Below are positions 1 through 64,000 of a stretch of DNA of 64,000 bases, piece after piece. Position numbers and translations under genes: made by a program. The stretch covers positions 9,049 through 73,048 of the forward strand of contig CAZXPC010000002.1 of assembly GCA_964643135.1 (NCBI GenBank). Reading direction: 5' to 3'. The notes below the pieces were generated by a model. The model saw only the letters and a program-made list of their open reading frames with translations. It did no database searches and had not been told where the DNA came from. This DNA comes from an uncultured Candidatus Saccharibacteria bacterium. Its GTDB lineage: Bacteria > Patescibacteriota > Minisyncoccia > UBA6257 > Colwellbacteraceae. Every line of letters begins with the position of its first letter. Position 1 is the first letter of the stretch.

Positions 1-1806
1 CATGTCACCCCCGCCTAAAAGCTTTTCAGCGCCAGCGCTATCAAGAATTGTTTTTGAGTCGACTTGTGAAGCAACTTGCAGCGCGATACGGCTGCCGATG
101 TTGGCTTTGATCAAACCTGTGATGACATCAACTGATGGGCGTTGCGTGGAAAGCACTAAGTGTATGCCGGTTGCGCGCGCCATTTGAGCCAGTCGGACGA
201 TTGAGTTTTCGATTTCGCGGCCGAAAGTGACCATCAAGTCTGCAAGCTCATCAATCACGATCACGAGGTATGGCATTTTAGCGGTTGAGCTGTTAGCTTT
301 GATGCCATCGTTGTAGCTCGCGATGTCGCGCTTGCCGGCCGCGGCGAGTGTCGTGTAGCGGCGGTCCATTTCTTCAATAGCAAAGCGCAATGCAGCGATA
401 GATTTCTTGCCGTCGGTAATAACTGGAGTCACAAGGTGGGGGATGCCGGCATAGATCGAGAGCTCGACGCGCTTCGGGTCGATCAAAATGAGGCGCATCG
501 TTTCCGGCGAGTTTTTATAGATTAGCGAAATTAGCAAACTGTGGATCATGACGGACTTTCCTGAACCTGTCGTACCGGCGATCAAGAGGTGAGGCATCTT
601 GGCGAGGTTGCCGAACATGGGTTCGCCTGAGACATCACGGCCCAAAACGAAGGTTAAGAGATTTTGCGAGTTGCCGAACTCGGCATAGCTGATCAAATTG
701 CCCAAGCGCACGATTGAGGCAGTCTTGTTGGGAATTTCGATGCCGACCAATGACTTTCCGGGGATCGGCGCTTCGATACGGATCGGGTGCGCAGCCAAGG
801 CGAGCGCCAAGTCCTGGTTCAAGGTCGTGATCTTGTTAATTTTTACGCCTTCAGCCGGTTTTAAGGTGTAGCGAGTGACTTTGGGGCCGATCGTGATCTC
901 GCCCATTTCAACCGGAATGCCAAAAGATTCAAGCGTGCGTTTAATAATGTTGGCGTTAGCGCGCAGATCGCCGGCGGAGGGCTTGTCGTTCGAAGTCTTA
1001 AGTAAAGTAATTGGCGGAGGAACGTAGTTTTTGAAGTTGGCCGGAATCTTGTCGATCAGTGCGCCTTTGCCGCCTGATTCAGAGATGCGAATGTCTTCTT
1101 TCGAGAGTGGTTTGGCGGGCTTGGCTTCTTCTGTAGGCGCAGCTGACGCTTTCTTGCCGGTCCTTTGTTCCTTGCTCTCCACCGCGCGCTGTTCGGCTTC
1201 GCCAATTTCCATGGCTTTTAAGTCTTCTTCAGTTAATGATTCAGCGCCGGCTTTGGCTTTCTCGGTCTCTTCTTCAGCCTCCTCGTTTTTTCTAAACATA
1301 TTTTTTAGCCAGTGCAATCTTAAAGGCACATTGAAAGCCAAAAGAATCGAGGCGATCATAATCGTAACGTTTAAGACAATCGAGGCGCCATAGCCAAAAA
1401 GATATTGCAGACTGCCAAAGGCTTTGCCGAAGACCCCGCCGTGGCCATATTCCACAATGTCGAGCAGCCCAAGCGCTGAGAGCAAAAAGAGAGCGGCGCC
1501 TACAAGCGTGTTTCCCAGAAGCTGAGCCGTTTCGCCCAAAAGGAAAGCAATACTGATTGAAATCAGAATGAGCGGGATTAAGTAGTAGCCCCAGCCGAAA
1601 AGTTGCCCGAGGCCGGCAAAGATCGCGTCGCCCCAAGGCCCCGCTTTGCCAAAGGCCGATAGCAACAGAATGATCGAAACGCCGATAAAAACTATGCCGA
1701 AGATACTGAGCTTAGCCTCATGTTTAAGTTCCCGTAGGGGATTCTGAATAAGTCCGTCTTCGCGCTCTTTTCTTCTAGTTTCTTTGGCTTTTTTCCTTTT
1801 GGACAT
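1..1806 (-). CDS. ftsK: DNA translocase FtsK/SpoIIIE (C-terminal part runs off window start)
   Basis: Reverse translation gives MSKRKKAKE..., N-terminal TM helices, a Walker A GTTGSGKS, and the FtsK motor region ...ALRFAIEEMDRRY..., ...MPYLVIVIDELADLM..., ...ATGIHLVLSTQRPSVDVITGLIKANI. The stop lies beyond position 1, so no complete ORF appears in the track. Confidence 0.9.
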   Translation of the reverse strand, partial: MSKRKKAKETRRKEREDGLIQNPLRELKHEAKLSIFGIVFIGVSIILLLSAFGKAGPWGDAIFAGLGQLFGWGYYLIPLILISISIAFLLGETAQLLGNTLVGAALFLLSALGLLDIVEYGHGGVFGKAFGSLQYLFGYGASIVLNVTIMIASILLAFNVPLRLHWLKNMFRKNEEAEEETEKAKAGAESLTEEDLKAMEIGEAEQRAVESKEQRTGKKASAAPTEEAKPAKPLSKEDIRISESGGKGALIDKIPANFKNYVPPPITLLKTSNDKPSAGDLRANANIIKRTLESFGIPVEMGEITIGPKVTRYTLKPAEGVKINKITTLNQDLALALAAHPIRIEAPIPGKSLVGIEIPNKTASIVRLGNLISYAEFGNSQNLLTFVLGRDVSGEPMFGNLAKMPHLLIAGTTGSGKSVMIHSLLISLIYKNSPETMRLILIDPKRVELSIYAGIPHLVTPVITDGKKSIAALRFAIEEMDRRYTTLAAAGKRDIASYNDGIKANSSTAKMPYLVIVIDELADLMVTFGREIENSIVRLAQMARATGIHLVLSTQRPSVDVITGLIKANIGSRIALQVASQVDSKTILDSAGAEKLLGGGDM

Positions 1807-1868
1807 AATAAATAAGAGATATGAAAATTGCTCGAATATCTAGTATTGTATACGTTTTCAGTAATTTT

Positions 1869-2522
1869 TTATACCACCGAGAACCTCTTGAGCTTTTTGA
1901 AATATGTCTCGATCGAGTCGTCGTCAATTTTGTTCGGGCTTATGGTGCAAAGGTCGAAGATATCGCCTTCGATCTTGGCCAGGGCGTCGCGCCAAGCTCG
2001 CTCATTTTCTGCGCTTTCAATGCCTCGGAACTTTTTATTGGCATGCCTGCGTTTAAGGTCGGCGATCCTTTCTTCAATGGATACAATGCCGCCCATCCCT
2101 CCTCGCATATCGGCATAGCTGCATATTTTTTGATTTAGGTTGTCTTGGCCGGCTAATTCTACTTGGTATTCAGATTTACCCATTTTGTCCACCAAATCCA
2201 GAGTGATTCTATTTACCCCGATCTCTCTCGCAATTTCATGGCTTGCAGCATGCTCATCAGCGTACTTTGCTTTGAATTCTTTCTGCACCCTAACCCAGTG
2301 GTCTAAACCCAGCGGCTCAACTTTGTCCGGCGAATTTTCCAAGTTGTACTTCATAATGTTGCCCAGATCATGCAACAAACAAGCTGATATGATCTCATCG
2401 CGATCGATTGCGGCATCGATAGAATCACAAATTAACGCCGCCACCGAAGCCACCTGCAACATATGGTCTTGCAAGTGCGGCATAATTTTATAATGCCCGT
2501 AAATTTCGGAAATCGTTTTCAC
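1869..2522 (-). CDS. HD-domain metal-dependent phosphohydrolase
   Basis: 217-aa ORF with LLHDLGN (HD motif) and conserved downstream Asp residues. Confidence 0.7.
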   Translation of the reverse strand: MKTISEIYGHYKIMPHLQDHMLQVASVAALICDSIDAAIDRDEIISACLLHDLGNIMKYNLENSPDKVEPLGLDHWVRVQKEFKAKYADEHAASHEIAREIGVNRITLDLVDKMGKSEYQVELAGQDNLNQKICSYADMRGGMGGIVSIEERIADLKRRHANKKFRGIESAENERAWRDALAKIEGDIFDLCTISPNKIDDDSIETYFKKLKRFSVV

Positions 2523-2615
2523 GAAGTTTATTTTAGCAGAAAGAAAAAAAGAAAAAAGTACTCTAGCTGTGATGCGAATTATTACTTTGTGTATTAACTG
2601 CGGCTGATATTAAGC

Positions 2616-2966
2616 CTACAAAATTTGAATTTTTGATAATCCTAATGCAAAGAAAAACAACAGGATAGAAAATGTGAGCCCTGGAATAAATGAGGCTGAG
2701 AAAAACAATATCAAACCTATGACTAATTTCATCACTTTTGCTGAATCTAGAGATTCCTTCTTAGTTATGAAGTAAGCGAATATTAAGTAAATAGGTAAGG
2801 CCAAGAGATTCACGCTTAGGGGGAAAGGAAGAGGCTCGCCCCAGTTGATCCAGAGAATTAAGGTTCCAGAAATAATTCCAAGACCCAGACTTTGCCAATA
2901 GAAATTATTAGATCTAAAAGCTAAATAGGCCAGAAGGCAAAGAATTAATGTAATAAATAATACCAT
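2616..2966 (-). CDS. hypothetical integral membrane protein
   Basis: 116 aa, predicted four hydrophobic helices, no recognisable motif. Confidence 0.5.
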   Translation of the reverse strand: MVLFITLILCLLAYLAFRSNNFYWQSLGLGIISGTLILWINWGEPLPFPLSVNLLALPIYLIFAYFITKKESLDSAKVMKLVIGLILFFSASFIPGLTFSILLFFFALGLSKIQIL

Positions 2967-2993
2967 TTAGAGAAATTATACCACGGGAGCCGT

Positions 2994-3107
2994 TTACAAC
3001 GGCCCTGGAAATTTGGTGAGGATAGAGTAGAAAAGATTTAAATTCTGATATGAGTCGACATCACTTCGTGCCTTCTTCAAAATGACGGAAAAAAGAAAAA
3101 AGCCGAG
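2994..3107 (-). repeat. degenerate copy (copy 4) of the pyrG 3' end / direct repeat DR-A
   Basis: Sequence 3001-3107 aligns with 3921-4026, 4545-4650 and the genuine pyrG 3' end at 4741-4870. Minus-strand translation gives ...FFRHFEEGTK, a relic of FFVGTQAHPEF. Confidence 0.5.
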
Positions 3108-3148
3108 CGGTGGAGAGAGTCCCATTGCTCGGCAAGAGCGCTCGGCAT

Positions 3149-3457
3149 TCAGGTATTCGTTCTTCGCGGATCGGGCTCCGGCTCGGGCGGCGGGTGGCCC
3201 ATGCCCGGCCAAAAGCTCTTTCGGAGCCAGGCAGTTGTCGACGGGTCATTCCCGAACCGAAAAGCGATGTCGGTCGTACTCGAGATGTTCCCGAGATAAA
3301 GAACAGTCCGAACGGTTTCCTCAATGGTTTCCCGGCGCGCGCTAACGTGGTACTGCCCTTCTGCGATACGCCCTACGAAGCCGGTGGCAGTTCGGCCGAT
3401 CACGATCATGACTCTGGGCCCGAACGGTTTCTTAGGCTTTCGCCAGATAAGCCGCAT
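3149..3457 (-). CDS. hypothetical protein (GC-rich ORFan, possibly a gene fragment)
   Basis: 102-aa ORF in a ~58% GC segment flanked by pyrG 3' copies. Overlapped by an equally long plus-strand ORF, so the coding call is weak. Confidence 0.25.
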   Translation of the reverse strand: MRLIWRKPKKPFGPRVMIVIGRTATGFVGRIAEGQYHVSARRETIEETVRTVLYLGNISSTTDIAFRFGNDPSTTAWLRKSFWPGMGHPPPEPEPDPRRTNT

Positions 3458-3554
3458 CGTTACACCAATATTTTCAGATTGGACCCTAAATTGTTTTTAG
3501 TCAACAAATAAAAAGCGCCCTAGCCGAAGCCTTGGCGCGAGAGGGAGTGCGGCC

Positions 3555-3866
3555 TCAGCATTCGCTGAAACCGCAGGCGGTGCACTTGATGCAGCCTTCT
3601 TGTAGGTACAGGGGAATCCCGCAGTCCGGACAGTCTGGGTTGTCGCCCCTCTGCTCGAGCTCCTTGGTTGTAGGAGCTGTTCTGAACTTTTCCCTCACTT
3701 CTTTTCCGATCTGCTTGACCTTGAGGGTGTACTCAGATGTCCACCGGCAGCGGAAAGTTGCTTCATCGAGAGCGCTTCCGAGGATGTCGAAGTCCTGCTG
3801 TTCTCCATCGGAATCGGTCAGCCTGAAAGAGCCACGTCCGATCTGTTCAATCAAGATCTCACGCAT
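3555..3866 (-). CDS. hypothetical protein with C-terminal CxxC...CxxC zinc ribbon
   Basis: 103 aa ending ...[27 protein letters not shown]-rich, on the same strand as pyrG. The alternative plus-strand ORF 3532-3942 is low-complexity. Confidence 0.45.
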
Positions 3867-3895
3867 TCAGATCTCTGGAATCATAGAACGATTTT

Positions 3896-4027
3896 ACTTA
3901 TTTGTCAAAGAGGCTTTAATCAGCGCCTTAAAAAGCGGATGAGGATTCAAAGGTCTGCTTTTGAATTTGGATATGCGTCGACGTCACTTCGTGCCTTTTT
4001 CAAATGACAGAAAAAAAGAAAAAGCCT
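3896..4027 (-). repeat. degenerate copy (copy 3) of the pyrG 3' end / direct repeat DR-B
   Basis: Minus-strand translation ...FKSRPLNPHPLFKALIKASLTNK* mimics the PyrG C-terminus. 3968-4027 is ~90% identical to 3045-3107. Confidence 0.55.
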
Positions 4028-4086
4028 ATTTTAAAAGCAACTTAGATAAGTAAACATTTTATTTATGTTATAATATTTTTATCGAC

Positions 4087-4557
4087 ATGAGAAATCTTCA
4101 AGTTAGATCAATAATATCTCTAGCGATTTTTCACTTTGTTTTCGTATTGATTATTGTCGGTTTGGTTAGCATCGTTTTAGGCCTTTTCTCAATAGCAACT
4201 GCTATTATCGAGGCGTGGCTAAATAATCTACTTGGATTTGATGCATCTTCTTTGGTTGAGGTTTCTTTATCTGTTCTCGTTGGTGTTATGATTTCGACTC
4301 AAGTCATGGGCAAGAGGGTCGTGATAAAAGAACCGCGTAAACTTGCGGTTTTTTCTACGGTCTGCTTGCTGCTGTTACTAATTGGATTACTATCGGCAGA
4401 GTTTTTGACTGAAGGATTTTTCCCCATGCAATTGGGTTTTTGGATATATATTGTAGCAGGAGTAATTTCTTTTTATGTTTTTAGTGAAATATTTTTAAGG
4501 CAGCAGTCGAAAAAGCAGCTTATTAGTCTGTCAGAGACGCCTTCACTAAGGCCTTAA
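4087..4557 (+). CDS. hypothetical membrane protein
   Basis: 156 aa, four hydrophobic segments, AT-rich. Located between pyrG 3' copies 3 and 2. Confidence 0.55.
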   Translation: MRNLQVRSIISLAIFHFVFVLIIVGLVSIVLGLFSIATAIIEAWLNNLLGFDASSLVEVSLSVLVGVMISTQVMGKRVVIKEPRKLAVFSTVCLLLLLIGLLSAEFLTEGFFPMQLGFWIYIVAGVISFYVFSEIFLRQQSKKQLISLSETPSLRP

Positions 4558-4650
4558 AAAGCGGGTGAGGTTTTAGAGGTCTGGATTTGAATTCGGGGAT
4601 GAGCCGTCGGAGCTTCGCTCCTCCTTCAAAACCCTCGGTTTTGAACATCT
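4524..4650 (-). pseudogene. PyrG C-terminal fragment (copy 2 of pyrG 3' end)
   Basis: Minus-strand translation ...RRLIPEFKSRPLKPHPLFKALVKASLTD* resembles the CTP synthase C-terminus. Lies ~190 bp downstream of the intact pyrG stop. Confidence 0.6.
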
Positions 4651-4719
4651 GGCTGTTGACCAGATTCCGACACGGGGAAACGCACGCCTTTCCCCGACCC
4701 CCTTTGACGGCCCACCCCT

Positions 4720-6402
4720 TTATTTTTGTTTGATGCTGGCTCTCACAAAGGCCTTGAACAGTGGATTAGGTCTGAGAGGTCTGGAGGTAAATTCGGGGTG
4801 GGCCTGGGTCCCTACAAAAAACGGGTGGATTTTTCTGGGTAGTTCCATAAATTCCATGAGGCGTTTGTTGGGGGACTCGCCGGAGAAAACTACGCCGCCT
4901 TTTTCTAAGGTCTCTATATATTGCGGGTTAACTTCGTAGCGATGGCGGTGGCGTTCGGTGATATGTGATGCGCCATAAGCCTCGCGCACAATTGTGCCGG
5001 GTTTTAAGTTGGCCGGGTATGAGCCGAGGCGCATTGTTGCCCCATAATCTTTGTTATTCATTTTCTCAATTTGTTCTGGCAGGATGTCGATAATTGGGTT
5101 TTTGGTTTTTGGGTTCACCTCGGTTGTGTGGGAGTCTTTGAGACCCAAAACATTGCGGGCGTATTCAACAGCGGCGAGCTGCATGCCGTAACAAAGGCCG
5201 AGGTAGGGGATCTTATTTTCTCGGCAATAGCGGATGACGTTGATTTTGCCTTCGACTCCGCGCGCGCCGAAGCCGCCGGGCACGATTATGCCATCAAACT
5301 TATCCAAACTCTTAAGATTTTTCATCGTCCTTCCAGCCGCTGACCCGTAGGCGTCAGCATTAACTGACTCGAAGTCGTTGGAGCTTAGCCATTCAATGAC
5401 CGGAATTGCCTTTTCTGAATAGGCGGCGTGTTTCACGGCTTCGATTACAGATATGTATGAGTCAGAGAGCATAAAGCTGCCGGTCGCGAAATATTTGCCC
5501 ACAATGCCGATTTTAACTTGGCGTTGTTTGCGGCCGGCTTCTTCAATTGAATTGATTAACCCCCGCCAGTCGTGGCCATCTTTCTTTTTCGTCCTCAATC
5601 CAAGTGTTTCCATTACGATTTTATCCACCTTTTCTTCTTTGAAGATCTCCGGCAGGTCATAGATGTTTTTGACGTTGGGCGCTGAGATTACATTTTCCTG
5701 GCGGACGTTGCAGTTGAAAGCAATTTTCTCTTTGCGTTTGTCGTCGAGTGAAGTCTTGGCGCGGGCTAAGATCATATCCGGCTGCAGCCCAACGCTGTTT
5801 AACGAACGCACGGCGTATTGAGTCGGCTTGGTTTTTAGTTCTTGGTCCTCGCCTTGAGAGGGGAGGTAGCTTACGAGTGTTAAAAAGACCGAGTGAGGGT
5901 CTTGGAGTTTCAAAATACGCACGGCTTCCAAGAAAAGCATGTTTTGATACTCGCCGACTGTGCCGCCGATTTCGGTAATTACAACGTCAGCCGATGCTTT
6001 CCTCGCGGCATTCTTGAGTCGGGCAATAACTTCCAGCGGAATGTGCGGCACCACTTCGACGCACTTGCCGTCATATTCAAGATTGCGTTCTTTCTGAATG
6101 ACGTGCAGGTAGACTGAGCCGGTTGTCATATAGTTGGCTCTAGTTAGGTCGACATCTAAGAAGCGTTCGTAGTTGCCCATGTCTTGGTCGGTTTCCAGGC
6201 CGTCGTCTAACACAAAAACCTCACCGTGTTCGGTGGGGTTCATGGTCCCGGCATCAACGTTGATGTAGGGGTCGATTTTAATGGCGGTGACGTTGAGGCC
6301 GTGGAATTTGAGGAGGCGGCCGATCGCGGCTGAGGCGGTGCCTTTGCCGACGCCCGACATTACTCCGCCGACGATAAAGATGTAAGAAGTTTTGTGCGGC
6401 AC
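4720..6402 (-). CDS. pyrG: CTP synthase
   Basis: 560 aa; N-terminal synthetase domain (GGVMSGVGKGTASAAIGRLLK), C-terminal glutamine amidotransferase domain (GLCYGMQ, HPEF). Confidence 0.95.
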   Translation of the reverse strand: MPHKTSYIFIVGGVMSGVGKGTASAAIGRLLKFHGLNVTAIKIDPYINVDAGTMNPTEHGEVFVLDDGLETDQDMGNYERFLDVDLTRANYMTTGSVYLHVIQKERNLEYDGKCVEVVPHIPLEVIARLKNAARKASADVVITEIGGTVGEYQNMLFLEAVRILKLQDPHSVFLTLVSYLPSQGEDQELKTKPTQYAVRSLNSVGLQPDMILARAKTSLDDKRKEKIAFNCNVRQENVISAPNVKNIYDLPEIFKEEKVDKIVMETLGLRTKKKDGHDWRGLINSIEEAGRKQRQVKIGIVGKYFATGSFMLSDSYISVIEAVKHAAYSEKAIPVIEWLSSNDFESVNADAYGSAAGRTMKNLKSLDKFDGIIVPGGFGARGVEGKINVIRYCRENKIPYLGLCYGMQLAAVEYARNVLGLKDSHTTEVNPKTKNPIIDILPEQIEKMNNKDYGATMRLGSYPANLKPGTIVREAYGASHITERHRHRYEVNPQYIETLEKGGVVFSGESPNKRLMEFMELPRKIHPFFVGTQAHPEFTSRPLRPNPLFKAFVRASIKQK

Positions 6403-6472
6403 ATTCTATAATAGCATAACGATAATAAAAAATGCACCAGGCCTAGATGGCTAGAAATTCTGGTGCCGGGCG

Positions 6473-6694
6473 TCAGAAGGTGACAAACCGGAGGCGCTGG
6501 TTTTTCGCATACCAGGTTCGGGTCACGATATCGTCGTGAAACTCGATCCGCGTCCCGGTTGCAAGCCCCCGATATTTCGCGCGGAGGCTATTCAGCGCTT
6601 CGTGGATGTCGCCCCCCGAGGCGTACTTGTTCAGGTCGCCGTCGATGCAAACGTGGACGTCTTGGCTCCGCTTCGTTACGAGGATATGGACCAT
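6473..6694 (-). CDS. hypothetical small protein (GC-rich)
   Basis: 73-aa ORF, ~57% GC against ~45% in neighbours, no motif recognised. Confidence 0.35.
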   Translation of the reverse strand: MVHILVTKRSQDVHVCIDGDLNKYASGGDIHEALNSLRAKYRGLATGTRIEFHDDIVTRTWYAKNQRLRFVTF

Positions 6695-6766
6695 CGAGTC
6701 ACTCCTTACTATTTCAGGCTAGCGATTATACTTTTTATTGTCAATCTGCTAGAATCAGGCCCAATT

Positions 6767-7345
6767 ATGGCCAATAAAGACATTCTCGTAATTGATATCG
6801 AGACCAAAAACAGCTTTGCCGACGTGGGCGGCCAGCACAACCTGAGGAATTTAGACGCCTCGCTGATTTGTGCTTATTCATACAATCAAGACAAGTATTA
6901 CTTAATCCGCGAGGGCAAATTCCACGAAATTTCCGACATGCTGCAAAACGCGGGCTTAATTGTCGGCTTCAGCATCAACCGCTTTGATTTGCCGGTCATG
7001 AATAAATATTACAAATTTAATTTAATGAGTTTGCCGCGCCTGGATTTACTGGATGAGATTGAAAATGCTCATGGCCGCCGGATTAGCCTAGACTTGCTTG
7101 CCAACGCCAACCTGGGCTATGGCAAGACCGGCCACGGCTTAGACGCGATCGAATATTATAAAAAAGGCGACTGGGAAGCGCTTGAGAAGTATTGCCAGCA
7201 AGATGTGAAGGTAACCAAGGAGCTTTACGACTTAGCCAAAAAACAAAAACATCTGCTTGTACCGCAGAAGTGGAATGCCAATCATGTGAAAGTTGAGTTG
7301 GATATTCAGGATGTCCTGATGACCTCGCCGAATACTTTGTTCTAG
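6767..7345 (+). CDS. DEDD-family 3'-5' exonuclease (RNase H-like, PolB-exonuclease-related)
   Basis: ILVIDIETKN (Exo I), GFSINRFDLPVM (Exo II), YCQQDVKVTKELY (Exo III). Start taken at MANKD, preceded by TAGAAT 8 nt upstream. Confidence 0.7.
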   Translation: MANKDILVIDIETKNSFADVGGQHNLRNLDASLICAYSYNQDKYYLIREGKFHEISDMLQNAGLIVGFSINRFDLPVMNKYYKFNLMSLPRLDLLDEIENAHGRRISLDLLANANLGYGKTGHGLDAIEYYKKGDWEALEKYCQQDVKVTKELYDLAKKQKHLLVPQKWNANHVKVELDIQDVLMTSPNTLF

Positions 7346-7379
7346 ATCATTGACAGAGGATAAAAGGCGACCAGATCTC

Positions 7380-8250
7380 AGTTGTTTAGGCTGGGACAAG
7401 GTCGCAGTGATGCGGAACTTAATCCGCTTGGAGTGGCGGCGTCGGATAGGGATTTGAACCCTCGTTCAGGACCCTATTATGTCGGGAAAGATTTGTTCGC
7501 ATGCCTCAGGGCGCTTCAGTTCCACTCGTGCGGGTGATGCTTGCCGCATTTGTAGAACCTTGGCATTCCCGTCTCGGCCTCATAAGCTTACTAGGGCGCT
7601 CCGCGAATACGACCTAAAGACACCACGTGGGCCGGGATATGAACCTCCCGCACCTAATCTACTGGAACCATAGATCCATGATGTGCCGTATTCGTCCTGC
7701 ATACTCCCGTTCGGCAAATTCAGCCTACTTTGCATGCTCGCTCATCCGTCCGTCATCGCGGCTCTCATACCGGGGCATAAGTTCCCTTCAAAACCAGGAA
7801 ACGAACCCCTTCGGAGAATTGCCTTCCCCTGAGACCCAAATGGTAATCTCATAGAGCCGCACTTTTCGCCCTACTATCCTTGCTATCCAATTTCCTGACT
7901 AGTCCTACTTCTCTACGCCCTGGTCGGTCCCCATGGTGAAGGGTGACAATGAGAAGTGGTAGGCCCACGAAAGGGTAGGACGTTTAGGTAAATTGGCTTC
8001 GCACGTAGCCGAGCGATTAGTTCCATCTTGATTCACCGAGCCTTACCGGCCCTCTATCAAGACTCTCTATATCCTTAGCCTTCCGGTGGGTAACCCTCAG
8101 GTTTGAGCCGAGGCACCGGTGCTTTTGGCTGAACTATCGACGCCAGTTGGTAAAGAGCTGTCCGTCGGCTTGCTTCGGGAAAACTCTTCGTTGCATCTTC
8201 ATTCTAGCATGGGTCACTCCTCAGTCAATGAATTGAAAAGAGGCTGGTTG
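7380..8250. other. 870-bp ORF-free region; candidate structured RNA or decayed element
   Basis: No ORF above 75 aa on either strand in an otherwise dense genome. Minus strand carries a tRNA-like T-arm/acceptor/CCA fragment (rc of 7437-7465: GAGGGTTCAAATCCCTATCCGACGCCGCCA). Confidence 0.3.
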
Positions 8251-8571
8251 TGTGATTAACTTCGATTGGTACAAAGGGATGAGATTTTGGAAGCTCCTCC
8301 TGTTTCTCAAGTCCATCGACTGGTCAGCCAAGTCATCTGTCAGCCAGACGGCGGCATCATCATGGCAGTTTGTGTCTGCGGTTGGGTTACCGAACCCAAA
8401 GTCAAAGGCAAGATGCTTGAGGTCGTTCAGATCATCAATCATCACACGGGTGCGGAACTGCGTTTGAAGTTCAGGCTAGACGGGGCGATTGAGGTGGTGG
8501 TTTGATCAGGTCTGGCCGCGGGTTTTTCCCACGGCTTGTTTTTTTTGGGCCTCGCGACTATCGTTTTAGTG

Positions 8572-9732
8572 ATGAAGAGAATCGAGAAAAGGGTTTATCT
8601 GGACTACGCAGCCTCAACGCCGGTTGATCCGGCGGTTTTGAAAGCGATGTCGCCTTACTTTAGCGAGCGTTTTGGTAATGCCGGTTCGCTGCATTCATAT
8701 GGCCAAGCGAGCATGGCACCGCTAGACAAATCGCGGGAAGTTATTGCGAATGCGGTTGGCGCTAAATTTAACGAAATTATTTTTACGAGTTCAGCAACCG
8801 AAGCCAACAACCTCGCGCTGCGTGGCATCCTAAAAGCTAACAGCTCTAAGCTAAAAGCTCCTAATATTATTGTTTCCGCGATCGAGCATGAATCTATTTT
8901 AGAAACCGCGAAGGTTTTGGAACGAGACGGCGTCGAGGTTGTTTATCTGCCAGTCGATAAGAACGGCTTGGTTGATTTGGAAAAACTTAAGAAGTCTATC
9001 AACGAGCGCACGGTTTTGGTTTCAGTGATGTATGCGAATAATGAAATTGGGACAATCCAGCCGATTGCTGAGGTCGCCAAAACTATCAGGCAATACAAAG
9101 ATAAAAATGGCAGCGGTCCGGTGTTCCACACCGATGCTGTTCAAGCTTTCAATTATTTGGATTGCGATGTCGACAACCTGCATGTCGATATTATGACCAT
9201 CTCTTCGCATAAGATTTATGGCCCCAAGGGCGCCGGCGCTCTTTATGTGAGGAATTTAGCCAGTAATCCATTGGAGCCAATTTTGACTGGCGGGGGGCAG
9301 GAGTTTGGCTACCGTTCGAGTACGGAGAATATTCCGGCCATTGTTGGTTTTGCCAAGGCGGCCGAGATTACTCTCGAGGCTAAGCCTCGAGAAGGCAAGA
9401 GGGTTGGCGACTTGAGAGACATGCTTTGGGCAAAAATTAAGAAAATCTACTCAAAGGCGCAGCTAAACGGAAGTCTAGGGAACAGATTACCCAACAATTT
9501 AAATATTTATGTTCCAGGAGTTAGTGCCGAAAAGCTTCTGATAAAACTAGATCTGGCCGGTATCGCAGCTTCGTCCGGATCGGCTTGCAAATCACGCGCG
9601 CTCGAAGAATCTTATGTTATTAAAGCCTTGGGTTATGGAGGCCAAAGAGCTAAAAATAGTCTGCGTTTTACCCTGGGCAGATTCACGAGCCATACGGATA
9701 TTGACAAGGTGATAAAGAGTCTTAAAATCTGA
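8572..9732 (+). CDS. cysteine desulfurase (class V aminotransferase, NifS/IscS-like)
   Basis: YLDYAASTP, SSATEANN, HTDAVQA, SSHKIYGPKGAGALY (PLP lysine), C-terminal SGSACKS. The track ORF begins at 8536; the M at 8572 is the more likely start. Confidence 0.85.
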   Translation: MKRIEKRVYLDYAASTPVDPAVLKAMSPYFSERFGNAGSLHSYGQASMAPLDKSREVIANAVGAKFNEIIFTSSATEANNLALRGILKANSSKLKAPNIIVSAIEHESILETAKVLERDGVEVVYLPVDKNGLVDLEKLKKSINERTVLVSVMYANNEIGTIQPIAEVAKTIRQYKDKNGSGPVFHTDAVQAFNYLDCDVDNLHVDIMTISSHKIYGPKGAGALYVRNLASNPLEPILTGGGQEFGYRSSTENIPAIVGFAKAAEITLEAKPREGKRVGDLRDMLWAKIKKIYSKAQLNGSLGNRLPNNLNIYVPGVSAEKLLIKLDLAGIAASSGSACKSRALEESYVIKALGYGGQRAKNSLRFTLGRFTSHTDIDKVIKSLKI

Positions 9733-9735
9733 TGT

Positions 9736-10998
9736 ATGAACAAAAAAATTCATCATATTATAGGGTTACTGGCGATTATTATTATGGTTCTTTTGACTGG
9801 TTCGGCGTTGGTACAAAACGCAAACGCCAATTCATTTTCAGATTTCTTTAAGAACATTTGGGGAGGTCATAATGTTACTCCCGTTCCGGCCTCGCCTGCT
9901 TCTGCTCCTTATGCGCCGACAGTTGATTACGAAGCGGCGGTAGTAAATGCCGTTGATCAGGGCCTAAAGAGCGTGGTTTCGATTGCGATTTCGAAAGATG
10001 TGCCTGTCCTCGAGCAGTGCCCTTATAACCCGTTTGGCGATCTTGGACCGGACTTCAATAACTTTTTCGGCGACAATAGCGGCATGGGCCAATTCTATAC
10101 TCAGTGTCCGACCGGTAAGAATCAGAAGCAAGACATTGGCGGCGGCAGCGGTTTTATTGTGAGCGCTGATGGCTTAATTCTAACCAATAAGCATGTCGTC
10201 GCTGATACCAAAGCTGATTACACAGTTGTTCTGGGCGATGGATCCAAATATCCGGCTAAAGTTTTGGCCCGGGATCCCAACCAGGATATTGCTCTCATTA
10301 AAATCGACAAAACCGGCCTGACTGCCGCCAAGCTGGGCGATTCCAATTCGATCAAACTTGGGCAGACAGCGATTGCGATCGGCAATGCCTTGGCACAATT
10401 TAGCAACACTGTTTCGGTAGGAGTTGTTTCTGGCCTTTCCCGCAGTATCACGGCTTCCGGCGCCGGAACGGGCGGGTCTGAAGACCTGGCTAATTTGATC
10501 CAAACCGATGCGGCTATCAACCCGGGCAACTCGGGCGGTCCCTTATTAAACCTCAAGGGCGAAGTGATCGGCATCAACGTTGCGGTGGCCCAGGGGGCGC
10601 AGAATATTGGTTTCACTATCCCGATTAATACGGCGAAGCGCGATATTGACTCGGTCGTGAAGTCGGGCGTCATTAAGACTGCTTATATCGGCGTCCGCTA
10701 CACGATGATTACTGCCGATATGGCAAAAACTCAAAAGCTCAGTTCTGATTACGGAGCGCTGATCCGGGGTTCAGCTGACGGCCCGGCGGTCATGGCTAAT
10801 TCGCCGGCTGATAAGGCTGGATTGAAAGCTGAAGATATTATTTTAGAAGTTAACGGCGTCAAGCTCGACAACGCCACCCATACTTTAGCTTCCGAGCTTC
10901 AGAATTATAACGTCGGAGATACGGTCAACTTGAAAGTTAAAAGGGGAAGCGACGTCTTGACGATTCAGGTGACGCTCGGTGAACGGCCGGCGGCCTAG
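9736..10998 (+). CDS. htrA: HtrA/DegP-family serine protease with PDZ domain
   Basis: N-terminal TM/signal, His (TNKHVV), Asp (DIALIKID), Ser (GNSGGPLLN) triad, C-terminal PDZ-like segment. Confidence 0.9.
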   Translation: MNKKIHHIIGLLAIIIMVLLTGSALVQNANANSFSDFFKNIWGGHNVTPVPASPASAPYAPTVDYEAAVVNAVDQGLKSVVSIAISKDVPVLEQCPYNPFGDLGPDFNNFFGDNSGMGQFYTQCPTGKNQKQDIGGGSGFIVSADGLILTNKHVVADTKADYTVVLGDGSKYPAKVLARDPNQDIALIKIDKTGLTAAKLGDSNSIKLGQTAIAIGNALAQFSNTVSVGVVSGLSRSITASGAGTGGSEDLANLIQTDAAINPGNSGGPLLNLKGEVIGINVAVAQGAQNIGFTIPINTAKRDIDSVVKSGVIKTAYIGVRYTMITADMAKTQKLSSDYGALIRGSADGPAVMANSPADKAGLKAEDIILEVNGVKLDNATHTLASELQNYNVGDTVNLKVKRGSDVLTIQVTLGERPAA

Positions 10999-11000
10999 GG

Positions 11001-11085
11001 AACTTATAACCTATAACTAATAACAAATAACGGTTATAATTTGATTAGGGCCGTGTTATGGGTTATAAGTCATTAGTTATAAGTT
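11001..11085. promoter_or_regulatory. clpB upstream region with five or more TTATAAC-type half-sites (candidate heat-shock operator)
   Basis: aacTTATAACc, cTATAACta, cgGTTATAAt, ggGTTATAAg, aGTTATAAgtt. AACTTATAAC (11001-11010) and GTTATAAGTT (11076-11085) form an inverted pair. Confidence 0.3.
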
Positions 11086-11091
11086 AATCCT

Positions 11092-13752
11092 ATGAACAAT
11101 CAATTCAATCGTTTCACTATTAAAGCCCAGGAGGCGCTCCAGAACGCGCAGGATTTGGCTTCAGCCGAGTCTCACGGCGAGTTTAGGGCTCTGCATCTAT
11201 TGGCATCTTTGATTACGGACTCAACTTCGCTCGTCCAGCCGATCATCAATCGCGCCAACATTGGTCTAGATGCTCTAGACCAGGAAATTACCGCCGAACT
11301 AAAGAAACTGCCTAAGGTTTTTTCGTCGACTTCGACCGGCCAGCTTTATCTTTCGCAAGAAGTTCTTAAAGTTTTGGATAAAGCCGCTAAATTCGCGTTG
11401 ACCAACAAGGATGAATTCATTTCGTGCGAGCATCTTTTTATCGGCATACTCGAAGTCGATTCGACGGCAAGGACTGTTTTAGAAAGAATGGGTTTGAAAC
11501 GCGATCAGGCCATTAAGACTCTGTCGAGTCTTCGCGGCAGCACTCGGGTAACCGATGAAACGCCGGAAAGTAAATTCCAGGTTTTGGAAAAATACGGCAT
11601 TAATTTGACCAACAAGGCGAGCGAAGGGAAACTTGACCCGGTGATCGGGCGGGAGGATGAGCTGAGGCGAGTTATCCAAATATTGTCCCGCCGGACCAAG
11701 AACAACCCTGTTTTAGTGGGCGAACCGGGAGTCGGAAAAACGGCTGTGGTTGAAGGCCTGGCCCAGCGCATAGTTTCAGGCGATGTGCCGGAAAATTTAA
11801 AAGGCAAGGAAGTTGTCGTGCTGGATTTGGGCTCGATGATCGCCGGCACTAAGTTCAGGGGTGAGTTCGAGGACAGGCTAAAAGCATTTATAAAAGAGAT
11901 CCAAAATTCGCAAGGCCGGATAATTTTGTTTATTGATGAGATCCACATGATTGTGGGTGCCGGTGCCGCTGAGGGGGCAGTCGACGCGTCTAACTTATTG
12001 AAGCCTGCGTTGGCCCGCGGAGAATTGCATGCGATTGGAGCAACCACGATTAAGGAATATCACCGCCATATTGAAAAAGATGCCGCTTTAGAGCGCCGGT
12101 TCCAGCCGGTGCCGGTTGAGGAGCCTTCTATCGAAGACAGCCTGACAATCTTGCGGGGCCTTAAAGAAAAATATGAGATCCATCACGGGCTGCGCATCTC
12201 GGACGAGGCGATTATCGCCGCGGTTAATTTGTCGGCCCGATATATTTCGAACAGGTTTTTGCCGGACAAGGCGGTTGATGTGATCGATGAAGCGGCAGCG
12301 GCGAGGAAGATTGAAACCGAGAGCTTGCCCAACGAGATTGACAAAATCAGACGCGATGTTAAGAACGCCGAAATTGAAAGGGCGGCTTTAATGAATGAGA
12401 GAAAAAGCGAAGCTAACAAAAAAAGATTGAAAGATCTGGATAGTTCATTGGAGCAATTAAAAACCCGCGATGAGGAGTTGTCCGGCAGTTGGCAAGCTGA
12501 GAAAATGATCTTCGAGAAGCTGAACAATCTCCGAACCAGGCTGGAAACCTTGCGGCGCGAGAAAGAAGTAGCCGAACGCGAAGGCCAATTGGAACGGGTG
12601 GCTCAGATTATTTACGGCGAAATGCCGGCCGCGCAGAAAGAATACGATGCTTATGAGAAGAAATACTTTATCTCGGCTGGTTCGGCTAAAAACGGCAAGG
12701 AGACTAAAGACAATAGACAAAAATTCTTGAAAGAGGAAGTCGATGCGGAAGATATCGCCAACGTTATCGGCCGCTGGACCGGCATTCCGGTTACCAAAAT
12801 TATGGAGACTGAGGCTGATAAGCTGACCAAAATCGAAGATGTCTTAAGGGGCCGCGTTATTGGCCAGGAAGAGGCGATTAAGTCAGTAGCGAGCGCCCTG
12901 CGCCGCGCTAGGGCCGGCTTGGCTCCGCAGGATAAGCCTTTGGCTTCTTTCATGTTCTTGGGTCCGACGGGAGTGGGCAAGACTGAACTTGTTAGGGCTT
13001 TAGCGGAGTTTATTTTTAACGATGAGAAGGCTCTGGTTCGGATAGATATGTCTGAATATATGGAGAAGCATGCCGTGGCGCGCCTCATCGGTTCTCCCCC
13101 CGGCTATGTCGGCCACGAAGAAGGCGGCCAGCTCACGGAGATTGTCCGTCATCGACCTTACAGCCTGATACTTTTTGATGAAATCGAGAAAGCGCATCCG
13201 GAAGCTTTTAACATTCTTTTGCAGGTGCTCGACAATGGCCGCTTAACCGACGGCAAAGGAAAGACAGTCAACTTCAAAAATACCATTATTGTCCTTACGT
13301 CGAATGTCGGCTCGGAATTATTTAAAGAAATGTCGAAGCTCGGTTTTGATGTTTCCGCCAGCGCCGAGACTAAGAAGCAGGAGGACTACCGTGTTAGGAT
13401 TAGGACCTCGCTGAAGGAGCATTTCCGGCCGGAATTCTTGAACAGGATTGACGACATAATAATTTTCAACTCGCTCTCCCGCGAGGATGTTGCGAAGATT
13501 GTGGACATTCAACTTTCCGAGCTGACTAAGCAGGTTGAGGAGAGGGGAATCAAGCTCATGATCGACCCTTCGGCCAAGAAGTATATAATCGATAATGGAT
13601 TCGATCCTGAATACGGCGCCCGGCCGATAAAAAGGATGATCCAAAGGACTATCTTGGATAGGCTGGCCGATAAACTTATCGGGGGCGTAATTAAAAATGG
13701 CAGCAAAGTTAAAATTAGTTTCGAAAAATCCGATATTAAGGTCAGCGTTTAG
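11092..13752 (+). CDS. clpB: ATP-dependent chaperone ClpB
   Basis: 886 aa; Clp N domain, two AAA+ modules (GEPGVGKTA; GPTGVGKTE), long middle coiled coil. Confidence 0.95.
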
Positions 13753-14407
13753 GACGGTTGTATTTTCTTTCCTGATTTTCTTCTCGGTCTATGCATCGAG
13801 CTTTTGGGCGGGGTTAGTTTTTATTTTTACGCTGGGTTTGTGGTATTTCCGCCCGCCTATAAATATAGGCCGATTCTCTTGGGAAGTTATTTTGCTCTTA
13901 GCCTCAGTTTTTCTTTTGCCGCGCTCGATAGATAGCAACGCGTTATTCGTTTTTGCTCTGGCTCTGGGCCTGCTCCTGGCGCTGCTTTTGGAGTTGAAGA
14001 ATGTCGCCATTATTCGAAGGGACACGGGTAAATATGTTCTTAGGATCGGCATCATAACAATTTATAATTATTTTTTCTTTTACAATTTTTTGGGTATGGC
14101 GTCGATTCTAATTCTCTTCGGCGTTTCCGCGTTGATGTTAAATAATCTTTATACTGATTCTACCGATCGAGGCAAGGCCCCGCTCACGGCGCTGCTGCTC
14201 AGCTTCATCATCCTTGAATTAAACTGGGCGCTGGCTCTGGTTCCGGACCAAATTTTTATAAAATTATTTGTCTCGACAACCGCCCTCGCTATTTTGAGCC
14301 AGGGGGCCTTGAAGCACTTTAATAAGAGTCTCGATCAGAAAGCGATTCGCCAAAGCGCCGTTTTCCTGAGTTTGGCGCTGCTGCTTCTCTTAATCTTTAT
14401 GATATAG
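13697..14407 (+). CDS. hypothetical polytopic membrane protein
   Basis: 236 aa, six or more hydrophobic helices. Overlaps the clpB end by 56 nt, so the true start may be internal. Confidence 0.5.
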
Positions 14408-14413
14408 TTTGGA

Positions 14414-14968
14414 TTGATGATTCCACCCAAAATAGCTCGGGTTTCCCTGTCTCTTCTGATTATGGTTTCTTTGGGGTCGGTGTTTTTTTACCGCGGTGAT
14501 CTGAGCTGCGTAACCGAGAGATCTGAAGACACGGTGCGAGGCGCTTCGATGCAGCCGCTCATCAAAGATGGCGCGACCATAACAGCCCTCTATGGATTCT
14601 ATGCCTGCAATCAAATTCGAAGGGGAGACTTGGCGCTGATTAGCCCTTCAGCTAACCGAGATCCGCTTATCAAAAAAGTGAGAGTTTTGCCGGGCGACAG
14701 ATTCGGGCTTTTTCGAGTGGGCGCCGATAGATGGAACATTCTGGTAAATGGCACAGCGCTCAAGAATTCCGAAGGCCAAGTCTATTCTTTGAGTGATCGC
14801 GGGAATAGAATGATTAGCCTTTACGAGACAGATTATAAAGGGGTTATGCCGCCGGGTTTCTATTTTATTTTCGGCGAAGACCCAGCCGGGACATTAGATA
14901 GTACGAAATTCGGGCCCGTTGGAGAGCAGGCGATCCTGGCGAAGGTTATTTCTTATAGCAACGAATAG
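14414..14968 (+). CDS. lepB: signal peptidase I
   Basis: N-terminal TM, GASMQPLI (catalytic Ser box), KKVRVLPGD (Lys box). Confidence 0.85.
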   Translation: MMIPPKIARVSLSLLIMVSLGSVFFYRGDLSCVTERSEDTVRGASMQPLIKDGATITALYGFYACNQIRRGDLALISPSANRDPLIKKVRVLPGDRFGLFRVGADRWNILVNGTALKNSEGQVYSLSDRGNRMISLYETDYKGVMPPGFYFIFGEDPAGTLDSTKFGPVGEQAILAKVISYSNE

Positions 14969-14995
14969 CTGATTTTGTTATAATTACCCCAGCAT

Positions 14996-17143
14996 ATGAA
15001 ACTAAATAAAATATCTCTCGTCTCCTCAGCATTCTTGTTATTAGTGATAGGCTATCTGTTTTTAGTTTCTTCGGTCCTCGCCGCCCCCACCCAGAACCCT
15101 CCCAATGGAGGAGTAATCCAGATAACCGGCGCACCTCCTCAGGCTTCTCTCACGATCGGCGTCAGCGGCTCATACGCCACATTCAATTTCAATAGTTCCT
15201 CCGGAAACGGCGCGCTCCCATTGGCTTATGGCGGCACCGGCCGGCCAATCACTGACTCTGCGAGCAAGGCTCTCTTCAGAAACGATGTCCTTGCCGCCCA
15301 AGGCAACGGCCCCAACTCGGATATCACTGCTTTAAACCCTCAAGATGCGTTAAACAACCTTCTTGATTTAACTCTCGGGAATTCCGGCAAATATGTCATC
15401 CTGAATGGCAACGTGGGAGTTGGGACTTCCACTATAAATTCTGCCAATGGTTGGAATCTTCAGGAAGGCGATGGTACGGGTAGCCACGCTTTAGCTATGG
15501 CTTCGGCCGCAACTGGCGCCAACTCAATTTGGTTTATGAGCGGCAGCCCTGTATCAGGCGGCATCAATGGCGGCATTCAATATGACAATTCAGCCGGCAC
15601 GCTCAGCTTTTACGCTGGCGGCACGGGAGCTTCGGCTAATCGCCTCACCATCCTAAATACAGGTAATATCGGAATTGGGACGGCCGGCCCGACGGGACAG
15701 CTACATCTGGTCAAAGCGGGCGGAGCGTCTATTTATCTGGGAGATTCCAATAACACGGATGCTATTAAAAGTGTGCAAGTTGGTACCGGTAGCGAATTAT
15801 CATTCTCTACTAATGGAACCGGAGCGGAACGCATGCGCATAGATCAAAATGGCAACGTCGGGATTGGGACGACGGGTCCGCAAGGCTTACTTGATGTTAA
15901 CGGTGGCGCAACTGACACGTCCGCTTTGTTTATTGCCTCGGCTCCATCGGTAACTGATCGAGGTGGAGCGATTTTTCATCAGGGCTCAACTTATGCTTGG
16001 CAAGAAGATGCCCAAGGCACCGCGAGCAGCACAACCGGAGGTCTAAACTTTAACTATGTTAATCGAACGGCTCCAGGAACTAAGGTGACGAGTAATGTAC
16101 TTTTCCTCGAAGGAGATGGCAAAGTTGGAATTGGGACAGCGACCCCAGGTTCGAAACTTGAAGTGAATGGGAACATGAAACTCTCCGGAGCAACTCCGAC
16201 TTATACTTTGACTAACGTAGCTGCCCCGTCCGGCGCATCTGATGTTGCAACTAAGGGCTATGTTGATGGAGCAGTGGGTGCCGGTTCGGCGGCTTCAAAA
16301 TCACAATTTTTTACTTCAAACGGAACATTCAATCAGTCGACATGTTCGTGTACCCTTGTTTGGGTTAGTTTGGTTGGCGGGGGAGGCGGCGGAGGTGGAG
16401 GGTCTAGTGGCGGTGGAGCTGGCGGAGGCGGAGGGGCGGGCGAAGCAGCTGTTAAATATTCCATTTCTCTTGCTGTCGGAGGCTCCTATACTGTCACGGT
16501 TGGATCTGGCGGTACAGGCGGGGCTCATGACGTGAACGGAGGCGATGGCGGATCGAGCAGTTTCGGAGATTTTGTTAAAGTGGCTGGAGGAAAAGGCGGG
16601 GGTAGGGGCAACGGCGGCGGATCAGGTACCGGGGGAGCCGGCGGTACTTCGACTGGTAGCGGCGCTGGCACCGGCGGTTCTGCTGGGGCTGCCGGCGGAG
16701 TGTGCGGATCAGAAGTTACTTCATTCGTATTGGCCGGCTCTGGGGGGGGCGGCGGAGGTTCGAGCGGACCCGGCGGGAATGGAGGACACTGCGTTCTTAC
16801 TTCCTCAGCTCAGGGTGCTAATGGTGGTACTTGTGGCGGCTATGGTTGCAGCGGCGGGGGAGCTGGCGGGGCTGCCTTCAGCATCGGGGCCGGTGTGGCT
16901 GGCAGTGATGCCAGTGCCAGCGGATGTAATGGCTACGGTGACGGACAACTTGTTGCTGACATCGGTAGCGGCGGAGGCGGCGGCCACCCCTGCGCATGTG
17001 CTTCTCCCGGACCTGATAACGGTGGAGTCGGCGGCACTGGCGGAGGTGGAGGTGGAGGCGGAGGGGGGATATGCAGCAGTTGGGTTAGCTCAGGCGGCAA
17101 CGGTGGCACCGGCGGTGTTCTCGTTGAATGGTTTGGCTTATAA
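14996..17143 (+). CDS. secreted Gly-rich, Cys-containing surface protein with tail-fibre-like GNVGIGT repeats
   Basis: Signal peptide; four repeats of the type GNVGIGTTGP..L.VNG; C-terminal ~300 aa is >50% Gly with spaced Cys residues. Confidence 0.7.
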   Translation: MKLNKISLVSSAFLLLVIGYLFLVSSVLAAPTQNPPNGGVIQITGAPPQASLTIGVSGSYATFNFNSSSGNGALPLAYGGTGRPITDSASKALFRNDVLAAQGNGPNSDITALNPQDALNNLLDLTLGNSGKYVILNGNVGVGTSTINSANGWNLQEGDGTGSHALAMASAATGANSIWFMSGSPVSGGINGGIQYDNSAGTLSFYAGGTGASANRLTILNTGNIGIGTAGPTGQLHLVKAGGASIYLGDSNNTDAIKSVQVGTGSELSFSTNGTGAERMRIDQNGNVGIGTTGPQGLLDVNGGATDTSALFIASAPSVTDRGGAIFHQGSTYAWQEDAQGTASSTTGGLNFNYVNRTAPGTKVTSNVLFLEGDGKVGIGTATPGSKLEVNGNMKLSGATPTYTLTNVAAPSGASDVATKGYVDGAVGAGSAASKSQFFTSNGTFNQSTCSCTLVWVSLVGGGGGGGGGSSGGGAGGGGGAGEAAVKYSISLAVGGSYTVTVGSGGTGGAHDVNGGDGGSSSFGDFVKVAGGKGGGRGNGGGSGTGGAGGTSTGSGAGTGGSAGAAGGVCGSEVTSFVLAGSGGGGGGSSGPGGNGGHCVLTSSAQGANGGTCGGYGCSGGGAGGAAFSIGAGVAGSDASASGCNGYGDGQLVADIGSGGGGGHPCACASPGPDNGGVGGTGGGGGGGGGGICSSWVSSGGNGGTGGVLVEWFGL

Positions 17144-17163
17144 TTTATAAATCTTTTTGACAA

Positions 17164-17184
17164 TACGCCCAAGTTGGGCGTATT
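17164..17184 (+). terminator. hairpin ATACGCCCAA-G-TTGGGCGTAT followed by T-run; overlaps a TTGACA/TATTAT promoter-like pair for rny
   Basis: Perfect 10-bp inverted repeat 21 nt after the stop of the Gly-rich gene. TTGACA at 17157-17162 and TATTAT at 17182-17187. Confidence 0.4.
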
Positions 17185-17261
17185 ATTTTAATAACTCCTG
17201 ATCCAATCGAGTTTGGGAGGATTCAATTTTATTAACATGTTTAGAATTTTGTTAAATTATC

Positions 17262-18782
17262 ATGACAGAAATATTGGTGGGGGCGGTGGCGCTCTTGGCC
17301 GGCTTGGCGGGAGGCTATTTAGTGAGGCAGAATATTGTTTCGAAGAAGGCGGGTTCGATCGAGGCTAAGGCAACCGAAGAATTAAATAAAGCGAAGAGCG
17401 AAGCTCAAAAGATTGTTCTGGAGGCTCAGAACAAGGCTTTGAGTGTTATTGAGGAAGCCAAGAAAGAAGAAAAAGAACGAAAGTCGAATATTGATAAGCA
17501 GGAGGCGCGCGTCGTCACGAGAGAGGATGACCTGAGCAAGAAAGAGAAAGAGCTTTCAGGCGAGAAGCAGAAACTCTCCAGCGAGGCGGCTAAGTTGCAG
17601 TCTAAGGCTGAAGAAGTGGACAAGATCCAAGCGGAAGCGACTACCAAGCTTTCTAAAATTGCGGGTTTGACCCCGGAGCAAGCCAAGGAAAAGTTAATTA
17701 AAGACATTGAAGAAAGGCACAAAGAAGAGCTAGCCTCAACTCTCTTTAAATTGTTCCACGAGCGGCATGAGGAGATAGAAAAAAAGAGCAAAGAGATCAT
17801 GACGACGGCCGTGCAGAGGTATTCCAGAGATGTGATCGCTGATATTACGACCTCGGTTTTCACTCTGCCTTCCGAAGACTTGAAAGGCAAGATTATCGGC
17901 CGGGAGGGCCGGAACATTAGAACTCTGGAAAGGCTCGCCGGCGTTGAGTTTGTGATCGATGAAAGTCCGGAAACGATTGTTATTTCTTCATTCGATCCGT
18001 ATCGGCGAGAAGTTGCGTCAATGGCATTATCTAAGCTTATTAAAGATGGCCGCATTCAGCCGGCCAAGATCGAAGAAAAAGTTGATGAGGCTAAGGCCGA
18101 ACTCGATAAGCGCATGTTTGAAATCGGCGAAGAGGCGGCTCACGAGCTCGGAATTTTCAATTTTGCCAAAGAAATTGTTCAGCTTCTAGGTCGGCTTAAT
18201 TTCCGAACGAGTTTTGGGCAGAATGTTTTGACTCATTCGGTGGAAACTGCGCACTTGGCCGGCATGATTGCCGCTGAGTTGGGCGCAAATGTTGATGTCG
18301 CTAAGCGGGGAGCGCTGGTGCATGACATCGGCAAAGCGATTGACCACGAAGTCGAAGGTACGCATGTTGATTTGGGCCGCAAGATCCTCAAGAAATATGG
18401 TGTCCAAGAAGAAGTGATTCGAGCGATGGAGGCCCATCACGAGGAATATCCTTTTTCAACTCCAGAGTCGTTTATAGTGGCGGCGGCCGATGCCTTGTCA
18501 GCTGCCAGGCCGGGTGCGCGCCGAGGCACGATGGAAAACTACATCAAGCGTTTGCAAGATCTTGAAGCGGTCGCGATGACTTTCAAAGGTGTGAAGCAAG
18601 CTTATGCTATCGCGGCCGGCCGAGAATTGAGAGTTTTTGTGATACCCGAGCAGATTGATGATTTTAGAGCTCTCCAGATGGCTAAAGATATTGCGAACAA
18701 AATTGAAGCTGAGCTCAAATATCCGGGCGAGGTCAAGGTGAATGTTATCCGCGAAATACGCGCCGTCGAGTTTGCCAAATAA
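17262..18782 (+). CDS. rny: ribonuclease Y
   Basis: N-terminal TM, long coiled coil, KH domain (GKIIGREGRNIRTLE), HD domain (HSVETAH...VHDIGK). Confidence 0.9.
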   Translation: MTEILVGAVALLAGLAGGYLVRQNIVSKKAGSIEAKATEELNKAKSEAQKIVLEAQNKALSVIEEAKKEEKERKSNIDKQEARVVTREDDLSKKEKELSGEKQKLSSEAAKLQSKAEEVDKIQAEATTKLSKIAGLTPEQAKEKLIKDIEERHKEELASTLFKLFHERHEEIEKKSKEIMTTAVQRYSRDVIADITTSVFTLPSEDLKGKIIGREGRNIRTLERLAGVEFVIDESPETIVISSFDPYRREVASMALSKLIKDGRIQPAKIEEKVDEAKAELDKRMFEIGEEAAHELGIFNFAKEIVQLLGRLNFRTSFGQNVLTHSVETAHLAGMIAAELGANVDVAKRGALVHDIGKAIDHEVEGTHVDLGRKILKKYGVQEEVIRAMEAHHEEYPFSTPESFIVAAADALSAARPGARRGTMENYIKRLQDLEAVAMTFKGVKQAYAIAAGRELRVFVIPEQIDDFRALQMAKDIANKIEAELKYPGEVKVNVIREIRAVEFAK

Positions 18783-18863
18783 CCTCATAGACATTGGCTT
18801 TATTGGCTTCGTTTGGTATAATCGTGACAGTTAAAAAGGTCGGATAAATCGACAAAAACTACA

Positions 18864-19139
18864 ATGAACAAAGTTGAATTAGCAGAAGCAGTAATGACCG
18901 CTTGCGGTCTTGAAACCAAGAAGCAGTCAGAAATGGCTGTCGAAACTGTTTTCGACACCATCACCAAGGCTTTGGCCAAGGGTGAGGAGGTGTCAGTCGC
19001 GGGTTTCGGAACTTTTAAAGTTGTGAAGCGCGCGGCCCGTATGGGAGTTAACCCAAAAACAGGTGAAAAGATTCAGATCGCCGCTAAAACCTTGCCGAAA
19101 TTTAAAGCCGGCAAGCAGTTTAAGGAGGCCGTTGCGTAG
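18864..19139 (+). CDS. hup: DNA-binding protein HU
   Basis: 91 aa: MNKVELAEAV..., GFGTFKVVKRAARMGVNPKTGEKIQI (beta-arm). Promoter TTGGCT-17-TGgTATAAT at 18796-18826. Confidence 0.9.
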   Translation: MNKVELAEAVMTACGLETKKQSEMAVETVFDTITKALAKGEEVSVAGFGTFKVVKRAARMGVNPKTGEKIQIAAKTLPKFKAGKQFKEAVA

Positions 19140-19163
19140 TGCTCGCTTACCGGCTACGCCGCT

Positions 19164-19196
19164 AGAAACCCAGCTCTTGCTGGGTTTCTGCTTTGC
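19164..19196 (+). terminator. rho-independent terminator after hup
   Basis: AGAAACCCAG-ctcttg-CTGGGTTTCT followed by GCTTTGC. Confidence 0.6.
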
Positions 19197-19246
19197 TAGC
19201 CGCCGCTGCGCTCCCCATCCCGCTAGGCGCGGGACGGGGCACCCCA

Positions 19247-20110
19247 TTATTTCGAGGACAGACCCAGAGCTTTTCTTACATCGCGGCTGATCGAGAGGAA
19301 AGCGTCATAAGCATCTTTAATATCGGTTAGGGAATTTTCTAAATAATCTCTCGGGCCAAGCGCGGCAGCGTCCTGGTCAGCATTTGTCTTGGCGCTGTCG
19401 GAAGCTTTTAGAATAACGGCTTGAGCCTTGAGGTAATTAGCAGTGGCATCTTTAATGATATCAACGACTTTATCCAACCGAGGCTTGAAGTCGGTTATCT
19501 TAATTAGGTTTAACTTGCTTAGTTTAGAGATGTCTGATGTGATCTTACTTAGCCTGTTTGAAGCAGTCGAAATGGTGTCGTTGGCGTAGAAGAGAAGGGC
19601 GAAGTCGGCGATCTCATCAATTTTGCTGTTATAAGTATTGTTTCTAAAATCAATAACCTGTTTAGCAAAGGCTTTGACTGAATCAATGTCTGACAGGTTA
19701 GCGAAGTCAACTGAGACGCTATTATAAATCTGGAGATAATTATTCAAAAGGGCTGAATATTCCGCAGCCAGCTCGGCTTCGCGCGAACCTTCTTTAAACT
19801 TTGGTAGGCTGCTCAGGCTGTCTTGGAGATCGGTGACTTCTTTGATAGCGAGGCTGAGAGCGTCGCCGACAACTTTTTTTCTCGCCGCCAGCTCGTCGCT
19901 CGGAGAGAGGCTGTTTAGATCTTTAAGGTTGATCAAGGCATGGCTGGACGAGTCTACCTGGCTAGCAGCGTCTTTTAGGCCGCTCGAAACATTGGTGGCG
20001 CCGTCTTCTGTTGTCGCGCTAGGGGGCGGGTTGCCGGTTACGTCGGCTGCTGAGGCGCGGGCCAAGGAAATCAATATGATGGGCAGTATATAAAATATTC
20101 TTTTCATCAT
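19247..20110 (-). CDS. secreted hypothetical protein (last gene of the ECF sigma operon)
   Basis: 287 aa, signal peptide MMKRIFYILPIILISLARASA, low-complexity helical repeats. Confidence 0.6.
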   Translation of the reverse strand: MMKRIFYILPIILISLARASAADVTGNPPPSATTEDGATNVSSGLKDAASQVDSSSHALINLKDLNSLSPSDELAARKKVVGDALSLAIKEVTDLQDSLSSLPKFKEGSREAELAAEYSALLNNYLQIYNSVSVDFANLSDIDSVKAFAKQVIDFRNNTYNSKIDEIADFALLFYANDTISTASNRLSKITSDISKLSKLNLIKITDFKPRLDKVVDIIKDATANYLKAQAVILKASDSAKTNADQDAAALGPRDYLENSLTDIKDAYDAFLSISRDVRKALGLSSK

Positions 20111-20111
20111 T

Positions 20112-20726
20112 TTAAAAGGTGGCTTGGTTCAAAAGATTATCGACCTCTTGGTTTCGGTGAGGGCTGTTATAGCTGGCTTTATCCGATTCCTGTTTAATGA
20201 TCGCGCTATTGGTGTGGTCGTCATTGCTTGTCGATGCTTCATTAAGAGCGACATTCGATTTTGAAGCCGAAAGGGCGTAGTAATTTATTTGTTGCAGATG
20301 CACATCGATATCTTTATTGATCGTTCCCGCTTCTTTAATGAGATCGTTATTCTCGGCGTCGCTCAAAATAGGGGAGACGGGTGCTTTTAAGAATGTTGAA
20401 ATGCTGGCCATCGCGATTATAAGCAAGGTGGCGAGTCCGGTTGCGAAGGCAGGCATCCAATTCTTTTTGAATATATTCTGAGGCGCGAAAATTTCCTTTA
20501 ATGAAAGGCGTTTCGAGGTTGCTAATATTGTAGCCCGGCTCTTCAGCACAAAGGTATCGGCGGGAGAGATTTTGTTTAATGATAAAAGAGAAAACTTTAA
20601 GTCTGCCGACATTTCTGGGTGCGCATTTTTGCGAAGAACAAGGTTGCGGGAAAGAAGGCCGAAATCTTGATTCGGTTTTATTGTCTCGAGCGTTTTAATT
20701 TTTCCAACCAGTTCTTGTTCCTTCAT
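20112..20726 (-). CDS. single-pass membrane protein, putative anti-sigma factor
   Basis: 204 aa with one central TM helix. Lies 10 bp downstream of the ECF sigma gene. No conserved anti-sigma motif recognised; the call rests on position only. Confidence 0.4.
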   Translation of the reverse strand: MKEQELVGKIKTLETIKPNQDFGLLSRNLVLRKNAHPEMSADLKFSLLSLNKISPADTFVLKSRATILATSKRLSLKEIFAPQNIFKKNWMPAFATGLATLLIIAMASISTFLKAPVSPILSDAENNDLIKEAGTINKDIDVHLQQINYYALSASKSNVALNEASTSNDDHTNSAIIKQESDKASYNSPHRNQEVDNLLNQATF

Positions 20727-20736
20727 TTTTAATAGT

Positions 20737-21327
20737 TTAGCCGGCTGTGTGGTGTTTCAACTTGGTTTGTAGTCGTTTGATGGCTCGGTGTTGGGCTAAT
20801 TTGGTGGCGCCGACGGACTTGCCGATAACCTTGGCGACTTCTTCGTGGGGCAGGTCGTCGACAAACCTCATGATGATGATGTCGCGCTCCGTGTCGGTCA
20901 GCTCTTTCATGGCGGTCAAGACTTTGGCCCAGTCCATTTTGCGGTCGACGTCGATATCGATGGGCGTATCTGCTGAAGCGATTTCTTCGATATAATCCTC
21001 GATCTGAACTTCATTGCCGCTTCGGCTGACGCTGCGGTAATGGTCGATAACCAGATTCCGCGCGATCCGATAGAGCCAGGACCCGAAGGAGAAGCCTTCA
21101 AACACGTAATCATCGATATTCTCCCAGGCTCTCAGAAAGGCCAGATGGGTGAGATCTTCAGCCTCCTCACGATGGCTTACTTTAAGTAGGACGAACCTGT
21201 ATATCTTTGGAAGATAGTAGTCATAAAGTGAGCCAAAGGCATCGCCCTCCCCATCTTGCGCTCTTTCTACTAGTTGTTTTTCGTCCTCCATCATATGTAA
21301 CGTAATTGTTGTGGATAAGTTACCCAA
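20737..21327 (-). CDS. ECF-type RNA polymerase sigma-70 factor
   Basis: Region 2 (YLPKIYRFVLLKV...FLRAWENIDDY) and region 4 HTH (ERDIIIMRFVDDLPHEEVAKVIGKSVGATKLAQHRAIKRLQ). Confidence 0.85.
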   Translation of the reverse strand: MGNLSTTITLHMMEDEKQLVERAQDGEGDAFGSLYDYYLPKIYRFVLLKVSHREEAEDLTHLAFLRAWENIDDYVFEGFSFGSWLYRIARNLVIDHYRSVSRSGNEVQIEDYIEEIASADTPIDIDVDRKMDWAKVLTAMKELTDTERDIIIMRFVDDLPHEEVAKVIGKSVGATKLAQHRAIKRLQTKLKHHTAG

Positions 21328-21485
21328 GAATCTGTCAAAGGTAGATAAATGCTAGCTTAAATCGATTTTTGCCGCATCTCATCTACTATCAGGTTAGCAT
21401 AGATTTAGGCGAGTTTCGCTATTGACAAATATGGGTTATGCATGGTAGTTTTGCTTCGTAAGCCTAGGTTTGGTAAAGGCGGACC

Positions 21486-21523
21486 GGTGTCTGCCTCCAA
21501 TCCCTAAATCCGAGGCGGACACC
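21486..21523 (+). promoter_or_regulatory. 12-bp stem-loop in the 5' leader of the 21559 gene
   Basis: GGTGTCTGCCTC-N14-GAGGCGGACACC (one G.U). Confidence 0.3.
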
Positions 21524-21558
21524 TGTTCTTCTAACCGAACTGGGCTGGAGATGATCCA

Positions 21559-21873
21559 ATGACCCAGAACCCAAAGTACGATGCCTACTTCAAGCGCAAC
21601 CGGCAAGAGACCTGGGCGACCCTGATCGGCGTGGTCTTCGCGCCCATCGGCGTGCTCGTGAGCGGAGCGATCGCCTGGATGAACACTGAAGCCTTCGCGG
21701 TTGGTTTCCGGATCATCCTCGTTGCGCTTGCGTCCATGATCTGTTTCCTGATCCTGGGCTACGCTGCGCTCGGCCTTTACAGCAAGGTCGACGCAACGCC
21801 GTCCGAAGAATCGCAGGCAGATGACAAGTCTGTTCTCGCGAACTTCCCCCTTCCCAAGGGGCAGGCAGCTTGA
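21559..21873 (+). CDS. small two-TM membrane protein (GC-rich ORFan)
   Basis: 104 aa, ~58% GC, two hydrophobic helices. Confidence 0.5.
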   Translation: MTQNPKYDAYFKRNRQETWATLIGVVFAPIGVLVSGAIAWMNTEAFAVGFRIILVALASMICFLILGYAALGLYSKVDATPSEESQADDKSVLANFPLPKGQAA

Positions 21874-21919
21874 GCCGCTGGACCCACTAGACGCAAGTCT
21901 ACGTTGGGTCCAATTTTTA

Positions 21920-22954
21920 TTAAAGACCCCGTTTTATTTTTCTAACCTTTTCGATCGCGTAAGTTAGCCAGTATTTTGGTTTGAGTATCAAATCTTGGGC
22001 GTGGACATATTCTTCACTGTATCCGCCGAAGCCTTTTTTGAATAATGAAAGGCCGGCCCAGGGGTGATTTTTTGCGTTTTCCGGCGAAATGCCCCAGAAA
22101 TTGTAGAAGGAACAGCCGCGCCGTTTGGCTTCGCGAATCACGGCCCACTGCAAGAGATAGGCAGCGGTAATTTTGGGATATTTTAAGTTAGTTGCGCCCT
22201 GGTGGTAGAACGCTCCGCCGTTAGCGAAAATAATTATAGCGCTGGATATTATTTCTCCATTATATTGAGCAAAGAATATCAGCGCGTCATTTGTCTTAGC
22301 GAAAGCTTCGAATTCAGCTTCTAAATATTTTAAGGAGAAAGGCGTAAAGTGCTGGCGCTCGACTGTCGTGGTATAAATCTCATTAAATTTCTTTACGTCT
22401 TCCTGTTTTGCGCTGATCCCAATTGTAACACCATCTTTCTCGGCCTTATTGATTGAGTAACGCGTGGTTTTGCGCATATCTTTCAAGAGTTCAGGCTCAG
22501 TTTTTCCCAGATTAAGCACCCAGCAGAGCTCAGAATGCATATGTGTGGGCGCATTACGGAAGCCCAAGTCGCTAAACAATCTATCGTTTTCTGTGTTCTT
22601 GATGAGGATCGGGCTAACCCGAATGAACGAACACTTTTCCTGCAGTGCCAAGCCTTTCAAGTGGGTGATGAGATTTTCAATAATTTTAAATTTTAAATTT
22701 GAAATTTTAAATTCGTCGAAGATCGGTCCATGGGGGACGAAAAGGAACGATCCGCGCCGGGCGGTGATCTTTAAGACCAAGGCGACTGCAACCAAATTGT
22801 CATTTTCATAAATTCCCAAGCGATAAGCTTTTTCGCCGTGGCGAGTCGAAAAATCGCTCCAGTTCCAAGACTGCAGGAAGGTGTGGGGTTGAATGTTCTC
22901 CAGGAATGCATTCCAAGTTTCTCGCGATTCTATTTTCTTAATCAGGGGCGCCAT
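21920..22954 (-). CDS. FemAB-family peptidyltransferase (peptidoglycan interpeptide bridge formation)
   Basis: 344 aa, FemAB/GNAT-fold signature regions (WNWSDF..., FLFVPHGP, YLLQWAVIREAKRRGCSFYNFWG). Confidence 0.75.
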   Translation of the reverse strand: MAPLIKKIESRETWNAFLENIQPHTFLQSWNWSDFSTRHGEKAYRLGIYENDNLVAVALVLKITARRGSFLFVPHGPIFDEFKISNLKFKIIENLITHLKGLALQEKCSFIRVSPILIKNTENDRLFSDLGFRNAPTHMHSELCWVLNLGKTEPELLKDMRKTTRYSINKAEKDGVTIGISAKQEDVKKFNEIYTTTVERQHFTPFSLKYLEAEFEAFAKTNDALIFFAQYNGEIISSAIIIFANGGAFYHQGATNLKYPKITAAYLLQWAVIREAKRRGCSFYNFWGISPENAKNHPWAGLSLFKKGFGGYSEEYVHAQDLILKPKYWLTYAIEKVRKIKRGL

Positions 22955-23042
22955 ATATTCTAATTATTGTTTTGATACTTTATCTTATCCGCCTCACCAA
23001 TCACCTTCATTGACGATCGTTCATGAAGGATGTTTAGGCAAA

Positions 23043-24338
23043 TCATATATATTTTTTTAATTCTTGTTTTAGAAAATGAACAATTTTTTCCGCATCACGG
23101 TCGCTGATATTGATGTGGGTCGGCAAGTTCAGCGATTCAGCTGACGCCGCTTCGGCCTCCGGACAACTCGATGGGTTATAGCGCAGGGCGTCGTAGTTCA
23201 CTCCGTGTGGCGCGATGGTCGGCCGGTACCAATCGCCTAAGAGGATATTTTTTTTCCGCCCGTTGGCTAAGATTGCTTTGGCATGCGGAGTCAGAATCGT
23301 GTAGCGCAGATAGATGTGGTGCGAGTTCTTCTGTCTATCATTTCCCTGAGGCAATTTAATCAGCTTAGCTTTTTCAAAAAGTCGCAACGCCTGATCGTAG
23401 AATTGAACTAGCCTGGTCCGATGGTCATTAAATTTGTGGAGTTTTCTTAGTTGATGCAGGGCGAGCACTGCCATAGCGTTTGGCATTAAGCCCAAGAGCT
23501 GTTCGGCCTTGCCGCCGGTTTTTTCAGCTTTGTAGATGGCCTTGGGGAAAATGCCGATGGTTTTGAGGCTTTCCAGCAGGGCTTTGCCGAATTTGGCGCG
23601 GTTGTAGTTGGGCAGAATGACATGATTTAAAAGCAGAGGATGCAAAAGCTGTTTTACCACCCAGAGAGGGCTGGGGAGCGTTAGTTTTTCTCGGACAGAT
23701 TCGATTTTTTTTGATAGGAAAAAGTTGTTGGTGACAAGCATGCCGCCTACCACACCGGAGATAACTTTGTCGCGGCCGAAGCTAAAGATCGCCATGTCGC
23801 CAATTGTGCCGGTTAGTTTCCGGTCGTAGGCGCTGCCCAATGAATGGGCGCAGTCTTCGATCACGGTGATATTTCTTTTTTTGGCGAGCAGCATGATGCG
23901 GCGCATATCTGCGGGCAGGCCAAAGGTATGCTGGACGATAATAGTCTTGGTTTTGTCTGTTATTTTTTTAGAGAGGTCGTCGACTGACATATTAAATGTT
24001 TCTCGATCAATATCGGCGTAGATTGGCGTAGCGCCGGTCCAGAGCACGGCGTTAGGCACGGCGGCGCAAGTATAAGCCTGGAGAATAACCTCATCGCCCG
24101 CTCCAAGGCCGAGAGTTTGCAGTGCTGCATAAAGCGCTCCACGACCGCTCCGGAAGGTGTATGCGAACTTTACTCCTAAAAACTTTTTAAATTTGTCTTC
24201 GAGTTGCGAGGCCGCGGTTCCCTTTACTAAGTAGGCCGGATTTAAAAGCAATTTTTGCGCGAGAACAATATCGTCCCGTTCGGTGTTGGGGGAGAGGGCA
24301 ATCGAGATGGGTCTATGCGGATTCTTTTTTTGGTTCAT
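23043..24338 (-). CDS. DegT/DnrJ/EryC1/StrS-family PLP-dependent aminotransferase
   Basis: GDEVILQAYTCAAVPNAVLWTGATPIYADID, DCAHSLGS, SFGRDKVISGVVGG (PLP Lys region); ~180-aa C-terminal extension. Confidence 0.75.
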   Translation of the reverse strand: MNQKKNPHRPISIALSPNTERDDIVLAQKLLLNPAYLVKGTAASQLEDKFKKFLGVKFAYTFRSGRGALYAALQTLGLGAGDEVILQAYTCAAVPNAVLWTGATPIYADIDRETFNMSVDDLSKKITDKTKTIIVQHTFGLPADMRRIMLLAKKRNITVIEDCAHSLGSAYDRKLTGTIGDMAIFSFGRDKVISGVVGGMLVTNNFFLSKKIESVREKLTLPSPLWVVKQLLHPLLLNHVILPNYNRAKFGKALLESLKTIGIFPKAIYKAEKTGGKAEQLLGLMPNAMAVLALHQLRKLHKFNDHRTRLVQFYDQALRLFEKAKLIKLPQGNDRQKNSHHIYLRYTILTPHAKAILANGRKKNILLGDWYRPTIAPHGVNYDALRYNPSSCPEAEAASAESLNLPTHINISDRDAEKIVHFLKQELKKYI

Positions 24339-24344
24339 CGGCTA

Positions 24345-25985
24345 TTATTCTTGCATATTTTCGATGTCTTTTACTAATTCGTAGGGCAGTCTGCCTTCGA
24401 GCAGAAGGACATCTCCTTTTTCCGCGACCAGTTTAATTTTATGCATAATTTCCGACGGATTTTCCAGATGGATGATTCGGTCGCCCGCATCGCCGACGAC
24501 TTTTCCCGCGCCTCGCCGAATATCGTGGAAGCGTTCACGAGTGGTGATGATCGCGAGATCAACAGTTTTGCCTAAAAGTTCGCCGATGTGTTCATGGATT
24601 CTGACCGAGGCTGATCCGAGCTCTATTAAGCACGGCATAATAACAATCTTCTTGGCGCCCCAGGTTTTCAGATACTCTAAATGAGCTTCGACGGCGGTGG
24701 GGTTCGAGGAGTAGGTTGAATTGATGACATTAATACCATTGGTTTTTTTGATGCTCATCGTGCCCTTCAGAGCATCGATTTTGAAAGCCCCGCGCGCGAT
24801 TTCAGGAAGCTTCATGCCGAGCGCTTCGGCCGTTGCGGCGGCGAGCAGGATGTTTTCGATATTGTGGCGTCCCAAAAGATTAACCATAAAGTCGGCGCCC
24901 TTTGAATCCTTGGTTGAAATGACATGAAATTTTATTTTATCGGGCCTGACTTCGATATTCTCGGCGCGAATATCCCGGCGTTCCGGGTTAATAATATTCA
25001 CCAAAGTCGGCGCATAGGCAATTTTCTTAGGAACTTGAGCTTTTTTCCAAAGCTCGTAGGCATATTTGTTGTTGCCATTAAAAATGGCCAGGCCCTGCTG
25101 TCCTTTTTGGCTGGGCAAGGCTTCTAACAGTTCTTCGCCGCCCTCGGCCTTCAAGAGATTTTCCATCGAACCGAAAAGCGACAAGTGCTGTTCGTTAGCC
25201 CCGACGAAAATGCCGATCTTCGGCCTCACGATGTTGCAGATATCTCTAACTTCGCCTTTCACATAAGCGCCGATCTCGCAGATAAAGATTTCGTGTTCTG
25301 GCTTTAGATCACTCAATATAAAATTAGCAATTCCGATTTCGGTATTGACGTGTTCGGGAGTTTTTACCACTTTAAATTTATCTTTCAAAATTGTGTAAAG
25401 AAATTCTTTGGTCGAAGTTTTGCCGTAACTGCCGGTGATGCCGATTACGAGCAAGTCCTTTAGTCCGGCGCGCTTGGCTTTAGCCGCTTCGATAACTCTC
25501 CGGCGGAGAAAAAGATTAAGTGGTTTGAGAGCCGCGACCATAACCAGGACGATGATGGGGACAAGAATATCAGAACCGAGCAGATAGGAGGGGAGGAAGG
25601 CGATGGGCGCGTTCAGGTAGCTCCAGATCGCCCAGGCCAATTCGATTAACAGGATTCCGCCCATGAGGGGGGTTGATTTTGGGGTTAAAGTTGGGCGCTT
25701 TAGCTGCTTTAAATAAACAGCTTTGACAGTTAAAACCGAATCGGCGAGGTAAATTATAAATATTAAATAGAATATCCCGCCAAAAAATGGCGAAATTAAC
25801 AAAGCAACTATTTTGGCGATCAGGATCGGGTTAAGAAGAATCCTTCTGCCTTTTTCGGTTTGAAAATGATCGAGCAGCCTATCAACTCGGTATTCCTTAA
25901 GCTGGAGCAAGTAAAGCCAAAAAAGGCTCGCTTTTACCGTGTTCAGAAGCCATAAAATTAATACAGCGTAGAGTAAGATATCCAT
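24345..25985 (-). CDS. Mur-ligase-family protein (MurF-like) with ~170-aa N-terminal multi-TM extension
   Basis: GITGSYGKTSTKE P-loop, Mur ligase middle and C-terminal domains; N-terminal 4-5 hydrophobic helices. Confidence 0.7.
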   Translation of the reverse strand: MDILLYAVLILWLLNTVKASLFWLYLLQLKEYRVDRLLDHFQTEKGRRILLNPILIAKIVALLISPFFGGIFYLIFIIYLADSVLTVKAVYLKQLKRPTLTPKSTPLMGGILLIELAWAIWSYLNAPIAFLPSYLLGSDILVPIIVLVMVAALKPLNLFLRRRVIEAAKAKRAGLKDLLVIGITGSYGKTSTKEFLYTILKDKFKVVKTPEHVNTEIGIANFILSDLKPEHEIFICEIGAYVKGEVRDICNIVRPKIGIFVGANEQHLSLFGSMENLLKAEGGEELLEALPSQKGQQGLAIFNGNNKYAYELWKKAQVPKKIAYAPTLVNIINPERRDIRAENIEVRPDKIKFHVISTKDSKGADFMVNLLGRHNIENILLAAATAEALGMKLPEIARGAFKIDALKGTMSIKKTNGINVINSTYSSNPTAVEAHLEYLKTWGAKKIVIMPCLIELGSASVRIHEHIGELLGKTVDLAIITTRERFHDIRRGAGKVVGDAGDRIIHLENPSEIMHKIKLVAEKGDVLLLEGRLPYELVKDIENMQE

Positions 25986-25996
25986 CCTAATCTAAT

Positions 25997-26821
25997 CTAC
26001 ACTGATTTCGCAAAGTTGTATATTAGTTCAGCGAGTTCATGGGGGTGATAGAGGTTGATGGCGTGCGGCGCGCCGGGGATAACGTGGAGTTTAGAGCCCT
26101 TGATTTCGCGATTGATGGTGTAGGCATTGTCTATCGGCGTGGCTTTATCTTTATCACCCCAGATAATTAAAGTCGGTGCCTCTATCTTATGAAGCAGAGG
26201 AGTGAGATTCTCTTTTAAGACCAGCTGCATGGTTTGGCGCATCACGCCTTCGGCCCGCTCATAGTCGCGCGAACGGACGACAAATTTATAGAAAGCTTTA
26301 CGCGCGGTTTTATAAAATGGCAGACGAGAGGCCGGGCCGCCTATTTTTGATAAGCTTTTAATTATATTAACTTTAAGGCTGGTTTTGCCCGCTCCAGTTC
26401 GAGCAGCTGAAACCAAAACTAACTTTTTAACTAAACTCGGGTGCTCAATTGCAAGCTTCGCGGCGAGGCTCCCGCCGAAAGAATGGCCGACAATAATAAC
26501 TGGCGTGGGGATTTGCTCTGCCTTAATAAAGTCCAAAAGCCACTTCAGGTAGTCTTCGCTCGTCCACGGTTTAGGCGGCGCTTCGCTTTCCCCAAAGCCA
26601 GGCATATCGGGAACAACTACTTTGTAGCCCCTTTCTACCAGATCGTCTTGGACCTTTCCCCAAGATTTGGTCGTCGCCCCCCAGCCGTGGAGGATGAGAA
26701 TATTTTCGCCGGAACCTTTGGTAACTACGTGGATTTTCCCCATAGATTTATTATACCCCGGAAATGGTGAGCCACTTTCTCCTTTTTGCTTCTTCTGATA
26801 AAGAGTTCCCACGGTCAACAA
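25997..26821 (-). CDS. alpha/beta-fold hydrolase
   Basis: ILILHGWG, nucleophile elbow GHSFGG, C-terminal His. Confidence 0.8.
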   Translation of the reverse strand: MLTVGTLYQKKQKGESGSPFPGYNKSMGKIHVVTKGSGENILILHGWGATTKSWGKVQDDLVERGYKVVVPDMPGFGESEAPPKPWTSEDYLKWLLDFIKAEQIPTPVIIVGHSFGGSLAAKLAIEHPSLVKKLVLVSAARTGAGKTSLKVNIIKSLSKIGGPASRLPFYKTARKAFYKFVVRSRDYERAEGVMRQTMQLVLKENLTPLLHKIEAPTLIIWGDKDKATPIDNAYTINREIKGSKLHVIPGAPHAINLYHPHELAELIYNFAKSV

Positions 26822-27515
26822 CTATCGGCATAAGCGAATATTCGAGCATCGGCAGATCATTCTTGCTGTCGCCAACAGCGATGGCGGGTTTATTTACAGG
26901 GTCAATATATTTCTTGATGCAATCTACTTTCCCTGGTCCGATCGAGAAAGGTTTCGTTATTTCTTCGGTCAGTTTGCTGTCTTTTTCGACTGATCTTAGC
27001 CCGATGCAGGGAAATTCCAAGCCAAAATATTTTAGGGCTGCCTTAACAACAATTTCCGATGAGGCGGTGATGATCCAGATAGGCAGGCCGTGGGTATTGA
27101 GGAGCTTTAAAAGTTGGAATATCTTTTCGCGTGGCTTGATGCCTTTAGCGATGGAGACCCCGAACAGACTCCTTTCTCCGATTTCTTCACCTTCCTTTTC
27201 TATAGTTTTAGCCACCAGGCTGGTTATTTCATTTTCGGTATAACCGGCGAGAGTTCGAACAGCGAAAAGATAGGCATCTTCCATTGAGCCATCTTTGAGC
27301 AGTCTGTGATATTCCAGAAAGATATTTTTATGATAATCGGCAGGTTCGGGTTTGTCGCTTAACAAGTTTTGGTTTCTGATCAGTTCCATCTCGCACATAT
27401 AGGCGAGTAAGGCCTCTTCAATATCATTTACGATGCAGGTGTTATCGAAATCAACAGCCGCGAAGTCATTATCTTTTTTCTCAGCGGCTATTTTAGAGGC
27501 TATTTCGTTAATCAT
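26751..27515 (-). CDS. HAD-superfamily hydrolase (subfamily IB-like)
   Basis: DFDNT (motif I), VGDSKNDLPML (motif III). The longer track ORF (to 27632) reads through tRNA-Gly, so the start is taken at MINEIASK (27515). Confidence 0.75.
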   Translation of the reverse strand: MINEIASKIAAEKKDNDFAAVDFDNTCIVNDIEEALLAYMCEMELIRNQNLLSDKPEPADYHKNIFLEYHRLLKDGSMEDAYLFAVRTLAGYTENEITSLVAKTIEKEGEEIGERSLFGVSIAKGIKPREKIFQLLKLLNTHGLPIWIITASSEIVVKAALKYFGLEFPCIGLRSVEKDSKLTEEITKPFSIGPGKVDCIKKYIDPVNKPAIAVGDSKNDLPMLEYSLMPIVVDRGNSLSEEAKRRKWLTISGV

Positions 27516-27520
27516 TTCTG

Positions 27521-27591
27521 AGCGAGTAGCGGGAATCGAACCCGCGGCGCCAGTTTGGAAAACTGGGGTATTGCCACTATACGATACTCGC
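27521..27591 (-). tRNA. tRNA-Gly (anticodon TCC)
   Basis: rc folds as GCGAGTA/TACTCGC acceptor, D-arm GTAT-AGTGGCA-ATAC, anticodon arm CCAGT-TTTCCAA-ACTGG, T-arm GCGGG-TTCGATT-CCCGC. CCA not encoded. Confidence 0.9.
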
Positions 27592-27651
27592 GAAGGCGTA
27601 AGAATGATATCTATTCTTTTAGAAAAATTCAACGCAAAGCCCGATCAAGGC

Positions 27652-27819
27652 TTATTTCGGCGGCAAGTCTGTTGGTCCGCCCACATGTGGCGCGGCAGTT
27701 GGTCCGCGGAAGGTTTGCGAAGCAGTTTCTGTCGGCACGAATAAAATGACACCCAGAAGAATCAAAACGATGATTCCACCTAAAGCGACGAGAATGATGC
27801 CGATTTTATTTTTATTCAT
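27652..27819 (-). CDS. small (55-aa) single-TM protein, hypothetical
   Basis: MNKNKIGIILVALGGIIVLILLGVILFVP...; below the ORF-track cutoff. Confidence 0.3.
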   Translation of the reverse strand: MNKNKIGIILVALGGIIVLILLGVILFVPTETASQTFRGPTAAPHVGGPTDLPPK

Positions 27820-27876
27820 AAAACTTTATCTAATGAATTTATCCTGAATGAGTGTTAAAATCAATACAGCAAGACT

Positions 27877-28332
27877 ATGGAAAATATTGAATTTCTAGTG
27901 CCCGAATTTGAACATCGTGAGAAATCGATCATCTGGTACGTTGATTTTGGATTAATCATCGCTATTTTCATAATTTTCGCCATTTTAACCAAAACTTTTA
28001 TTTTCATCGCTGTGGTGGTTCTGGGAGCTGTTTCGATAATTGTGCGAGACGAGATGAAGCCTAAGGATATCCTCTTGGCAATTCATGACGACGGGGTATA
28101 TCTAGGCAATAAAATATATCCCTATAAGGAAATTAAGAACTATTCGATTGATAAAATTGGCGGCCAGTCGCATTTCACTTTTACTCCGAGCGGCCGCTGG
28201 CAGACGCAGCTTCGGTTTCAACTCAATGGCGTCGACTCCTCAAAAATCAGAGGAAAATTGAATAATTTATTAACTGAGGTAGAATACCAGGAATCTTTAC
28301 TAGACGCTGTAGTAAGATTGATAGGTTTGTAG
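27877..28332 (+). CDS. hypothetical membrane protein
   Basis: 151 aa, two TM helices near the N-terminus. Confidence 0.5.
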   Translation: MENIEFLVPEFEHREKSIIWYVDFGLIIAIFIIFAILTKTFIFIAVVVLGAVSIIVRDEMKPKDILLAIHDDGVYLGNKIYPYKEIKNYSIDKIGGQSHFTFTPSGRWQTQLRFQLNGVDSSKIRGKLNNLLTEVEYQESLLDAVVRLIGL

Positions 28333-28342
28333 GCGCGACCCT

Positions 28343-28414
28343 GCTCTCGTCGTTCAACGGATAGGACGCCTCCCTGCGAAGGAGGAAATTGAGGTTCAAT
28401 TCCTCATGAGAGCA
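28343..28414 (+). tRNA. tRNA-Arg (anticodon GCG)
   Basis: GCTCTCG/TGAGAGC acceptor, anticodon arm CCTCC-CTGCGAA-GGAGG, T-arm TGAGG-TTCAATT-CCTCA. Confidence 0.85.
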
Positions 28415-28452
28415 CAACTCAGGGCGAGGTTCCAGAGACCTGGCTTCTTACC

Positions 28453-29079
28453 TTGTCGAGGCGCTCTGGAAACCTACCTTTCAAGGGCGCAAAACGAGAA
28501 AACAAAGCAGCGAAATTAGTAGAATCGCTAGTTTTGGATTATCATGATTACATGACACCAGAAATAAAAATTTGGCGAACAATAAAAATTGGTACTTTTG
28601 AGAATAAGAACTCGCTCCTCAGTGGACTTCTAAAAAGAAGTGTCTTGATCGAAAATCAGGCGAAAGAATTAATTGATCAAATTGACTTAGCTTCTACTAC
28701 CATTGAATTAGACCTTGTCGTAAAATCTGCTTCTGAGTTAGGTTTAACGAGTGGTCAAGAAGTCGAATACAGATGGGTTTACGATAAAGCAAAGTCAATC
28801 GGTCTTGAAGTGTGTCCTGGAGAAGTTGGACCTCAGCTCTGTTTGCAACAGCTACCACCGGAAGATAACCGATTTGTGAACTGGGTTCTGAGGATAGCCA
28901 TGAATGTTACGCCAGGAGGGAATATTTTCACTTTCATGGATGGAAGGTATTTATACTACAATTCTGCGGGATTAATACTTGGTATAGATAGCAATGATAT
29001 GATGCCCGGATCGGGATCAGGTGCTCTGGAGCCAGTGAAGCCAGAAACCAAATTTGTTTTTGTTAAACCAAGGAAATAA
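28453..29079 (+). CDS. hypothetical protein
   Basis: 208 aa, no motif recognised. Confidence 0.5.
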   Translation: MSRRSGNLPFKGAKRENKAAKLVESLVLDYHDYMTPEIKIWRTIKIGTFENKNSLLSGLLKRSVLIENQAKELIDQIDLASTTIELDLVVKSASELGLTSGQEVEYRWVYDKAKSIGLEVCPGEVGPQLCLQQLPPEDNRFVNWVLRIAMNVTPGGNIFTFMDGRYLYYNSAGLILGIDSNDMMPGSGSGALEPVKPETKFVFVKPRK

Positions 29080-29083
29080 GTAA

Positions 29084-29377
29084 TCGAATCATCCGACTAT
29101 CGGATTCAATGGCGATCAGGCATGGGTTAGGAAACGCTTCACCATCGCTCATGAAATCGGCCATCTTCTGATGGGTCATACCTGTAATGGTATTGATGGG
29201 GAAGATAACGGTGAGACCGAAGCGGATTCTTTTGCTGCGGAACTTTTAATTCCACTCGAAGCTGTGAAGGCTGATTTTGCGCGCCAACCCGATTTAGAAA
29301 AGCTTGCAGAAAAATATATCGTGAGCAAAGACGCTCTCTGCATCCATCTCATGAACTGCAGGGTTCTGAAGTATTGA
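29084..29377 (+). pseudogene. 5'-truncated ImmA/IrrE-family zinc metallopeptidase gene
   Basis: In-frame ...KRFTIAHEIGHLLMGH (HEXXH) with no in-frame start upstream; only the C-terminal ~95 aa remain. Confidence 0.6.
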
Positions 29378-29391
29378 GATAAATTCTTATT

Positions 29392-30456
29392 CTACAGCTT
29401 CATATACCTCGTGCCTCTCCCTCTCCCGATTCTCTTAACCTTACCGATCTCAACCAACCGCTCGAGTGATTTACGAACGGATGGCATGATAATGCCAGTC
29501 GCTTTGACGATTTCGCCAGGGGCCGCTTCTTTAACTTTAGAAAGATATTCCAAAACCTCGTTCTGCTTTGGCGACATAGTGTCTTCATGGGTTTCTTTCT
29601 CCACGAGCGCGATCGCTTTCGTCGCCTGTTCTTTAACGACTGAAAGGAAATAGTTTAGCCACGGAGCAATGGTTTGATCCTTCGTCTTAAAAGTTGCCTG
29701 TGATGAACGAAGGGCGAGATAGTATTGATCCTTGCGCTGTTCGATAATCTGTTCGTGTGAAACATATTGAGCGAACGAGTAGCCAGAGCGAAGTAAAAGC
29801 AAATTTGTTAAGATGCGCGAAAGACGCCCGTTGCCATCTTCGAACGGATGGATTTTAAGAAACTCGATAATGAAGTTGGCGATTATGAGCAACGGATGGA
29901 AACGTTCTTTGGCGAAGGCCTCTTGTGTCCACTCAACGAGCTCAGTCATTTCTTTCGGCGTGAGATAGGCTGGAGTTGTTTCGAACATTATTTTCGCTAC
30001 CTTGCCGTCCGGGCCAAGAACCCCAACCATATTTTCTTTGTGTTTGTATTCGCCGCGATGTAGATCGTCTTTGCTTGAATATTTCAAAAGTTCCTTATGG
30101 AGCGAAGTGATGACGCTCTCACGCAATGGCAGATCTTTATAGCTGTCGAAAACATTTTTAAGAGTTTCGAGGTATCCTTGCACTTCCTGCGAATCGCGAT
30201 CAGCAAATTTCTGAATCGAGAGTCCCTGCATAATCTTTTTAACTTCCTCATCAGAGAGCTTAGAGCCTTCGATACGAGTTGAAGCACCGGCTGAGGTAAC
30301 GAGCACTGATTTTCGTAAGCTAGTTATCGCTTGCGGTGTCATTCGCAGGCCCACACGAAAGACGCCCCTAATTTCATCTATCGCTGCCAAAAAAGCTACG
30401 ATATGAGGGTCGGGATTCTTAATTCTATAATCAAATTTTCGGCTGTTGTTTTCCAT
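29392..30456 (-). CDS. Fic-family protein (AMPylase/Doc-like) with C-terminal winged-helix
   Basis: HPFEDGNGRLSR Fic motif. Confidence 0.85.
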   Translation of the reverse strand: MENNSRKFDYRIKNPDPHIVAFLAAIDEIRGVFRVGLRMTPQAITSLRKSVLVTSAGASTRIEGSKLSDEEVKKIMQGLSIQKFADRDSQEVQGYLETLKNVFDSYKDLPLRESVITSLHKELLKYSSKDDLHRGEYKHKENMVGVLGPDGKVAKIMFETTPAYLTPKEMTELVEWTQEAFAKERFHPLLIIANFIIEFLKIHPFEDGNGRLSRILTNLLLLRSGYSFAQYVSHEQIIEQRKDQYYLALRSSQATFKTKDQTIAPWLNYFLSVVKEQATKAIALVEKETHEDTMSPKQNEVLEYLSKVKEAAPGEIVKATGIIMPSVRKSLERLVEIGKVKRIGRGRGTRYMKL

Positions 30457-30957
30457 ATTTGCTGATATTTATTACGTTATCGGATTTTATCAGTTTTTAT
30501 CAGATAAGGCAAATCCCAAAAGTTCGGGCTGATAAAGTTGTGTAAATTGGATTTTGGTTAGTAAATATGAGGGTTTTCTAGAAAATAGCCATTTCCACAT
30601 GGCCCAAAATTTTGGGTTTGTTTGGGTTTTTGGATGGACATGAGACGCCCTAAAAAACCTAGAAAAGTGTCTCATTTGTATCATTTTGATCCAAACCGAA
30701 CACGAAAGACAGGTCTTAATGTGTGTTCGGTTTGTTCTGTTCGGAGGGTGACCGAGGTGCTTCGTCCGCTGGAAAGCCCTCTCAAAATCTCCTATACTTC
30801 TTGAATAGCCCAGCGACCGAGGTCCTTCAATCAGAAGGTGAAATCGACCCTCAAAAACGTTGTCTGGGCCTCAACTATAAAGGTTGGAGACCGTGGAAGG
30901 GCACAAATTGAGGCGATCCATAAAATGGATCGAGTCAATTTGTGCTATGAGGAATTA

Positions 30958-31074
30958 ACGGGAAAGGGGTCGGGAAAACGGAAGTTTTCCCGTGGCGGAA
31001 AAGCGCCGATAGGCGTGAGCTAAAACCGCTGGGTTTTAGGGAGGAGCGGAGCGACGACGTTCAATTCCTCATGA
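30958..31074 (+). repeat. tRNA-linked conserved motif plus 16-bp copy of tRNA-Arg 3' end (att-like)
   Basis: ACGGGAAAGGGGTCGGGAAAACGGAAGTTTTCCCGTGGCGGA ... AACCGCTGGGTT ... GTTCAATTCCTCATGA; paralogous to 48738-48847 and rc of 55490-55613. Confidence 0.6.
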
Positions 31075-31130
31075 TCCCTGCAGGGGATTTACTTGTACGT
31101 AGTTCCTACCCAGAGTATTATTTAGAGCAC

Positions 31131-31517
31131 ATGAAATTTTATATTCCTAAAAATAATCGACAGATGACTGCTCTAGCGAGGCAGATCGGCTATATTCTTC
31201 AAAAATCTACCGATAGGAGCGAGACCGCCTTTATCCGCCCATTAATGGGCGGGGAATTTCCGAGGTTTCATTTATATGTTGCCGAGGAAGGAGAAAATTT
31301 TATTCTTAACTTGCACCTGGACCAAAAACAGTCTAAATATGCCGGTTCGGCTGCTCACGGCGGGGAATATGACGGCGAGCTGGTGGAACAGGAAGCGGCA
31401 AGGATAAATAATTCACTGATTCGCGCGGAATCGGCCAGAACGGTTTCGTCGCCAGAGAAGACCAAAAAAGAAAACAGCAGCCTGGCTGCTATTTTCAAGA
31501 AGATGTTTGGTAACTAA
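31131..31517 (+). CDS. hypothetical protein
   Basis: Track ORF starts at 31071 inside the att-like copy; M at 31131 chosen. No motif recognised. Confidence 0.45.
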   Translation: MKFYIPKNNRQMTALARQIGYILQKSTDRSETAFIRPLMGGEFPRFHLYVAEEGENFILNLHLDQKQSKYAGSAAHGGEYDGELVEQEAARINNSLIRAESARTVSSPEKTKKENSSLAAIFKKMFGN

Positions 31518-31529
31518 TTCGCGGGCGGT

Positions 31530-31691
31530 TTACTTTTGCGTGGGCTTACCGGACCGCATTGATTGGCGGGGCGCCGGCCGTCGGCAATTGACGCAGATTT
31601 TTTCGAAGACCTGGCTTTTGCCGCCTAAGGTTTTAGGGGGTTTGGGATAGGCGACTTTGCAATTGGGGCAGAAGTTATCGCGGTGGGTCAT
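31530..31691 (-). CDS. 53-aa zinc-ribbon protein (CPNC...CVNC), hypothetical
   Basis: MTHRDNFCPNCKVAYPK...KICVNCRRPAP...; below track cutoff. Shares its upstream leader with the 45168-45599 gene. Confidence 0.4.
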   Translation of the reverse strand: MTHRDNFCPNCKVAYPKPPKTLGGKSQVFEKICVNCRRPAPRQSMRSGKPTQK

Positions 31692-31738
31692 AAGCCCACT
31701 ATATCACAAATATCGCTAAATTTGAAAAGCAAATTAGC

Positions 31739-31926
31739 CCGAAGTTCGAGGCGCTAGACGCAGGAATATAGAATATTCCGAGGAGGAGCAACAAAGAAAT
31801 TCGAGATGAATCTGCTTTCGTGCGGGAGAATTTTAGTCATCTTCGGCGTTAATCGTCGCTCATGTGTCGTTTCACTTACACACTTCGCTCCTCAAGCCTT
31901 GAATCTGATCCAAAATTCTCTCCGTC
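31739..31926. mobile_element. 188-bp insertion flanked by 8-bp direct repeat AAATTAGC
   Basis: Sequence contiguous at 45611-45656 is split here by 188 bp with AAATTAGC at 31731-31738 and 31927-31934. The insert contains palindrome GGAATATAGAATATTCC and a possible 45-aa ORF. Confidence 0.45.
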
Positions 31927-31967
31927 AAATTAGCGAGTATTTGTGAAATAGTGGGCTAGTTTTAGCG

Positions 31968-32390
31968 TTACCAAGCTCCGATGATTGCGCCGGCCACAGC
32001 GAAGCTCACCAAATGGAAGCAGGTATTAATTAAGTAATAGGTGACAGTCTGCTTTTCGAAGAGAATGCCGTTTAGCTGGGTGGTAGCGATAAAACCGAAC
32101 CAAACTAAAATTCCGGTAAGCATGCCTTGGTAGGCGCCGACATCGCCGGCCCAGTAGATCATGATTGCAAGGACGTAGAACATAACGACCGAAGCGATGA
32201 AATTGGGTGCGAACATCAGGAACATGGCTTGGCCGTTGGGCTTGGGTAGACTCATATCCATTTTCGATTCTTTCCGCCAGAGCTTGCCGAAAAGCATATC
32301 TGAGTACCAGAGGAAGCCGATACCCATCACGACCACGGCCGCGATCAAAATCGCCAAATAGTTGATATTGAGACTCAAAAGGTTTGTCAT
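31968..32390 (-). CDS. hypothetical membrane protein
   Basis: 140 aa, four TM helices. Confidence 0.55.
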   Translation of the reverse strand: MTNLLSLNINYLAILIAAVVVMGIGFLWYSDMLFGKLWRKESKMDMSLPKPNGQAMFLMFAPNFIASVVMFYVLAIMIYWAGDVGAYQGMLTGILVWFGFIATTQLNGILFEKQTVTYYLINTCFHLVSFAVAGAIIGAW

Positions 32391-32427
32391 AAATTGATTA
32401 TTGTTTAATAAACTTAATTATACCAAA

Positions 32428-33009
32428 TTAAAGATTGTTGGCGGCGAAATCGAAGTTAGCCGGTACGGGCGCGGCGGCGCCAGACTCGAGGACAATGCTT
32501 TCATGGTTAGCCAAGGTAATGGTCCTCGGGTCGCCGGTAAAGAGCTTGCCGTCAACATAAGCGGTGACCGGGCCGGTTGCGTCCAAGACGCTCGTCGCTG
32601 TTAAAGTCTTGCCCCAAACGTCGAAGAATTGGCCGAGCGTGAAGATTTGGTTTCCCGGAGCTTCAATGTGGATGACGCCGGTTGTGTCATGGGTGTGAAG
32701 CCACATAAAACAAGTTCCGCTTTGCACAAAGTTACCGTTCAAAACCCATGGCCGGCCGATACCGATGCCGTGCGGAACGGTTTGATCGATCCCGTTCACT
32801 AAAATAGTCAGATGAGAGTGGATGTGATAGACGAGCATTTCATTGCTGTCGCAGGGGATGCCGCTCACGGTCTGGCCCAGGCTGATGTATTGCGATGATT
32901 TGTCTTGCGTTGCGGTTTTGTAAACCGCGCTATTACTCCACCAGAAAAGCCCTCCTAACGCTACGACAACGCCGCCGGCAATAACCCAATTTTTTATTTG
33001 TGGTGTCAT
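32428..33009 (-). CDS. membrane-anchored His-rich hypothetical protein (possible metal-binding)
   Basis: N-terminal TM, motifs YHIHSH and WLHTHD. Confidence 0.5.
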   Translation of the reverse strand: MTPQIKNWVIAGGVVVALGGLFWWSNSAVYKTATQDKSSQYISLGQTVSGIPCDSNEMLVYHIHSHLTILVNGIDQTVPHGIGIGRPWVLNGNFVQSGTCFMWLHTHDTTGVIHIEAPGNQIFTLGQFFDVWGKTLTATSVLDATGPVTAYVDGKLFTGDPRTITLANHESIVLESGAAAPVPANFDFAANNL

Positions 33010-33231
33010 GGAAATCAGTATACAGCTACCCGACGCTCATGCCAAGAGATGGATTATTTACCGCCGCGGTGTTTAAAATATTCCACTTGGCGGAGGCGCT
33101 TGGCCGCTTCGGCGCGGGTTTTGTATGGGCCGCCTAAATTCTTTTTAGTTTTTTCGGAGAGTACATGGTACCCGTCCTTTCTTTTCACGATCATATTAAC
33201 TCAGACGATAGAATTCAATTTTAGTTTCAAG

Positions 33232-34068
33232 CTATTTTTTGATGAGCGTGCTGCCGATCAGAATATTGTTAGCCCAATAGTTTCCCGTGTTGCCGAACGG
33301 TAATATGTCGTAGGTATGGCCATGGTAATAGGTTATTCTATCGGCGCTCAAGATTCTGGAGCCATCCAAAAGATCGCCTTTCACGAGGTTGCCTATAAAT
33401 CGGCCGTCGCTCGTGGGGTGGCCTTCTGAAGCCAAGAGTTCCCGGCCGTCAGCTAATTTCACATCGACAACTTGGTGGGTTAGGGGAACAGGCGTTTTAG
33501 CAATGGCAATGATTGGTGCGGAAATTCTCTTGCCGAAAACATCGGTTGTCCAGACAAGGTCGCCCGGCTTAAGGCTCTCGATAGGATTTTCTCCAGATGG
33601 AGTTGCGATCAAAGTTCCTTGGGCCAGGCAAATCGGGCAAGGGCGGTTGAAGTCTTTAGTCTCTCTAAACGTGGCGCTGCTGCCGTTGATGCTCCGTAGG
33701 GTCAGCGTGATTGTACATCCGTTGGAAACGCTTTCGCCGATATGAAGGGTAATGGGCGAGCCTTCGCTAACCGCCAGAGGGTATTCGCGGTAAGCCAGGC
33801 CAGTTACGTAGGTCGGATAAATTTTCTGAACCAAGAGCGGCCCCTCGCGTTCGCCCTCTCTTAACGTGATCTCGCCTCCGCTCGAAGGAGGCGTTGGCGG
33901 GATGGGCGCGGGAGTCGGGTTGGGTGAAGGAGTTGGGATAGGCGCGGGGGAAGGAGGTACCAGGGAAGAATGGTTCATAATTAAGAAAATACTGAGAACT
34001 GCCCCCAAAGCCAAAATGCCGATAGCGAAAACAATCTCTGCCGAACCTCTGCGATTTTTTAAGTTCAT
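33232..34068 (-). CDS. secreted protein with Pro-rich linker and Hint (Hedgehog/intein-like, BIL-type) domain
   Basis: CLAQGTLIATPSG...LKPGDLVWT...HQVVDVKLADGRELLASEGHP...DLLDG, consistent with Hint blocks A/B. Confidence 0.6.
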   Translation of the reverse strand: MNLKNRRGSAEIVFAIGILALGAVLSIFLIMNHSSLVPPSPAPIPTPSPNPTPAPIPPTPPSSGGEITLREGEREGPLLVQKIYPTYVTGLAYREYPLAVSEGSPITLHIGESVSNGCTITLTLRSINGSSATFRETKDFNRPCPICLAQGTLIATPSGENPIESLKPGDLVWTTDVFGKRISAPIIAIAKTPVPLTHQVVDVKLADGRELLASEGHPTSDGRFIGNLVKGDLLDGSRILSADRITYYHGHTYDILPFGNTGNYWANNILIGSTLIKK

Positions 34069-34151
34069 ATGATTATTCTAACAAATGAGACGTTCGACAC
34101 TGGTTATACTTGCCGATATCATAATATTCGCCTAAACTTTGTTTACACGTT

Positions 34152-34238
34152 GGAAGCGTGGCTGAGCGGTTTAAAGCAGCATCCTGCTAAGATGTTGTCC
34201 GGGAAACCGGACCGGAGGTTCGAATCCTCCCGCTTCCG
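34152..34238 (+). tRNA. tRNA-Ser (anticodon GCT)
   Basis: GGAAGCG/CGCTTCC acceptor, anticodon loop CTGCTAA, long variable arm TGTCCGGGAAACCGGACC, T-arm GGAGG-TTCGAAT-CCTCC. Confidence 0.9.
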
Positions 34239-34241
34239 CTA

Positions 34242-34280
34242 ATACAAATTTGGCGCCCATTTGGGCGCTTAATTTGTATA
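34242..34280 (+). terminator. long hairpin after tRNA-Ser
   Basis: ATACAAATTTGGCGCCCA-tt-TGGGCGCTTAATTTGTAT. Confidence 0.5.
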
Positions 34281-34351
34281 TCGCGAGGCCAGGATTCGAA
34301 AGCCCGCAGGCAAAATTTCAGCAGATAATTTTGCCGAGGGGCGGTCTGCGA

Positions 34352-34464
34352 GAAATTTCCTGCAGGAAATTTACTTGTAGGCGAATCCTCCCGCTTGAGA
34401 CCGCTGGTTCTGAAAAGCGAGTGTAACGAGCGCGTTCGAATAGCGAAGCGCCTCCCGCTTCCGC
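34352..34464 (+). repeat. att-like unit at tRNA-Ser: shared CCTGCAGGAAATTTACTTGTA box, ACCGCTGG / AGCGAAGCG boxes and two partial copies of the tRNA-Ser 3' end
   Basis: CGAATCCTCCCGCTT (34382-34396) and CCTCCCGCTTCCGC (34451-34464) copy the tRNA-Ser 3' end. CCTGCAGG..ATTTACTTGTA also occurs at 31075-31097. Confidence 0.5.
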
Positions 34465-34508
34465 AAAAAAAAATTAGCCAGAGTTAGATTCGCGCGAGAT
34501 GTGCGTAT

Positions 34509-35228
34509 CTACCTGCTGGCTGCGATCGGCTTGGGCCTGCCTTCGTTGGCCTTCAGGACCGAATGGAACTTCTCGACGTCCCCCGGGACGCTGTCCAGGA
34601 GGAAGCGCTTGAGGTCCTTGTAGGTCTCTTGGTTGGGATCGCCGCGGAGGATCAGCTGAACCCACTCGCCGATGTGATAGTCGGGCAGAGTGGGCGATCC
34701 TTCGAGGAAAGCCGCCGCGAGCCGGACCTGCTGGTCTTGCGTCATCGAGTCGACGACGAAGGGTTTGAAGCGGGTCAGGAACTTGGCGTTCTCGTGTGCG
34801 ATCTCGTCGGGGACGCCGTAGGCGGCCGCAAGAGCGATGAGGCAGATCTTCCGCCGCTGCCACACTGCCTCCGTCTCTTCCGGCGGCCGTTCGCCGTCGT
34901 CGAACTCGTCGCCGGCTGCCATGAGCGCAGAGATCTGCTTCTCGTGGTCGGCGACCATCGTTGCGACGAGAACGTCGATCGGGTTCTTGCGGTATTGCTT
35001 CGGCCTGGTCGCCTCCATCTCAACGAGGCCTTGTACCCTTAGGTCGTCCAAGACCGAGTAGATCTTGGTCCGAGGGACCCTGCTCTCGTTGGCGATGTCA
35101 CGCGCTTCCATCGGTACGGTGGTGCTGAGCACCAAGTAGACTCTTGCCCTGTATTCCGTGAGACCCAGGGCTCTGAGCTTCTCGACCTTCTCCCAAAACT
35201 TGTCAATCGGTATCATTTCGACCCACAT
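34509..35228 (-). CDS. TrmB-family transcriptional regulator (GC-rich, probably acquired)
   Basis: N-terminal wHTH LGLTEYRARVYLVL...ARDIANESRVPRTKIYSVLDDLRVQGLVE; ~60% GC. Confidence 0.6.
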   Translation of the reverse strand: MWVEMIPIDKFWEKVEKLRALGLTEYRARVYLVLSTTVPMEARDIANESRVPRTKIYSVLDDLRVQGLVEMEATRPKQYRKNPIDVLVATMVADHEKQISALMAAGDEFDDGERPPEETEAVWQRRKICLIALAAAYGVPDEIAHENAKFLTRFKPFVVDSMTQDQQVRLAAAFLEGSPTLPDYHIGEWVQLILRGDPNQETYKDLKRFLLDSVPGDVEKFHSVLKANEGRPKPIAASR

Positions 35229-35349
35229 CGTGAGCTTGGAACGGTTCCCACTGTCCTCAGGCTCGATATTAAGTTACTGCCGGCATATATATATATTGTC
35301 AATTATTGAAATTTAGGCCGTCTGGTTTGATATAATCTAAATAGCAAAT

Positions 35350-35448
35350 ATGGAAAAGAAATCAGCTTGGAAAACTTGCAGCCGCGGACACAAATATAGG
35401 GGAACGGGTCCGTGCCCAATATGCTGGCCGGGAAGGACAAAGAAGTAA
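35350..35448 (+). CDS. 32-aa Cys/His-rich micro-ORF (zinc-ribbon-like), hypothetical
   Basis: [32 protein letters not shown], preceded by TATAAT 14 nt upstream. Confidence 0.25.
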
Positions 35449-35455
35449 TTTTAGA

Positions 35456-38400
35456 CTACAAGCCTGCGAGTTTACGCATTATGTGGCGGGTTTTGATGCC
35501 CACATAGCCCGAAACCGGGCGGATGCCATATTTTTTCTGGAAGGCTTTGACCGCGGTTTTGGTTTCTGGGCCGAAATAGCCGTTCACAGAAGCCGCAGCC
35601 AAGCTGCCCTCGTAGGCCAGGTACGTTTGGAGGGCTCTCACTGTTTCGTTCTGCATGCCCAATTTTAGGTTGGTGGAAAAGAGAGCGTAATCCTCGGGGA
35701 CTTCGAGCCGCTTTTCTGAAGCGGCTATGGCATTCAGCTTGTTTTGCGTCGCCTGGTCAGTGATGCCGGTTTGCGCCAATCCGTGCTTGGCTTGGAAGCG
35801 CTTCAATGCGGCTTGCGTGAACCGGCCGAAGTAGCCGGTCACATATTTTTCCGGATAGGCATCATTGTCGGCTGAAAGCAGCTCTTGCAGGTGTTCGATC
35901 TCGACATCTTTATCGCCTTTTTTAAAAATGCGCGTGAAATGAGCGACTGCCAACTTCTGCATTATCGAACCGGCCTCTTCGAATATTGATTGCTTGTTTC
36001 CGGCATTTGGAGCAAGCGAAACCCGGATCGGCGAGGAGTATGTTTTGCTGTGGTTATAGGCATAGAAGGAGTAATAGTAAGTTCGGCCGTTCACAGCATT
36101 GGTATCGGTAAAGGTCTCGGCCCGGCCCTCATATAGAGTTGTGCCGTCGCTCGGTGAAGACGGATAGCCGCCGTCTTTGCGCACTATCACGGTCCGCACG
36201 AAATTAGCTTCGCCGGGGTTTTTCCAAGTAAAGATGATCTCATTGTCCGCGGGCGTAGCTTTAATGAGCGTCGGTTCCGCGCTATAGGCTGCGTTGCCGC
36301 CGGACGCTGCCCCGTATTCGCCATATGCAGTAGCTCCGGTACCGGCATCAGCAGGTACGCCGCCGACCGAAGATCCGCCTGATGGCGAGCCGATATTCGC
36401 ATTCACATTTTCATCTACGCTTGTGTCCGCAGTTGTCGCGATCTGGACAAGATTGGATGGGCCGCTATAACTGCTATTCTCGTATTTGGACTTAAGAGCG
36501 AAATAATATGTAGTGTTAGGGGACAAGCCGGCGACGATATAAGCTCTTTCCGCGCCTTCCGGGCTTAGATCTACGCGGAAGACCGGGGTGGTTTGAGCTC
36601 TAAGAGCGGCATCAAAATTGTCATTGGTTATCGGGAACGAGCTGTAGCGGATGTCATATTCTTGGCTCGCATCGGCAAATTCACTGCCGACATGCCAGAT
36701 TAGTTCGACGGAAGATTCGTCATATCCGCCGATCGCGAGCGTTGTCATCGCCGCCGGGGCAGACACGGGAATTTGGTTGCTGCTATCGCCCGCGGCAGAG
36801 GTCACGAAGGTATAGTCTTCAGAGAAGGTAACGTTCCCGTCTTCATCGGCAGATCTGGCTCTGAAGTGATAGGTCGTGCCGGGAGTTAGATCTGTTAGGG
36901 CGAGCGAATGAGAAGTTTGCATAGATAAATTCAGACCGCTCGATTGGCCGTAGGCAGTGCTAATTCCGTACTCAACTTCTGAAGTGGCAGATCTGTCTGT
37001 TGTCCAGCTGACGGTTGCGCCCGAAGCCGTGACTTGGGAAAAAGATACTGAACTAATGTTCGCGGGGGCTGCGACCGGCGACGATATGCTCAAGGTATCG
37101 AATTCGTAATTTGCGGATACGGTTGCTGTTAGTGCCCCCATCGGTTTTGAACGCACGCGGAAAATATAATTGGTGCCGGCCGAAAGACCGGTCAAAGTTG
37201 CCGAGTGGGAAGTCGCGAGATTTGAGTTGAGCTCTGTGAATGAGCCGAAATTTTCATTCTCGCCATATTCAACCTGCGAATCGGACGGCAGATCTGTCAG
37301 CCAGGAAATGGTGGCAGTTGAAGCCGTGATCGGCGTTGTCTCAATGCTTGTTATGATCGCGCCCGATGTGATGGCCTGGATCTCCTCCTGCAGCTCTTCG
37401 GCGTTTAGAGCAGAGGTCGTGAAAGTCGCGTCAGAACCGAGGGACATATTTCCCGCGTCATCAGCGGAGCGGACGCGGTAGTGATAGGTCGTGCCGGGCA
37501 GGAGGCCATTGATCACGACCGAATGAGTTAATTCAAGGAGGGGCTCAAGCGTAGTTTCAGAGCCGTAGTTAAGCGTCAGGCCGTATTCCACTTTAGCGTT
37601 TGCCGGTTTATTGGTGGTCCAGGCGACTGTAGCGGTAGTTGCCGTAACCGTAGAGGCGGCAGTAACTGAGATCATCGGCGGCGTCGTGTCCGGCGGGGCG
37701 GAAGCTGAGATAGTTGTAAATGATCGGCTGCAAGAATTGGCAGTGTTGCCGGCGAGGTCGGTTGCGTGGATGCAGTAATAATAAGTTGCGCCGCTCTGGA
37801 GGCCCGTCAAAGTTGCGGCGTGGATCAGTAAGAGCGAGGAGGAGAGCGCAGCGTGCGAGCCGTAGCCGGTCGTCAGGCCATATTCCAATGTTGAGAGCGC
37901 GGGTTCGTTGGTTGTCCACACGATCGTGGCATCGGTTAGCCCTATTGAAGCAGTCCCGGCTTCCGATATCTGCGGCGCAGTCGTGTCAGAGATCTCCAGA
38001 GAGACGTTGCCCGAAACTGCGGCTTCGGTCGTGAAAGTTTCATCCGAGCCGATCGTTTCGTTGCCGATCTCGTCGCCCGTCCGGATCCGGTAGTGATAAA
38101 GAGTGTTGGGCGTTAAATTAGAAAGAGTGACCGTGTGCGTTAAAGATAGGGTCGCATCAAAAGGCGTTTGGCTGCCGTAACCGGCGGTCAGGCCGAATTC
38201 GATCTGCGAATTAGCGACTTCGGTCGTCGTCCAGTTGATCGTGGCGGATGAGGTTGTGATCGGCAGAACCGAGATCAATGTAATATCGGGCGGGGTAGTG
38301 TCGGTTAGGATCGGCACAGACGCGGTGGCAAATGAGTGGCTGCACGAGTTGGCTGTGTTGCCCGCGAGGTCAGTTGCGTGGATGCAGTAATAGTAGGTGG

Positions 38401-38809
38401 TACCCGCTGAAAGCCCGGTTAAGATGGCCGTGTGCGCCAAAAGAGCGCTTATGGCGAGCGTGGGCTGGATGCCGTAGTTTGTCGTGGTGCCGTACTCGAT
38501 CCGTGAAACCGCTAGTTCGTCGGTTGCCCAAACGAGCGTCGCCTCGTTTAGGCCGAGGGATAAACTGGCAACGCCTGAGATGACCGGCGCGCTTGTGTCC
38601 GCCGGCAGAGTGATTGGAGGGATCACAGCCGGCGGGAGAGGTGCAGGCGGAACAGGAACAGGATCAGGTGCTGGAACCGGCGCGGGCGGAGCTACAGGAG
38701 CAGGCGGTGGAACAATGTTGCCGAGCTGCGCCAAGGCCGGCGCCATTTTTAAGGCGACGATAGTTACGATTAATAATAAGGAAACAAAAACCCTATTTTT
38801 TATTGTCAT
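35456..38809 (-). CDS. large secreted protein: Pro-rich linker, multiple FN3-like domains, two C-terminal peptidoglycan-binding (PG_binding_1) domains
   Basis: 1117 aa; repeated ...WTTNEPA.S..EYG.T..YG....LTGL.PGTTYYYR... units; C-terminal LQELL...GYFG..T..ALK.FQ..HGL..TG repeats. Confidence 0.75.
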   Translation of the reverse strand: MTIKNRVFVSLLLIVTIVALKMAPALAQLGNIVPPPAPVAPPAPVPAPDPVPVPPAPLPPAVIPPITLPADTSAPVISGVASLSLGLNEATLVWATDELAVSRIEYGTTTNYGIQPTLAISALLAHTAILTGLSAGTTYYYCIHATDLAGNTANSCSHSFATASVPILTDTTPPDITLISVLPITTSSATINWTTTEVANSQIEFGLTAGYGSQTPFDATLSLTHTVTLSNLTPNTLYHYRIRTGDEIGNETIGSDETFTTEAAVSGNVSLEISDTTAPQISEAGTASIGLTDATIVWTTNEPALSTLEYGLTTGYGSHAALSSSLLLIHAATLTGLQSGATYYYCIHATDLAGNTANSCSRSFTTISASAPPDTTPPMISVTAASTVTATTATVAWTTNKPANAKVEYGLTLNYGSETTLEPLLELTHSVVINGLLPGTTYHYRVRSADDAGNMSLGSDATFTTSALNAEELQEEIQAITSGAIITSIETTPITASTATISWLTDLPSDSQVEYGENENFGSFTELNSNLATSHSATLTGLSAGTNYIFRVRSKPMGALTATVSANYEFDTLSISSPVAAPANISSVSFSQVTASGATVSWTTDRSATSEVEYGISTAYGQSSGLNLSMQTSHSLALTDLTPGTTYHFRARSADEDGNVTFSEDYTFVTSAAGDSSNQIPVSAPAAMTTLAIGGYDESSVELIWHVGSEFADASQEYDIRYSSFPITNDNFDAALRAQTTPVFRVDLSPEGAERAYIVAGLSPNTTYYFALKSKYENSSYSGPSNLVQIATTADTSVDENVNANIGSPSGGSSVGGVPADAGTGATAYGEYGAASGGNAAYSAEPTLIKATPADNEIIFTWKNPGEANFVRTVIVRKDGGYPSSPSDGTTLYEGRAETFTDTNAVNGRTYYYSFYAYNHSKTYSSPIRVSLAPNAGNKQSIFEEAGSIMQKLAVAHFTRIFKKGDKDVEIEHLQELLSADNDAYPEKYVTGYFGRFTQAALKRFQAKHGLAQTGITDQATQNKLNAIAASEKRLEVPEDYALFSTNLKLGMQNETVRALQTYLAYEGSLAAASVNGYFGPETKTAVKAFQKKYGIRPVSGYVGIKTRHIMRKLAGL

Positions 38810-38864
38810 ACCCTAAATATCCGCCTTCAGGTATGAATTTTTAATAAAGTTATTATAAAAACCG

Positions 38865-39551
38865 TTAAGCAGGAATGTACTGGTAGTCGGCGACCTTAGG
38901 CAGGCGGATGGTGCGCAAGACTTTGCCGAAAATTTTGTAAGTTGAGTTGCCGTCGATAATGATAGGTCTAAAAGATTTATCCTTAGAAACTGGGTTTAAG
39001 ACAATGATGTCATCAGCCCGCACATATTTTTTGATGACCGCGTTGTCGTTGATCAGGGCCACTACAATGTCGCCGATCTCGATACTCTGATCAGGGATGC
39101 GCTCCACCAAAACTAAGTCGCCGTCATAGATATCCGCGCCCTGCATACTGTTGCCGACCGCTTTGATGACGAAAAGATTTTCTTTTTTGTGGCCTTTCAC
39201 CAAGTTGGTCGAGATGTCGACAAACTCGTCAAAGATTCGCTCGGCTAAGACCGACAAGTTGCCGCAACCGGCTGAAGCAAAAACCGGAATGCTGATTGTA
39301 AAAGATTCTTTTTTATTGGGGTTGATCAGCTGAATGCTCCGGCTCTTGTAGCGTTCGCGAGTGATGAGACCTTTCTTAGAGAGAACGTTGAGGTACTGAA
39401 TGACCGAGCGCGAGGAGGGCTTTTTCATCGCCTCGGCGATTTCGGCGATGGTAGGGGACTCGCCATGATTCAAAATATATTTCGAAATAAAATCAAAAAC
39501 CTTTTGCTGCTGCTTCGTCAGATCTATTTTGATGTGATTAATTTTCTTCAT
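38865..39551 (-). CDS. lexA: LexA repressor (S24 peptidase)
   Basis: N-terminal wHTH, AG cleavage site (ASAGCG), GNSM catalytic Ser, downstream Lys. Confidence 0.85.
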   Translation of the reverse strand: MKKINHIKIDLTKQQQKVFDFISKYILNHGESPTIAEIAEAMKKPSSRSVIQYLNVLSKKGLITRERYKSRSIQLINPNKKESFTISIPVFASAGCGNLSVLAERIFDEFVDISTNLVKGHKKENLFVIKAVGNSMQGADIYDGDLVLVERIPDQSIEIGDIVVALINDNAVIKKYVRADDIIVLNPVSKDKSFRPIIIDGNSTYKIFGKVLRTIRLPKVADYQYIPA

Positions 39552-39555
39552 GTTT

Positions 39556-39623
39556 TTGTGTATATCTACATACTACCATATGTGTATATACACATCAATC
39601 CACAAGAGTGTATACCCTGTGGA
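39556..39623. promoter_or_regulatory. candidate LexA operators between lexA and dam
   Basis: Perfect 16-bp palindrome ATGTGTATATACACAT (39580-39595); related TGTGTATATCTACATA 5 bp from the lexA ATG; CCACAagagTGTATACcctGTGG at 39601-39623. Confidence 0.45.
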
Positions 39624-39677
39624 TAAGATATGTTATTATTTTGTAGGTTTCTAAAGTATTGGGATAATGATATATTT

Positions 39678-40592
39678 ATGACGATGTTGATTAATCAATT
39701 AAAAACCGTCAAGAGCGGTCTTTTGGTTCCTACTGGGGATCGTAAGAACCCTAGGCCTTTTTTGAAATGGGTTGGTGGCAAATCACAGATAATCGAAAAA
39801 ATAAAAGAGAATCTTCCTCGAGAATATAATCGTTATTTCGAGCCGTTCCTGGGTGGAGGTGCCGTTTTCTTCAAAGCAATTCCCTGGGATAAGCAGGCTG
39901 TCTTGAGCGATATAAATGGCAACCTTGTCGGAGCGTTTAGTGATATAAAAGCAAATTTCGACGAAGTCATTTTTGAGATAAACAACTTGATAAATGGGTA
40001 TAAGAACCTTAGTCCTAAAGGCATGGAGCGATTCTACTACGACAGAAGGGATGAATATAACTCGATAAGAACTCCGAGCGCCTCTATAAAGAGGACTGCC
40101 TTGTTAATTTTTCTTAATAAGACTTGCTATAACGGCGTTTATAGAGAAAACTCTAAGGGAGAATTTAATGTGCCGATCGGGTATAAGACTTTAAGAAATA
40201 TCTTTAACAACGAGAATCTTGAATTGGTTGCTAAGAAACTTAAGTCAGCCAAGATTGTAAACATGAGCTACAAAGATATTCTTGATCAAGCCCAAAGAGG
40301 AGATCTTATTTATCTTGACCCCCCCTATAACCCGCTAACCAAGACTGCCAATTTCACAAAATATAACAGTGCCGATTTTGGGCCCAAGGATCAGATAGAG
40401 CTCAGAGATCTCTTCATGGATTTAGATAATCGAGGATGTTATCTCATCATGAGCAATTCTGATACTGAGTTGACGCGCAGTCTTTACTCTAATTATGCTA
40501 GCAAAATAGTACGGGTTGAAGCTGCGCGTACAGTTAATTGTCACGGATCTTCTCGTAAACCAGTCGGAGAAGTATTGATAAAAAACTTTTAA
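39678..40592 (+). CDS. dam: Dam-family (D12 class) DNA N6-adenine methyltransferase
   Basis: KWVGGKSQ, FEPFLGGGAVFF (motif I), DPPY (motif IV). GATAAT -10 element 7 nt upstream of the ATG at 39678. Confidence 0.85.
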   Translation: MTMLINQLKTVKSGLLVPTGDRKNPRPFLKWVGGKSQIIEKIKENLPREYNRYFEPFLGGGAVFFKAIPWDKQAVLSDINGNLVGAFSDIKANFDEVIFEINNLINGYKNLSPKGMERFYYDRRDEYNSIRTPSASIKRTALLIFLNKTCYNGVYRENSKGEFNVPIGYKTLRNIFNNENLELVAKKLKSAKIVNMSYKDILDQAQRGDLIYLDPPYNPLTKTANFTKYNSADFGPKDQIELRDLFMDLDNRGCYLIMSNSDTELTRSLYSNYASKIVRVEAARTVNCHGSSRKPVGEVLIKNF

Positions 40593-42562
40593 TGGCTAAG
40601 AAGTCTAAAAAGACCACAAGAGAAATAGGTAATGAGTTGCATGATAGAATGCGGATTCTATTTAGTAAAATGGATTTTAGAATTCTAGACAGTGATTATA
40701 ATGCAGAAGGTCCTGATATAGTTATACAAGACGACAGTCTGAAAGTAAAAATACTTATTCAGTGTAAAAAACACGAAGGAGAGGAGAAAACATATTCTGC
40801 AATTTCACGTTTAACCGACGAATATGCTCATAAAGTTTCTAGGATGAAGGCTTCGGCGGCCATCCTAACTCTTTCTGGGTATAAGCCAAGCCGTAGAGTA
40901 AATATTAGTGAAGAAATAAGGACCAAGAAGGTCTCTATATGGACAGACTCCTTGATTGATTATTATGAGGACTTAACGAAGAAGATCGGATTATATGCGA
41001 AATATCAAATGCTTTCTGACCTTGGACTTAAGGTGAGATTCGACAAGGATAAAGAATTTGATGCGATTAAAGTCTCGCAAAATGGCATCGAATTTTATGC
41101 ATTCAAAGCTAGCCCAGAATGGCTGCTAAGATCAGCTGCGGTTGTGCGAAGGATTAATTTAGGAGGAAGGCTAACAGGTTATCAAAGGTTGCTATCTCGA
41201 GATCGCGTAAAAAATAAGATTCCTAAGTTTCTTGATGAAGGCGAGTGGGTATTTCCTAACACGATAATCTTTGCATCAGAGTTGGGATTGGATATTAGGT
41301 ATAAGGATGGGAAGATGATTTTTCCAAGTAAACTAGGCTCAGTTTGGGTTATCGATGGACAACACCGACTCTATTCCTTTGCTAATATTCAGAATTCAGT
41401 TGTTAGGGAGAGCAGCGAACTTCTATGCACTGTTATAGACAGTTCGGCTTTGGGTCAAGACGCAGAAGCTAAGCAGGCATCAATTTTTGTCACTCTAAAC
41501 CAACAAGCCAAAAAAGTAGATAAATCGTTAATATTCGAACTATATAGACTCTTGGGTTTAACTGATCCTGGTGTCGAGATAGCTATTAGACTTTCTGAGT
41601 CGAAATTGTTTAAAGGATTAGTCTCTGGCTATTCAGATAAGGGAGGGTTGATAACGATAACGACGCTCGTCGCTTCGATAAAAAGTTTGATATCTGCTAG
41701 CAATCCGTTGTTAAGGGTTAGGCTAAATGATAGAAACGTTGCTGATATTTTGTTTAACAAATTGTATATTTTTTTCCAGAAAGTTAACAAGGTATTTAGG
41801 AAAGAATGGGGATCTGAAAAGTATATTTTATCAGAAAATAGAGGCGTCGGAGCTTTAATTGAACTATATAATAAGGCGCTCATCTTTTGCAAAAATAACA
41901 ATAAAGATTTGGATAATTATTCTATCAAGCTCCTTGAGTCCCTGAAAAAATCAGGGTTTAATCTCAGTTCGGAAAATCTTAAAGGTCAATACCTCGGTGA
42001 AGGAGGCCCTAGGAAGTTGGCTATGGAGTGGGCTTCTTTAATTACGAAAACAATACCTGGTTTCGAGCCTGGAGTTGAAGAAAGAACAATTGATAAGTTC
42101 TCTTCAAAACACGGGGATCTTCAGGGTGCTGAAAATAAGTTAAAAGACTGGCTCCCAAATCTTAAAGGAGAGATTAGAGGAAAATTGATGCATATTGATC
42201 CAACAACAATTGAATACTTAAGATGCATCCCAAAAGAAACTAATATGAGAATATTCTTTGGAGATGCTGATGAAGAAGCCTTAGTTAGGGAACGTCTTAG
42301 AAAAATGAGGGCCGATGGCTATAAAATAATCCTTACTAAGGCACAGAAGCCTACTAAGGGAAGTCTTTTTCATGAGAGATGGATTGCGTCAGAAGCTTTA
42401 AGGATTCAGCTAAATTGTGATCTAAAGAAACAAGCAATTAAAAACGCAACATATTTCATGTATTTATCAGAATGGAATAAGGCTCCAGAAATTGTTGAGT
42501 TTGATCAGGATTGGCAACAGGCGCAGAGAGAATTTCAATTTGAATATAATTGGGGAGCTTAG
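40592..42562 (+). CDS. fusion protein: N-terminal Mrr-like PD-(D/E)xK nuclease domain + DGQHR (DndB/ParB-like) domain + uncharacterised C-terminal region
   Basis: ATG overlaps the dam stop (TAATG). GPDIVIQDD...KILIQCKK (nuclease motifs II/III), VWVIDGQHRLYSF and FVTLNQQ (DGQHR signature). Confidence 0.65.
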   Translation: MAKKSKKTTREIGNELHDRMRILFSKMDFRILDSDYNAEGPDIVIQDDSLKVKILIQCKKHEGEEKTYSAISRLTDEYAHKVSRMKASAAILTLSGYKPSRRVNISEEIRTKKVSIWTDSLIDYYEDLTKKIGLYAKYQMLSDLGLKVRFDKDKEFDAIKVSQNGIEFYAFKASPEWLLRSAAVVRRINLGGRLTGYQRLLSRDRVKNKIPKFLDEGEWVFPNTIIFASELGLDIRYKDGKMIFPSKLGSVWVIDGQHRLYSFANIQNSVVRESSELLCTVIDSSALGQDAEAKQASIFVTLNQQAKKVDKSLIFELYRLLGLTDPGVEIAIRLSESKLFKGLVSGYSDKGGLITITTLVASIKSLISASNPLLRVRLNDRNVADILFNKLYIFFQKVNKVFRKEWGSEKYILSENRGVGALIELYNKALIFCKNNNKDLDNYSIKLLESLKKSGFNLSSENLKGQYLGEGGPRKLAMEWASLITKTIPGFEPGVEERTIDKFSSKHGDLQGAENKLKDWLPNLKGEIRGKLMHIDPTTIEYLRCIPKETNMRIFFGDADEEALVRERLRKMRADGYKIILTKAQKPTKGSLFHERWIASEALRIQLNCDLKKQAIKNATYFMYLSEWNKAPEIVEFDQDWQQAQREFQFEYNWGA

Positions 42563-42613
42563 GGTAAGATCGCAGCTATATTCTTTAAAATTTGCATAGA
42601 TCTAATATAAGAT

Positions 42614-43789
42614 TTAATGATTCAAATTGGCGCGGGTTCTTTCGTCGACGATGCCGGTTGTGGGCAGGCCGTTGGCCGACTGCAGATCCATAACGGCCAA
42701 TCTCGTGATGGGGCCGTAGTAGCCGGTAATAACTGAATAGCGATAATAGCCCCAGAGCTTAAGCCTGATCTGAAGCTGGCGGACGTCTTCGCCGGTTGAG
42801 CCGAGCGATAATGTTCTGACAAAAAGGAACGACTGCGTGCCGTACGCTGGAGGAGGAGCCGGAGGCTGAACGGTAGAACTCTGGCTAGAACCCAGCGTGA
42901 AGCCGTCTTCGTTAAACCGCGTGCGAGTTGCGAGATCAACGACGCCGGTTTGAGGCAGGCCGTAATCTTTTTGGAAATTAATTAGGGCGGCTTTGGTAAT
43001 CGACCCGAAGTAGCCCGTAACGTTAACCGTGAAATAGCCGAGAAATTTCAAAAGATTCTGCAAGTGGTTCACCGCATCGCCGGTCGAGCCGACGGTTAGG
43101 GTGGTAGTAAATATATAAGACTGGTCGATCGTTATACTCAAGTCCGGCACGACGCCGTGACTAACTGTAGGAGATGAGCCGACGCGTATCTGGGCGCTGT
43201 ATGGGCTTTGGGCGGCGGCTAAGACCAGGCTGTCGTAGGGATTTATGACATTGCGGTTCGGGTCGCGCATCTCAAAGTGGAGGTGCGGGATCGTAGCTTC
43301 AGCGTTGCCGCTGTCGCCCACCCAGCCCAAAAGCTGGCCCCTCGTGACTCGCGCGCCGCGGTTGATCCCGGGAGCGTAGGCGTGTTCGACACCGCCCAGG
43401 CCGTCGTCGGTGCCGGGCGTGTCATTATTGATGTGCAGGTAGCTGTAGGTATAGCCGTTATAGTCGCGGACGGCCAGGGCATAGCCCCAAGATGCTTCGG
43501 GAATATTGATGTTAACGACGTAGCCGTCGGAAGCTGAAACGATAGGCGTCATTTTCGCGGCCGGGATATCGATGGCCTGGTGGATGCGCGTGCCGTTATC
43601 GCGAGTGTCGTAGAAGTCGTTTCTGAAACTGCTCGGTCCGCCGACCGGAAAAGTGATATCGCGAGTGATATTTACCCCAGAAGGCGCCGGCGCCGGCTGG
43701 CCCGCTTCGAACTGAGCCTCGGCCGGCCAAGTTTCAACGAGGAGAAACAGGACCGCTACAATGGTTAAGGTTAGCGAATATTTTCTCAT
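42614..43789 (-). CDS. M23-family metallopeptidase with two C-terminal peptidoglycan-binding domains
   Basis: HQAIDI (HxxxD), PHLHFEM (HxH), two LQ..L...GY....TGY.G..T..A...FQ repeats. Confidence 0.85.
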   Translation of the reverse strand: MRKYSLTLTIVAVLFLLVETWPAEAQFEAGQPAPAPSGVNITRDITFPVGGPSSFRNDFYDTRDNGTRIHQAIDIPAAKMTPIVSASDGYVVNINIPEASWGYALAVRDYNGYTYSYLHINNDTPGTDDGLGGVEHAYAPGINRGARVTRGQLLGWVGDSGNAEATIPHLHFEMRDPNRNVINPYDSLVLAAAQSPYSAQIRVGSSPTVSHGVVPDLSITIDQSYIFTTTLTVGSTGDAVNHLQNLLKFLGYFTVNVTGYFGSITKAALINFQKDYGLPQTGVVDLATRTRFNEDGFTLGSSQSSTVQPPAPPPAYGTQSFLFVRTLSLGSTGEDVRQLQIRLKLWGYYRYSVITGYYGPITRLAVMDLQSANGLPTTGIVDERTRANLNH

Positions 43790-43884
43790 AAAATCCTCCC
43801 TATAGGACGGCTAAAAGCGGGAATTGCTACAAATTTTAACATTTATGCTATAATAATCCCATTAATATTAACCAATAAAAACAC

Positions 43885-44133
43885 ATGGCAAATAGCGCAT
43901 TTATGAAGCCGATGAAGCTGAGTGCTGATTTGGAAGCGGTTGTGGGGAAGGGTCCGATGCCTCGCTCTGAGGTAGTGAAGGGTTTGTGGGCATATATCAA
44001 GAAAAACAACCTTCAGGACCAGACCAACAAGCGCAACATCAACGCTGACGACAAGTTGAAGAAGGTTTTTGGCGGCAAGAGCCAGGTCAATATGTTTGAG
44101 ATGACTAAGCTTGTTTCCGCGCATTTGAGCTAA
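43885..44133 (+). CDS. SWIB/MDM2-domain protein
   Basis: 82 aa: PMPRSEVVKGLWAYIKKNNLQD...INADDKLKKVFG...VNMFEMTKLVSAHL. Confidence 0.75.
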   Translation: MANSAFMKPMKLSADLEAVVGKGPMPRSEVVKGLWAYIKKNNLQDQTNKRNINADDKLKKVFGGKSQVNMFEMTKLVSAHLS

Positions 44134-44155
44134 ATTCTAAAGAATTTACATTGGA

Positions 44156-44181
44156 AGCCCCGGTAACCCCGGGGCTTTTTG
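44156..44181 (+). terminator. rho-independent terminator after SWIB gene
   Basis: AGCCCCGG-taacc-CCGGGGCT + TTTTT. Confidence 0.7.
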
Positions 44182-44223
44182 ATTTGCTATAATAGAAGTA
44201 TTACAAACCAATATTATAAACAA

Positions 44224-44646
44224 ATGGATCCGGTAGTTCACTTTGAAATGGGTGCGAATGATCGGGAGCGGATGAAGAAATTTTATTCAACTGTTTTCGG
44301 CTGGAAGATGCAGCAGATGGGCCCTGAGATGGGCAACTATACCGTTGCGCAGACGACCGAGACGGATGCAAAGGGCATGGTCAAAACTCCGGGCAACATC
44401 AACGGCGGGTTTTATGAGAAAACATCCAATCCGCTTTCGCATGCCCCGTCAGTCGTAATCGCGGTTAAAGATATTCGCGCATCAATGAAGGCGATCGAGC
44501 AAGCGGGCGGAAAAATCCTGGGCGCGATGGATGCTTCCGGGAAAAACTCTATGGAGCCCCAAATGATCCCGGGCGTCGGCCTTTGGATATCGATCATGGA
44601 CACCGAAGAAAACAGAGTAAGTATCATGCAGCCGAACCAAATGTAA
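44224..44646 (+). CDS. VOC-family (glyoxalase/bleomycin-resistance fold) protein
   Basis: Start at MDPVVHFEMG; paired beta-alpha-beta-beta-beta modules. Confidence 0.7.
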   Translation: MDPVVHFEMGANDRERMKKFYSTVFGWKMQQMGPEMGNYTVAQTTETDAKGMVKTPGNINGGFYEKTSNPLSHAPSVVIAVKDIRASMKAIEQAGGKILGAMDASGKNSMEPQMIPGVGLWISIMDTEENRVSIMQPNQM

Positions 44647-44654
44647 ATAAAAAT

Positions 44655-45161
44655 ATGGCCAACAAAATAACTACTTGTTTATGGTTTGAGAAGGATACCG
44701 AAGAAGCGGTCAATTTTTATGTGAGTGTTTTTAAGGAGGGCGGACACAAAGTTAAGATCGGCAAAACCACCCGTTATGACAAAGCCAGCGCCGAAGTGTC
44801 GGGCCAGAGAGAAGGCTCGGTTCTGACCATAGCTTTCGAATTGGACGGGCAGGAGTTTTTGGCTTTGAACGGCGGCCCGTTGCCTGGGTTCAAATTCAAC
44901 TCGGCCATATCGTTCATAATCAACTGCAAAAACCAAAAAGAGATCGACCACTTCTGGGCGAAGCTCAACGCCGTGCCGGAAGCCGGGCAGTGCGGCTGGC
45001 TCTCCGACAAGTACGGCGTTGCTTGGCAGGTGGTGCCGGAGGGAATGGATCAACTTGTTTCCGGCCCCGATCCGGTTAAATCCGGACGCGCTATGAAAGA
45101 GATGCTAGGCATGAAAAAGCTCGACATAGCGGCCCTGAAGAAAGCTTACGAAGGGAAATAA
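44655..45161 (+). CDS. PhnB/YjdN-like VOC-family protein (3-demethylubiquinone-9 3-methyltransferase-like domain)
   Basis: Start at MANKITTCLWFEKD...; WFEKD, LNGGP, CGWLSDKYGVAWQV are family motifs. Confidence 0.7.
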   Translation: MANKITTCLWFEKDTEEAVNFYVSVFKEGGHKVKIGKTTRYDKASAEVSGQREGSVLTIAFELDGQEFLALNGGPLPGFKFNSAISFIINCKNQKEIDHFWAKLNAVPEAGQCGWLSDKYGVAWQVVPEGMDQLVSGPDPVKSGRAMKEMLGMKKLDIAALKKAYEGK

Positions 45162-45167
45162 TCAGGA

Positions 45168-52691: not shown

Positions 52692-55490
52692 ATGGAACGG
52701 GGTCCAAGACTAAAAACATCCGAAGAGCTAGCTGAACAGGCAAAATCGGTTTCAGATAGCTTGGGTCAGGAAATTTCTCAACCCTCAAAAAAGAACGAGG
52801 TTTTTAATTTATCTCTCGAAGAAATAAAAGCTAGGTTTCCAAGACGCTACGATATTTATCTGAAAAACCTCAAAGCCAAGAAGGCTGGCAAAGAAATTGA
52901 TCCGGACGAGAAAGAAAAGATGGTTAAATGGCTTATTGTTTTGAATAACCTTGATAAATACATTGAAGCTCATAAATCGGGTGGGGACGTTACTCTACGT
53001 GAGCACCAAATCGGTCCTTTCGAAGCGCTAAGAGATTTTCTTGAAGAAGGAGGGGATGCGGGGCACATCAAACTTCCAACTGGCTCGGGGAAAACAGTTG
53101 TTGGGGCCGAATTCATTGAGGCGACAGGTTTAAAGACTTTAGTGGTTGTCCCAACAAGGACGTTGGTTGGTCAGACCATGGGGCAACTCCAAAAGCATAT
53201 TAAAGGGAGGAAAGTGGGCGCTTATTTTTCAGAACAAAAAGGCTTGACAATGGACGTCGACGTAACGACCTATCAGTCCTTGAAAAACATCGATACCAAG
53301 AAATACGACTTGGTGATTTTTGATGAGGCCCATAAGGCAGAAGGGGAAGATACTGCGAAACTTGTGTCTGAGACTAAATGTATGGTTAAACTTGGCCTGA
53401 CTGCTACGCCCACCAAGAGGACGAGTGAGTTAATGGGTGAAGAAATATATTCGATGCAACTTAGGGATATGATAGAAATTGGAGCCCTTGCTCCATGTCA
53501 GGTTAATCTGGCTAAAGTTAAAAATATTGATACATCGAACGTAACAGTTAATAGGAACGGAGAATATAGCGAAAGCGAGTTGGAAGCCATTTTAAATGTG
53601 CGGCCGGCCAACGAAGCTGCGGTTAAACTATACAAAGAAGGATTCGCCGGCGAAAAGATGATCGCTTTTACTGCTGGGAAATTACATGCTAAAGATTTGT
53701 CAGAACTTTTTAATGCCAGAGGCATAAGAGCGGGATTTATAATTGGCGAGACATCTACTGCTGATAGAGAAGATCTTTTCGCGCGATTTAAGGGTAAAAG
53801 AGTGCTTCGGAATAAAGAAGGCGCAGTGATTGGAGAAGAAATGATTCCGACAGAAGATCAGATTGACGTTTTAATTGGAGCTAGGGTTTTAATCGAAGGT
53901 TTTGATGAGCCTAGGGCCTCAGTCTGCTTCAATATAGTCCCGACTGCCTCTAAAGTTGTTGCTGAGCAAAGGGGCGGCAGAGTTCTAAGAAGGGATGACG
54001 ACAACCCCGGCAAAGAAGCTACTGTGGTTGATTTTGTTTATGAGGGTAAGAATAATAGACAGATATTATTTAGTAGGGTTCTCGGCGGTGCCCGGGTTGG
54101 ATCAGTTGGGAAGTCAGTTTTTGGAGAATCTATTGGTGACAAAGATTATTCGAGAGATAGAGATCAATTCAGAACTAGAGGATTCATTGAAATCGAGGGG
54201 ATAGAATTTATTGTGAATGAGGAAGAGGTTATGAAGGTAGAAAGAAAGATGGATGATGAAGCCTATGATTTTGCCCCTGAAGACTGGAAAACAAACGGCG
54301 GATTGGCGGAAGATATAGGAACCAGTTTCTCAGTTGTTAAAAGGATTGCCGAGAGTGTTCGAGGTGAAAAGCCGGAATGGTTTAGAATTTATAAATTCAA
54401 GGGAGGAAGGGTCGAAGAATATTACAGCCCTGAATTAGTTAAGCTAATCATGGAAGAAGTCCAAGCCAGGGAGGAGGCTCCGGTGGGCTGGAAGACAAAT
54501 GGTTTCGTTGCTAACGTGCTAGATTATGCTCATTCAACGATAAGCAAAATAGCCGATAAATATCGAGTTTCAAATCCAGAATGGTTCAGAAAATACAAGA
54601 TTAAAGCCGGCAGAGTAGAGGAGCATTACGCGCCAGATTTAGTTACCGAAATCAGGCAGGAGCTTGCCTCACGCGAGTTTGCCCCAGAAGGCTGGGTTAC
54701 CAACAAATCGTTATCAAATGAACTTGATGTTGACAAAGGGACTGTCAGGAACAGCGCGAATAGATATCGCGCTGATCATCCCGATATGTTTAGGGTATTT
54801 AAAAATAAACTTGGGCAAATTACAGAGCACTATTCGCCCGAATTAGCCTTGATGGTTAAAAGAGACATCTCAACTCGCGAGAACCGTCCCGAAGGTTGGA
54901 TGACTAACGGAGAGCTCTTTAATGAGCTCGATGTCGATGAGACTACGGTAAAAAATCGAGCCGATCGATATCGAGCCTCACATCCGGATTGGTTTAGGGT
55001 TTATAAGAATAAGACAAATAAGCCCACCGAACACTATTCTCCTGAATTGGCAGCAATCATCAAAAGAGATATTGTGTCATATGAATATGCTCCCGAAGGA
55101 TGGCACATAACCAATGAATTAGCCGAAGGACTTGGCGTTTCAGCGCGGTCGATTCAGAATGAAGCCGAACGACACAGATTCGCTCACCCTGATTGGTTTA
55201 AAAAGTACAAAGTAAGAATGGGACGTGTTTTAGAGCACTATTCTCCAGAGCTTATCTCAATTATTAAGGCTAAGTTTATGGGTCAAGAATTTGCTCCGGC
55301 AGGATGGAGGCCCAATGCACCGCTCGCGTTAGAGCTGGGATCTACCCCATATACTGTAAAGAAGATAGCTGAGAGGTATAGGGCCGCAAACCCAGCATGG
55401 TTTAGACAATATAAGCCTAAAACAGGACCGATAACAGAGTACTACCATCCAGATTTGGTTGAGAAAATTAAAGAAGCTTTAGGAAAATAG
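52692..55490 (+). CDS. SF2 (DEAD/DEAH, ResIII-like) helicase with six C-terminal ~68-aa tandem repeats
   Basis: LPTGSGKT (motif I), DLVIFDEAHK (motif II), helicase C domain. From residue ~520, six repeats of AP.GW.TN..L...L.......K..A.RYR...P.WFR.YK.K.G...EHYSPEL...I. Confidence 0.8.
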   Translation: MERGPRLKTSEELAEQAKSVSDSLGQEISQPSKKNEVFNLSLEEIKARFPRRYDIYLKNLKAKKAGKEIDPDEKEKMVKWLIVLNNLDKYIEAHKSGGDVTLREHQIGPFEALRDFLEEGGDAGHIKLPTGSGKTVVGAEFIEATGLKTLVVVPTRTLVGQTMGQLQKHIKGRKVGAYFSEQKGLTMDVDVTTYQSLKNIDTKKYDLVIFDEAHKAEGEDTAKLVSETKCMVKLGLTATPTKRTSELMGEEIYSMQLRDMIEIGALAPCQVNLAKVKNIDTSNVTVNRNGEYSESELEAILNVRPANEAAVKLYKEGFAGEKMIAFTAGKLHAKDLSELFNARGIRAGFIIGETSTADREDLFARFKGKRVLRNKEGAVIGEEMIPTEDQIDVLIGARVLIEGFDEPRASVCFNIVPTASKVVAEQRGGRVLRRDDDNPGKEATVVDFVYEGKNNRQILFSRVLGGARVGSVGKSVFGESIGDKDYSRDRDQFRTRGFIEIEGIEFIVNEEEVMKVERKMDDEAYDFAPEDWKTNGGLAEDIGTSFSVVKRIAESVRGEKPEWFRIYKFKGGRVEEYYSPELVKLIMEEVQAREEAPVGWKTNGFVANVLDYAHSTISKIADKYRVSNPEWFRKYKIKAGRVEEHYAPDLVTEIRQELASREFAPEGWVTNKSLSNELDVDKGTVRNSANRYRADHPDMFRVFKNKLGQITEHYSPELALMVKRDISTRENRPEGWMTNGELFNELDVDETTVKNRADRYRASHPDWFRVYKNKTNKPTEHYSPELAAIIKRDIVSYEYAPEGWHITNELAEGLGVSARSIQNEAERHRFAHPDWFKKYKVRMGRVLEHYSPELISIIKAKFMGQEFAPAGWRPNAPLALELGSTPYTVKKIAERYRAANPAWFRQYKPKTGPITEYYHPDLVEKIKEALGK

Positions 55491-55613
55491 CTCCGCAGGT
55501 AGGGCACTTCGCTATCTCACTGCTCGGCTAAAGCCTGCGCTTTGAAACCCAGCGGTTTCAATACTTCCGCCACGGGAAAACTCCCGTTTTCCCGACCCCT
55601 TTCCCGTTCGATC
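55490..55613 (-). repeat. tRNA-linked conserved motif plus 15-bp copy of tRNA-Asn 3' end (att-like, minus orientation)
   Basis: rc reads GGGATCGAACGGGAAAGGGGTCGGGAAAACGGGAGTTTTCCCGTGGCGGA ... AAACCGCTGGGTTT ... GATAGCGAAGTG + CCCTACCTGCGGAGC. The core copy overlaps the helicase stop codon. Confidence 0.6.
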
Positions 55614-55670
55614 CCACTGGCGGTAAATACTAAAAAATATCTGACAGATTCAGATATTTTCTAGTATATG

Positions 55671-55971
55671 CTCCGCAGGTAGGGATCGAACCTACGACCA
55701 TCGCCTTACACTTGTCCTATCGTTGCCGTTAGGGGTGGACTATATCATATCCCGTTTCTTACCGGGACCGAGGCGCTTCCGCGCAACTGTTTTGCGAGTA
55801 CTCCCACTAGGGGATAGTCTCTACACCTTCCGAACGAATTGTCCGGCTTGGCTCGGGATTGCCCATTTAAATTAAAAAGGGTTTCCCCGAATTCACCTCG
55901 TTTTTCAAACTAGATTGCTCTAGTAAGCTGCCTTCTGACAGGGCGCCGCTCTACCGCTGAGCTACTGCGGA
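55671..55971 (-). tRNA. tRNA-Asn (anticodon GTT) interrupted by a group I intron
   Basis: Exons 55938-55971 and 55671-55708 splice to TCCGCAGTAGCTCAGCGGTAGAGCGGCGCCCTGT|TAAGGCGATGGTCGTAGGTTCGATCCCTACCTGCGGAG, closely matching a bacterial tRNA-Asn (anticodon loop CTGTTAA). A hairpin (55634-55660) follows the gene. Confidence 0.8.
55709..55937 (-). ncRNA. group I intron (IC3-like) in the tRNA-Asn anticodon loop, no ORF
   Basis: ~229 nt between anticodon positions 35/36. Contains GAAGGTGTAGAGACTA and CGAGCCAAGC core elements as in the Azoarcus tRNA-Ile intron (recalled from memory). U at -1 can pair with intron GCAG (P1); intron ends in G. Confidence 0.7.
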
Positions 55972-56040
55972 ATATTATACACCTAGAATCGGTATTTCTA
56001 GGGTGGTATTAGAGTAGCAAAAGAGTACGGCTACTTCAAG

Positions 56041-56775
56041 TTATGATTTTGGAATCGTTACACTGCTAATTGAATCTGCGGGCAAATCATATTTATGATA
56101 AACCCTTAGGAAAAGCATGGAGAAAACAAGGCAGCTTATTATGAAAATAGGCACGTAATTCTTGGAAATGAATTGGTGCAGGAACGGGTAAAGACCCGTG
56201 AATATTGAATAAATTAAATAATATCGGGCGACCCTAACGATAATTGCCAGCAACACGAAGATTAGCAGGTTGATTCCAAAATTGTGGACTGACAAAACAA
56301 AAACTTTGTAGGGGACTCCGGAAAATGGCTGGAAGAATAAAGCGAATACGCCAAATTGTTGATACCACGAGCCAACTTGCTCGACCATGCCCGCGCTCAC
56401 GTAGGGTATCTTGGTGAGCGGGAAACTGAAATAATAAGATGAAACTAAGCCTAAAACAGTGCCCACGGCTGTCCCCAAGATATCGTAAACCAATAATCGG
56501 ACTTTACTCTTAATTTTCAAAAATATTATGAGCAATAACAGAAACTCCGGGATGACGAACCAGCAGACGGCTTCGGCTGCCGCCCAAAAGAAGACCAAAT
56601 AGTTAGCTTGCGGGCTCGATAAGAAATCTTCGGCGTGCTGATTCAAATGTATGTGGCGAAGTTTGGAATGCGGGTGCTGGATTTTATAGGCCAGATAAAA
56701 AGGCGCGATAAATAGGAGAATCGCCGATTGGATAAAAAGATAATTAAAGAGGAGGTCAGTTAAGCTAAAAGCCAT
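56041..56775 (-). CDS. hypothetical polytopic membrane protein
   Basis: 244 aa, 6-7 TM helices; overlaps the upstream UbiA gene by 16 nt (operon). Confidence 0.5.
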   Translation of the reverse strand: MAFSLTDLLFNYLFIQSAILLFIAPFYLAYKIQHPHSKLRHIHLNQHAEDFLSSPQANYLVFFWAAAEAVCWFVIPEFLLLLIIFLKIKSKVRLLVYDILGTAVGTVLGLVSSYYFSFPLTKIPYVSAGMVEQVGSWYQQFGVFALFFQPFSGVPYKVFVLSVHNFGINLLIFVLLAIIVRVARYYLIYSIFTGLYPFLHQFISKNYVPIFIISCLVFSMLFLRVYHKYDLPADSISSVTIPKS

Positions 56776-57614
56776 AGTAAGTATAATAAATCAAAATAAT
56801 TCTGGCCGAAGAATATTTTATTGAATGATATTCTTGTGTCGTCCGGATTCCTGGTTCTAAGCAATTTATATCTCAGATAAATCTCATATAGAGCAATCAA
56901 GGCGGCGGCGACCAGGAGCCAATTGGGTTTATGAAAATAAGATAAGCCGATTATTGCCGAGTAGGAAATGATCGCGAGCGCGATACTCGCCATTATCGCT
57001 GCGGCTTTGCCGAATTTCAGAGAGAAAGTTATTTTACCGAAGAGTTTATCTCCCGCTTCGTCTTTAAGATCTTTCAGCATCGAAATAGAGAATCTGAGCA
57101 GGAACCAGGCGGCGGCCATAAGAATAAAAAATGGACTAATGCCAGTGCCGGTTAAAGAATAGCCGTAGGTTAATGGCAAAGTCGAGTACATCACGGCCAA
57201 AATAATAATCGAGATAATCGGCTTTCTAGAAAAGACGAGCGGCTTCATATTGTAGGCCCAGCTGAGGAAGATCATAGCTAGAACAAAAAACAGATGAGCC
57301 GGGAAATTGGTCAAACCTAGAATTAGGGCCGGCACGAGGAGCCCATTCTTAAACCGGTTGGCATCCTCGAGAGTTATTTTCCCGCTCGAGAGTCCTTTGT
57401 TCGGAGCGTTAACTTTATCGATTTCCAGATCTTCAATGTCGTTTTGAACAGTCGCGAAAGAGTGGACTAAAAGAACGCAGATAACACCGATAAAATAATT
57501 CCAGCCGGTTGTCCCCGGGCCCAGAAAAAAATAGCCGATATTAAAAGCTAAGAATGGAGTGAGGGAGTTATAAGGTCTGGTTAGATCTACTAGGAGTTTG
57601 GTCTGGCTAGTCAC
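56760..57614 (-). CDS. UbiA-family prenyltransferase
   Basis: NDIEDLEIDKVN (Asp-rich motif 1), second D-rich region, 8-9 TM helices. Confidence 0.75.
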   Translation of the reverse strand: MTSQTKLLVDLTRPYNSLTPFLAFNIGYFFLGPGTTGWNYFIGVICVLLVHSFATVQNDIEDLEIDKVNAPNKGLSSGKITLEDANRFKNGLLVPALILGLTNFPAHLFFVLAMIFLSWAYNMKPLVFSRKPIISIIILAVMYSTLPLTYGYSLTGTGISPFFILMAAAWFLLRFSISMLKDLKDEAGDKLFGKITFSLKFGKAAAIMASIALAIISYSAIIGLSYFHKPNWLLVAAALIALYEIYLRYKLLRTRNPDDTRISFNKIFFGQNYFDLLYLLWLLA

Positions 57615-57966
57615 CGTGAATATGTTTTAAGCCCTGGAGGAGAGCGGCAAATGCTCCCACTATGAAAATGACTATGCCGCCGCCTACTGCGCCCAGCATG
57701 GAGAACACTCTGACTGATCTATCCTTTGTCGCCGTTAATTTACCAATTCGAGCTACGAAACCTATAGCAGCCACAATTCCGATAATAAGAACCGGTAAGG
57801 CCAGAGCGTTGTCTATCGATTCGCTGAATCGGGTCGAGAACACGACCAAAATAGTTAATACGTAAGCTAGGGCTAATATATTATGGATCGTGTATTTAGG
57901 CTTTTCCTCGACGGCGCTGGTCGGTGCTGGATTCACCGGCGGCGTGTTTTGATTTGGCTCAATCAT
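57607..57966 (-). CDS. hypothetical membrane protein
   Basis: 119 aa, three TM helices, in operon with UbiA gene. Confidence 0.45.
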   Translation of the reverse strand: MIEPNQNTPPVNPAPTSAVEEKPKYTIHNILALAYVLTILVVFSTRFSESIDNALALPVLIIGIVAAIGFVARIGKLTATKDRSVRVFSMLGAVGGGIVIFIVGAFAALLQGLKHIHGD

Positions 57967-57968
57967 GA

Positions 57969-58622
57969 TTAATTTAGATATTTTCTAAGTACGAAGTTCG
58001 ACATTAATAGCATTGCGAAACACAAGGTTAAAGCGGTGAAGGACAGCAAGATCAATGGGATTGTGTCCGATGAGATAAATAAAACCGCCGAGAAGGTTGA
58101 AGCAACGTAAATAAAAGAGTAAAGAAACGACATTTCAGGCATGGGTATCTTTGATGAGACTAATTTTGCAACGCTAAGATTGGCAGGCAGCCAGATAAGG
58201 GCGAATATAGCTCCTAACATAATTGCCACCGGAGCTTGGGTATTAAAAACAAGAATCCCGTTAACAATCGATGGCATGGGAGGATAATAAGTCATCCTTA
58301 ACCAAACCAGTACGGCGGACAGCAAGAAACCGATAGCTAATATCGTTGCCTTATTCTTGCTTTTTAATAATACCGCGGCCAAAAGGGTTGTTGCCGCTAA
58401 AAGCAATGCATTGCCGAACAGCACAGACCATTGAAGCAGGTTTTGATCTCCAACGAGTGAAATAACTCCCCAAATTAGAAATGCCAGCGCCAGCAAAGCA
58501 TAAGTTGAGGCATAACCATTAAGGTAGCCAGGTAATTTATTTTTCGTAAAACTGTAGAAGGTAAAAGCGTAGACCCCGAATATGATTCCTGCTATAGTAA
58601 AACCTATAAAAGCTAAAGGCAT
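57969..58622 (-). CDS. hypothetical membrane protein
   Basis: 217 aa, 6 TM helices. Confidence 0.45.
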   Translation of the reverse strand: MPLAFIGFTIAGIIFGVYAFTFYSFTKNKLPGYLNGYASTYALLALAFLIWGVISLVGDQNLLQWSVLFGNALLLAATTLLAAVLLKSKNKATILAIGFLLSAVLVWLRMTYYPPMPSIVNGILVFNTQAPVAIMLGAIFALIWLPANLSVAKLVSSKIPMPEMSFLYSFIYVASTFSAVLFISSDTIPLILLSFTALTLCFAMLLMSNFVLRKYLN

Positions 58623-58648
58623 ATCAGGGTTTATTCTAACATATTAAT

Positions 58649-59218
58649 TTGATTTTCTACATCTATATAATCCTGGCCTATCTTCTAGGCTCGATTCCGT
58701 TCGGTAAGATCGTCGGGTTGTTTTACGGCATCGATATCCAAAAACAGGGCAGCGGCAACATTGGTTTTTCGAATTGTTATCGGATACTCGGCTGGAAACC
58801 GGCCCTTTTGGTGCTCGCGGGAGACATGCTCAAAGGATTTGTACCGGTTTGTCTAGCTTTGCGGGCGGTTTCTCTCAATGAATCGATGATTATCGCCCTG
58901 GCGGCCATTTTCGGCCACATCTTTCCGGTTTGGTTAAAGTTCCACGGCGGCAAAGGCGTGGCGACGGTTGTCGGGGCAACGTTAGCTTTCAATATATATG
59001 CCGGCTTGGCTTCCATGATGCTCTGGTACATCATTTTGCTTTTCTCTAAAAAGGGCTCGGTAGCCTCCTTAGTCATGATGTCTTTTCTGCCAATTATATT
59101 TTACTTTATTCAGAATGAACTCTCCCTTTTCTACCTTGGTCTCCTGATTCTCATAATCTTCACCCATCGGGAAAATATCAGGCTCTTATTAAGCGGGGAA
59201 GAAACTAAAACGCTATGA
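58649..59218 (+). CDS. plsY: glycerol-3-phosphate acyltransferase PlsY
   Basis: GSGNIGFSN, FKGGKGVAT motifs. Confidence 0.85.
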   Translation: MIFYIYIILAYLLGSIPFGKIVGLFYGIDIQKQGSGNIGFSNCYRILGWKPALLVLAGDMLKGFVPVCLALRAVSLNESMIIALAAIFGHIFPVWLKFHGGKGVATVVGATLAFNIYAGLASMMLWYIILLFSKKGSVASLVMMSFLPIIFYFIQNELSLFYLGLLILIIFTHRENIRLLLSGEETKTL

Positions 59219-59937
59219 GCATTTATTTAGAATTAACGCTCCTTTTCTCAGCGCTCATCATAATTGGCGCAGGATTAACGTTGGCTCTTTTCGGATTCGA
59301 TGTGAGTGAGTTGAAAAGGCGGGAGCTGGATAAAAAAATATTGATGTGGGCGCCGATCGCTCTAGTATTCATTCTGATTTTATACTTGGGGAGCTATGCC
59401 GAGCTGGCCGCTCTGATCGCCGTTTTGATTTTTATAACTTATGAATATTTTGTCGAAACAAAGTCAGTTCGATCGGCCTTTCTAGACAGTTACTTCGCGT
59501 TTTTAATTATTGGTTTTTTGCACCTGGCCCTAATTAAGATGTTTCATCAGAGCGATGCGATGCTTTTAACAATAATGATCGGAACAGTCCTTTCGGATGT
59601 TTGCGGTTTCTTTTTCGGCAATTTCTTCGGTTATTTTAAATTGCCGGAATATATTAATAACAAGAAAAGCTGGGACGGAGTCTTGGGCCAGCTGGCCGGC
59701 GCATTTCTGGCTGTGCTTATTCTTAGAGTTTTAGTTGTGTCTCCGCCAAACTTGTGGCTGGCCGTTCCGATCGGCCTGGGCAGCGCGCTCGGTGACCTCA
59801 TGAACAGCCGGGCGAAGAGAATTAGAGGGATCAGGAACTGGAGCAATCTTATTCCCGGCCACGGCGGCTTTATAGATAGGTTTACCAGCCTAGCCGGCAG
59901 CAGTTTGCTAACATTCTACTTTTTAAACCTTTTTTAG
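59215..59937 (+). CDS. cdsA: phosphatidate cytidylyltransferase
   Basis: C-terminal signature SRAKRIRGIRNWSNLIPGHGGFIDRFTS. Confidence 0.8.
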   Translation: MSIYLELTLLFSALIIIGAGLTLALFGFDVSELKRRELDKKILMWAPIALVFILILYLGSYAELAALIAVLIFITYEYFVETKSVRSAFLDSYFAFLIIGFLHLALIKMFHQSDAMLLTIMIGTVLSDVCGFFFGNFFGYFKLPEYINNKKSWDGVLGQLAGAFLAVLILRVLVVSPPNLWLAVPIGLGSALGDLMNSRAKRIRGIRNWSNLIPGHGGFIDRFTSLAGSSLLTFYFLNLF

Positions 59938-60003
59938 CTTGTCAAGCTTCCCAAAACAGCCCTGTTTTGACAAATCTTCACATTCTGGACGGGGTATGGT
60001 AAG

Positions 60004-60561
60004 GTGGTCCCTATGAAGAAAAATTGGAAGAAGGTTGTGATGGTCATTTTGCTTACTTTAGCTCTAGTAATGATGCTGATTCCGACCCTTTTTGCGGCCG
60101 AGAATTCCGCGCCTGTTGAGATCGGCTCGACCGGCATTTTGCCCACTAATCCGTTCTATTTTGTCGTTGGCTGGAGCCGGGGCTTGCGGCTGGCTTTGAC
60201 TTTCAACGCCCTTTCTAAGACGCGATACGAAATGAATATTGCCGACGAGAAGTTGACTGAATTTCAGGCCATTGAAAAGATCGATCCGGCCAATAATACC
60301 GCTATCTTAACAGCTTTGGGGAATTACACCGACGGTTTGCTTTCGCTCCAGAATCGAGTTGGTTCGCTAAAAGATGTCCCGAACAGTCCCGAGGTTGACC
60401 TGATTTTCAGAAATCTAAATGCCGAACTGATGAGGCATGAAAGTATCTTGATCAACCTTGAAGCCAGCCATACCGACATAAGTTCTAATTTTAACGAGAC
60501 GATCGCCCTCATCGGAAAAATTATGGCTGAGATTCCGGCCAAGCTCCTCAAGAACTTCTAG
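60004..60561 (+). CDS. secreted hypothetical protein (DUF5667-like)
   Basis: Signal peptide, PTNPFYFV motif near the N-terminus. Confidence 0.5.
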   Translation: MVPMKKNWKKVVMVILLTLALVMMLIPTLFAAENSAPVEIGSTGILPTNPFYFVVGWSRGLRLALTFNALSKTRYEMNIADEKLTEFQAIEKIDPANNTAILTALGNYTDGLLSLQNRVGSLKDVPNSPEVDLIFRNLNAELMRHESILINLEASHTDISSNFNETIALIGKIMAEIPAKLLKNF

Positions 60562-60601
60562 TCTTTAGATTCTCCAAATCTAATAGTGTATAATTCTTAC
60601 T

Positions 60602-61072
60602 ATGAACAAGAATTATATTATTATATTTTCAATTGTGGGGGCTTTAGTGTTGGGAGCTTTAGTTCTCTTCGCCGTGCAACTAAAAAATCTTCCCGCCTCT
60701 AATCCTTATGCCACGCCTCAACCAGGCACGAACACTGCGCCAACGCCTCAGCCAGCCTATGTTCCTAAAGATGGGGCAGTTCAGCCGATTTTGCCTCTGA
60801 ACCAGCAAGCCGACTTTGTGATCGATATTACAACTACCGGATTTAACCCCGATCATTTAACAGTCAAAAAAGGCGACTCAGTTATCTGGACCGATCGCGA
60901 CCGATACAGTTATCATCAGTTAGTCTCGACTGGGAGCGCAAAATCTCCTGGGTTGGACTCTCCGGTTTTGAAACTCGGCGAGAGCTGGCGCGTGACCTTT
61001 AACACGGTTGGCACTTTCACTTACGCTGATAAACTTAACCCGAAATTTACCGGCTCGATTGTGGTGCAGTAA
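60602..61072 (+). CDS. secreted hypothetical protein, possible cupredoxin-like domain
   Basis: N-terminal TM, GFNPDHLTVKKGDSVIWTDRD beta-sandwich-like segment. Confidence 0.4.
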   Translation: MNKNYIIIFSIVGALVLGALVLFAVQLKNLPASNPYATPQPGTNTAPTPQPAYVPKDGAVQPILPLNQQADFVIDITTTGFNPDHLTVKKGDSVIWTDRDRYSYHQLVSTGSAKSPGLDSPVLKLGESWRVTFNTVGTFTYADKLNPKFTGSIVVQ

Positions 61073-61076
61073 CACT

Positions 61077-62222
61077 CTAGCGAATCGCCTTTGCCACAGC
61101 TGCCACTACGCCTTTGTCGAAAATTGAAGGGATGATTTTCTTTGGAGTCGGTTTTTTAATCAAACTGGCTAGGTTTTTGGCGGCCTGGATCAGCATGGCT
61201 GTTTTTATTTCGCGGACTTTATTGTCGAGTGCTCCGCGGAAGACGCCGGGGAAAGCGAGCGCGTTATTGATCTGATTGGGGAAGTCCGACCGACCGCTCG
61301 CCACAATAAACGCGCCGGCTTTTTGGGCTTCGTCCGGCATGATTTCGGGGATTGGATTGGCCAGGCCGAAAACGATAGCGTGCTTGGCCATCGATTTGAT
61401 CATTGAGGCGTTAACAATATTTGCCACCGAAAGACCGATAAAGATATCAGCCCCAGTTAGGGCATTTGTTAAATCGCCGCGGTCGTTCTGCGGGTTAGTG
61501 ATGTCAGTCAGCATCTCTTTGGCGATTGTATTATCGGGGCGGCCCTTGTAGATGATGCCGTGCTGGTCGAGGGCGATAATGTTTCGCGCGCCGAATTCAT
61601 AAAGTATTTTGATAACTGCGCTGCCGGCCGCGCCCGCTCCGGAAGTCACAATTTTGGCGGTCCGCAAATCTTTTTTGGCCAGTTTTGCAGCGTTAATTAG
61701 TCCGGCTAAAACAACTACGGCTGTGCCCCATTGGTCGTCGTGAAGGACCGGGATATTTAATTCTCTTTTGAGGCGATCTTCGACTTCAAAACAAACCGGT
61801 GCGGCGATATCTTCCAAATTGATGGCGGCGAAAGTGGGGGAGATGGCTTTGACGGCAGCTACGATCTCATCAGCGTTTTTAGCATCGAGTACGATTGGAT
61901 AAGCGTCGATGTCGGCAAACGTTTTAAAAATTAAAGACTTGCCTTCCATAACCGGCAGCGCTCCCTCGGGGCCGATGTTGCCAAGGCCCAAAACAGCCGT
62001 GCCGTCGCTCACGACCGCCACCGCATTATTTTTAATTGTATACTCGCCGGTCTTATCTTTGTTAGAGGCAATATATGAAGAGACTGCGCCCACGCCGGGG
62101 GTGTAGAGGAGGGCCAGATCCTCGCGTGTTTTTACCTTGAATTTAGGCCTAATCTCGATTTTTCCGCGCAACTTTTTATGCAACTTCAAAGAAGCTTCGC
62201 CAAATTTATTCTTATTCATCAA
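61077..62222 (-). CDS. NAD(P)-dependent malic enzyme (short form)
   Basis: [10 protein letters not shown], dinucleotide fold GAGAAGSA, typical ~380-aa bacterial malic enzyme. Confidence 0.85.
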
Positions 62223-62229
62223 AATGATT

Positions 62230-62620
62230 TTACAATAAATTTATGTGGCTAGCGAACCCCGCCCCCAGAAACCCCGAATCTACCTTTCGCTTAGCTCTCT
62301 CCTCGTCGAGGTGCTTCCAAGCTGTCTCGGGAGACCGCTCACGGCCGCTTGGCCTAGGGGTTTAGTCTCCCTGTGACAGCTTGCGCGCCAACTCGGGGGA
62401 GCTAGAGCTCAGGATAGATTTCGGATTTCTTGGGCTATGCAGAGCTAAGAGCCGTAGACCACATGCCCCACAGGGAACATCTCGGAGGCAACTGGAGCTT
62501 GGTGCTGCGTTTACCTCTCGCAGACCAGTTGCCGAGAGCGAGGAAAAATCTCTCGCTGGAAGAGATTTATTCTGTTTCCCGAGGAGGCTGTGGTTGGAGG
62601 CAATGATGCTCTGACTTTAG
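62230..62620. other. 390-bp GC-rich ORF-free spacer; candidate structured RNA / regulatory region
   Basis: ~58% GC with no credible ORF, between two minus-strand metabolic genes. Multiple local inverted repeats. Confidence 0.3.
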
Positions 62621-62624
62621 CGAC

Positions 62625-63923
62625 CTACCCGAGCCGATCGTTTTGTATAAATATCCAAAGACCGCGGAGCCAGGTGAAGACGGCGCGGGTGAGAGACATG
62701 ATCGATAAGAGATAATTTAATTCGACGAGGCCCTTCAAGATCCACCCCCAGAAGCCCGAGATAACAATGTTGCCGAGTTTCGCGACGGCGTATTTGCCGC
62801 CGACGGGGATAACATAAGGGTAGTCCATTGGGTGATATTCGATATGAGGTTTTCGATTGATTTCGCGGATGATATTTTTCGCGGCGACTTTAGCTTCTGA
62901 AAGCGCGGCGCGGGCCACCATCGGGATCGGCTTGCCAGTTTTGGGGTTAGTCGCACAAGCGATATCGCCGACACCGAATATTTTACCGGCCAGGATGGTA
63001 TTGGCGCCGGCGCTCAGAGTGGTGAGGTCAGCATTTTCGGGAGAGCAGAGCATGGCGCTTGAAACATCCATTCGGCCCTTTTCGCTTTTCATCGGCATGT
63101 CCTCAGCGACATTATTGGCTTTGACTCCGCCGGCCCAGATAAAAACATCGGCGCTCATTCTGGTGTCGTCGTTTAAAATGATTTCGTTCGCGCCGACCGA
63201 CTTGATGGCTTTGCCTGCCGAAATATTCACTCCAATCTTTTTAAGGCGGGCCGACACTTTACTAATAATGTTTTCGCTAAAACCCATCAGGATATTCGGA
63301 CCGGCTTCGCAGATTGTGACATTGGCTGGGCGATTATATTTCTTGCCGAGCTGGCTAAGCCACAGCCTGACTTCGCCGGCGAGTTCGACGCCGGTTGATC
63401 CGCCGCCGCCGATTACGACTTCGAGAGGCTTGGTTTGGCCGCCCGGTTGGCTATCTTTAGTAACCGCATTCCAGATTCGGTCGCGAATCAAGAGCGCGTC
63501 GGTAAAACTTTTGAAAGGCAGGCCGAATTCTTTGACGCCCGGGATGCCGAAGTCGTTCATAACCGAGCCCAAGGAGATAACGAGATAATCGTAACGGATA
63601 TTGTAGCCGCTCTTGAGGTGGATTTCATTGCGGTTCGCTGCAAAGTCGATCTCTGAGACCTCGTCGCAGACAAATTTAACCGGTAGGTGCTTAATTATCT
63701 TTTCAATCGGGAACGTGACGATCTTTTTGAGCTTGGTGAAATCAGCCACATCCTTTGAAGCGGTCGCGACTTCATAAAGGGTGGGCGTATAGGTGTGATA
63801 GTCGTTTTTATCAACAAGAATAATTTCACATTCATGCAGCCCGCCCCATTTTAAGGCACGGCCGAGGCGCATCGCGGTGTGTAAGCCCCCAAATCCGGCT
63901 CCGAGTATGACAATACGTTTCAT
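62625..63923 (-). CDS. type II NADH:quinone oxidoreductase (NDH-2)-family FAD-dependent oxidoreductase
   Basis: ILGAGFGG (FAD fold), VVIGGGGSTGVELAGE (NADH fold). Confidence 0.85.
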   Translation of the reverse strand: MKRIVILGAGFGGLHTAMRLGRALKWGGLHECEIILVDKNDYHTYTPTLYEVATASKDVADFTKLKKIVTFPIEKIIKHLPVKFVCDEVSEIDFAANRNEIHLKSGYNIRYDYLVISLGSVMNDFGIPGVKEFGLPFKSFTDALLIRDRIWNAVTKDSQPGGQTKPLEVVIGGGGSTGVELAGEVRLWLSQLGKKYNRPANVTICEAGPNILMGFSENIISKVSARLKKIGVNISAGKAIKSVGANEIILNDDTRMSADVFIWAGGVKANNVAEDMPMKSEKGRMDVSSAMLCSPENADLTTLSAGANTILAGKIFGVGDIACATNPKTGKPIPMVARAALSEAKVAAKNIIREINRKPHIEYHPMDYPYVIPVGGKYAVAKLGNIVISGFWGWILKGLVELNYLLSIMSLTRAVFTWLRGLWIFIQNDRLG

Positions 63924-64000
63924 AATTATTTAGTTTATACTATCAAGAGCGAGATTAGAAGCAAAATAATTTTGTTAAGAGGCGCTTCTCTGCTATAATT

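Follow-up and report, generated by a model that had tools for sequence, protein, structure and literature searches.

The 3' end of pyrG, the gene for CTP synthase, has probably been the target of serial site-specific integration in this Patescibacteria genome, with the resulting array representing a stack of integrase-less, CIME-like mini-elements. The gene itself (positions 4720-6402 of the window, by which we mean the whole 64,000-nucleotide stretch analyzed; minus strand, as are all features below unless stated otherwise) is intact, with a GTG start and a 560-aa product that matches the Pfam families CTP_synth_N (3e-102) and GATase (6e-35) and is 57-69% identical to Patescibacteria pyrG proteins. 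Downstream of it lie three displaced copies of its last ~25 codons, at successive spacings of 200, 626 and 923 nt. The repeat table and the alignment place the four in-register tails at 4743-4798 (the real end), 4543-4598, 3917-3972 and 2994-3049 and, with the copy at 4543-4598 taken as reference, the repeat table gives identities of 80% for the real tail, 75% for 3917-3972 and 61% for 2994-3049. Counted from the PEF codons to the stop, the functional end (tail 1) spans 4720-4797, and it is followed by tail 2 (4523-4597; PEFKSRPLKPHPLFKALVKASLTD and a stop, within a 41-aa ORF at 4523-4648), tail 3 (3894-3971; SKFKSRPLNPHPLFKALIKASLTNK and a stop) and tail 4 (2971-3048; SEFKSFLLYPHQISRAVV...). 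The tandem copies and the tail translations quoted for them in an earlier note on this DNA are upheld by alignment, re-translation and a profile built from 75 Patescibacteria pyrG C-termini, against which tails 2, 3 and 4 obtain E-values of 2e-13, 7e-12 and 0.009. In a search of the entire window for displaced gene tails, pyrG was the only gene to have any.

The divergence among these tails is of a coding type. Tails 2 and 3 contain no stops and no frameshifts, the frame of tail 2 remaining open and that of tail 3 being intact from its junction; immediately upstream, the adjoining arm contains a stop codon. Substitutions among tails 1 to 3 are mostly synonymous (dN/dS 0.12-0.41, and about 0.12-0.17 for tails 2 and 3 against each other and the resident tail; dS >1, P<=0.001), with dN 0.14 and dS 1.21 between tails 2 and 3 and dN 0.21 and dS 1.24 between tails 1 and 2, and random-mutation simulations give P = 0.00015 to 0.00085 for the synonymous excess. 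Since their divergence is mainly synonymous and dS exceeds 1, tails 2 and 3 are best regarded as old functional tails and not as decaying local duplicates. The profile scores are 34.4 bits for tail 1, 37.8 for tail 2 and 33.4 for tail 3, as compared to 33.8-43.3 for the 75 natural tails; the resident end is therefore at the low end of the natural range, still inside it, and tails 2 and 3 fall within the range or at its edge. Unlike tails 1 to 3, which diverged under coding constraint, tail 4 has decayed: its divergence fits neutrality (P = 0.1 in the simulations), and it is identical to tails 1 and 2 at 36-39 of 66 nt in the register set by its neighbouring arm.

These results bear directly on the alternative that the pyrG 3' end was duplicated locally in tandem, with neutral decay of the copies and unrelated insertions between them. 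Such a history would agree with copies that are direct, share one orientation and become less similar with distance from pyrG. We nonetheless hold it to be very improbable, given that tails 1 to 3 differ mainly at synonymous sites with dS >1 and intact frames, where resident-derived copies would have diverged neutrally, and that the clade consensus is matched better by copy 2 than by the resident tail. The duplication scenario is further disfavoured by the common starting codon of all displaced copies, by the non-pyrG sequence that precedes each of them and by spacers of opposite, foreign composition.

Homology to pyrG begins at the same HPEF codons (profile position 45/46, PEF) in 3/3 displaced copies, and every one of them is preceded by a shared arm of 35-56 nt that does not derive from pyrG. 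Arm A (4598-4632) lies directly upstream of tail 2, where the pyrG profile alignment ends at PEF; arm B (3972-4026; a T-run, then TTTGAAAAAGGCACGAAGTGACGTCGACGCATA) is upstream of tail 3, and arm C (3049-3104) upstream of tail 4. An arm profile recovers them with nhmmer E-values of 2e-10 (A), 5e-10 (B) and 9e-12 (C) and finds nothing else in the window, nor in related loci totalling ~2 Mb. The motif FFRHFEEGTK, formerly taken for the pyrG relic of the fourth copy, is in fact a translation of this arm, common to copies 2 to 4, the true relic being SEFKSFLLYPH (about 2983-3048). Arms C and B also correspond to the pair of ~60-bp direct repeats that had been noticed at ~90% identity, and we find them to be about 86-90% identical over 3049-3104 and 3972-4026. 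Although these two arms are so similar, the tails that adjoin them, 3 and 4, share just 34 of 66 nt. If each tail is compared instead together with the arm that closes its own unit on the opposite side, E2 and E3 come out as nearest to each other for tail and arm alike, with E1 more distant for both, and hence the similarities of arms and tails are congruent only if the unit consists of tail, cargo and arm. This mosaic is the pattern that would be expected of att junctions.

The same junctions speak to a second alternative, in which homologous or homology-facilitated illegitimate recombination, for instance after natural transformation, inserted DNA in Campbell fashion through RecA and the ~70 nt of tail homology. 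The lack of any recombinase gene would be natural under this scheme, the tails would be genuine pyrG ends of related lineages, and the common boundary of homology could reflect shared ancestry of the incoming DNAs. Tails with 61-76% nucleotide identity and saturated synonymous sites are, on the other hand, both too short and too diverged for RecA to exchange them efficiently, and the arm abutting every displaced tail, together with the sharp switch in similarity at the junction, fits a defined crossover site. As no donor-like synteny is seen downstream of pyrG either, recombination of this kind seems distinctly unlikely to us.

Serial integration with replacement of the gene end, as the earlier note had put forward, thus remains the best-supported explanation, although no integrase was found in the window and the mechanism is one that we infer. 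At least three successive recombination events would have taken place at one site in the pyrG 3' end, which coincides with, or immediately follows, the invariant His-Pro-Glu-Phe codons in the glutamine amidotransferase domain. An incoming circular element would bring an attP in which a short core (around CCNGAATTYA) joins the non-pyrG arm to a pyrG-like tail belonging to the element, about 24 codons long and ending in a stop. Integration would join the body of pyrG to the tail of the element, keeping the essential gene intact, and would displace the previous tail downstream, where it would now be preceded by the element's arm. Repeated insertion at the pyrG-proximal site would then stack the units in the order pyrG, E1 (tail 1, 87 nt, arm A), E2 (tail 2, membrane-protein gene, arm B) and E3 (tail 3, ORF103 and ORF102, arm C), followed by the decayed tail 4. 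Tail 1 would accordingly have arrived with E1, the latest unit to insert, and tail 4 would be the oldest, possibly the original one. With lengths of 200, 626 and 923 nt, the units could be what deletion has left of larger elements, as in CIMEs, or else non-autonomous elements that depend for their movement on a recombinase gene located elsewhere. The locus itself displays four tails flanking three inserted blocks as direct repeats of the target 3' end, a full-length pyrG whose present end the element presumably supplied, and tail/arm junctions bounding every unit, with no recombinase among them.

The blocks between tails and arms are compositionally foreign, in opposite directions. As compared to 47.7% GC for the genome and a GC3 of around 0.57-0.60 for host genes, the E3 block (3105-3893) has 58-61% GC and a GC3 of 0.65-0.68, and the E2 block (4027-4522) 31-38% and 0.34, so that the spacers, described at first as GC-rich with small ORFs, are so in E3 and AT-rich in E2 and in the gene after tail 4. 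The E1 body (4633-4719) amounts to 87 GC-rich nucleotides without an ORF, but with hairpins (GGGGAAA...TTTCCCC at 4674-4695). E2 carries, antisense to pyrG on the plus strand, the membrane-protein gene already recognized at 4087-4557 between copies 3 and 2; its 3' end overlaps tail 2 and its 156-aa product, a predicted membrane protein, is an orphan that belongs to no Pfam family and matches only itself among 5.8 billion proteins. In E3, a promoter-like site (3880-3908; TTGACA-17-TATGAT, 11/12 matches) overlaps the stop of tail 3 upstream of ORF103 (3555-3866; 103 aa), which is coding-like (GC1/2/3 of 0.53/0.45/0.65). The N-terminal ~60 aa of ORF103 are orphan, and its C-terminal ~40 aa contain the CxxC...CxxC ribbon noted before, a zinc ribbon whose homologue is the C-terminal tail of class II ribonucleotide reductase (NrdJ). 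A terminator-like hairpin and T-run (GCGCC...GGCGC TTTTTATTT), read from the sequence, follow ORF103 at 3506-3538; a simple terminator scan missed the hairpin because its loop is longer than 8 nt. The second small ORF proposed for this block, ORF102 (3149-3457; a possible 102-aa frame with 60% GC), is an uncertain gene: it is not called in the public gene collection, its homologue search came back empty, and it shows a weak DUF5675 match (E 0.019) and an AF2 pLDDT of 49.6.

Comparison with other genomes places the array in a single genome. Extra pyrG tails were found in 0/160 related pyrG loci, and so the case rests on one genome and one sample. Exact-protein look-ups likewise returned matches confined to the same sample. 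The best relative has 69% pyrG identity, no closer one was found, and no empty site was found in a close relative. In the closest syntenic genome (L002) the order is nifS, exonuclease, pyrG, 0.9 kb and ftsK; the interval between pyrG and ftsK is 2.9 kb in the window, and this break in synteny accompanies the foreign composition of the inserts. Pfam detects no tyrosine or serine recombinase among about 50 ORFs scanned in the 64-kb window, array included, and the window contains no adjacent autonomous element. Searches of viral contigs and of phage and plasmid records turned up no intact or free element, no attP-bearing virus or plasmid and no autonomous relative. The source being a metagenome-assembled genome from a single sample, a chimera or mis-joined repeat might be suspected. 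We consider an assembly artefact extremely improbable: the repeats are 55-90% identical and their longest exact word is about 12-16 nt, so that a k-mer assembler could not mistake one for another; positions 686-6241 of the window, 5,556 nt that span the whole array, recur at 100% identity in a Logan assembly contig from run SRR8931233; and the structure is ordered, with units in register and congruent relationships between arms and tails.

Integration at gene ends and tandem accretion are already established (PMC5704250, PMC3146451), and what is new here is the target gene and the unusually tiny size of the units; pyrG is not mentioned as a target in the retrieved literature on gene-end integration. 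A close parallel is offered by the tandem ssrA islands of Dehalococcoides (McMurdie et al. 2011), where one essential single-copy gene has likewise received successive site-specific insertions at its 3' end and is followed by an array of direct gene-end repeats, each directly preceded by a short conserved non-ssrA motif; some of these islands lack integration genes and have been discussed as cis-mobilizable elements (CIMEs; PMC3146451). The Dehalococcoides target is, however, an RNA gene (tmRNA) with a 20 bp repeat, whereas here a protein-coding end of ~75 nt must stay translatable, and those islands reach several kb or more, 16 of them with a serine-recombinase module, as opposed to units of 0.2-0.9 kb without a recombinase. 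A review covers CIMEs, accretion and insertion into the 3' ends of housekeeping genes, with ICESt1/CIME at fda of Streptococcus thermophilus as an example (PMC5704250). As in ICE/IME/CIME arrays, the pyrG locus has a housekeeping protein gene targeted at its 3' end, a gene-end direct repeat leaves that gene undisrupted, and accretion is in tandem; as in CIMEs, decayed elements keep their att sites after the loss of integrase and transfer genes. A CIME is an ICE or IME reduced by deletion, which an adjacent autonomous element can mobilize in cis. The pyrG array differs from ICE/CIME arrays in its Patescibacteria (CPR) host, in its target, in having no autonomous partner, in units an order of magnitude smaller and in the strong synonymous divergence of its repeats, which are near-identical in ICE/CIME arrays. 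That the units are far smaller than usual integrative elements or CIMEs counts against serial integration.

Integron arrays share with the pyrG locus units of 0.2-1 kb with 0-2 small, often orphan genes stacked at one site, a recurring recombination-site-like repeat between units and, presumably, the newest unit nearest the insertion point. The units might be active integron-like cassettes, that is, miniature non-autonomous elements of 0.2-0.9 kb inserted and excised by a recombinase encoded elsewhere or on a helper, each combining a replacement tail and a conserved arm with 0-2 small genes that bring along a promoter and terminator. The good preservation of tails 2 and 3 and of arms B and C, the promoter-like site and terminator-like hairpin of E3, the nature of E1 as essentially an empty att site and the absence of an integrase in cis are in line with such cassettes. 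So is the arm hairpin (GGAGC-GAA-GCTCC in arm A), which has two compensatory pairs across the three copies, but its covariation is not significant (51/500 shuffles). An attC-like fold is absent from the three repeat units on both strands (z-scores -1.6 to +0.5, no long bipartite hairpin), neither an IntI gene nor attI adjoins the array, which is flanked by pyrG and a small membrane protein, and, unlike in integrons, the repeat derives from a protein-gene end, the cargo lies in both orientations, and a promoter-like site belongs to at least one of its genes. Nor was a second array or related cassette encountered in the 160 pyrG loci, the viral contigs or the phage and plasmid records; tail 4 and E1 appear decayed, and the small size is accounted for just as well by deletion remnants. 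We therefore judge active cassettes unlikely, and it is quite doubtful that the pyrG end is the docking site of an undescribed Patescibacteria cassette system that would use a trans-acting recombinase and be a functional analogue of integrons. Elements of the IMEX type, which integrate at dif, carry at their junctions a ~28 bp dif-like site with two inverted Xer-binding arms; inspection of the junctions by eye revealed no such dyad-symmetric dif-like motif, no known recombinase-binding motif was recognized in them, and their core is not precisely definable.

Patescibacteria (CPR) have tiny genomes, and we know of no well-characterized integrative elements in them. The pyrG locus points to repeated site-specific integration with gene-end replacement at one essential gene of such a genome, and it illustrates how far elements can shrink while att scars persist. 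If the units were mobile as such, they would constitute a new cassette-type system; otherwise, they form an ordinary, though tidy, integration scar. More generally, testing displaced ends for synonymous versus nonsynonymous change is a simple way to tell, in metagenome-assembled genomes, whether an array arose by serial integration or by local duplication. At its distal side the array gives way, directly after tail 4, to an AT-rich gene (2616-2966; GC3 0.37) for a 116-aa predicted membrane protein, which may be either the original downstream neighbour of pyrG or older inserted DNA. A small membrane ORF, without sequence similarity to this one, also follows pyrG in L002.

The window belongs to an uncultured member of the Patescibacteria (CPR). 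Its pyrG gene is intact (4720-6402, minus strand; Pfam CTP_synth_N 3e-102, GATase 6e-35), and the encoded CTP synthase shows 57-69% identity to homologues from Paceibacteria and Colwellbacteria-type MAGs, with nothing closer in two large collections. Features are described here in the pyrG sense, that is, on the minus strand. A repeat finder returned a 56-nt segment four times, in register, at the true pyrG end (4743-4798, the resident tail 1) and downstream of it at 4543-4598, 3917-3972 and 2994-3049 (the displaced tails 2, 3 and 4), with start-to-start distances of 200, 626 and 923 nt. The tail translations quoted in the earlier note proved correct. Against a profile built on the C-termini (70 residues each) of 75 pyrG proteins from Patescibacteria, tails 2, 3 and 4 yield E-values of 2e-13, 7e-12 and 0.009, the register of tail 4 being set independently by the sequence adjoining it. 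Over the 22 common residues only, tail 2 scores 37.8 bits, tail 3 33.4 and the resident tail 34.4; natural pyrG tails span 33.8-43.3 bits, and since tail 2 falls inside this range and tail 3 slightly under it, both still resemble working pyrG ends. No gene in the window other than pyrG has displaced ends. In all three displaced copies pyrG homology starts at a single point in the profile, at Pro-Glu-Phe within the invariant motif HPEF; the His and Glu of this motif are catalytic in class I amidotransferases.

Upstream of Pro-Glu-Phe the displaced copies are unlike pyrG, but they are alike among themselves over ~35-56 nt. This arm consists of a T-run, TTTGAAGAAGG, a small hairpin whose loop is GAA, and then GTCGAC..CAT. 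Arms B (3972-4026, minus) and C (3049-3104, minus), which lie directly upstream of tails 3 and 4, are ~86-90% identical, and arm A (4598-4632, minus), upstream of tail 2, is ~70% identical to both. Profile alignment ruled out that the arms are diverged pyrG coding sequence, and what had been read as an "FFRHFEEGTK relic" of pyrG is actually a translation of the arm. Two base pairs of this hairpin vary in a compensatory way across the three copies, which is not significant; an attC-like fold, as in integron cassettes, was rejected for the repeat units, which do not fold in this way. An arm profile (nhmmer) recovered the three known sites only, in the window and ~2 Mb of related loci, and the exact arm pattern had no match in viral contigs. 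Past tail 4, the sole match to a fifth copy was a low-complexity T-run (2539-2558; CTTTTTTCTTTTTTTC in the pyrG sense), located between a 116-aa membrane gene and an HD-domain gene and similar to the T-run present in arms B and C; it may be what is left of a fifth arm, but it is low in complexity and not significant.

Compared over 22 common codons, tails 2 and 3 show 8 synonymous and 4 non-synonymous codon differences (dN 0.14, dS 1.21), tails 1 and 2 show 7 and 6 (dN 0.21, dS 1.24), and tails 1 and 3 show 8 and 9 (dN 0.45, dS 1.09). Random placement of equal numbers of substitutions (20,000 trials) gave as few amino-acid changes without a stop in 0.015-0.085% of trials, and from junction to own stop codon tails 2 and 3 contain neither stop nor frameshift. 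Tails 1-3 therefore diverged for long while being translated as pyrG ends, and the time for which they have been dead is comparatively short; tail 4, on the other hand, fits neutral decay (P about 0.1). This coding-type divergence opposes the alternative put forward in the earlier note, a local tandem duplication followed by decay: copies that diverged under translation disfavour a copy-then-decay process, and we regard such an origin as very improbable.

A further pattern emerges at the junctions. Tails 3 and 4 share just 34 of 66 nt although the arms that abut them, B and C, are near-identical. When a tail is matched instead to the arm that closes its own block (1-A, 2-B, 3-C), the relationships among tails agree with those among arms. 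The array then resolves into three units, E1 (tail 1, 87 nt and arm A), E2 (tail 2, a membrane-protein gene and arm B) and E3 (tail 3, ORF103, ORF102 and arm C), of which E2 and E3 are closest to each other by tail as well as by arm, with E1 further removed by either measure. Units that had once been circles, with an element-side attachment site (attP) in the order arm-core-tail, would give such congruence. Integration would have put the tail of the circle onto pyrG and its arm against the preceding tail, and the outcome would be three mini-units lacking an integrase, stacked by accretion, with a decayed older or original tail at the far end.

Successive site-specific integrations into the 3' end of pyrG, as the earlier note had proposed, best explain the divergence, the breakpoint, the arms and the mosaic, and we consider them the probable origin of the array. 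No tyrosine or serine recombinase was found in the array or among the ~50 ORFs across the window. The entire array had no match in phage and plasmid records, the pyrG-tail profile found no attP-like solo tail in viral contigs, and no free element or attP-bearing virus or plasmid was found in these collections. The viral-contig matches to the profile comprise complete pyrG genes of viruses or hosts, a case beside a tRNA (L165) and an odd pyrG fragment (L169; IMGVR_UViG_3300006334_000763, 6620-8000). The latter retains only the last ~125 residues of pyrG, followed by kdsA, on a viral contig whose phage genes include PhoH-like and gp32-like ones, and could be a captured host piece, a host-phage junction or a chimera. 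Two other routes to the array are unlikely: a truly cassette-like system, mobilised in trans, and insertion by RecA-dependent Campbell recombination. Were the units indeed mobile as cassettes, interest in the locus would rise; it is real and neatly interpretable as an integration scar.

For integrative and mobilizable elements, the 3' end of a housekeeping protein gene is a frequent target; such elements form tandem stacks and degenerate to cis-mobilizable elements (CIMEs; PMC5704250). In Dehalococcoides, arrays of ssrA-end repeats carry a conserved non-ssrA motif before each repeat (PMC3146451). The pyrG array matches both of these systems, but it differs from them in its target, its host clade, the strong synonymous divergence of its repeats and the very small size of its units.

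The nearest syntenic genome, a Colwellbacteria MAG (L002), has the order nifS, exonuclease, pyrG and ftsK, with 0.9 kb (a small membrane ORF and non-coding DNA) separating the last two, as opposed to 2.9 kb in the window. Some 0.5 kb of this L002 interval (10030-10500) is non-coding and contains TTTTTGCATCCC in tandem copies as well as long segments of complementary sequence. Additional pyrG tails were found in none of 160 related loci (80 species-representative genomes and 80 metagenome contigs; regex, tblastn and self-blastn), and candidate matches in L011 and L019 were dismissed as chance, lying inside other genes. The one integrase downstream of pyrG among relatives is an Xer-like gene (L013), in a locus without extra tails. 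In a Staskawiczbacteria locus (L018, 5079-5150), the final ~26 nt of pyrG (GTCGGACATCGCCATACTTTATAG) are imperfectly repeated ~20 nt past the stop, which could be a very small att-like duplication. The genome was found in one sample only, and an exact look-up of the pyrG protein for other samples returned nothing on record. An assembly artefact is unlikely: the tail copies have no long exact words in common, and a Logan contig (SRR8931233), which may share its reads with the source assembly, agrees with the window at every position for 5,556 nt across the array.

The body of E1 (4633-4719, minus) consists of GC-rich hairpins and lacks any ORF. In E2 there is, on the strand opposite pyrG, an AT-rich gene (4087-4557; GC3 0.34) for a 156-aa membrane protein with no homologue besides itself. 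E3 (58-61% GC) has a strong promoter-like site overlapping the tail 3 stop, ORF103 (3555-3866, minus), a hairpin with a T-run and then the doubtful ORF102 (3149-3457, minus), whose AlphaFold model (pLDDT 49.6) is too poor for use. Set against the host (GC3 ~0.57-0.60; genome GC 47.7%), E2 is low and E3 high in GC, and they are therefore foreign in opposite directions. Homologue searches with the cargo proteins found relatives solely for the last ~40 residues of ORF103 (3555-3674, minus), which share homology with the zinc ribbon at the C-terminal tail of class II ribonucleotide reductase (NrdJ); its first 60 residues are orphan. The ribbon might possibly be a second displaced gene end, but nrdJ is absent from the window and many other short proteins, which may be stand-alone products or displaced nrdJ ends, have similar ribbons at their ends in unrelated contexts; hence we regard ORF103 as a small protein with a ribbon. 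Searches with PADLOC and Rfam gave no relevant match.

Beyond the array, a GC-rich 73-aa orphan (ORF73, 6473-6694, minus; GC3 0.77 versus a host value of ~0.58) separates the start of pyrG from the exonuclease gene, in a region (6412-6751) bounded by 20-nt inverted repeats (6412-6431 and 6732-6751); it may be a further small foreign insertion. The ~1.2 kb between the exonuclease-like and nifS-like genes (7346-8535) contains no ORF of at least 100 aa, has no Rfam match and does not resemble in sequence the corresponding gap of L002, which has the same length. An AT-rich segment (38865-42562; 32-37% GC) encoding a D12 adenine methyltransferase and a DndB-like protein, and adjoining a LexA-like repressor, may be a DNA-modification or defence islet. 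Finally, tRNA-Thr(UGU) (55670-55971, minus) holds a 229-nt group I intron in its anticodon loop (Rfam Intron_gpI, 61 bits at 55716-55951), and ARAGORN detects the tRNA only with introns allowed.

Follow-up and report, generated by a model that had tools for sequence, protein, structure and literature searches.

A decayed Fic-carrying insert and a separate, structured, multicopy module at the tRNA-Arg gene of a Candidatus Saccharibacteria bacterium

Several described systems resemble the locus studied here, which lies in a 64,000-nucleotide stretch of DNA (the window) from an uncultured Candidatus Saccharibacteria bacterium. Integrative elements and islands that target tRNA genes, including CIMEs, share with it the accessory genes at the 3' end of a tRNA gene, part of the tRNA repeated directly, a tRNA that is left intact, and decayed cargo. 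They differ from the module that carries the repeat in this locus, which is about 130 to 250 bp long, is normally cargo-less, has no integrase at 124 copies, contains an inverted copy of its target, and has a core that serves dozens of targets, including protein genes, and that has no match in viral contigs. Homing elements (group I introns, inteins, and free-standing homing endonuclease genes), with which we group mitochondrial insertions that duplicate the 3' end of a gene as the module's near systems, likewise occupy conserved motifs of universal genes and leave the gene functional; the module, in contrast, has neither splicing nor an endonuclease gene, duplicates the gene end, and places the same core at many targets. 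In the IS200/IS605 TnpB omega-RNA, the protein-less PATE, and the IS110 bridge RNA, a structured RNA-like scaffold also borders on a variable stretch that matches the target exactly, and PATE-type elements of the IS200/IS605 group are non-autonomous copies that, like the module, have no protein gene. Unlike these guide-RNA transposon ends, the module has no Rfam match, TnpB, IscB, and IS110 are absent from the window and from the copy neighborhoods, and the scaffold is flanked by mutually pairing sense and antisense target segments, with a duplication of 15 to 90 nt. Among the accessory genes, the Fic gene is closest to class II Fic/SoFic proteins (Shewanella oneidensis Fic and single-gene SoFic defense candidates), sharing the Fic motif, an N-terminal inhibitory motif in the same chain, and a winged-helix-like C-terminal tail, all recognized here from sequence. 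ImmA/IrrE anti-repressor proteases of the CapP/RmrA type share with a second gene the HEIGH zinc site and Peptidase_M78 similarity from profile position 28 onward, whereas that gene lacks the N-terminal part, a start codon, and an XRE partner gene and is a pseudogene.

We consider it probable that two unrelated components make up the locus, a module at the tRNA-Arg gene and a 2.48-kb accessory insert that arrived later. The anatomy is composite, the ImmA gene is decayed, and the module is independent of the insert and widely distributed. The features of the locus, numbered from the first nucleotide of the window, are as follows.

28343 to 28415, + strand: tRNA-Arg(GCG) gene (ARAGORN; Rfam RF00005 at 28343-28414, 58 bits)
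28394 to 28409, + strand: 16-nt repeat GTTCAATTCCTCATGA, copy 1, exact, inside tRNA-Arg
28418 to 30900, no strand: inserted segment (cargo), 2.48 kb (junction read from the sequence; empty-site fold)
28453 to 29079, + strand: ORFan, 208 aa, TTG start (ORF scan)
29084 to 29377, + strand: ImmA/IrrE (Peptidase_M78) fragment, pseudogene (PF06114, E 3.4e-16, profile positions 28-122 of 123)
29392 to 30456, - strand: intact Fic gene, class II, SoFic-like, 354 aa (PF02661, E 6.6e-17)
30457 to 30512, - strand: Fic 5' region, 56 nt, whose DNA sequence is conserved in other genomes' Fic loci (DNA comparison)
30457 to 30900, no strand: stretch of about 440 bp without a credible ORF, with hairpins inside (ORF scan, fold/repeat search)
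30901 to 30945, + strand: hairpin GCACAAATTGAGGCGATCCAT-AAA-ATGGATCGAGTCAATTTGTGC (inverted-repeat search, 21-nt arms at 90%; folds)
30939 to 30959, + strand: antisense arm TTTGTGCTATGAGGAATTAAC (local alignment score 26, GTT-AATTCCTCAT---AGCACAA)
30960 to 31058, + strand: conserved structured core (covariance model R1, 71.3 bits, E 4.7e-20)
31059 to 31074, + strand: 16-nt repeat GTTCAATTCCTCATGA, copy 2, the sense copy of the T-loop/T-stem, which pairs with the antisense arm and closes the module
31164 to 31517, + strand: host gene 3' of the module, function not assigned (annotated product P0001, 100% identity, 117 aa)

The module consists of an antisense arm, a structured core of about 90 to 110 nt, and a sense copy of the neighboring gene's end. 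With the gene's terminal segment designated S (or X), the order is S, a short loop, the reverse complement of S, the core of about 100 nt, and the sense copy S' (or X'). At tRNA-Arg, S runs from the T-loop to the 3' end (28394-28417), and the antisense arm is the reverse complement of the T-loop-to-trailer sequence with two small deletions. The 5' arm of the hairpin at 30901-30945 is the displaced tRNA-Arg trailer, and its 3' arm continues into the antisense arm. The core contains helix P2 (30971-30979 with 30984-30992), an extra hairpin (31003-31016), and helix P3 (31020-31027 with 31032-31039), and ends in GGAGGAGCGGAGCGACGAC. An earlier reading made from the sequence only had picked out the tRNA-Arg gene at 28343-28414 and a conserved motif at 30958-30999; both are present, and the motif recurs at 48755-48784 (+), at 55566-55607 (-), and, diverged, at 4635-4716 (-).

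The two copies of the 16-nt repeat are identical (18 of 19 positions when the flank is included), with 0.06 matches expected by chance and two reached in 0 of 100 shuffles. The repeat spans G53, the T-loop, the 3' strand of the T-stem, and the initial 3 nt of the acceptor strand. The claim that 31059-31074 copies the 3' end of the tRNA thus holds as to an exact copy but not as to the extreme 3' end. After 31074 the sequence reads TCCC, not GAGCA, and since TCCC is unable to complete the acceptor stem, the repeat is not a displaced native tRNA 3' end. A 148-aa ORF that starts within the repeat (31071) is an extension artifact, as the annotated product of the host gene has 117 aa; homologues of this product (about 97 to 100 aa) align with its C-terminal two thirds only.

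The gap between tRNA-Arg and its module is 2,544 nt, compared with 6 to 145 nt (median, 57.5) in 68 tRNA-linked copies from the genomes surveyed. When 28394-28417 is joined to 30907-31080, the sequence folds into a single continuous hairpin of about 37 bp, with the same architecture by folding as the copies at tRNA-Cys and at an intron-bearing tRNA in the same window. Since deletion of 28418-30900 restores the usual hairpin between tRNA end and antisense arm, the 2.48 kb was probably inserted at the tRNA 3' boundary with the module already present. The insert therefore stops near 30900, and not at 31074 where the sequence-only reading had placed the island's right end; the tRNA-Arg trailer resumes at 30901, not at 31075. 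The sole remaining repeat at the junctions is 6 nt, GCACAA at 28412-28417 and 30901-30906, which may be due to chance. The ends of the cargo show no direct or inverted repeats above shuffled controls, and the 16-nt repeats do not bound the insert as tRNA-derived attL and attR, the repeat belonging to a module that is found without islands. Positions 30880-30908 resemble a further, degenerate copy of the tRNA end (17 of 29 positions identical). The similarity, noticed post hoc, is suggestive and was set aside; 17 of 128,000 windows reach that level.

A relative in which the tRNA-Arg site is uninterrupted was looked for and not found; the insertion is accordingly read from the architecture rather than observed as a polymorphism. 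Exact-protein look-up of both flanking genes returned the same genome only (L121 and L122) or nothing, and no relatives of the upstream gene were found in JGI metagenomes. The predicted empty junction CATGAGAGCACAAATTGAGGC (a 21-mer) gave a single match (L130), a chance occurrence in high-GC coding DNA with no tRNA.

The roughly 2.5-kb insert, a Fic gene with gene debris, is supported as foreign-looking accessory DNA separate from the motif and the tRNA repeat. As the sequence-only reading proposed, foreign-looking DNA with a decayed ImmA gene, a Fic gene of the mobile pool, and no integrase lies at the tRNA-Arg 3' end. It is a small decayed accessory fragment of an ordinary kind, common beside tRNA genes. 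Its GC content (0.38 to 0.46) is not clearly distinct from that of the surroundings, and DNA matches to phages or plasmids were not found outside the Fic core. Recombinase domains are absent from all ORFs of 28416-31074 (small ORFs at E<=1 included), integrase and transposase domains from about 35 large ORFs of the 64-kb window, and integrase remnants from the ORF-free 440 bp and alternative frames. This ORF-free sequence had been put at about 500 bp with several hairpins; the hairpins and the lack of a credible ORF stand, and the length is about 440 bp.

The minus-strand Fic gene was recognized correctly from the sequence, and the protein's motif HPFEDGNGRLSR fits HxFx(D/E)GNGRxxR. It matches the PADLOC SoFic model (E 1.5e-45, positions 52-349 of 361) and PDB 8uqu (E 1.7e-37, residues 21-353), with a weak winged-helix match at the C terminus. 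Against the NCBIfam SoFic equivalog NF046030 it scores 53.2 bits where the cutoff is 550, so it is a distant SoFic relative and not an orthologue. There are 6,889 homologues, more than 100 of them at 75 to 88% identity, and DNA identity with close homologues (72 to 76%) is confined to 29389-30512 and occurs in unrelated contexts, one of them a type I RM/SMODS-SLATT defense island. The sequence STRIEG at about residues 59 to 64 aligns with SNRLEG of PDB 8uqu; the inhibitory motif is reportedly defined as (S/T)xxxE(G/N). With this motif built in, the protein needs no antitoxin, and a small antitoxin gene that would make a type II toxin-antitoxin pair was not found beside Fic, with no credible ORF upstream. 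The region at 30457-30700, once proposed to hold an antitoxin, thus loses that role: inhibition is intramolecular, and the conserved 56 nt are promoter-like, with a site TTGCCT-17-TAAAAT at 30512-30484 (-). Fic is the sole predicted live gene of the insert, a SoFic-like class II AMP-transferase with its own putative promoter and an internal inhibitory helix. Its most likely role is that of a stress or anti-phage effector working alone, not of a toxin paired with a separate antitoxin.

The other two ORFs are of a different nature. The 208-aa ORFan after tRNA-Arg is present as described and is homologue-free in the databases searched: it has no match in Pfam, NCBIfam, PHROG, PADLOC, or PDB, and a search of 5.8 billion proteins returned only itself. 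Gene callers choose a later start (175 aa); the reading frame has no stop from the junction at 28417 onward, and an AlphaFold2 model is uninformative (pLDDT, 37). The ORFan may be 5'-truncated, or may be no real gene at all. The ImmA/IrrE fragment, likewise rightly called a startless pseudogene with its HEIGH motif, also matches phrog_2439 (181-280 of 367), CapP (59-153 of 242), and RmrA (about 181-266 of 363); HEIGH is intact and 60 to 180 N-terminal residues are gone. The first ATG, GTG, or TTG in the frame from 29084 is at 29171, 3' of HEIGH, with stops upstream in frame, and 29084-29377 does not hold a complete Peptidase_M78 domain with a start codon before HExxH. The gene cannot be translated through its active site. 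A missing N terminus within the ORFan region was considered and rejected, the ImmA frame there being full of stops.

The window contains four module copies, three strong and one diverged, the three besides that at tRNA-Arg being as follows.

48725 to 48847, + strand: module copy 2, 42 nt after tRNA-Cys (48634-48706), no cargo (R1, 87.9 bits)
55490 to 55624, - strand: module copy 3, 3' of a tRNA with a group I intron, no cargo (R1, 96.2 bits)
4523 to 4804, - strand: module copy 4, diverged, at the 3' end of pyrG (CTP synthase) (R1, 24.5 bits, E 8e-6)

The two cargo-less copies lie 42 to 64 nt after their tRNAs; X' is GTTCGATTCCCACCGGCGCCTC at 48826-48847 for tRNA-Cys and CCCTACCTGCGGAGC at 55490-55504 for the intron-bearing tRNA (about 55671-55971, minus strand). 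At pyrG (identified by Pfam CTP_synth_N/GATase), X comprises the last 27 codons from HPEF (4804-4720), followed by the antisense arm (4719-4706), the core (about 4705-4605), and X', a second, ORF-like pyrG C terminus (4604-4523). Compared with the C termini of 51 PyrG relatives, X and X' are equally family-like (mean BLOSUM, 71 and 73), so X' is a true pyrG end rather than a product of random decay.

A core 20-mer is found in contigs of more than 120 GTDB species, a lower bound among the matches listed, and about 100 of 120 are labeled Patescibacteria-type; it is absent from the 2.9 million viral contigs of IMG/VR. The core is extremely conserved across phylum-level lineages. The 68 tRNA-linked copies serve 32 different isoacceptors; in 51 copies, 10 nt or more of the tRNA 3' end recurs exactly downstream of the core, and the antisense arm clearly matches the last 14 nt of its own tRNA in 44%. 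Modules are also found at protein-gene 5' ends (EF-G, TypA/LepA, L11, and a DinB-like gene) and 3' ends (pyrG, rpoD, and uvrB), with the duplicated segment in either orientation relative to the core and the break always at a conserved motif. Among the motifs targeted are the tRNA T-loop, AH(V/I)D in translational GTPases, PyrG HPEF, RpoD RERIRQIE, and the UvrB UVR motif. Some duplications look fresh (66 nt at 100% identity in L031; 88 nt with one mismatch in L095). Six copies (L037, L042, L061, L081, L084, and L102) have the core immediately 5' of a complete tRNA, which follows GACG directly, as a leader; in L042 and L081 promoter-like sequence, read by eye, lies just upstream. A "GGAGG" core subtype has a larger conserved context and no gene-end duplication. 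Clustering of neighboring genes within 4 kb on either side of 124 copies gave no consistently linked family; as candidate partner proteins, small GIY-YIG proteins (five loci, differing in distance) and an HTH protein (four loci) were rejected as inconsistent. Core 14-mers occur in no searchable paper and keyword searches gave no description. The module is distinct from the island, widespread in the candidate phyla radiation, and apparently undescribed, and it makes second copies of tRNA and housekeeping gene ends.

The core appears to be a structured RNA. In an alignment of related sequences with P2 fixed by the search seed, P3 has 54 double-sided compensatory cells compared with 14.3 in shuffles (reached in 0 of 500) and 3 to 12 with slid partners; there are 8 to 16 double-sided changes at four pairs, and the covariation score is 0.196 compared with 0.077 when shuffled (0 of 500) and at most 0.083 with slid partners. 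Compensatory changes thus maintain the P3 helix. Departures in P2 comprise 16 G.T against 6 A.C/C.A, with 3 and 6 sites, respectively, able to give them. The core is not coding sequence, because indels in its variable hairpins have lengths not divisible by three. No Rfam 15 family matches it in the window at gathering thresholds, and in an E-value scan of 48600-48900 the only match beyond the tRNA was tmRNA_permuted (E 0.39), overlapping the tRNA T-arm. A T-box-like pairing of core UGGN with the tRNA discriminator base was discarded, as it fails for the Arg and Cys copies.

The sequence-only reading had taken the motif and 16-nt repeat as the att site closing a decayed integrative element, and such an element, spanning 28415-31074 and placed by a tyrosine integrase into tRNA-Arg, would have the repeats as attL/attR cores and the motif as an integrase-binding arm of attR, the short copies elsewhere being further-decayed or cargo-less derivatives. 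A direct repeat of a tRNA segment does flank accessory genes, Fic and ImmA are typical cargo, and at least one other genome (L113) has kilobase-scale DNA between a tRNA and its matching module. We nevertheless regard this as very unlikely: of about 71 tRNA-linked modules, 68 are no more than 145 nt from the tRNA, island-free as at tRNA-Cys and the intron tRNA; integrases are near 0 of 124 copies; the motif is absent from viral contigs; one core serves 32 isoacceptors and flanks the ends of several protein genes, unlike a sequence-specific integrase arm; and neither the TCCC after the repeat nor the position of the trailer fits. Equally improbable to us is that the 2.5 kb is native DNA moved by chromosomal rearrangement, for instance by recombination between dispersed near-identical cores, even though the GC content does not stand out, the 64-kb window has four similar cores, and in L113 6.5 kb of ordinary-looking metabolic genes separates tRNA-Gln from its module, so that such separation can also arise by rearrangement and not just by mobile-element insertion. 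The break separates the tRNA end from its own trailer hairpin and is not in the core, so core-core recombination does not account for it, and the content is an ORFan, a truncated ImmA gene, and a Fic gene with close homologues in unrelated contexts. The cargo does sit exactly in the interval between S and the antisense arm, as do the L113 DNA and a 268-nt stretch in L106, as if that loop were a landing pad or the Arg copy a "loaded" element; we consider this at least as improbable, since only 3 of about 71 copies are loaded, their contents are mutually unrelated, and the ORFan, the sole candidate for an element-encoded protein, has no homologue. In the composite reading that we favor, tRNA-Arg(GCG) would first have carried a module copy, with S running from the T-loop to the trailer; 28418-30900 would later have entered where the tRNA ends, splitting the 5' arm of the long module hairpin and displacing the module 2.5 kb from tRNA-Arg. 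Arrival by a tRNA-3'-end integrase since lost and arrival by illegitimate recombination are weighted about equally.

As for the module itself, we give an even chance to its being a selfish, non-autonomous insertion element with a structured-RNA core and a closing helix built from the target, placed at conserved motifs near gene ends. The core RNA would be produced on the tRNA-sense strand, the closing helix would be composed of target sequence, and some enzyme would mobilize the module in trans; as the module duplicates the gene end, the target gene stays intact. More specifically, and tentatively, it is possible that this is a protein-less, RNA-cored selfish element particular to the candidate phyla radiation that is retargeted by copying the target into its closing helix (antisense and sense arm). 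Its insertion sites would be universally conserved motifs close to tRNA and housekeeping gene ends, with 15 to 90 nt of the end duplicated, and a trans-acting, possibly RNA-guided enzyme would move it, the Arg island being DNA caught in one unit. An immobile family of host small RNAs, cotranscribed with tRNAs and with closing helices as processing or stability signals, beside which the island is just an adjacent insertion, would agree with the extreme core conservation, with the covariation and strand-specific wobble bias, with the six cores placed as tRNA leaders, and with the lack of copies in IMG/VR. We think it unlikely, however, because a processing signal does not explain duplications of protein-gene ends in either orientation; the fresh-looking duplications and the diverged, orthologue-like one at pyrG suggest repeated insertion and transfer, and module presence varies among the tRNAs of one genome.

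The apparent right att site of the island is thus a multicopy, highly conserved, structured Patescibacteria module that tags tRNA genes and essential-gene ends with their own sequence in sense and antisense copies. If it is a mobile, target-programmed RNA element, it would occupy essential genes without splicing, a strategy new for selfish elements, and might lead the way to a new nucleic-acid-guided enzyme; it would also be an annotation hazard, giving rise to false ORF starts, false att sites, and pseudo-termini, as at pyrG. The module breaks short-read assemblies, and this genome's Logan contigs stop within it.

The region behind the tRNA-Arg gene is composite. A sequence-only reading had taken it as a decayed integrative element (28415-31074) closed by a conserved motif and a tRNA repeat that would form its att site, and the tRNA-Arg gene, the 16-nt repeat, and the open reading frames are all found where it had placed them. 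What stands is the decayed accessory insert, an ordinary one with a live SoFic-like gene, and the absence of an integrase, as neither the region nor any of the window's ~35 large ORFs codes for a recombinase. The closing att site does not stand, and is rather one copy of a widespread, apparently undescribed module of the candidate phyla radiation, which consists of an antisense arm, a conserved structured core, and a sense copy of the end of the neighboring gene. The features concerned are as follows.

28343-28415 (ARAGORN) or 28343-28414 (Rfam): tRNA-Arg(GCG)
28394-28409 and 31059-31074: the two exact copies of GTTCAATTCCTCATGA in the window
48755-48784, plus strand: recurrence of the motif after tRNA-Cys
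55566-55607, minus strand: recurrence of the motif after an intron-containing tRNA
55671-55971, minus strand: tRNA gene bearing a group I intron (55716-55951; Rfam RF00028, 61 bits)
4635-4716, minus strand: fourth, diverged module copy, directly after the pyrG stop codon

The chance expectation for GTTCAATTCCTCATGA is 0.06 matches, two copies occurred in 0 of 100 shuffles, and with their flanks the copies are identical at 18 of 19 positions. The repeat takes in G53 and the T-loop as well as the 3' strand of the T-stem and three bases of the acceptor; the extreme tRNA 3' end lies outside it, and the TCCC after the second copy is unable to complete the acceptor stem. The downstream 148-aa ORF that starts within the repeat is an artefact of artificial extension, with its ATG falling in the tRNA repeat (31071-31163); the annotated product downstream of the module is 117 aa, starts near 31164, and has homologues covering the C-terminal part only.

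At the tRNA-Cys and intron-tRNA copies the order is tRNA, short hairpin, a segment complementary to the tRNA's T-loop, T-stem, and acceptor strand, conserved core, and a sense copy of the tRNA's own 3' part (22 nt and 15 nt, respectively). The core contains GGGAAAGGGGTCGGGAAAAC-loop-GTTTTCCCG, then TGGCGGAAG, and continues with a second hairpin (e.g., GAAACC-GCTG-GGTTTC), variable hairpins, and ...GAGCGAAGCGACG; in many copies it ends in GCGAAGC (e.g., window 48815-48825), an unusually stable DNA mini-hairpin. Both copies are free of cargo, and the module is independent of islands. The intron-bearing tRNA, which has no ARAGORN call, is probably tRNA-Asp(GUC), judging from the loop CUGUCA and the discriminator G. 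A covariance model of the core (R1), built from 47 copies, matches three copies in the window at 71 to 96 bits and the diverged fourth at 24.5 bits. We note that Logan SRR8931233/4 contigs of the same genome end within the core (8271-8305 in L121 and 5273-5307 in L122), with R1 matches cut at the 3' end, and the repeat thus breaks assemblies.

At tRNA-Arg, TTTGTGCTATGAGGAATTAAC (30939-30959) forms the antisense arm and is complementary to GTTCAATTCCTCATGAGAGCACAAA apart from two small deletions, and the hairpin at 30901-30945 opens with GCACAAATTGAGG, the last tRNA bases (GCACAA, 28412-28417). When 28394-28417 is joined to 30907-31080, folding gives one continuous hairpin of tRNA end and antisense arm, with the core and closing helix behind it, an architecture that is the same as that of the Cys and intron-tRNA copies. 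Because of this complementarity, the GCACAA start, and the continuous fold, 28418-30900 (2,483 bp) is likely an insertion at the tRNA 3' boundary beside a pre-existing module, and the right boundary formerly drawn at 31074 lies ~170 bp too far. The predicted empty site is tRNA-Arg(GCG) followed directly by ...GAGAGCACAAATTGAGGCGATCCAT..., for which a scan returned a chance match only. The insert may have arrived through a tRNA-3'-end integrase, since lost along with an XRE partner, or through illegitimate recombination, with neither route favored.

Long gaps between tRNA and module are rare, but not unique. The gap is 268 nt in contig L106, and in contig L113 (DQGN01000015.1) 6,482 nt separate tRNA-Gln(UUG) from a module with a sense arm that is identical to the tRNA 3' end at 20 of 23 positions. 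The loaded L113 interval (956-7513; 6.5 kb) codes for an MBL-fold protein, an OMP decarboxylase, a PALP enzyme, and unknowns, which are metabolic-type genes without an integrase among them; just past the module comes the gene for a small GIY-YIG protein.

The tRNA-Arg insert has no significant terminal repeats, no DNA match to phage and plasmid collections outside the Fic core, and the remainder of the region codes for no other recognizable protein. For the 208-aa ORFan, searches of Pfam, NCBIfam, PHROGs, PADLOC, and PDB are all negative, the only protein retrieved among 5.8 billion is the ORFan itself, and a single-sequence AlphaFold2 model is uninformative (pLDDT 37); as the reading frame extends open from the 28417 junction, the gene may be spurious or truncated. 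The ImmA/IrrE gene has decayed. Its frame (29084-29377) matches Peptidase_M78 (E 3.4e-16) at profile positions 28 to 122 of 123, and longer relatives only mid-length (phrog_2439, 181-280 of 367; CapP, 59-153 of 242; RmrA, ~181-266 of 363). It lacks a start codon before HEIGH and the upstream in-frame sequence is full of stops, as the earlier pseudogene call had it.

The Fic gene is intact and autonomous, and carries HPFEDGNGRLSR, with STRIEG upstream in the same chain. STRIEG fits (S/T)xxxE(G/N), the inhibitory motif of class II Fic proteins, and is aligned with SNRLEG of PDB 8uqu (E 1.7e-37). The protein matches the PADLOC SoFic model (E 1.5e-45) and falls under the NCBIfam SoFic equivalog cut-off (53 bits versus 550). 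At the DNA level, other Patescibacteria have Fic loci that resemble this one only over 29389-30512, corresponding to promoter plus ORF, and more than 100 homologues have 75 to 88% protein identity; the close ones lie in unrelated neighborhoods, one within a type I RM/SMODS-SLATT defence island. The internal STRIEG, this unit of similarity, and the unrelated neighborhoods mark Fic as a stand-alone accessory-pool gene that would not need an upstream antitoxin, and the region proposed to hold one has a promoter-like site (30512-30484).

Elsewhere, at least 120 contigs from GTDB species representatives contain the core 20-mer. Of the 120 listed, ~100 bear the names of Patescibacteria lineages (Paceibacteria, Parcubacteria, 'Saccharibacteria', Moranii-, Jorgensen-, Kaiser-, Berkel-, Colwell-, and Wolfebacteria, and others), and mis-binning probably accounts for the few that are labelled otherwise. 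There are several module copies per genome. None of 2.9 million IMG/VR contigs has the 20-mer, and the core has no Rfam 15 family and no trace in the searchable literature. Among 124 copies, which no protein family consistently adjoins, 68 lie within 150 nt behind a same-strand tRNA (median gap, 57.5 nt; range, 6 to 145), representing 32 isoacceptors. An exact copy (≥10 nt) of the 3' end of the copy's own tRNA follows the core in 51 copies, and the antisense arm fits its own tRNA better than other tRNAs, exceeding the 95th percentile of the control in 44% of copies. Orphan modules in L089, L056, L020, and L066 have tRNA-3'-end-like arms with no tRNA upstream in the available sequence. At protein genes, the duplicated part always starts at a conserved motif, as listed here.

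EF-G and TypA/LepA: 5' ends, duplicated up to the AH(I/V)D codons
L11 and a DinB-like gene: 5' ends
rpoD: 3' end from RERIRQIE (one mismatch in 88 nt)
uvrB: 3' end
pyrG, in the window: 3' end, the last 27 codons from the conserved HPEF motif

In the pyrG stretch (4523-4804, minus strand), the second terminus, displaced past the diverged module, is still ORF-like, reads HPEFKSRPLKPHPLFKALVKASLTD followed by a stop, and is a plausible PyrG C-terminus; the two termini differ mainly by synonymous and conservative changes, as if of different lineages. A LepA-like ORF upstream of the L107 module has a ~150-aa insertion after the G1 region, resembling by eye a small nuclease-like domain.

The core also occurs in other contexts. 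A 'GGAGG' subtype (L005, L010, L016, L024, L053, L064, L069, L080, and others) has a larger conserved context without gene-end duplication, the longer unit being TTTTGTCTCCCTT..GGAGGGAGTACCCGT ... GACGGGGGAGGGTGGATA, and one genome can have as many as seven copies. Far more diverged variants (e.g., GTCGGAGCCACTTTTGTC-AGCA-GACAAAAGGGCGAGACGGTGG) follow neighboring tRNAs at ~+200 to +330 after the core in L037, ~+240 in L118, and ~+130 in L062, and the family is thus broader than the exact 20-mer. At six loci the core, without antisense arm, is immediately 5' of a complete tRNA. Sigma-70-like hexamers seen by eye just upstream of the core in L042 and L081 (TTGACT-17-TATACT and TTGACT-17-TAGGAT), before a tRNA operon, suggest its transcription as a tRNA leader there.

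Covariation and pairing bias, among related sequences, are indications that the core acts as RNA. The second hairpin (P3) has 8 to 16 double-sided compensatory changes at four pairs and a covariation score of 0.196 versus 0.077 for column shuffles (reached in 0 of 500), with slid partners at ≤0.083. Departures in the 3' strand of the first hairpin (P2) are 16 G.T versus 6 A.C/C.A, where the 5' strand is fixed by the search seed and G.T is possible at three positions and A.C/C.A at six; this asymmetry is expected if the RNA corresponds to the tRNA-sense strand.

Most likely, the module is a selfish, non-autonomous element built around an RNA core, because it targets conserved motifs near gene termini, duplicates the terminus such that the gene survives, and in some cases has duplications that appear recent (66 nt at 100% identity; the 88 nt of rpoD), and also because the pyrG duplication looks like two orthologous termini. 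The main rival, a host small-RNA family, accounts for core conservation and for the tRNA-leader copies, but leaves unexplained the protein-gene duplications in both orientations. The selfish reading also rests on the use of one core for many targets, which argues for recognition by target-derived arms rather than by a sequence-specific protein. The module merits separate study.

Elsewhere the window looks like a typical chromosome of Patescibacteria, with genes for ClpB, RNase Y, HtrA, FemAB, IF-2, LexA, and PyrG. A Dam-type methyltransferase adjoins a DndB-like protein near LexA (39630-42562 and 38865-39551), and the two may form a small locus for defence or modification. A 278-aa protein (33232-34068, minus strand), with a proline-rich N-terminus and then the start only of a Hint domain (PF13403 positions 1 to 32), is encoded just before tRNA-Ser.

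Follow-up and report, generated by a model that had tools for sequence, protein, structure and literature searches.

A two-part repeat behind a tRNA-Ser gene suggests a widespread family of structured, candidate integration modules in Patescibacteria

Here, we tentatively propose, with somewhat less than even confidence, that positions 34240-34464 of the window (the whole 64-kb stretch of DNA that was analysed), directly behind a tRNA-Ser gene, may be a compound of two members of a family of "target-mirroring" integration modules that is widespread in Patescibacteria and whose mechanism would be similar to that of CTX phage. The module order is T (the end of a gene), X (a hairpin), rcT (a reverse-complement copy of the target), a core of ~90 nt and T' (a displaced copy of T), and the modules are complete, conserved and structured, with covarying helices, rather than decayed att scars.

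The tRNA-Ser Locus

The features that a first-pass annotation had described at this locus all exist, at or within 2 nt of where it had placed them. The parts of the locus are as follows:

34152-34239, + strand: tRNA-Ser(GCU) (ARAGORN; Rfam tRNA, 58 bits)
34219-34239, + strand: target sequence T of tRNA-Ser, from the T-loop to the 3' end
34242-34279, + strand: X, a long hairpin resembling a terminator, at the tip of the T-X-rcT fold-back
34283-34300, + strand: rcT (GCGAGGCCAGGATTCGAA), reverse-complementary, with imperfections, to the T-loop, T-stem and 3' acceptor strand of tRNA-Ser
34301-34381, + strand: variant core, private to this genome
34382-34396, + strand: T copy 1 (CGAATCCTCCCGCTT), identical over 15 nt to tRNA positions 34221-34235 (blastn 15/15)
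34397-34450, + strand: 3' half of a canonical family element, from column-by-column alignment with 3' halves elsewhere, e.g. L096
34397-34412, + strand: P2 hairpin, GAGACC-GCTG-GTTCTG
34399-34410: GACCGCTGGTTC
about 34416-34433, + strand: P3
34434-34441, + strand: T-loop-like GTTCGAAT
34442-34450, + strand: AGCGAAGCG mini-hairpin
34451-34464, + strand: T copy 2 (T', CCTCCCGCTTCCGC), a 14-nt exact copy of 34226-34239

A promoter-like site lies ahead of the tRNA, at 34094-34122. Behind the gene, X comprises 9+7 pairs (-22.9 kcal/mol), its inner stem and T-rich tail being terminator-like, and the T-X-rcT segment (34214-34302) forms a single hairpin when folded as DNA (z -4.97); alternatively, rcT can pair with T copy 1, which stops 4 nt short of the tRNA-Ser end, thereby closing the variant core (z -5.04). 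This core contains a hairpin P1' (34309-34335) and a long hairpin P2' (34343-34381), the latter including a perfect 20-nt palindrome (34353-34372) and a box discussed below (34359-34379). The whole variant unit has a fold z of -5.7 as RNA and -5.0 as DNA, and the covariance model of the family (R1), run with its filters off, finds no match at 34283-34397.

The adjoining stretch, 34397-34464, holds the P2 hairpin (..AACC-GNNG-GGTT..), P3, GCGAAGC and a gene-end copy, and can be aligned to the corresponding 3' halves in L096, L114 and L081 and in the 55.5-kb unit of the window. Within it, GTTCGAAT and AGCGAAGCG sit just ahead of T copy 2, which spans the T-stem 3' strand, the acceptor 3' strand and the end of tRNA-Ser and is directly followed by a poly-A run (A9, 34465-34473). 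AGCGAAGCG, which had been taken to interrupt a fragment of the tRNA, is instead a conserved piece of the repeated element in other genomes. The conserved 5' box GGGAAAGGGGTCGGGAAAAC with its P1 hairpin is absent from the Ser locus according to R1 and present in the Arg, Cys, 55.5-kb and pyrG units. No credible gene was found in 34240-34464, the sole ORF there being a mechanical one of 58 codons (34250-34426). The Ser locus appears to join a genome-private variant to a canonical module of which it keeps the 3' half, in agreement with the nested or serial events that had been suspected there.

The box CCTGCAGGAAATTTACTTGTA at 34359-34379 has a sole other copy in the window, with 2 mismatches, when 0.00 are expected by chance:

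31077-31097, + strand: second variant-box copy, in which compensatory changes preserve the apical P2' hairpin, followed by TTTACTTGTA

This second copy abuts the canonical element of tRNA-Arg and represents a variant element truncated to its 3' part. A metagenome scan with the box CTGCAGGNNATTTACTTGTA returned 29 matches, every one of them an unrelated coding sequence, and the box is private to this genome. The earlier view that the Ser, Arg and other units form one family is borne out.

The Module Family

Modules stand behind four of the six tRNA genes of the window, as well as behind pyrG. Four copies are canonical, with R1 scores ranging from 99.5 to 26.5 bits, and follow tRNA-Arg, tRNA-Cys, an intron-bearing tRNA and pyrG:

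28343-28415, + strand: tRNA-Arg(GCG), target of the Arg element (tRNA call)
30901-31074, + strand: Arg canonical element (R1 68.5 bits; fold z -8.5; repeat), with X hairpin 30901-30945, rcT 30947-30960, core 30949-31055 and T' 31056-31074 (16 nt exact)
48707-48847, + strand: Cys canonical element, directly behind tRNA-Cys (R1 86.7 bits; T-X-rcT fold z -6.5), with X 48708-48731, rcT about 48735-48748, core 48738-48817 and T' 48826-48847 (22 nt exact)
55490-55669, - strand: canonical element behind an intron-containing tRNA (R1 99.5 bits; T-X-rcT fold z -9.2), with X, rcT, core 55537-55616, AGCGAAGTG and T' 55504-55490
4523-4719, - strand: divergent canonical element at the pyrG 3' end (R1 26.5 bits, E 2e-5), with rcT 4719-4708, core 4638-4719 and, at 4597-4523, the final 25 pyrG codons repeated in frame as a displaced copy
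4720-6360, - strand: pyrG (CTP synthase; Pfam CTP_synth_N)

The Arg element is 2.5 kb away from its tRNA, with an islet between them, and the Cys element lies between the Cys and Leu tRNAs of one cluster (48707-48872). In all three window units that are directly linked to a tRNA, T-X-rcT forms one hairpin (3/3; z -5 to -9).

Across genomes, a 19-mer of the core turned up in at least 120 stretches, almost all of which carry a Patescibacteria label, mostly behind a tRNA whose last ~17 nt recur, and this 19-mer is kept exactly across very distant CPR lineages. R1 recovers 109 copies in 100 loci, in addition to the 4 in the window. The core shows extensive covariation, as 97.4% of cells are paired, double changes occur at 14 of 17 pairs and none of 500 shuffles is as good; in P2, 8/8 pairs covary. 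The structure is also strand-specific, since for 50 of 54 copies the more stable fold is that of the + strand and not of the - strand (p 1e-9).

A same-strand tRNA is found at most 160 nt upstream of 73 copies, with all isotypes represented, and T-X-rcT forms one hairpin in 69 of these 73 loci (median z -8). The tRNA end is copied exactly over at least 12 nt in 54 copies (median 17 nt), the copied segment running from the T-loop/T-stem boundary to the end of the tRNA. When the targets are protein genes, they are conserved gene ends (rpsI, typA, murD, uvrB, pyrG). The outer stem is target-derived and different at each locus, cognate rcT/T' duplexes reaching -19.3 kcal/mol versus -13.4 for non-cognate ones. 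Modules measure about 120-230 nt overall; 52 of the 54 measured units fall within 116-216 nt with all parts kept, and tandem units occur in L003, L020, L022, L076 and L098.

Displaced Gene Ends and Neighboring Genes

The displaced end of pyrG is still in frame over its 25 codons, and the 22 codons that can be aligned comprise 9 identical, 7 that differ by synonymous changes only and 6 with conservative changes, third positions accounting for 12 of the 19 differences; a uvrB-like end in L085 has the same pattern of divergence. Since most differences in the displaced ends of protein genes are synonymous, foreign DNA was integrated, and foreign, once-functional gene ends arrived together with the module. 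Cargo-bearing versions of the module also exist, with a Fic/ImmA-like islet at tRNA-Arg and a 6.5-kb defence islet in L010, located between two 97%-identical elements.

The 3.5 kb around 126 copies contained no recombinase, HUH nuclease or reverse transcriptase, no transposase lies nearby either, and when the 673 neighbouring ORFs from all loci were clustered, the recurring families were housekeeping only. Likewise, neither recombinase, HUH nuclease nor reverse transcriptase turned up in the 39 window ORFs scanned, which make up most of those with 150 aa or more, and the unknown ORFs of the Arg islet and of L010 yielded no recombinase in Pfam, NCBIfam and PHROGs. Of the initial idea of an integration-scar family, the tie to the integration of foreign DNA is retained, and the scars give way to conserved structured modules with no integrase within 3.5 kb.

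The gene that follows the Ser locus had been singled out as GC-rich and probably foreign cargo:

34509-35228, - strand: TrmB-type winged-HTH gene (Pfam TrmB PF01978, E 6e-17, residues 17-80)

Its atypical composition is confirmed by computation against 44 window ORFs, among which it is the highest in GC (0.611 vs 0.472 +/- 0.054, z about +2.6; GC3 0.829 vs 0.533 +/- 0.095, z about +3.1). The encoded protein resembles TrmB family regulators in its N-terminal winged-helix TrmB domain (PF01978, 61.7 bits vs a cut-off of 25.6), although Pfam detects no C-terminal sugar-binding (effector) domain, the C-terminal 150 residues match no family, and the NCBIfam TrmB/TrmBL1 equivalog models score it far under cut-off (44 bits vs 650). 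Its detectable relatives are weak only and lie in archaeal gene neighbourhoods, and the exact protein is known only from a pair of Logan contigs, which come from the same organism and each break off within the repeat. The gene stands between the tRNA-Ser module and a gene for a surface protein of 1117 aa. As for the flanking Hint-domain protein, the nearest relatives found (56-62% identity) have no common gene order with the window. The TrmB-like gene is not demonstrably cargo of the module, because it lies outside the repeat-bounded interval 34240-34464, past the last repeat (34451-34464), and because no further copy of the tRNA-Ser end, which could have marked the distal boundary expected beyond 35229, is present downstream in the window. 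It is probably separate from the module, horizontally acquired and of archaeal type, and the foreign composition of the first reading stands, its role as cargo of the unit being unsupported.

Discussion

The folded module leads us, as a best guess, to an integration module whose rcT:T stem mimics the target, as in the attP of CTX. T usually corresponds to the final ~17-22 nt of a tRNA; X is a hairpin or, rarely, kilobases of cargo, and T' would be the displaced original. The mobile form would be a single-stranded or circular [X-rcT-core-T] molecule, in which the rcT:T stem would re-create the target in double-stranded form and the conserved core would make up its loop; strand exchange within T, by a hypothetical enzyme encoded elsewhere, would then insert the module. 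The upstream gene would be kept intact, since the module would provide the remainder of the gene end and shift the old end downstream. At the Ser locus, a genome-private variant module may have entered at the tRNA, ahead of an older canonical module that may then have lost its 5' half through an assumed deletion, and the two partial tRNA-Ser copies and the shuffled boxes would result from this insertion and this loss.

CTX phage attP carries two inverted target-like sites ~90 bp apart, which form a forked hairpin in single-stranded DNA (PMC3089051). CTX and IMEX elements share with the module the succession of a target copy, a body, an inverted target copy, a ~90-nt spacer and a target copy (PMC3089051), the pairing of the inverted copies into a ~150-nt hairpin that mimics the double-stranded target, the lack of a recombinase in the element and the existence of tandem arrays. 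Indeed, rcT and T' flank a core of ~90-100 nt in the module, and cognate stems are favoured. Unlike CTX and IMEX, however, the module targets any tRNA 3' end and several protein-gene ends rather than dif or one sequence, its spacer is the most conserved part and has covarying hairpins of its own, its body is usually just a hairpin instead of a phage genome, and no Rep gene, Xer sites or single-stranded form of it has been observed.

Several observations weigh against integration. The enzyme is hypothetical, having been found neither near the copies nor in the scanned window ORFs, and one sequence-specific recombinase cannot cover all tRNA isotypes plus protein-gene ends; integration also does not account for the re-templating of rcT and T for a new target. 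In the pyrG element, rcT is an exact match to the upstream copy but needs two G.U/G.T pairs to match the displaced one, when the simplest CTX-like crossover predicts the opposite, unless the displaced copy mutated later. Neither a free circular or single-stranded form nor an empty site was seen. Finally, the exact 19-nt conservation and the tRNA-sense orientation would equally suit a functional RNA.

A bolder version of integration, which we regard as rather doubtful, is that the module represents a new class of programmable mobile elements or a guide-like nucleic acid, in which the core would recruit a CPR enzyme and the antisense and sense arms would pair with both target strands and thereby define where insertion occurs.

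With regard to function as RNA, an unlikely alternative is that these sequences are structured non-coding RNA genes or tRNA-trailer RNAs, in which the rcT:T' stem would imitate the acceptor/T-arm "top half" of a tRNA and the core would bind a conserved factor; such RNAs might be excised by tRNA-processing enzymes, or act in tRNA maturation, as decoys or antisense to the gene end, and the repeats would be working RNA parts instead of footprints. This would account for the covarying helices, the preference for the tRNA-sense strand and the 19-mer held constant over distant CPR lineages. It also fits the stems that span the full 12-bp T-stem plus acceptor stem in several loci (e.g. L006, L011), the copies placed immediately ahead of a tRNA 5' end (L059, L064, L087, L100) or between the Cys and Leu tRNAs, and a recurrent GUGAGAU/AUCGAAC pairing that would give tandem G.A pairs. 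However, the tRNA and the element usually have a terminator-like hairpin between them, rcT is not preceded by any conserved promoter among the elements compared, and it is restricted to the T-loop in many copies (e.g. L020, L021, L094). Moreover, tRNA mimicry is impossible for the many copies at protein-gene ends, the synonymous-dominated divergence of the displaced ends needs the integration of foreign sequence as DNA, and no Rfam family matches.

It is even less probable that the units are attL/attR scars of tyrosine-integrase islands, left by serial integrations and the subsequent loss of nearly all island DNA, the shared boxes being conserved arms of related attP sites. Integrases reportedly target the T-loop and 3' end of tRNA genes as a rule, and the same targeting is seen here, along with intact tRNAs followed by direct repeats of their 3' end (15 nt and 14 nt exact at Ser), gene ends swapped for foreign versions and defence or toxin gene islets at two loci. 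Yet an integrase is near 0 of 126 copies, and random decay would not yield the narrow size range of 52 of the 54 units with all their parts. Strand-specific structure has been retained through compensatory changes, and a reverse-complement target copy has no role in classical att sites. As for the Ser locus itself, its 210-nt interval is without a gene, and the TrmB-like gene lies past the distal repeat and not between the tRNA and the repeat.

In this regard, tRNA-gene islands, including integrase-less satellites such as tycheposons, insert at the T-loop/3' end and restore the gene end, and the partial tRNA copy that they displace remains as a direct repeat; they can integrate serially, and some carry defence or toxin cargo. 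The module is like them in its T-loop/3'-end insertion, restored gene end, direct repeat, serial events and occasional defence or toxin cargo, but differs from them in that no integrase is found, the usual unit is geneless and of 120-220 nt, a conserved structured core and a reverse-complement target copy are present, and protein-gene ends are used too.

Least probable, and by our estimate very improbable, is a non-autonomous SINE-like retroelement relying on a reverse transcriptase encoded elsewhere, in which the T at the 3' end of the RNA would anneal to the nicked target and prime cDNA synthesis, incomplete copies being 5'-truncated: the canonical 3' half at Ser and the variant 3' part trailing Arg fit such truncation, direct repeats of 12-23 nt look like target-site duplications and the element lies in the sense of a highly transcribed gene, but the displaced ends are diverged orthologous versions rather than duplicates made by insertion, locus-specific X and rcT lie inside the "insert", no reverse transcriptase is nearby, and L003 and L076 are truncated on the 3' side instead.

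Returning to the integration module that we favour, two further classes of repeats invite comparison. Integron attC sites are likewise non-coding, strand-specific folded sites of about 60-140 nt that are recognised by their structure, repeated many times per genome and served by an enzyme encoded elsewhere; in attC, however, the R''/R' core sites (RYYYAAC/GTTRRRY) are constant and the centre varies, when the module has a variable, target-derived stem and a constant centre, and the module has no integron platform or IntI and is scattered at gene ends with no cassette array. MITE/REPIN-type repeats are also short, multi-copy, hairpin-forming and non-coding, with a presumed reliance on an enzyme encoded once elsewhere, but the inverted repeat of the module is a copy of the local target instead of a constant terminal repeat, and its direct repeats are of 12-23 nt or more and may be diverged orthologous gene ends.

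Known families offered no counterpart. At gathering score, Rfam 15 yields only tRNAs and one group I intron in the window, and when the Arg, Ser and Cys units are scanned permissively with Rfam, the matches do not exceed chance level. The core 19-mer has 0 matches in IMG/VR viral contigs, no match came up among the 50,697 phage and 72,556 plasmid records searched by blastn, and a literature search by topic and by sequence string returned nothing relevant; the module is thus unmatched in Rfam and in the literature and sequence collections searched.

Other candidates were rejected on specific grounds. ARAGORN finds no permuted or two-piece tmRNA, and there are many copies per genome; a T-loop intron is incompatible with an upstream tRNA that is already complete; template/variable repeats of a DGR would show adenine-specific differences and a reverse transcriptase, both lacking; IS200/IS605 ends, IS110 bridge RNA and TnpB guide RNA ends are not expected to have a long target duplication, and such genes are absent; and a coding core is at odds with substitutions that track base pairing, not codons.

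Significance

Patescibacteria have tiny genomes and are thought to be poor in mobile elements. The module recurs in more than 100 genomes of distant lineages, where it marks entry points of foreign gene ends and sometimes of defence genes. It also has practical consequences, as it breaks short-read assemblies (two Logan contigs end inside it) and will muddle the annotation of tRNA loci. If the arms set the target by base pairing, the module would be a natural case of nucleic-acid-templated site choice without a linked enzyme gene, and if it were programmable, re-templated arms would suffice to address any conserved gene end. If it were an RNA instead, a quarter of bacterial diversity would possess a widespread RNA, linked to tRNA genes, that belongs to no classified family.

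Two Modules Meet behind tRNA-Ser and tRNA-Arg

The features that the first-pass annotation had described behind tRNA-Ser, namely the tRNA itself, a hairpin, boxes, tRNA copies, and an A run, were all recovered with ARAGORN, Rfam, and sequence repeats, and are arranged as follows.

Features of the tRNA-Ser locus
34152-34239, tRNA-Ser(GCU), called by ARAGORN and Rfam
34242-34279, 38-nt terminator-like hairpin downstream of tRNA-Ser
34283-34300, rcT, the reverse complement of the tRNA-Ser end (T)
34301-34381, variant core private to this genome, with two hairpins
34359-34379, box CCTGCAGGAAATTTACTTGTA
34382-34396, T copy closing the variant core, 15 nt identical to the 3' part of the tRNA
34397-34464, 3' half of a canonical element: hairpins P2 and P3, a T-loop-like heptamer, a GCGAAGC mini-hairpin, and T' (displaced T copy)
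34399-34410, GACCGCTGGTTC
34434-34450, GTTCGAAT-AGCGAAGCG
34451-34464, T', a 14-nt exact copy of the tRNA-Ser end
after 34464, A9 run
34509-35228, minus strand, TrmB-like ORF with a winged-helix domain (E 6e-17)

The second hairpin of the variant core holds, along with the box, a perfect 20-nt palindrome (AAATTTCCTGCAGGAAATTT, 34353-34372), and the closing T copy ends four bases early. From 34397 to 34464, the sequence aligns column by column with elements of other genomes, the closest being a locus behind tRNA-Asp (L096); no canonical 5' half was detected at the Ser locus by R1, our covariance model of the canonical core. The AGCGAAGCGC previously read as inserted in a tRNA fragment is in fact family module, also found in L096, in three other loci from elsewhere (L081, L086, and L114), and in the 55.5-kb unit of the window. 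Both Logan contigs carrying the TrmB-like gene (L121 and L122, independent and short-read) terminate inside the palindrome, and the module therefore breaks assemblies.

The near-copy of the box that had been noticed after the tRNA-Arg repeat is the sole second copy in the window (31077-31097; 0.00 chance matches expected) and lies directly past 16 nt copied from the tRNA-Arg 3' end. Each box copy forms a hairpin, in which the two differ by compensatory changes (AAATTTCC-TGCA-GGAAATTT vs. ATCCC-TGCA-GGGGAT). The metagenome collection held no relatives of the box, its 29 matches being chance ones in coding sequence. At tRNA-Arg, the module order is opposite to that at tRNA-Ser: a complete canonical element comes first, with a T' that stops after 16 nt and abuts a variant 3' part (31077-31097), after which comes a degenerate end resembling that of tRNA-Arg. 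Both att-like regions out-fold shuffled sequence (z -5.7 for Ser, -8.5 for Arg). Each of these loci is a junction of two modules, which is consistent with a history, as we infer it, of serial integration at one target and subsequent partial loss of the older copy.

A Conserved Core across Patescibacteria

A second shared box, ACCGCTGG(G)TT, was traced to more units, located behind tRNA-Cys and, on the minus strand, behind a tRNA with an intron. The units have in common GGGAAAGGGGTCGGGAAAAC-loop-GTTTTCCCG, an ..AACC-GNNG-GGTT.. hairpin, and the GAGCGAAGCG motif, followed by a 3'-end copy of the preceding tRNA. The intron, of group I (Rfam, 61 bits), lies at 55716-55951 (minus strand) inside a tRNA gene (~55975-55670, minus strand) that was not called by ARAGORN, and trial exon joining yielded only a doubtful tRNA call.

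A search for a core 19-mer in one genome per prokaryotic species returned at least 120 stretches; among the matches listed, nearly all bear a Patescibacteria label (Saccharibacteria, Parcu-/Paceibacteria, Moranii-, Jorgensen-, Colwell-, and Berkelbacteria, and Kazan), a few being Bdellovibrionales or Bathyarchaeia by record label alone. The organism of the window is Paceibacteria-like too, to judge by what is homologous to its Hint-domain protein. Searches of viral contigs and of phage and plasmid records gave no match to the core, and it fits no family in Rfam. R1, trained on 22 cores, retrieved 109 copies at 100 loci among the 19-mer loci listed, and four copies in the window.

Canonical cores and associated features of the window
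4638-4719, minus strand, R1 match (26.5 bits, E 2e-5)
4720-6360, minus strand, pyrG
28416-30900, 2.5-kb islet between tRNA-Arg and its element
30949-31020, R1 match (68.5 bits)
48738-48817, R1 match (86.7 bits)
55537-55616, minus strand, R1 match (99.5 bits)

In the alignment of the 109 copies, which is fitted to the model and with which the raw P2 variants agree, paired cells amount to 97.4% and both-side changes occur in 14 of 17 pairs; P2 covaries at all eight of its pairs, with shuffles and slid registers nowhere near. In 50 of 54 copies (p 1e-9), folding is more favourable for the strand in tRNA sense than for the complementary strand. Given this strand bias and the covariation, selection therefore bears on the single-stranded form of that strand, be it RNA or DNA. 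By inspection of alignment A2, the tetranucleotide preceding GGA in the linker also co-varies with the P2 loop (GCGG-GCTG, GTGG-GCAA, TAGG-GAGA, and GAGG/AAGG-GTG; example at 48784-48808 of the window), hinting at a pseudoknot or an alternative helix.

Arms Built from Local Sequence

A same-strand tRNA is found at most 160 nt upstream of 73 of the 126 exact-motif copies, with every isotype represented. After the core, 54 copies carry an exact tRNA-end copy of at least 12 nt (median 17 nt), and this T' starts at the T-loop/T-stem boundary (G53 in one subfamily) and finishes at the tRNA end or slightly beyond. Immediately 5' of the core lies rcT, the reverse complement of the T segment, and the tRNA T-loop, the trailer hairpin (X), and rcT form a single long hairpin at 69 of the 73 loci (median z -8), a fold also seen in all three directly tRNA-linked units of the window (z -5.0, -6.5, and -9.2, as DNA). 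rcT is equally able to pair with T', thereby closing the core, and cognate rcT/T' duplexes beat non-cognate ones by 6 kcal/mol. From these repeats and folds, the unit is thus T-X-rcT-core-T'.

About a quarter of the copies lie elsewhere than at tRNA 3' ends: behind protein genes, at their 3' ends (rpsI in L035, uvrB-like in L085, and pyrG in the window), at the 5' ends of genes on the other strand (typA in three genomes, murD in L093), directly before tRNA 5' ends (L059, L064, L087, and L100, some of them with canonical cores), and at a palindromic repeat in one Paceibacteria group. The arms of these copies are always built from local sequence. Tandem units occur at five loci. Other core types and the tRNA 5'-end placements make the family wider than R1 covers. 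In L100 (~90-230, behind tRNA-Tyr), a different core type keeps the T-X-rcT-core-T' layout.

Foreign Sequence alongside the Modules

The stretch directly past the pyrG stop codon (4523-4719, minus strand) holds a divergent element and, downstream of it, the last 25 pyrG codons once more, in a second version that is in frame and stop-terminated. Over the 22 codons that align, 9 are the same, 7 show synonymous differences only (an AGC/TCT serine among them), and 6 are changed conservatively, third positions accounting for 12 of 19 differences. As this divergence is mostly synonymous, both versions were therefore once functional gene ends in different lineages, and the duplication did not arise as a target-site duplication at insertion. 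The pattern recurs at the uvrB-like end of L085, with 26 identical nt and diverged coding sequence beyond. Foreign sequence has entered along with the modules. The proposal of an integration-scar family is upheld as regards a shared family and foreign DNA, but the boxes are parts of a conserved structured element.

X reaches kilobase scale at two loci. The tRNA-Arg islet encodes a 208-aa protein without assigned family (low GC3, 0.335), a fragment resembling ImmA/IrrE, and a Fic/DOC protein that carries an HTH at its C terminus, and looks like toxin or defence cargo. In L010, two whole-element copies (353-626 and 7252-7525; 274 nt each, 97% identical) surround a 6.5-kb islet behind tRNA-Asn with GmrSD-HNH, an EcoRI-like methylase, an SDH protease, AbiEii/AbiEi, and two ORFs of no named family. 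At 38865-42562 of the window, a LexA-like repressor gene adjoins genes for a Dam-type methyltransferase and a DndB-like protein; GC falls there to ~0.37-0.38, which probably marks another acquired defence block.

The TrmB-like gene, indeed on the opposite strand and near 60% GC as first described, is the GC maximum among window ORFs (GC 0.611 and GC3 0.829, vs. 0.472 +/- 0.054 and 0.533 +/- 0.095), a composition that is an outlier, and the GC-rich block (~34475-35225) is coextensive with it. Setting aside an identical protein of the same organism, its best homologs reach only E 1e-6, in the HTH region, and the two whose neighbourhoods were inspected have archaeal surroundings (PCNA, primase, and RpoL). 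We found no relatives near enough for a presence/absence comparison of this gene. Its horizontal acquisition is likely, but it sits outside the repeat-bounded interval, and no further tRNA-Ser-end repeat occurs in the window past the gene, where a search for a distal boundary from 35229 onward had been suggested; the gene is therefore tied to the module by adjacency alone. In the AT-rich gap between it and the gene of a 1117-aa fn3-repeat/PG-binding surface protein, a 32-codon ORF (35351-35449, plus strand) encodes a Cys/His-rich peptide (C..H...CPIC) with no family match.

A Possible Folded Attachment Site

The units combine a strand-specific structured module, target-derived inverted and direct arms, conserved-gene ends, and foreign sequence integrated alongside. 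A matching layout exists in the CTX prophage, where two inverted dif-like sites ~90 bp apart allow the single-stranded genome to form a target-mimicking forked hairpin (PMC3089051). On this analogy, a small X-rcT-core-T molecule, single-stranded or circular, would be what moves; in it, the rcT:T stem would offer a duplex copy of the target, the conserved core may act as a handle for an enzyme encoded elsewhere, and insertion would proceed via strand exchange inside T. We favor this CTX-like reading, while granting it slightly less than an even chance. It would explain the mirror copy, the strand asymmetry, the absent enzyme gene, the tandem arrays, and the restored gene end, but does not account for arbitrary-target recognition or arm re-templating. 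The pyrG unit fits it imperfectly, because rcT is exact to the upstream copy but fits the displaced copy only if two wobble pairs are allowed.

The selected single strand may also be RNA, and foreign sequence came in with the modules; that the unit is a functional RNA imitating the top half of a tRNA seems unlikely to us. We give still less credence to decayed scars of classical integrases: genes for an integrase, transposase, HUH nuclease, or reverse transcriptase were not found as recurring neighbours (within 3.5 kb) of the copies, nor is any present among the 39 window ORFs scanned. A SINE-like retroelement is the least probable of these accounts.

We rank the module with integrative elements that target gene ends and use folded attachment sites. 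No account of it was found in the searchable literature, and it is apparently an undescribed structured module for integration, or else an RNA, widespread in Patescibacteria, with a real chance of being categorically new.

Follow-up and report, generated by a model that had tools for sequence, protein, structure and literature searches.

What kind of protein results when a helicase core is followed by six copies of a small domain that belongs to no described family, and what could those domains be doing there? A gene encoding 932 aa raises this question in the window, the 64,000-nt stretch of DNA analyzed here, which derives from an uncultured member of the Patescibacteria. The Patescibacteria (CPR) account for a large part of bacterial diversity and have small genomes; to our knowledge, how they process DNA and RNA has hardly been studied. 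An identical protein (P0001) is present in public assemblies, and proteins of this type are currently labeled only "DEAD/DEAH box helicase" or "hypothetical protein."

The protein consists, in order, of N-terminal helices, an SF2 ATPase core, a linker, and six repeats modeled as winged helix-turn-helix (wHTH) domains (Table 1). The full-length AF2 model has a mean pLDDT of 87.9 and a pTM of 0.59. Its N-terminal region is entirely helical (helices 10-24, 31-37, 42-48, 50-65, and 71-95) and matched no family in a Pfam scan; the family consensus includes a conserved LNNLDxYIxxH motif there. The linker between motor and array is probably flexible, judging from its low model confidence. It leads into a small pre-array element modeled as a helix, a β-hairpin, and a second helix (510-524), with the consensus IxIxGLxVIxDxEEVMRIV conserved across the helicase family. 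Should the unit prove to be a canonical winged helix, helix 510-524 may belong to repeat 1 as its first helix.

Table 1. Features of the helicase gene, with positions in the window.
Feature	Residues (aa)	Position (nt)	Strand	Basis or remark
Whole helicase gene	1-932	52692..55490	+	Single ORF; TAG stop 55488-55490
N-terminal all-helical region	1-99	52692..52988	+	AF2 model, family consensus
SF2 ATPase/translocase core, XPB/RadD-like	100-465	52989..54086	+	Pfam, motifs, Foldseek
Low-confidence linker, motor/array boundary	473-492	54108..54167	+	AF2 pLDDT <50
Small conserved pre-array element	488-525	54153..54266	+	AF2 secondary structure, family consensus
Repeat 1	526-593	54267..54470	+	82.1 bits vs. 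foreign-repeat profile
Repeat 2	594-661	54471..54674	+	84.2 bits vs. foreign-repeat profile
Repeat 3	662-729	54675..54878	+	81.6 bits vs. foreign-repeat profile
Repeat 4, modeled singly	730-797	54879..55082	+	88.9 bits vs. foreign-repeat profile
Repeat 5	798-865	55083..55286	+	83.0 bits vs. foreign-repeat profile
Repeat 6, protein C-terminus	866-932	55287..55487	+	79.2 bits vs. foreign-repeat profile

The motor is an SF2 helicase. Pfam identified ResIII at aa 100-241 (86.7 bits, cut-off 22.5), Helicase_C at aa 318-434 (31.7 bits, cut-off 23.5), and DEAD (47.5 bits, cut-off 26), all over the gathering score. The ATPase motifs are intact (motif I, GSGKT at 131; II, DEAH at 211; III, TATP at 237; VI, QRGGR at 426), and their columns are invariant across 50 homologs. 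The complete ResIII/DEAD-like core proposed in the original prediction, which was made from the sequence alone, is borne out by these matches and motifs. The best Foldseek matches of the core are XPB in TFIIH (7egb_6, E 5.6e-16) and RadD (8h5y, E 4.7e-15), and phmmer against the PDB returned XPBII (2e-13) and RadD (1e-10). A PHROG family of phage helicases also matched (phrog_16, "DNA helicase," 193.5 bits). The protein scores far below the NCBIfam equivalog cut-offs for XPB (NF045503, 69.1 bits, cut-off 610) and RadD/YejH (NF053632, 78.6 bits, cut-off 720). XPB has an N-terminal damage-recognition domain, a RED motif in lobe 1, and a thumb insertion in lobe 2, while RadD has a four-Cys zinc-binding motif and a C-terminal SSB-binding tail. 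The whole protein in the window contains just three Cys (230, 269, and 412), so a RadD-type four-Cys zinc site is impossible, and its C-terminus is the wHTH array.

The array comprises six head-to-tail units (aa 526-932, nt 54267-55487) at a pitch of exactly 68 aa, in agreement with the six C-terminal repeats of about 68 aa originally described. A profile of 103 repeats, all from other proteins, matches each unit at 79-89 bits, with i-E values from 1e-17 to 1e-20 (Z = 1.8e9); the highest score among 500 shuffled arrays is 7.6 bits. The strict conservation first ascribed to GW, RYR, WFR, EHY, and PEL was overstated, and the residues invariant in all six copies are P4, W7, A28, R32, P36, F39, K43, E51, Y53, P55, and L57. 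Pairwise identity between repeats is 34-66% at the aa level and 46-59% at the nt level. Identity at third codon positions is 0.25-0.42, and we read these positions as saturated. TRF did not find a tandem repeat of about 204 nt in the gene. The TRF result and the third-position identity rule out the recent amplification initially proposed; judged by sequence divergence, the duplication behind the six repeats is old. We saw no positional orthology between these repeats and those of homologs, but all of the homologs are at most about 42% identical overall, a distance at which this absence is uninformative.

Each repeat is confidently predicted to be a wHTH domain, i.e., an HTH with a β-hairpin wing and an N-terminal strand. 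Repeat 4 modeled alone has a pLDDT of 86.2, with a strand at 8-9, helices at 10-17 and 21-32, a hairpin at 39-43/49-53, and a final helix at 55-67, and the same β-α-α-hairpin-α pattern recurs in 6/6 repeats of the full-length model. The repeat is thus a folded domain and not low complexity, as had been supposed. Its best PDB fold neighbors are all DNA-binding wHTH proteins, namely RacA-DNA (5i44), BldC-DNA (6amk/6ama), the Pukovnik Xis (4j2n), and MarR-family/DNA complexes, although these matches of the single-repeat model are weak (E >= 0.06, probability 0.66-0.90, TM 0.40-0.56). The best fold neighbors in a viral library are MerR-like and excisionase HTH proteins (best E 6.8e-3, TM 0.71). 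At the sequence level, the repeat-family profile found no solved wHTH among PDB sequences (best E 0.06, on unrelated proteins), and no GntR or MarR chain fell below E = 1.

Searches against family collections gave a weak but consistent HTH signal on the array (GntR, HTH_17, CI repressor, HTH_29), and a homolog, P0006, has stronger summed HTH_29/HTH_28/HTH_23/HTH_17 scores. The only Pfam HTH match over its cut-off is a marginal GntR hit on a single stretch, aa 651-691, that spans the junction of repeats 2 and 3 (29.8 bits, cut-off 27). Other Pfam HTH matches on the protein are sub-threshold (HTH_17, 14.7-16.8 bits, cut-off 27), and a single repeat queried alone against Pfam had zero HTH matches, so individual repeats are not members of HTH_17, MerR, or GntR. 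PHROG matches on the array are weak and to generic HTH families. No described family in the copies of Pfam, NCBIfam, PHROG, and PADLOC that we searched corresponds to the repeat, which upholds its status as uncharacterized.

Because the modeled repeat fold is of a DNA-binding type, the repeats are best read as an array that binds nucleic acid and is attached to the helicase. The original prediction allowed for either nucleic acid or protein as the target; we retain the first and treat the second as a rival. RNA and proteins are also among the ligands of winged helices, and those of cullins, ESCRT-II, and TFIIE/F mediate protein contacts. An array that binds no nucleic acid and instead recruits or oligomerizes RNA polymerase, other array proteins, or repair factors would fit several features. 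Across 109 repeats, the best-conserved residues are core or aromatic (W7, F39, Y42, H52, Y53, and L57) and the HTH surface positions vary; single units are nearly neutral (net charge -2 to +4); and the full-length pTM hints at a fairly rigid array. The near neutrality of the repeats, the non-significant fold matches, and the missing sequence match to a solved wHTH also count against a DNA anchor. Set against a protein scaffold, the conserved surface charge is basic and lies on helix 2 and the wing (K25, K26, K30, R32, K40, and K43, with R32 kept in 97/109 repeats), no conserved neighboring gene suggests a partner, and the fusion partners identified so far are DNA motors or sigma. We regard a scaffold as unlikely. 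The array has a pI of 8.8 and the motor one of 6.1. Conservation among the 109 repeats is poor in helix 1 and in the N-terminal half of helix 2, so that a shared DNA motif is not predictable, a further point against the anchor.

The repeat is far from confined to this protein. The 68-aa module occurs in 620 protein clusters (50% identity) with 1-15 copies per protein, and its named sources are nearly all Patescibacteria. The modal spacing between units is 68 aa (393/1056 intervals), and 63% of the intervals fall within 67-69 aa. Arrays of 1-10 copies are present in 59 of 120 homologs of the helicase, so the array is a family trait; the layout at first considered unusual recurs across Patescibacteria. 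Other searches were less productive. A scan of genome contigs gave only 3 loci, a homolog search with the 109-repeat profile returned one protein, and a metagenome scan, which was keyed on generic helicase motifs, mostly recovered helicases of 25-30% identity that we excluded from the context analysis.

Among the best 150 repeat proteins, 22 carry this XPB/RadD-like helicase and 25 a SNF2 ATPase plus methyltransferase, the latter with the array at the N-terminus. The commonest partner (55/150) is an N-terminal domain of about 240 aa that matches nothing in Pfam or the PDB; a frequent partner without known function weighs against an anchor. In P0021, which was seen in two sequencing runs, three repeats precede a complete sigma-70 (regions 2 and 4). 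The stand-alone arrays P0134, P0160, and P0145 are each encoded directly upstream of a SNF2 gene, and we read them as split versions of the array-SNF2 fusion. The partners with known functions, i.e., XPB/RadD-like helicase, SNF2, and sigma-70, are DNA-tracking or DNA-bound proteins, an observation in favor of an anchor on DNA. The sigma-70 fusion could also point to the context of an RNA polymerase complex, as the scaffold alternative would have it.

The genomic positions of the SNF2-linked arrays bring in another candidate, in which the array holds rRNA, tRNA, or nascent transcripts while the SF2 core remodels RNA or RNP in ribosome biogenesis or RNA turnover. Genes for array plus SNF2(-methyltransferase) lie in or beside the S10 operon (L097), rpsL-rpsG-fusA (L012), and trmD-rpoB (L006), a placement that also weighs against the anchor, and another array gene adjoins rpsP and a KH protein (L096). 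The fused methyltransferase weakly matches Methyltransf_8, which we take to be the Rrp8 family; infB lies about 5 kb upstream of the helicase in the window; and the tandem winged helices of SelB bind RNA. Operon placement, however, is no evidence of a substrate. Both XPB and RadD, to which the motor is most closely related, act on DNA, SNF2 ATPases translocate on dsDNA, and the nearest folds of the repeat are DNA-bound wHTH proteins. RNA binding by the array is in our judgment improbable.

The surroundings of the gene might also suggest a restriction-like "Res" helicase of a mobile element or anti-phage system, with an array that senses foreign DNA, in a variable island marked by a tRNA att site and a resistance gene. 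Besides the Pfam ResIII domain and the phage helicase match, SauUSI is among the PDB matches in both phmmer and Foldseek, and local GC is 42-44% as compared with about 50% upstream. The AAC(3)-like gene noted upstream is a GNAT that passes the NCBIfam AAC(3)-I cut-off (212.7 bits, cut-off 200). The tRNA-Asn was not called by ARAGORN on the raw sequence; it lies at 55971..55671 on the minus strand, split by a 229-nt group I intron, and ARAGORN confirms it once the intron is excised. An exact 15-nt repeat (55490-55504 = 55670-55684) places a duplicate of the tRNA-Asn 3′ end at the helicase stop codon. The att-like repeat and the tRNA in the original prediction are thus real, but just 165 nt separate the two copies, and the helicase is not between them. 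With no third copy found and no integrase among the neighbors scanned, we rejected a tRNA-Asn-bounded island holding the helicase.

Nor is the neighborhood that of a defense locus. The neighboring genes differ in 6/6 genomes examined (this gene and five looked-up homologs), are unrelated, and are housekeeping in most, with no integrase, nuclease, or defense partner called around any of them. Because the neighborhoods are housekeeping and not conserved, the locus is neither an island nor a defense system, and the original prediction of an unusual architecture in a variable neighborhood is not supported. The protein itself has no nuclease, methylase, or integrase domain. PADLOC matches are weak, with 55.7 bits for PbeA, which aligns to part of the core, and 37 bits for type IV restriction helicases, and no partner genes were found nearby; such scores are typical of a generic SF2 core, and we rejected a defense system as generic SF2 similarity. 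The repeat array was absent from 50,697 phage genomes and from a pattern scan of IMG/VR. With the generic nature of the PHROG matches on the array, this also led us to reject a phage- or plasmid-type origin. A mobile or defense role is very improbable.

We consider it moderately probable that the array serves a chromosomal, stand-alone dsDNA translocase of Patescibacteria as a covalently attached DNA anchor of multiple wHTH units. An XPB/RadD-like, ATP-driven SF2 translocase would be flexibly linked to six wHTH modules of an uncatalogued family, each of which would bind duplex DNA through the second HTH helix and the basic β-hairpin wing. Since the modules are head-to-tail at a fixed pitch, the array would follow the DNA for several turns and form a multivalent anchor. 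It would grip one stretch while the motor pulls or twists neighboring DNA relative to it, and this could unwind DNA locally, form loops, or displace bound proteins. Anchored translocases act in this way, examples being XPB in TFIIH, SNF2 enzymes, and restriction enzymes of type I. The conserved basic positions in helix 2 and the wing, the intact ATPase, and the low-confidence, putatively disordered linker are all in line with an anchor. The array would be the covalent counterpart of the filaments that single-domain wHTH proteins form on DNA. BldC is a 68-residue MerR-like wHTH that forms head-to-tail multimers on direct repeats and distorts the DNA (PMC5859096), and RdfS forms helical wHTH filaments that read long DNA regions by indirect readout (PMC11963761). 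The analysis establishes the repeats and their fold class, the intact ATPase motifs, and the distribution and fusion partners of the family. We infer that the array binds DNA and acts as an anchor, and likewise the process served in the cell, which is possibly linked to transcription because sigma-70 is fused to the array in relatives.

A bolder version is doubtful. The 68-aa module would be a Patescibacteria-specific, concatenated BldC/excisionase-type filament that serves as a long-footprint anchor on two unrelated dsDNA translocases, XPB/RadD-like and SNF2, and on some sigma-70 proteins. The protein in the window would then be a bacterial counterpart of anchored XPB in TFIIH. In organisms that have only a minimal set of transcription and repair proteins, it would spend ATP on opening, twisting, or clearing DNA near promoters or on recycling RNA polymerase. 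In a still bolder form, the variable HTH surface would give each repeat its own DNA preference, and arrays would be modular readers of long sites.

The analysis defines a lineage-restricted wHTH repeat family that recurs in fusion with ATP-driven DNA motors and, in one homolog, with a complete sigma factor. Should the array prove to be a covalent DNA anchor, it would offer a simple, testable model for translocase targeting in Patescibacteria and a compact natural scaffold whose footprint length scales with repeat number. If the array is not a DNA anchor, the repeat family still merits a domain entry.

Among known systems, XPB/Ssl2 (TFIIH), archaeal XPB, and E. coli RadD (YejH) share with this protein the SF2 core of two RecA lobes and motifs I, II (DEAH), III, and VI. 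XPB and RadD are its best sequence and fold matches, yet identity is only 18-24%, and neither has the helical N-terminus or the wHTH array at the C-terminus. XPB is a dsDNA translocase that other factors hold in place, and we propose a mechanism of this kind for the protein in the window. An anchor plus a dsDNA translocase would again be the logic of the SNF2 ATPases fused to the array or encoded just downstream of it, for which the known parallels are SNF2 enzymes that carry accessory DNA-binding domains (bacterial RapA, eukaryotic remodelers); the motor in the window is not SNF2. GntR, MarR, and ArsR regulators are of a similar fold class, with MarR structures among the fold matches and the one GntR match straddling a repeat boundary; unlike them, the array has no effector or dimerization domain. 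BldC, RacA, Xis, and RdfS are alike in unit size (68 residues in BldC; PMC5859096) and in having an HTH, a β-hairpin wing, and a trailing helix. These single-domain proteins line up head-to-tail along DNA, the mode proposed for the array, whereas the units here are in one covalent chain (6, and up to 15 in relatives) attached to an ATPase, their resemblance to these proteins is a weak one of fold with no sequence match, and their DNA binding is predicted. The sister helicases P0039, P0046, and P0066, with about 41% identity in the core, carry C-terminal arrays of a different repeat, INT_rpt (PF14882), with units of about 55-60 aa in the same position. INT_rpt gave no match to the protein in the window even at E up to 1, and we rejected homology of the two repeats (hhalign probability 22.6% over 32 columns). 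The INT_rpt arrays show a modular design of motor plus repeat array in this helicase family.

The repeats at the C-terminus of P0001, the window's helicase, are real. Six units run from residue 526 to the C-terminus with starts exactly 68 residues apart, and each scores 79-89 bits against a profile built from 103 repeats of other proteins only. Shuffled arrays reach a maximum of 7.6 bits against this profile, thus the observation is far beyond chance. Eleven residues are invariant in all six copies (P4, W7, A28, R32, P36, F39, K43, E51, Y53, P55, L57), a shorter list than that of the original prediction. The array was also thought to be recently amplified. This is contradicted by the identity among copies (34-66% amino acid, 46-59% nucleotide), by third-codon-position identity of 0.25-0.42, which we read as saturation, and by Tandem Repeats Finder, which saw no ~204-nt periodicity in the repeat region. 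The P0001 repeats are as close to repeats in other proteins as to each other. The array is ancient.

A single-repeat AlphaFold2 model from 109 aligned repeats (pLDDT 86.2) runs from a short strand (W7-T9) through helices 10-17 and 21-32 and a beta-hairpin (39-43/49-53) to helix 55-67. By this model the repeat is a winged helix-turn-helix (wHTH). Foldseek against the PDB returned wHTH DNA-binding proteins only, including 3r0a, RacA-DNA (5i44), BldC-DNA (6amk/6ama), Pukovnik Xis (4j2n) and many MarR-family entries, none of them significant (E ≥0.06, TM 0.40-0.56). Among viral models the top matches were uncharacterised proteins, MerR-like HTH proteins and excisionases, the best at E 6.8e-3 and TM 0.71. 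The repeat-family profile matched no PDB sequence, and NCBIfam and PHROGs added nothing specific for the repeat. Pfam gave one marginal match on the array, to GntR (29.8 bits vs 27), with all other HTH matches on P0001 below threshold. The GntR match runs from the final helix of repeat 2 into the HTH of repeat 3, so each unit's trailing helix might double as helix one of the canonical winged helix that follows. If trailing helices are shared in this way, repeat 1 would be completed by helix 510-524, and the six units would make up one continuous rod. P0001 has six confidently modelled wHTH modules at fixed pitch.

Across the 109 repeats the most conserved positions are aromatic/aliphatic residues, which probably form the core, and prolines. 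The conserved charges are basic and map to helix 2 and the wing (K25, K26, K30, R32, K40, K43); variability is high in helix 1 and in the N-terminal half of helix 2. The array has a pI of 8.8 vs 6.1 for the motor, and individual repeats are nearly neutral. The repeats could alternatively serve as a protein scaffold.

The SF2 ATPase that precedes the array is intact, and its motif I, II, III and VI columns are invariant across 50 homologues. Among proteins of solved structure, the closest by sequence are archaeal XPB (2e-13), SauUSI (1.6e-11) and RadD (1e-10). In structural superposition, the full-length model (pLDDT 87.9, pTM 0.59) fits XPB in TFIIH/PIC structures and RadD most closely (E ~1e-15 to 1e-14, 18-24% identity). 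P0001 also scores 193 bits against phrog_16 'DNA helicase'. The NCBIfam equivalog cut-offs are far from reached (RadD 78.6 vs 720, XPB 69.1 vs 610). With only three Cys residues, P0001 cannot have the four-Cys zinc site of RadD. We therefore class the core as an XPB/RadD-like SF2 translocase that is a member of neither family. Residues 473-492, modelled at low confidence, are probably a flexible tether. Public assemblies hold the exact protein.

The six-repeat profile found 620 proteins at E ≤1e-3 (262 at E ≤1e-30) among 1.84 billion cluster representatives. In 240 repeat proteins there are 1 to 15 copies per protein, with a mode of 6, and the distance between repeat starts has a sharp peak at 68 aa (393/1056 intervals; 63% within 67-69 aa). 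Among the best 150 repeat proteins, 55 join an array to an N-terminal domain of ~240 aa, 25 combine an array with a SNF2 ATPase and a class-I methyltransferase, 22 are of the P0001 type, and many are arrays alone. The ~240-aa domain (P0122 residues 1-242 and 54 related segments) is the commonest array partner and carries the conserved motifs 'ilPP..GE...G.G', 'iPR', 'MmR..sY' and 'NDEEGNATF'. Neither Pfam nor the PDB gave a match for it, so it is a second uncharacterised Patescibacteria domain. Three stand-alone arrays that we looked up (L097, L012, L006) each lie directly upstream of a SNF2 gene, sometimes a SNF2-methyltransferase, and these pairs sit within or next to core expression operons. 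The repeats could instead bind RNA, and a role in RNA or the expression machinery stays in play because SNF2-linked arrays are placed at ribosomal operons.

Between 1 and 10 copies occur in 59/120 helicase homologues. Homologues with ~41% identical cores carry arrays of INT_rpt (PF14882) instead, a repeat with no detectable relatedness to the 68-aa repeat; in P0039, P0046 and P0066, five to six C-terminal INT_rpt copies replace the wHTH repeats. The C-terminal array is thus an exchangeable module in this helicase family. One homologue, P0021 (1051 aa; recovered from two sequencing runs, loci L008 and L009), consists of the helicase, three repeats and a complete sigma-70 (regions 2 and 4), and another, P0100, ends in sigma region 4. 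Fusion of an XPB-like motor to a sigma factor is unusual. Two unrelated families of dsDNA motor, as well as sigma-70, have the 68-aa module as a fusion partner.

By name, the sources are Daviesbacteria, Levybacteria, Saccharimonadales, Taylorbacteria, Uhrbacteria, Moranbacteria, Magasanikbacteria, Doudnabacteria, Colwellbacteria, Yanofskybacteria and 'Patescibacteria group'. The sole repeat-bearing genome contig without a Patescibacteria label (JADYYL010000016.1, 4.9 kb, seven repeats, from a 'Deltaproteobacteria bacterium' MAG; L004) is probably mis-binned.

Features of the helicase region, of P0001 and of array loci elsewhere
Feature	Location	Strand	Details
Pair of short paralogous ORFs (94 and 74 aa)	51256-51540 and 51818-52042	-	farther upstream of helicase than GNAT gene
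GNAT acetyltransferase	52157-52660	-	upstream of helicase, divergent; passes NCBIfam AAC(3)-I equivalog cut-off, 212.7 vs 200 bits
Helicase ORF (P0001), 932 aa	52692-55490	+	contains whole repeat region
ResIII	P0001 aa 100-241		Pfam, 86.7 bits
DEAD	P0001		Pfam
Helicase_C	P0001 aa 318-434		Pfam
SF2 motifs	P0001 aa 131, 211, 237, 426		I GSGKT, II DEAH, III TATP, VI QRGGR, respectively
Exact 15-nt direct repeat GCTCCGCAGGTAGGG	55490-55504 and 55670-55684		tRNA-Asn 3' end
tRNA-Asn(GUU)	55671-55971	-	broken in anticodon loop by group I intron
Group I intron, 229 nt	55709-55937	-	Rfam RF00028, 61 bits
Array-SNF2 pair	L097 3183-8455		inside S10 operon, between rplB and rpsS
Array-SNF2 pair	L012 6001-10391		before rpsL-rpsG-fusA
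Array-SNF2 pair	L006 152-5052		before trmD-rpoB
Array gene	L096 7001-11143		beside/after rpsP and KH protein; then a second array-like gene

A defence or mobile role is a further alternative, and the original prediction placed the gene in a variable neighbourhood with an att-like tRNA-Asn repeat at its stop. The exact 15-nt duplicate is there, its first copy starting at the final base of the stop codon, and it looks like an att scar. The two copies enclose only 165 nt, and there is no third copy beyond chance at up to 3 mismatches. Scanning the neighbours turned up no integrase, nuclease or methylase, and five helicase homologues that we looked up lie in five different, mostly housekeeping, contexts. 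The neighbourhood claim is therefore unsupported, and the helicase is not island cargo bounded by the tRNA-Asn repeat. The 68-aa repeat was absent from the phage collection and from an IMG/VR scan. A local GC dip near the gene is mild (42-44% vs ~50%). The spacer between the two 15-nt copies (55491-55669) folds unusually well as RNA, into four hairpins (-60.7 kcal/mol, z = -6.1 vs shuffles), and matches no Rfam family at E up to 1; convergent terminators or a decayed element are possible explanations.

Farther upstream are a PG_binding/fn3 protein, tRNA-Cys, tRNA-Leu and IF-2; downstream, on the minus strand, are the intron-containing tRNA-Asn, a membrane protein, a UbiA-type prenyltransferase, PlsY and CdsA. 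The AAC(3)-I-type GNAT is a resistance-type gene (aminoglycoside acetyltransferase) in a Patescibacteria genome. The two small membrane ORFs each combine a single hydrophobic segment with a proline-rich PYPNPVPYPNPVPNPVPTP tail of PYPNPVP repeats. ARAGORN missed the tRNA-Asn gene in the window and called the hand-spliced sequence tRNA-Asn(gtt); the 5' splice site follows the last U of ..CCCUGU and the final intron base is G. A 2020 preprint (10.1101/2020.01.27.920355) describes tRNA introns of this kind as frequent across metagenomic assemblies of unnamed phyla.

The wHTH fold and the motor superfamily are ordinary parts. New are a 68-aa repeat family absent from the four curated libraries searched (Pfam, NCBIfam, PHROG, PADLOC), its concatenation up to 15 times at fixed pitch, its restriction to Patescibacteria according to nearly all named sources, and its repeated fusion to DNA motors and, in one homologue, to a complete sigma factor. 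New lineage-specific domains are common in CPR genomes. The helicase-array is a solid, testable lead, for which we infer the following function. Each module would bind duplex DNA via helix 2 and the wing, and the concatenated array would be a multivalent DNA anchor with a long footprint. The tethered motor could then translocate along adjacent DNA, generating torsion, loops or protein displacement. The closest mechanistic precedents for the motor are anchored translocases such as XPB in TFIIH, consistent with the structures matched by the model. For the array, the closest precedents are the head-to-tail wHTH filaments formed by BldC on direct repeats (PMC5859096) and by RdfS, which uses indirect readout (PMC11963761).
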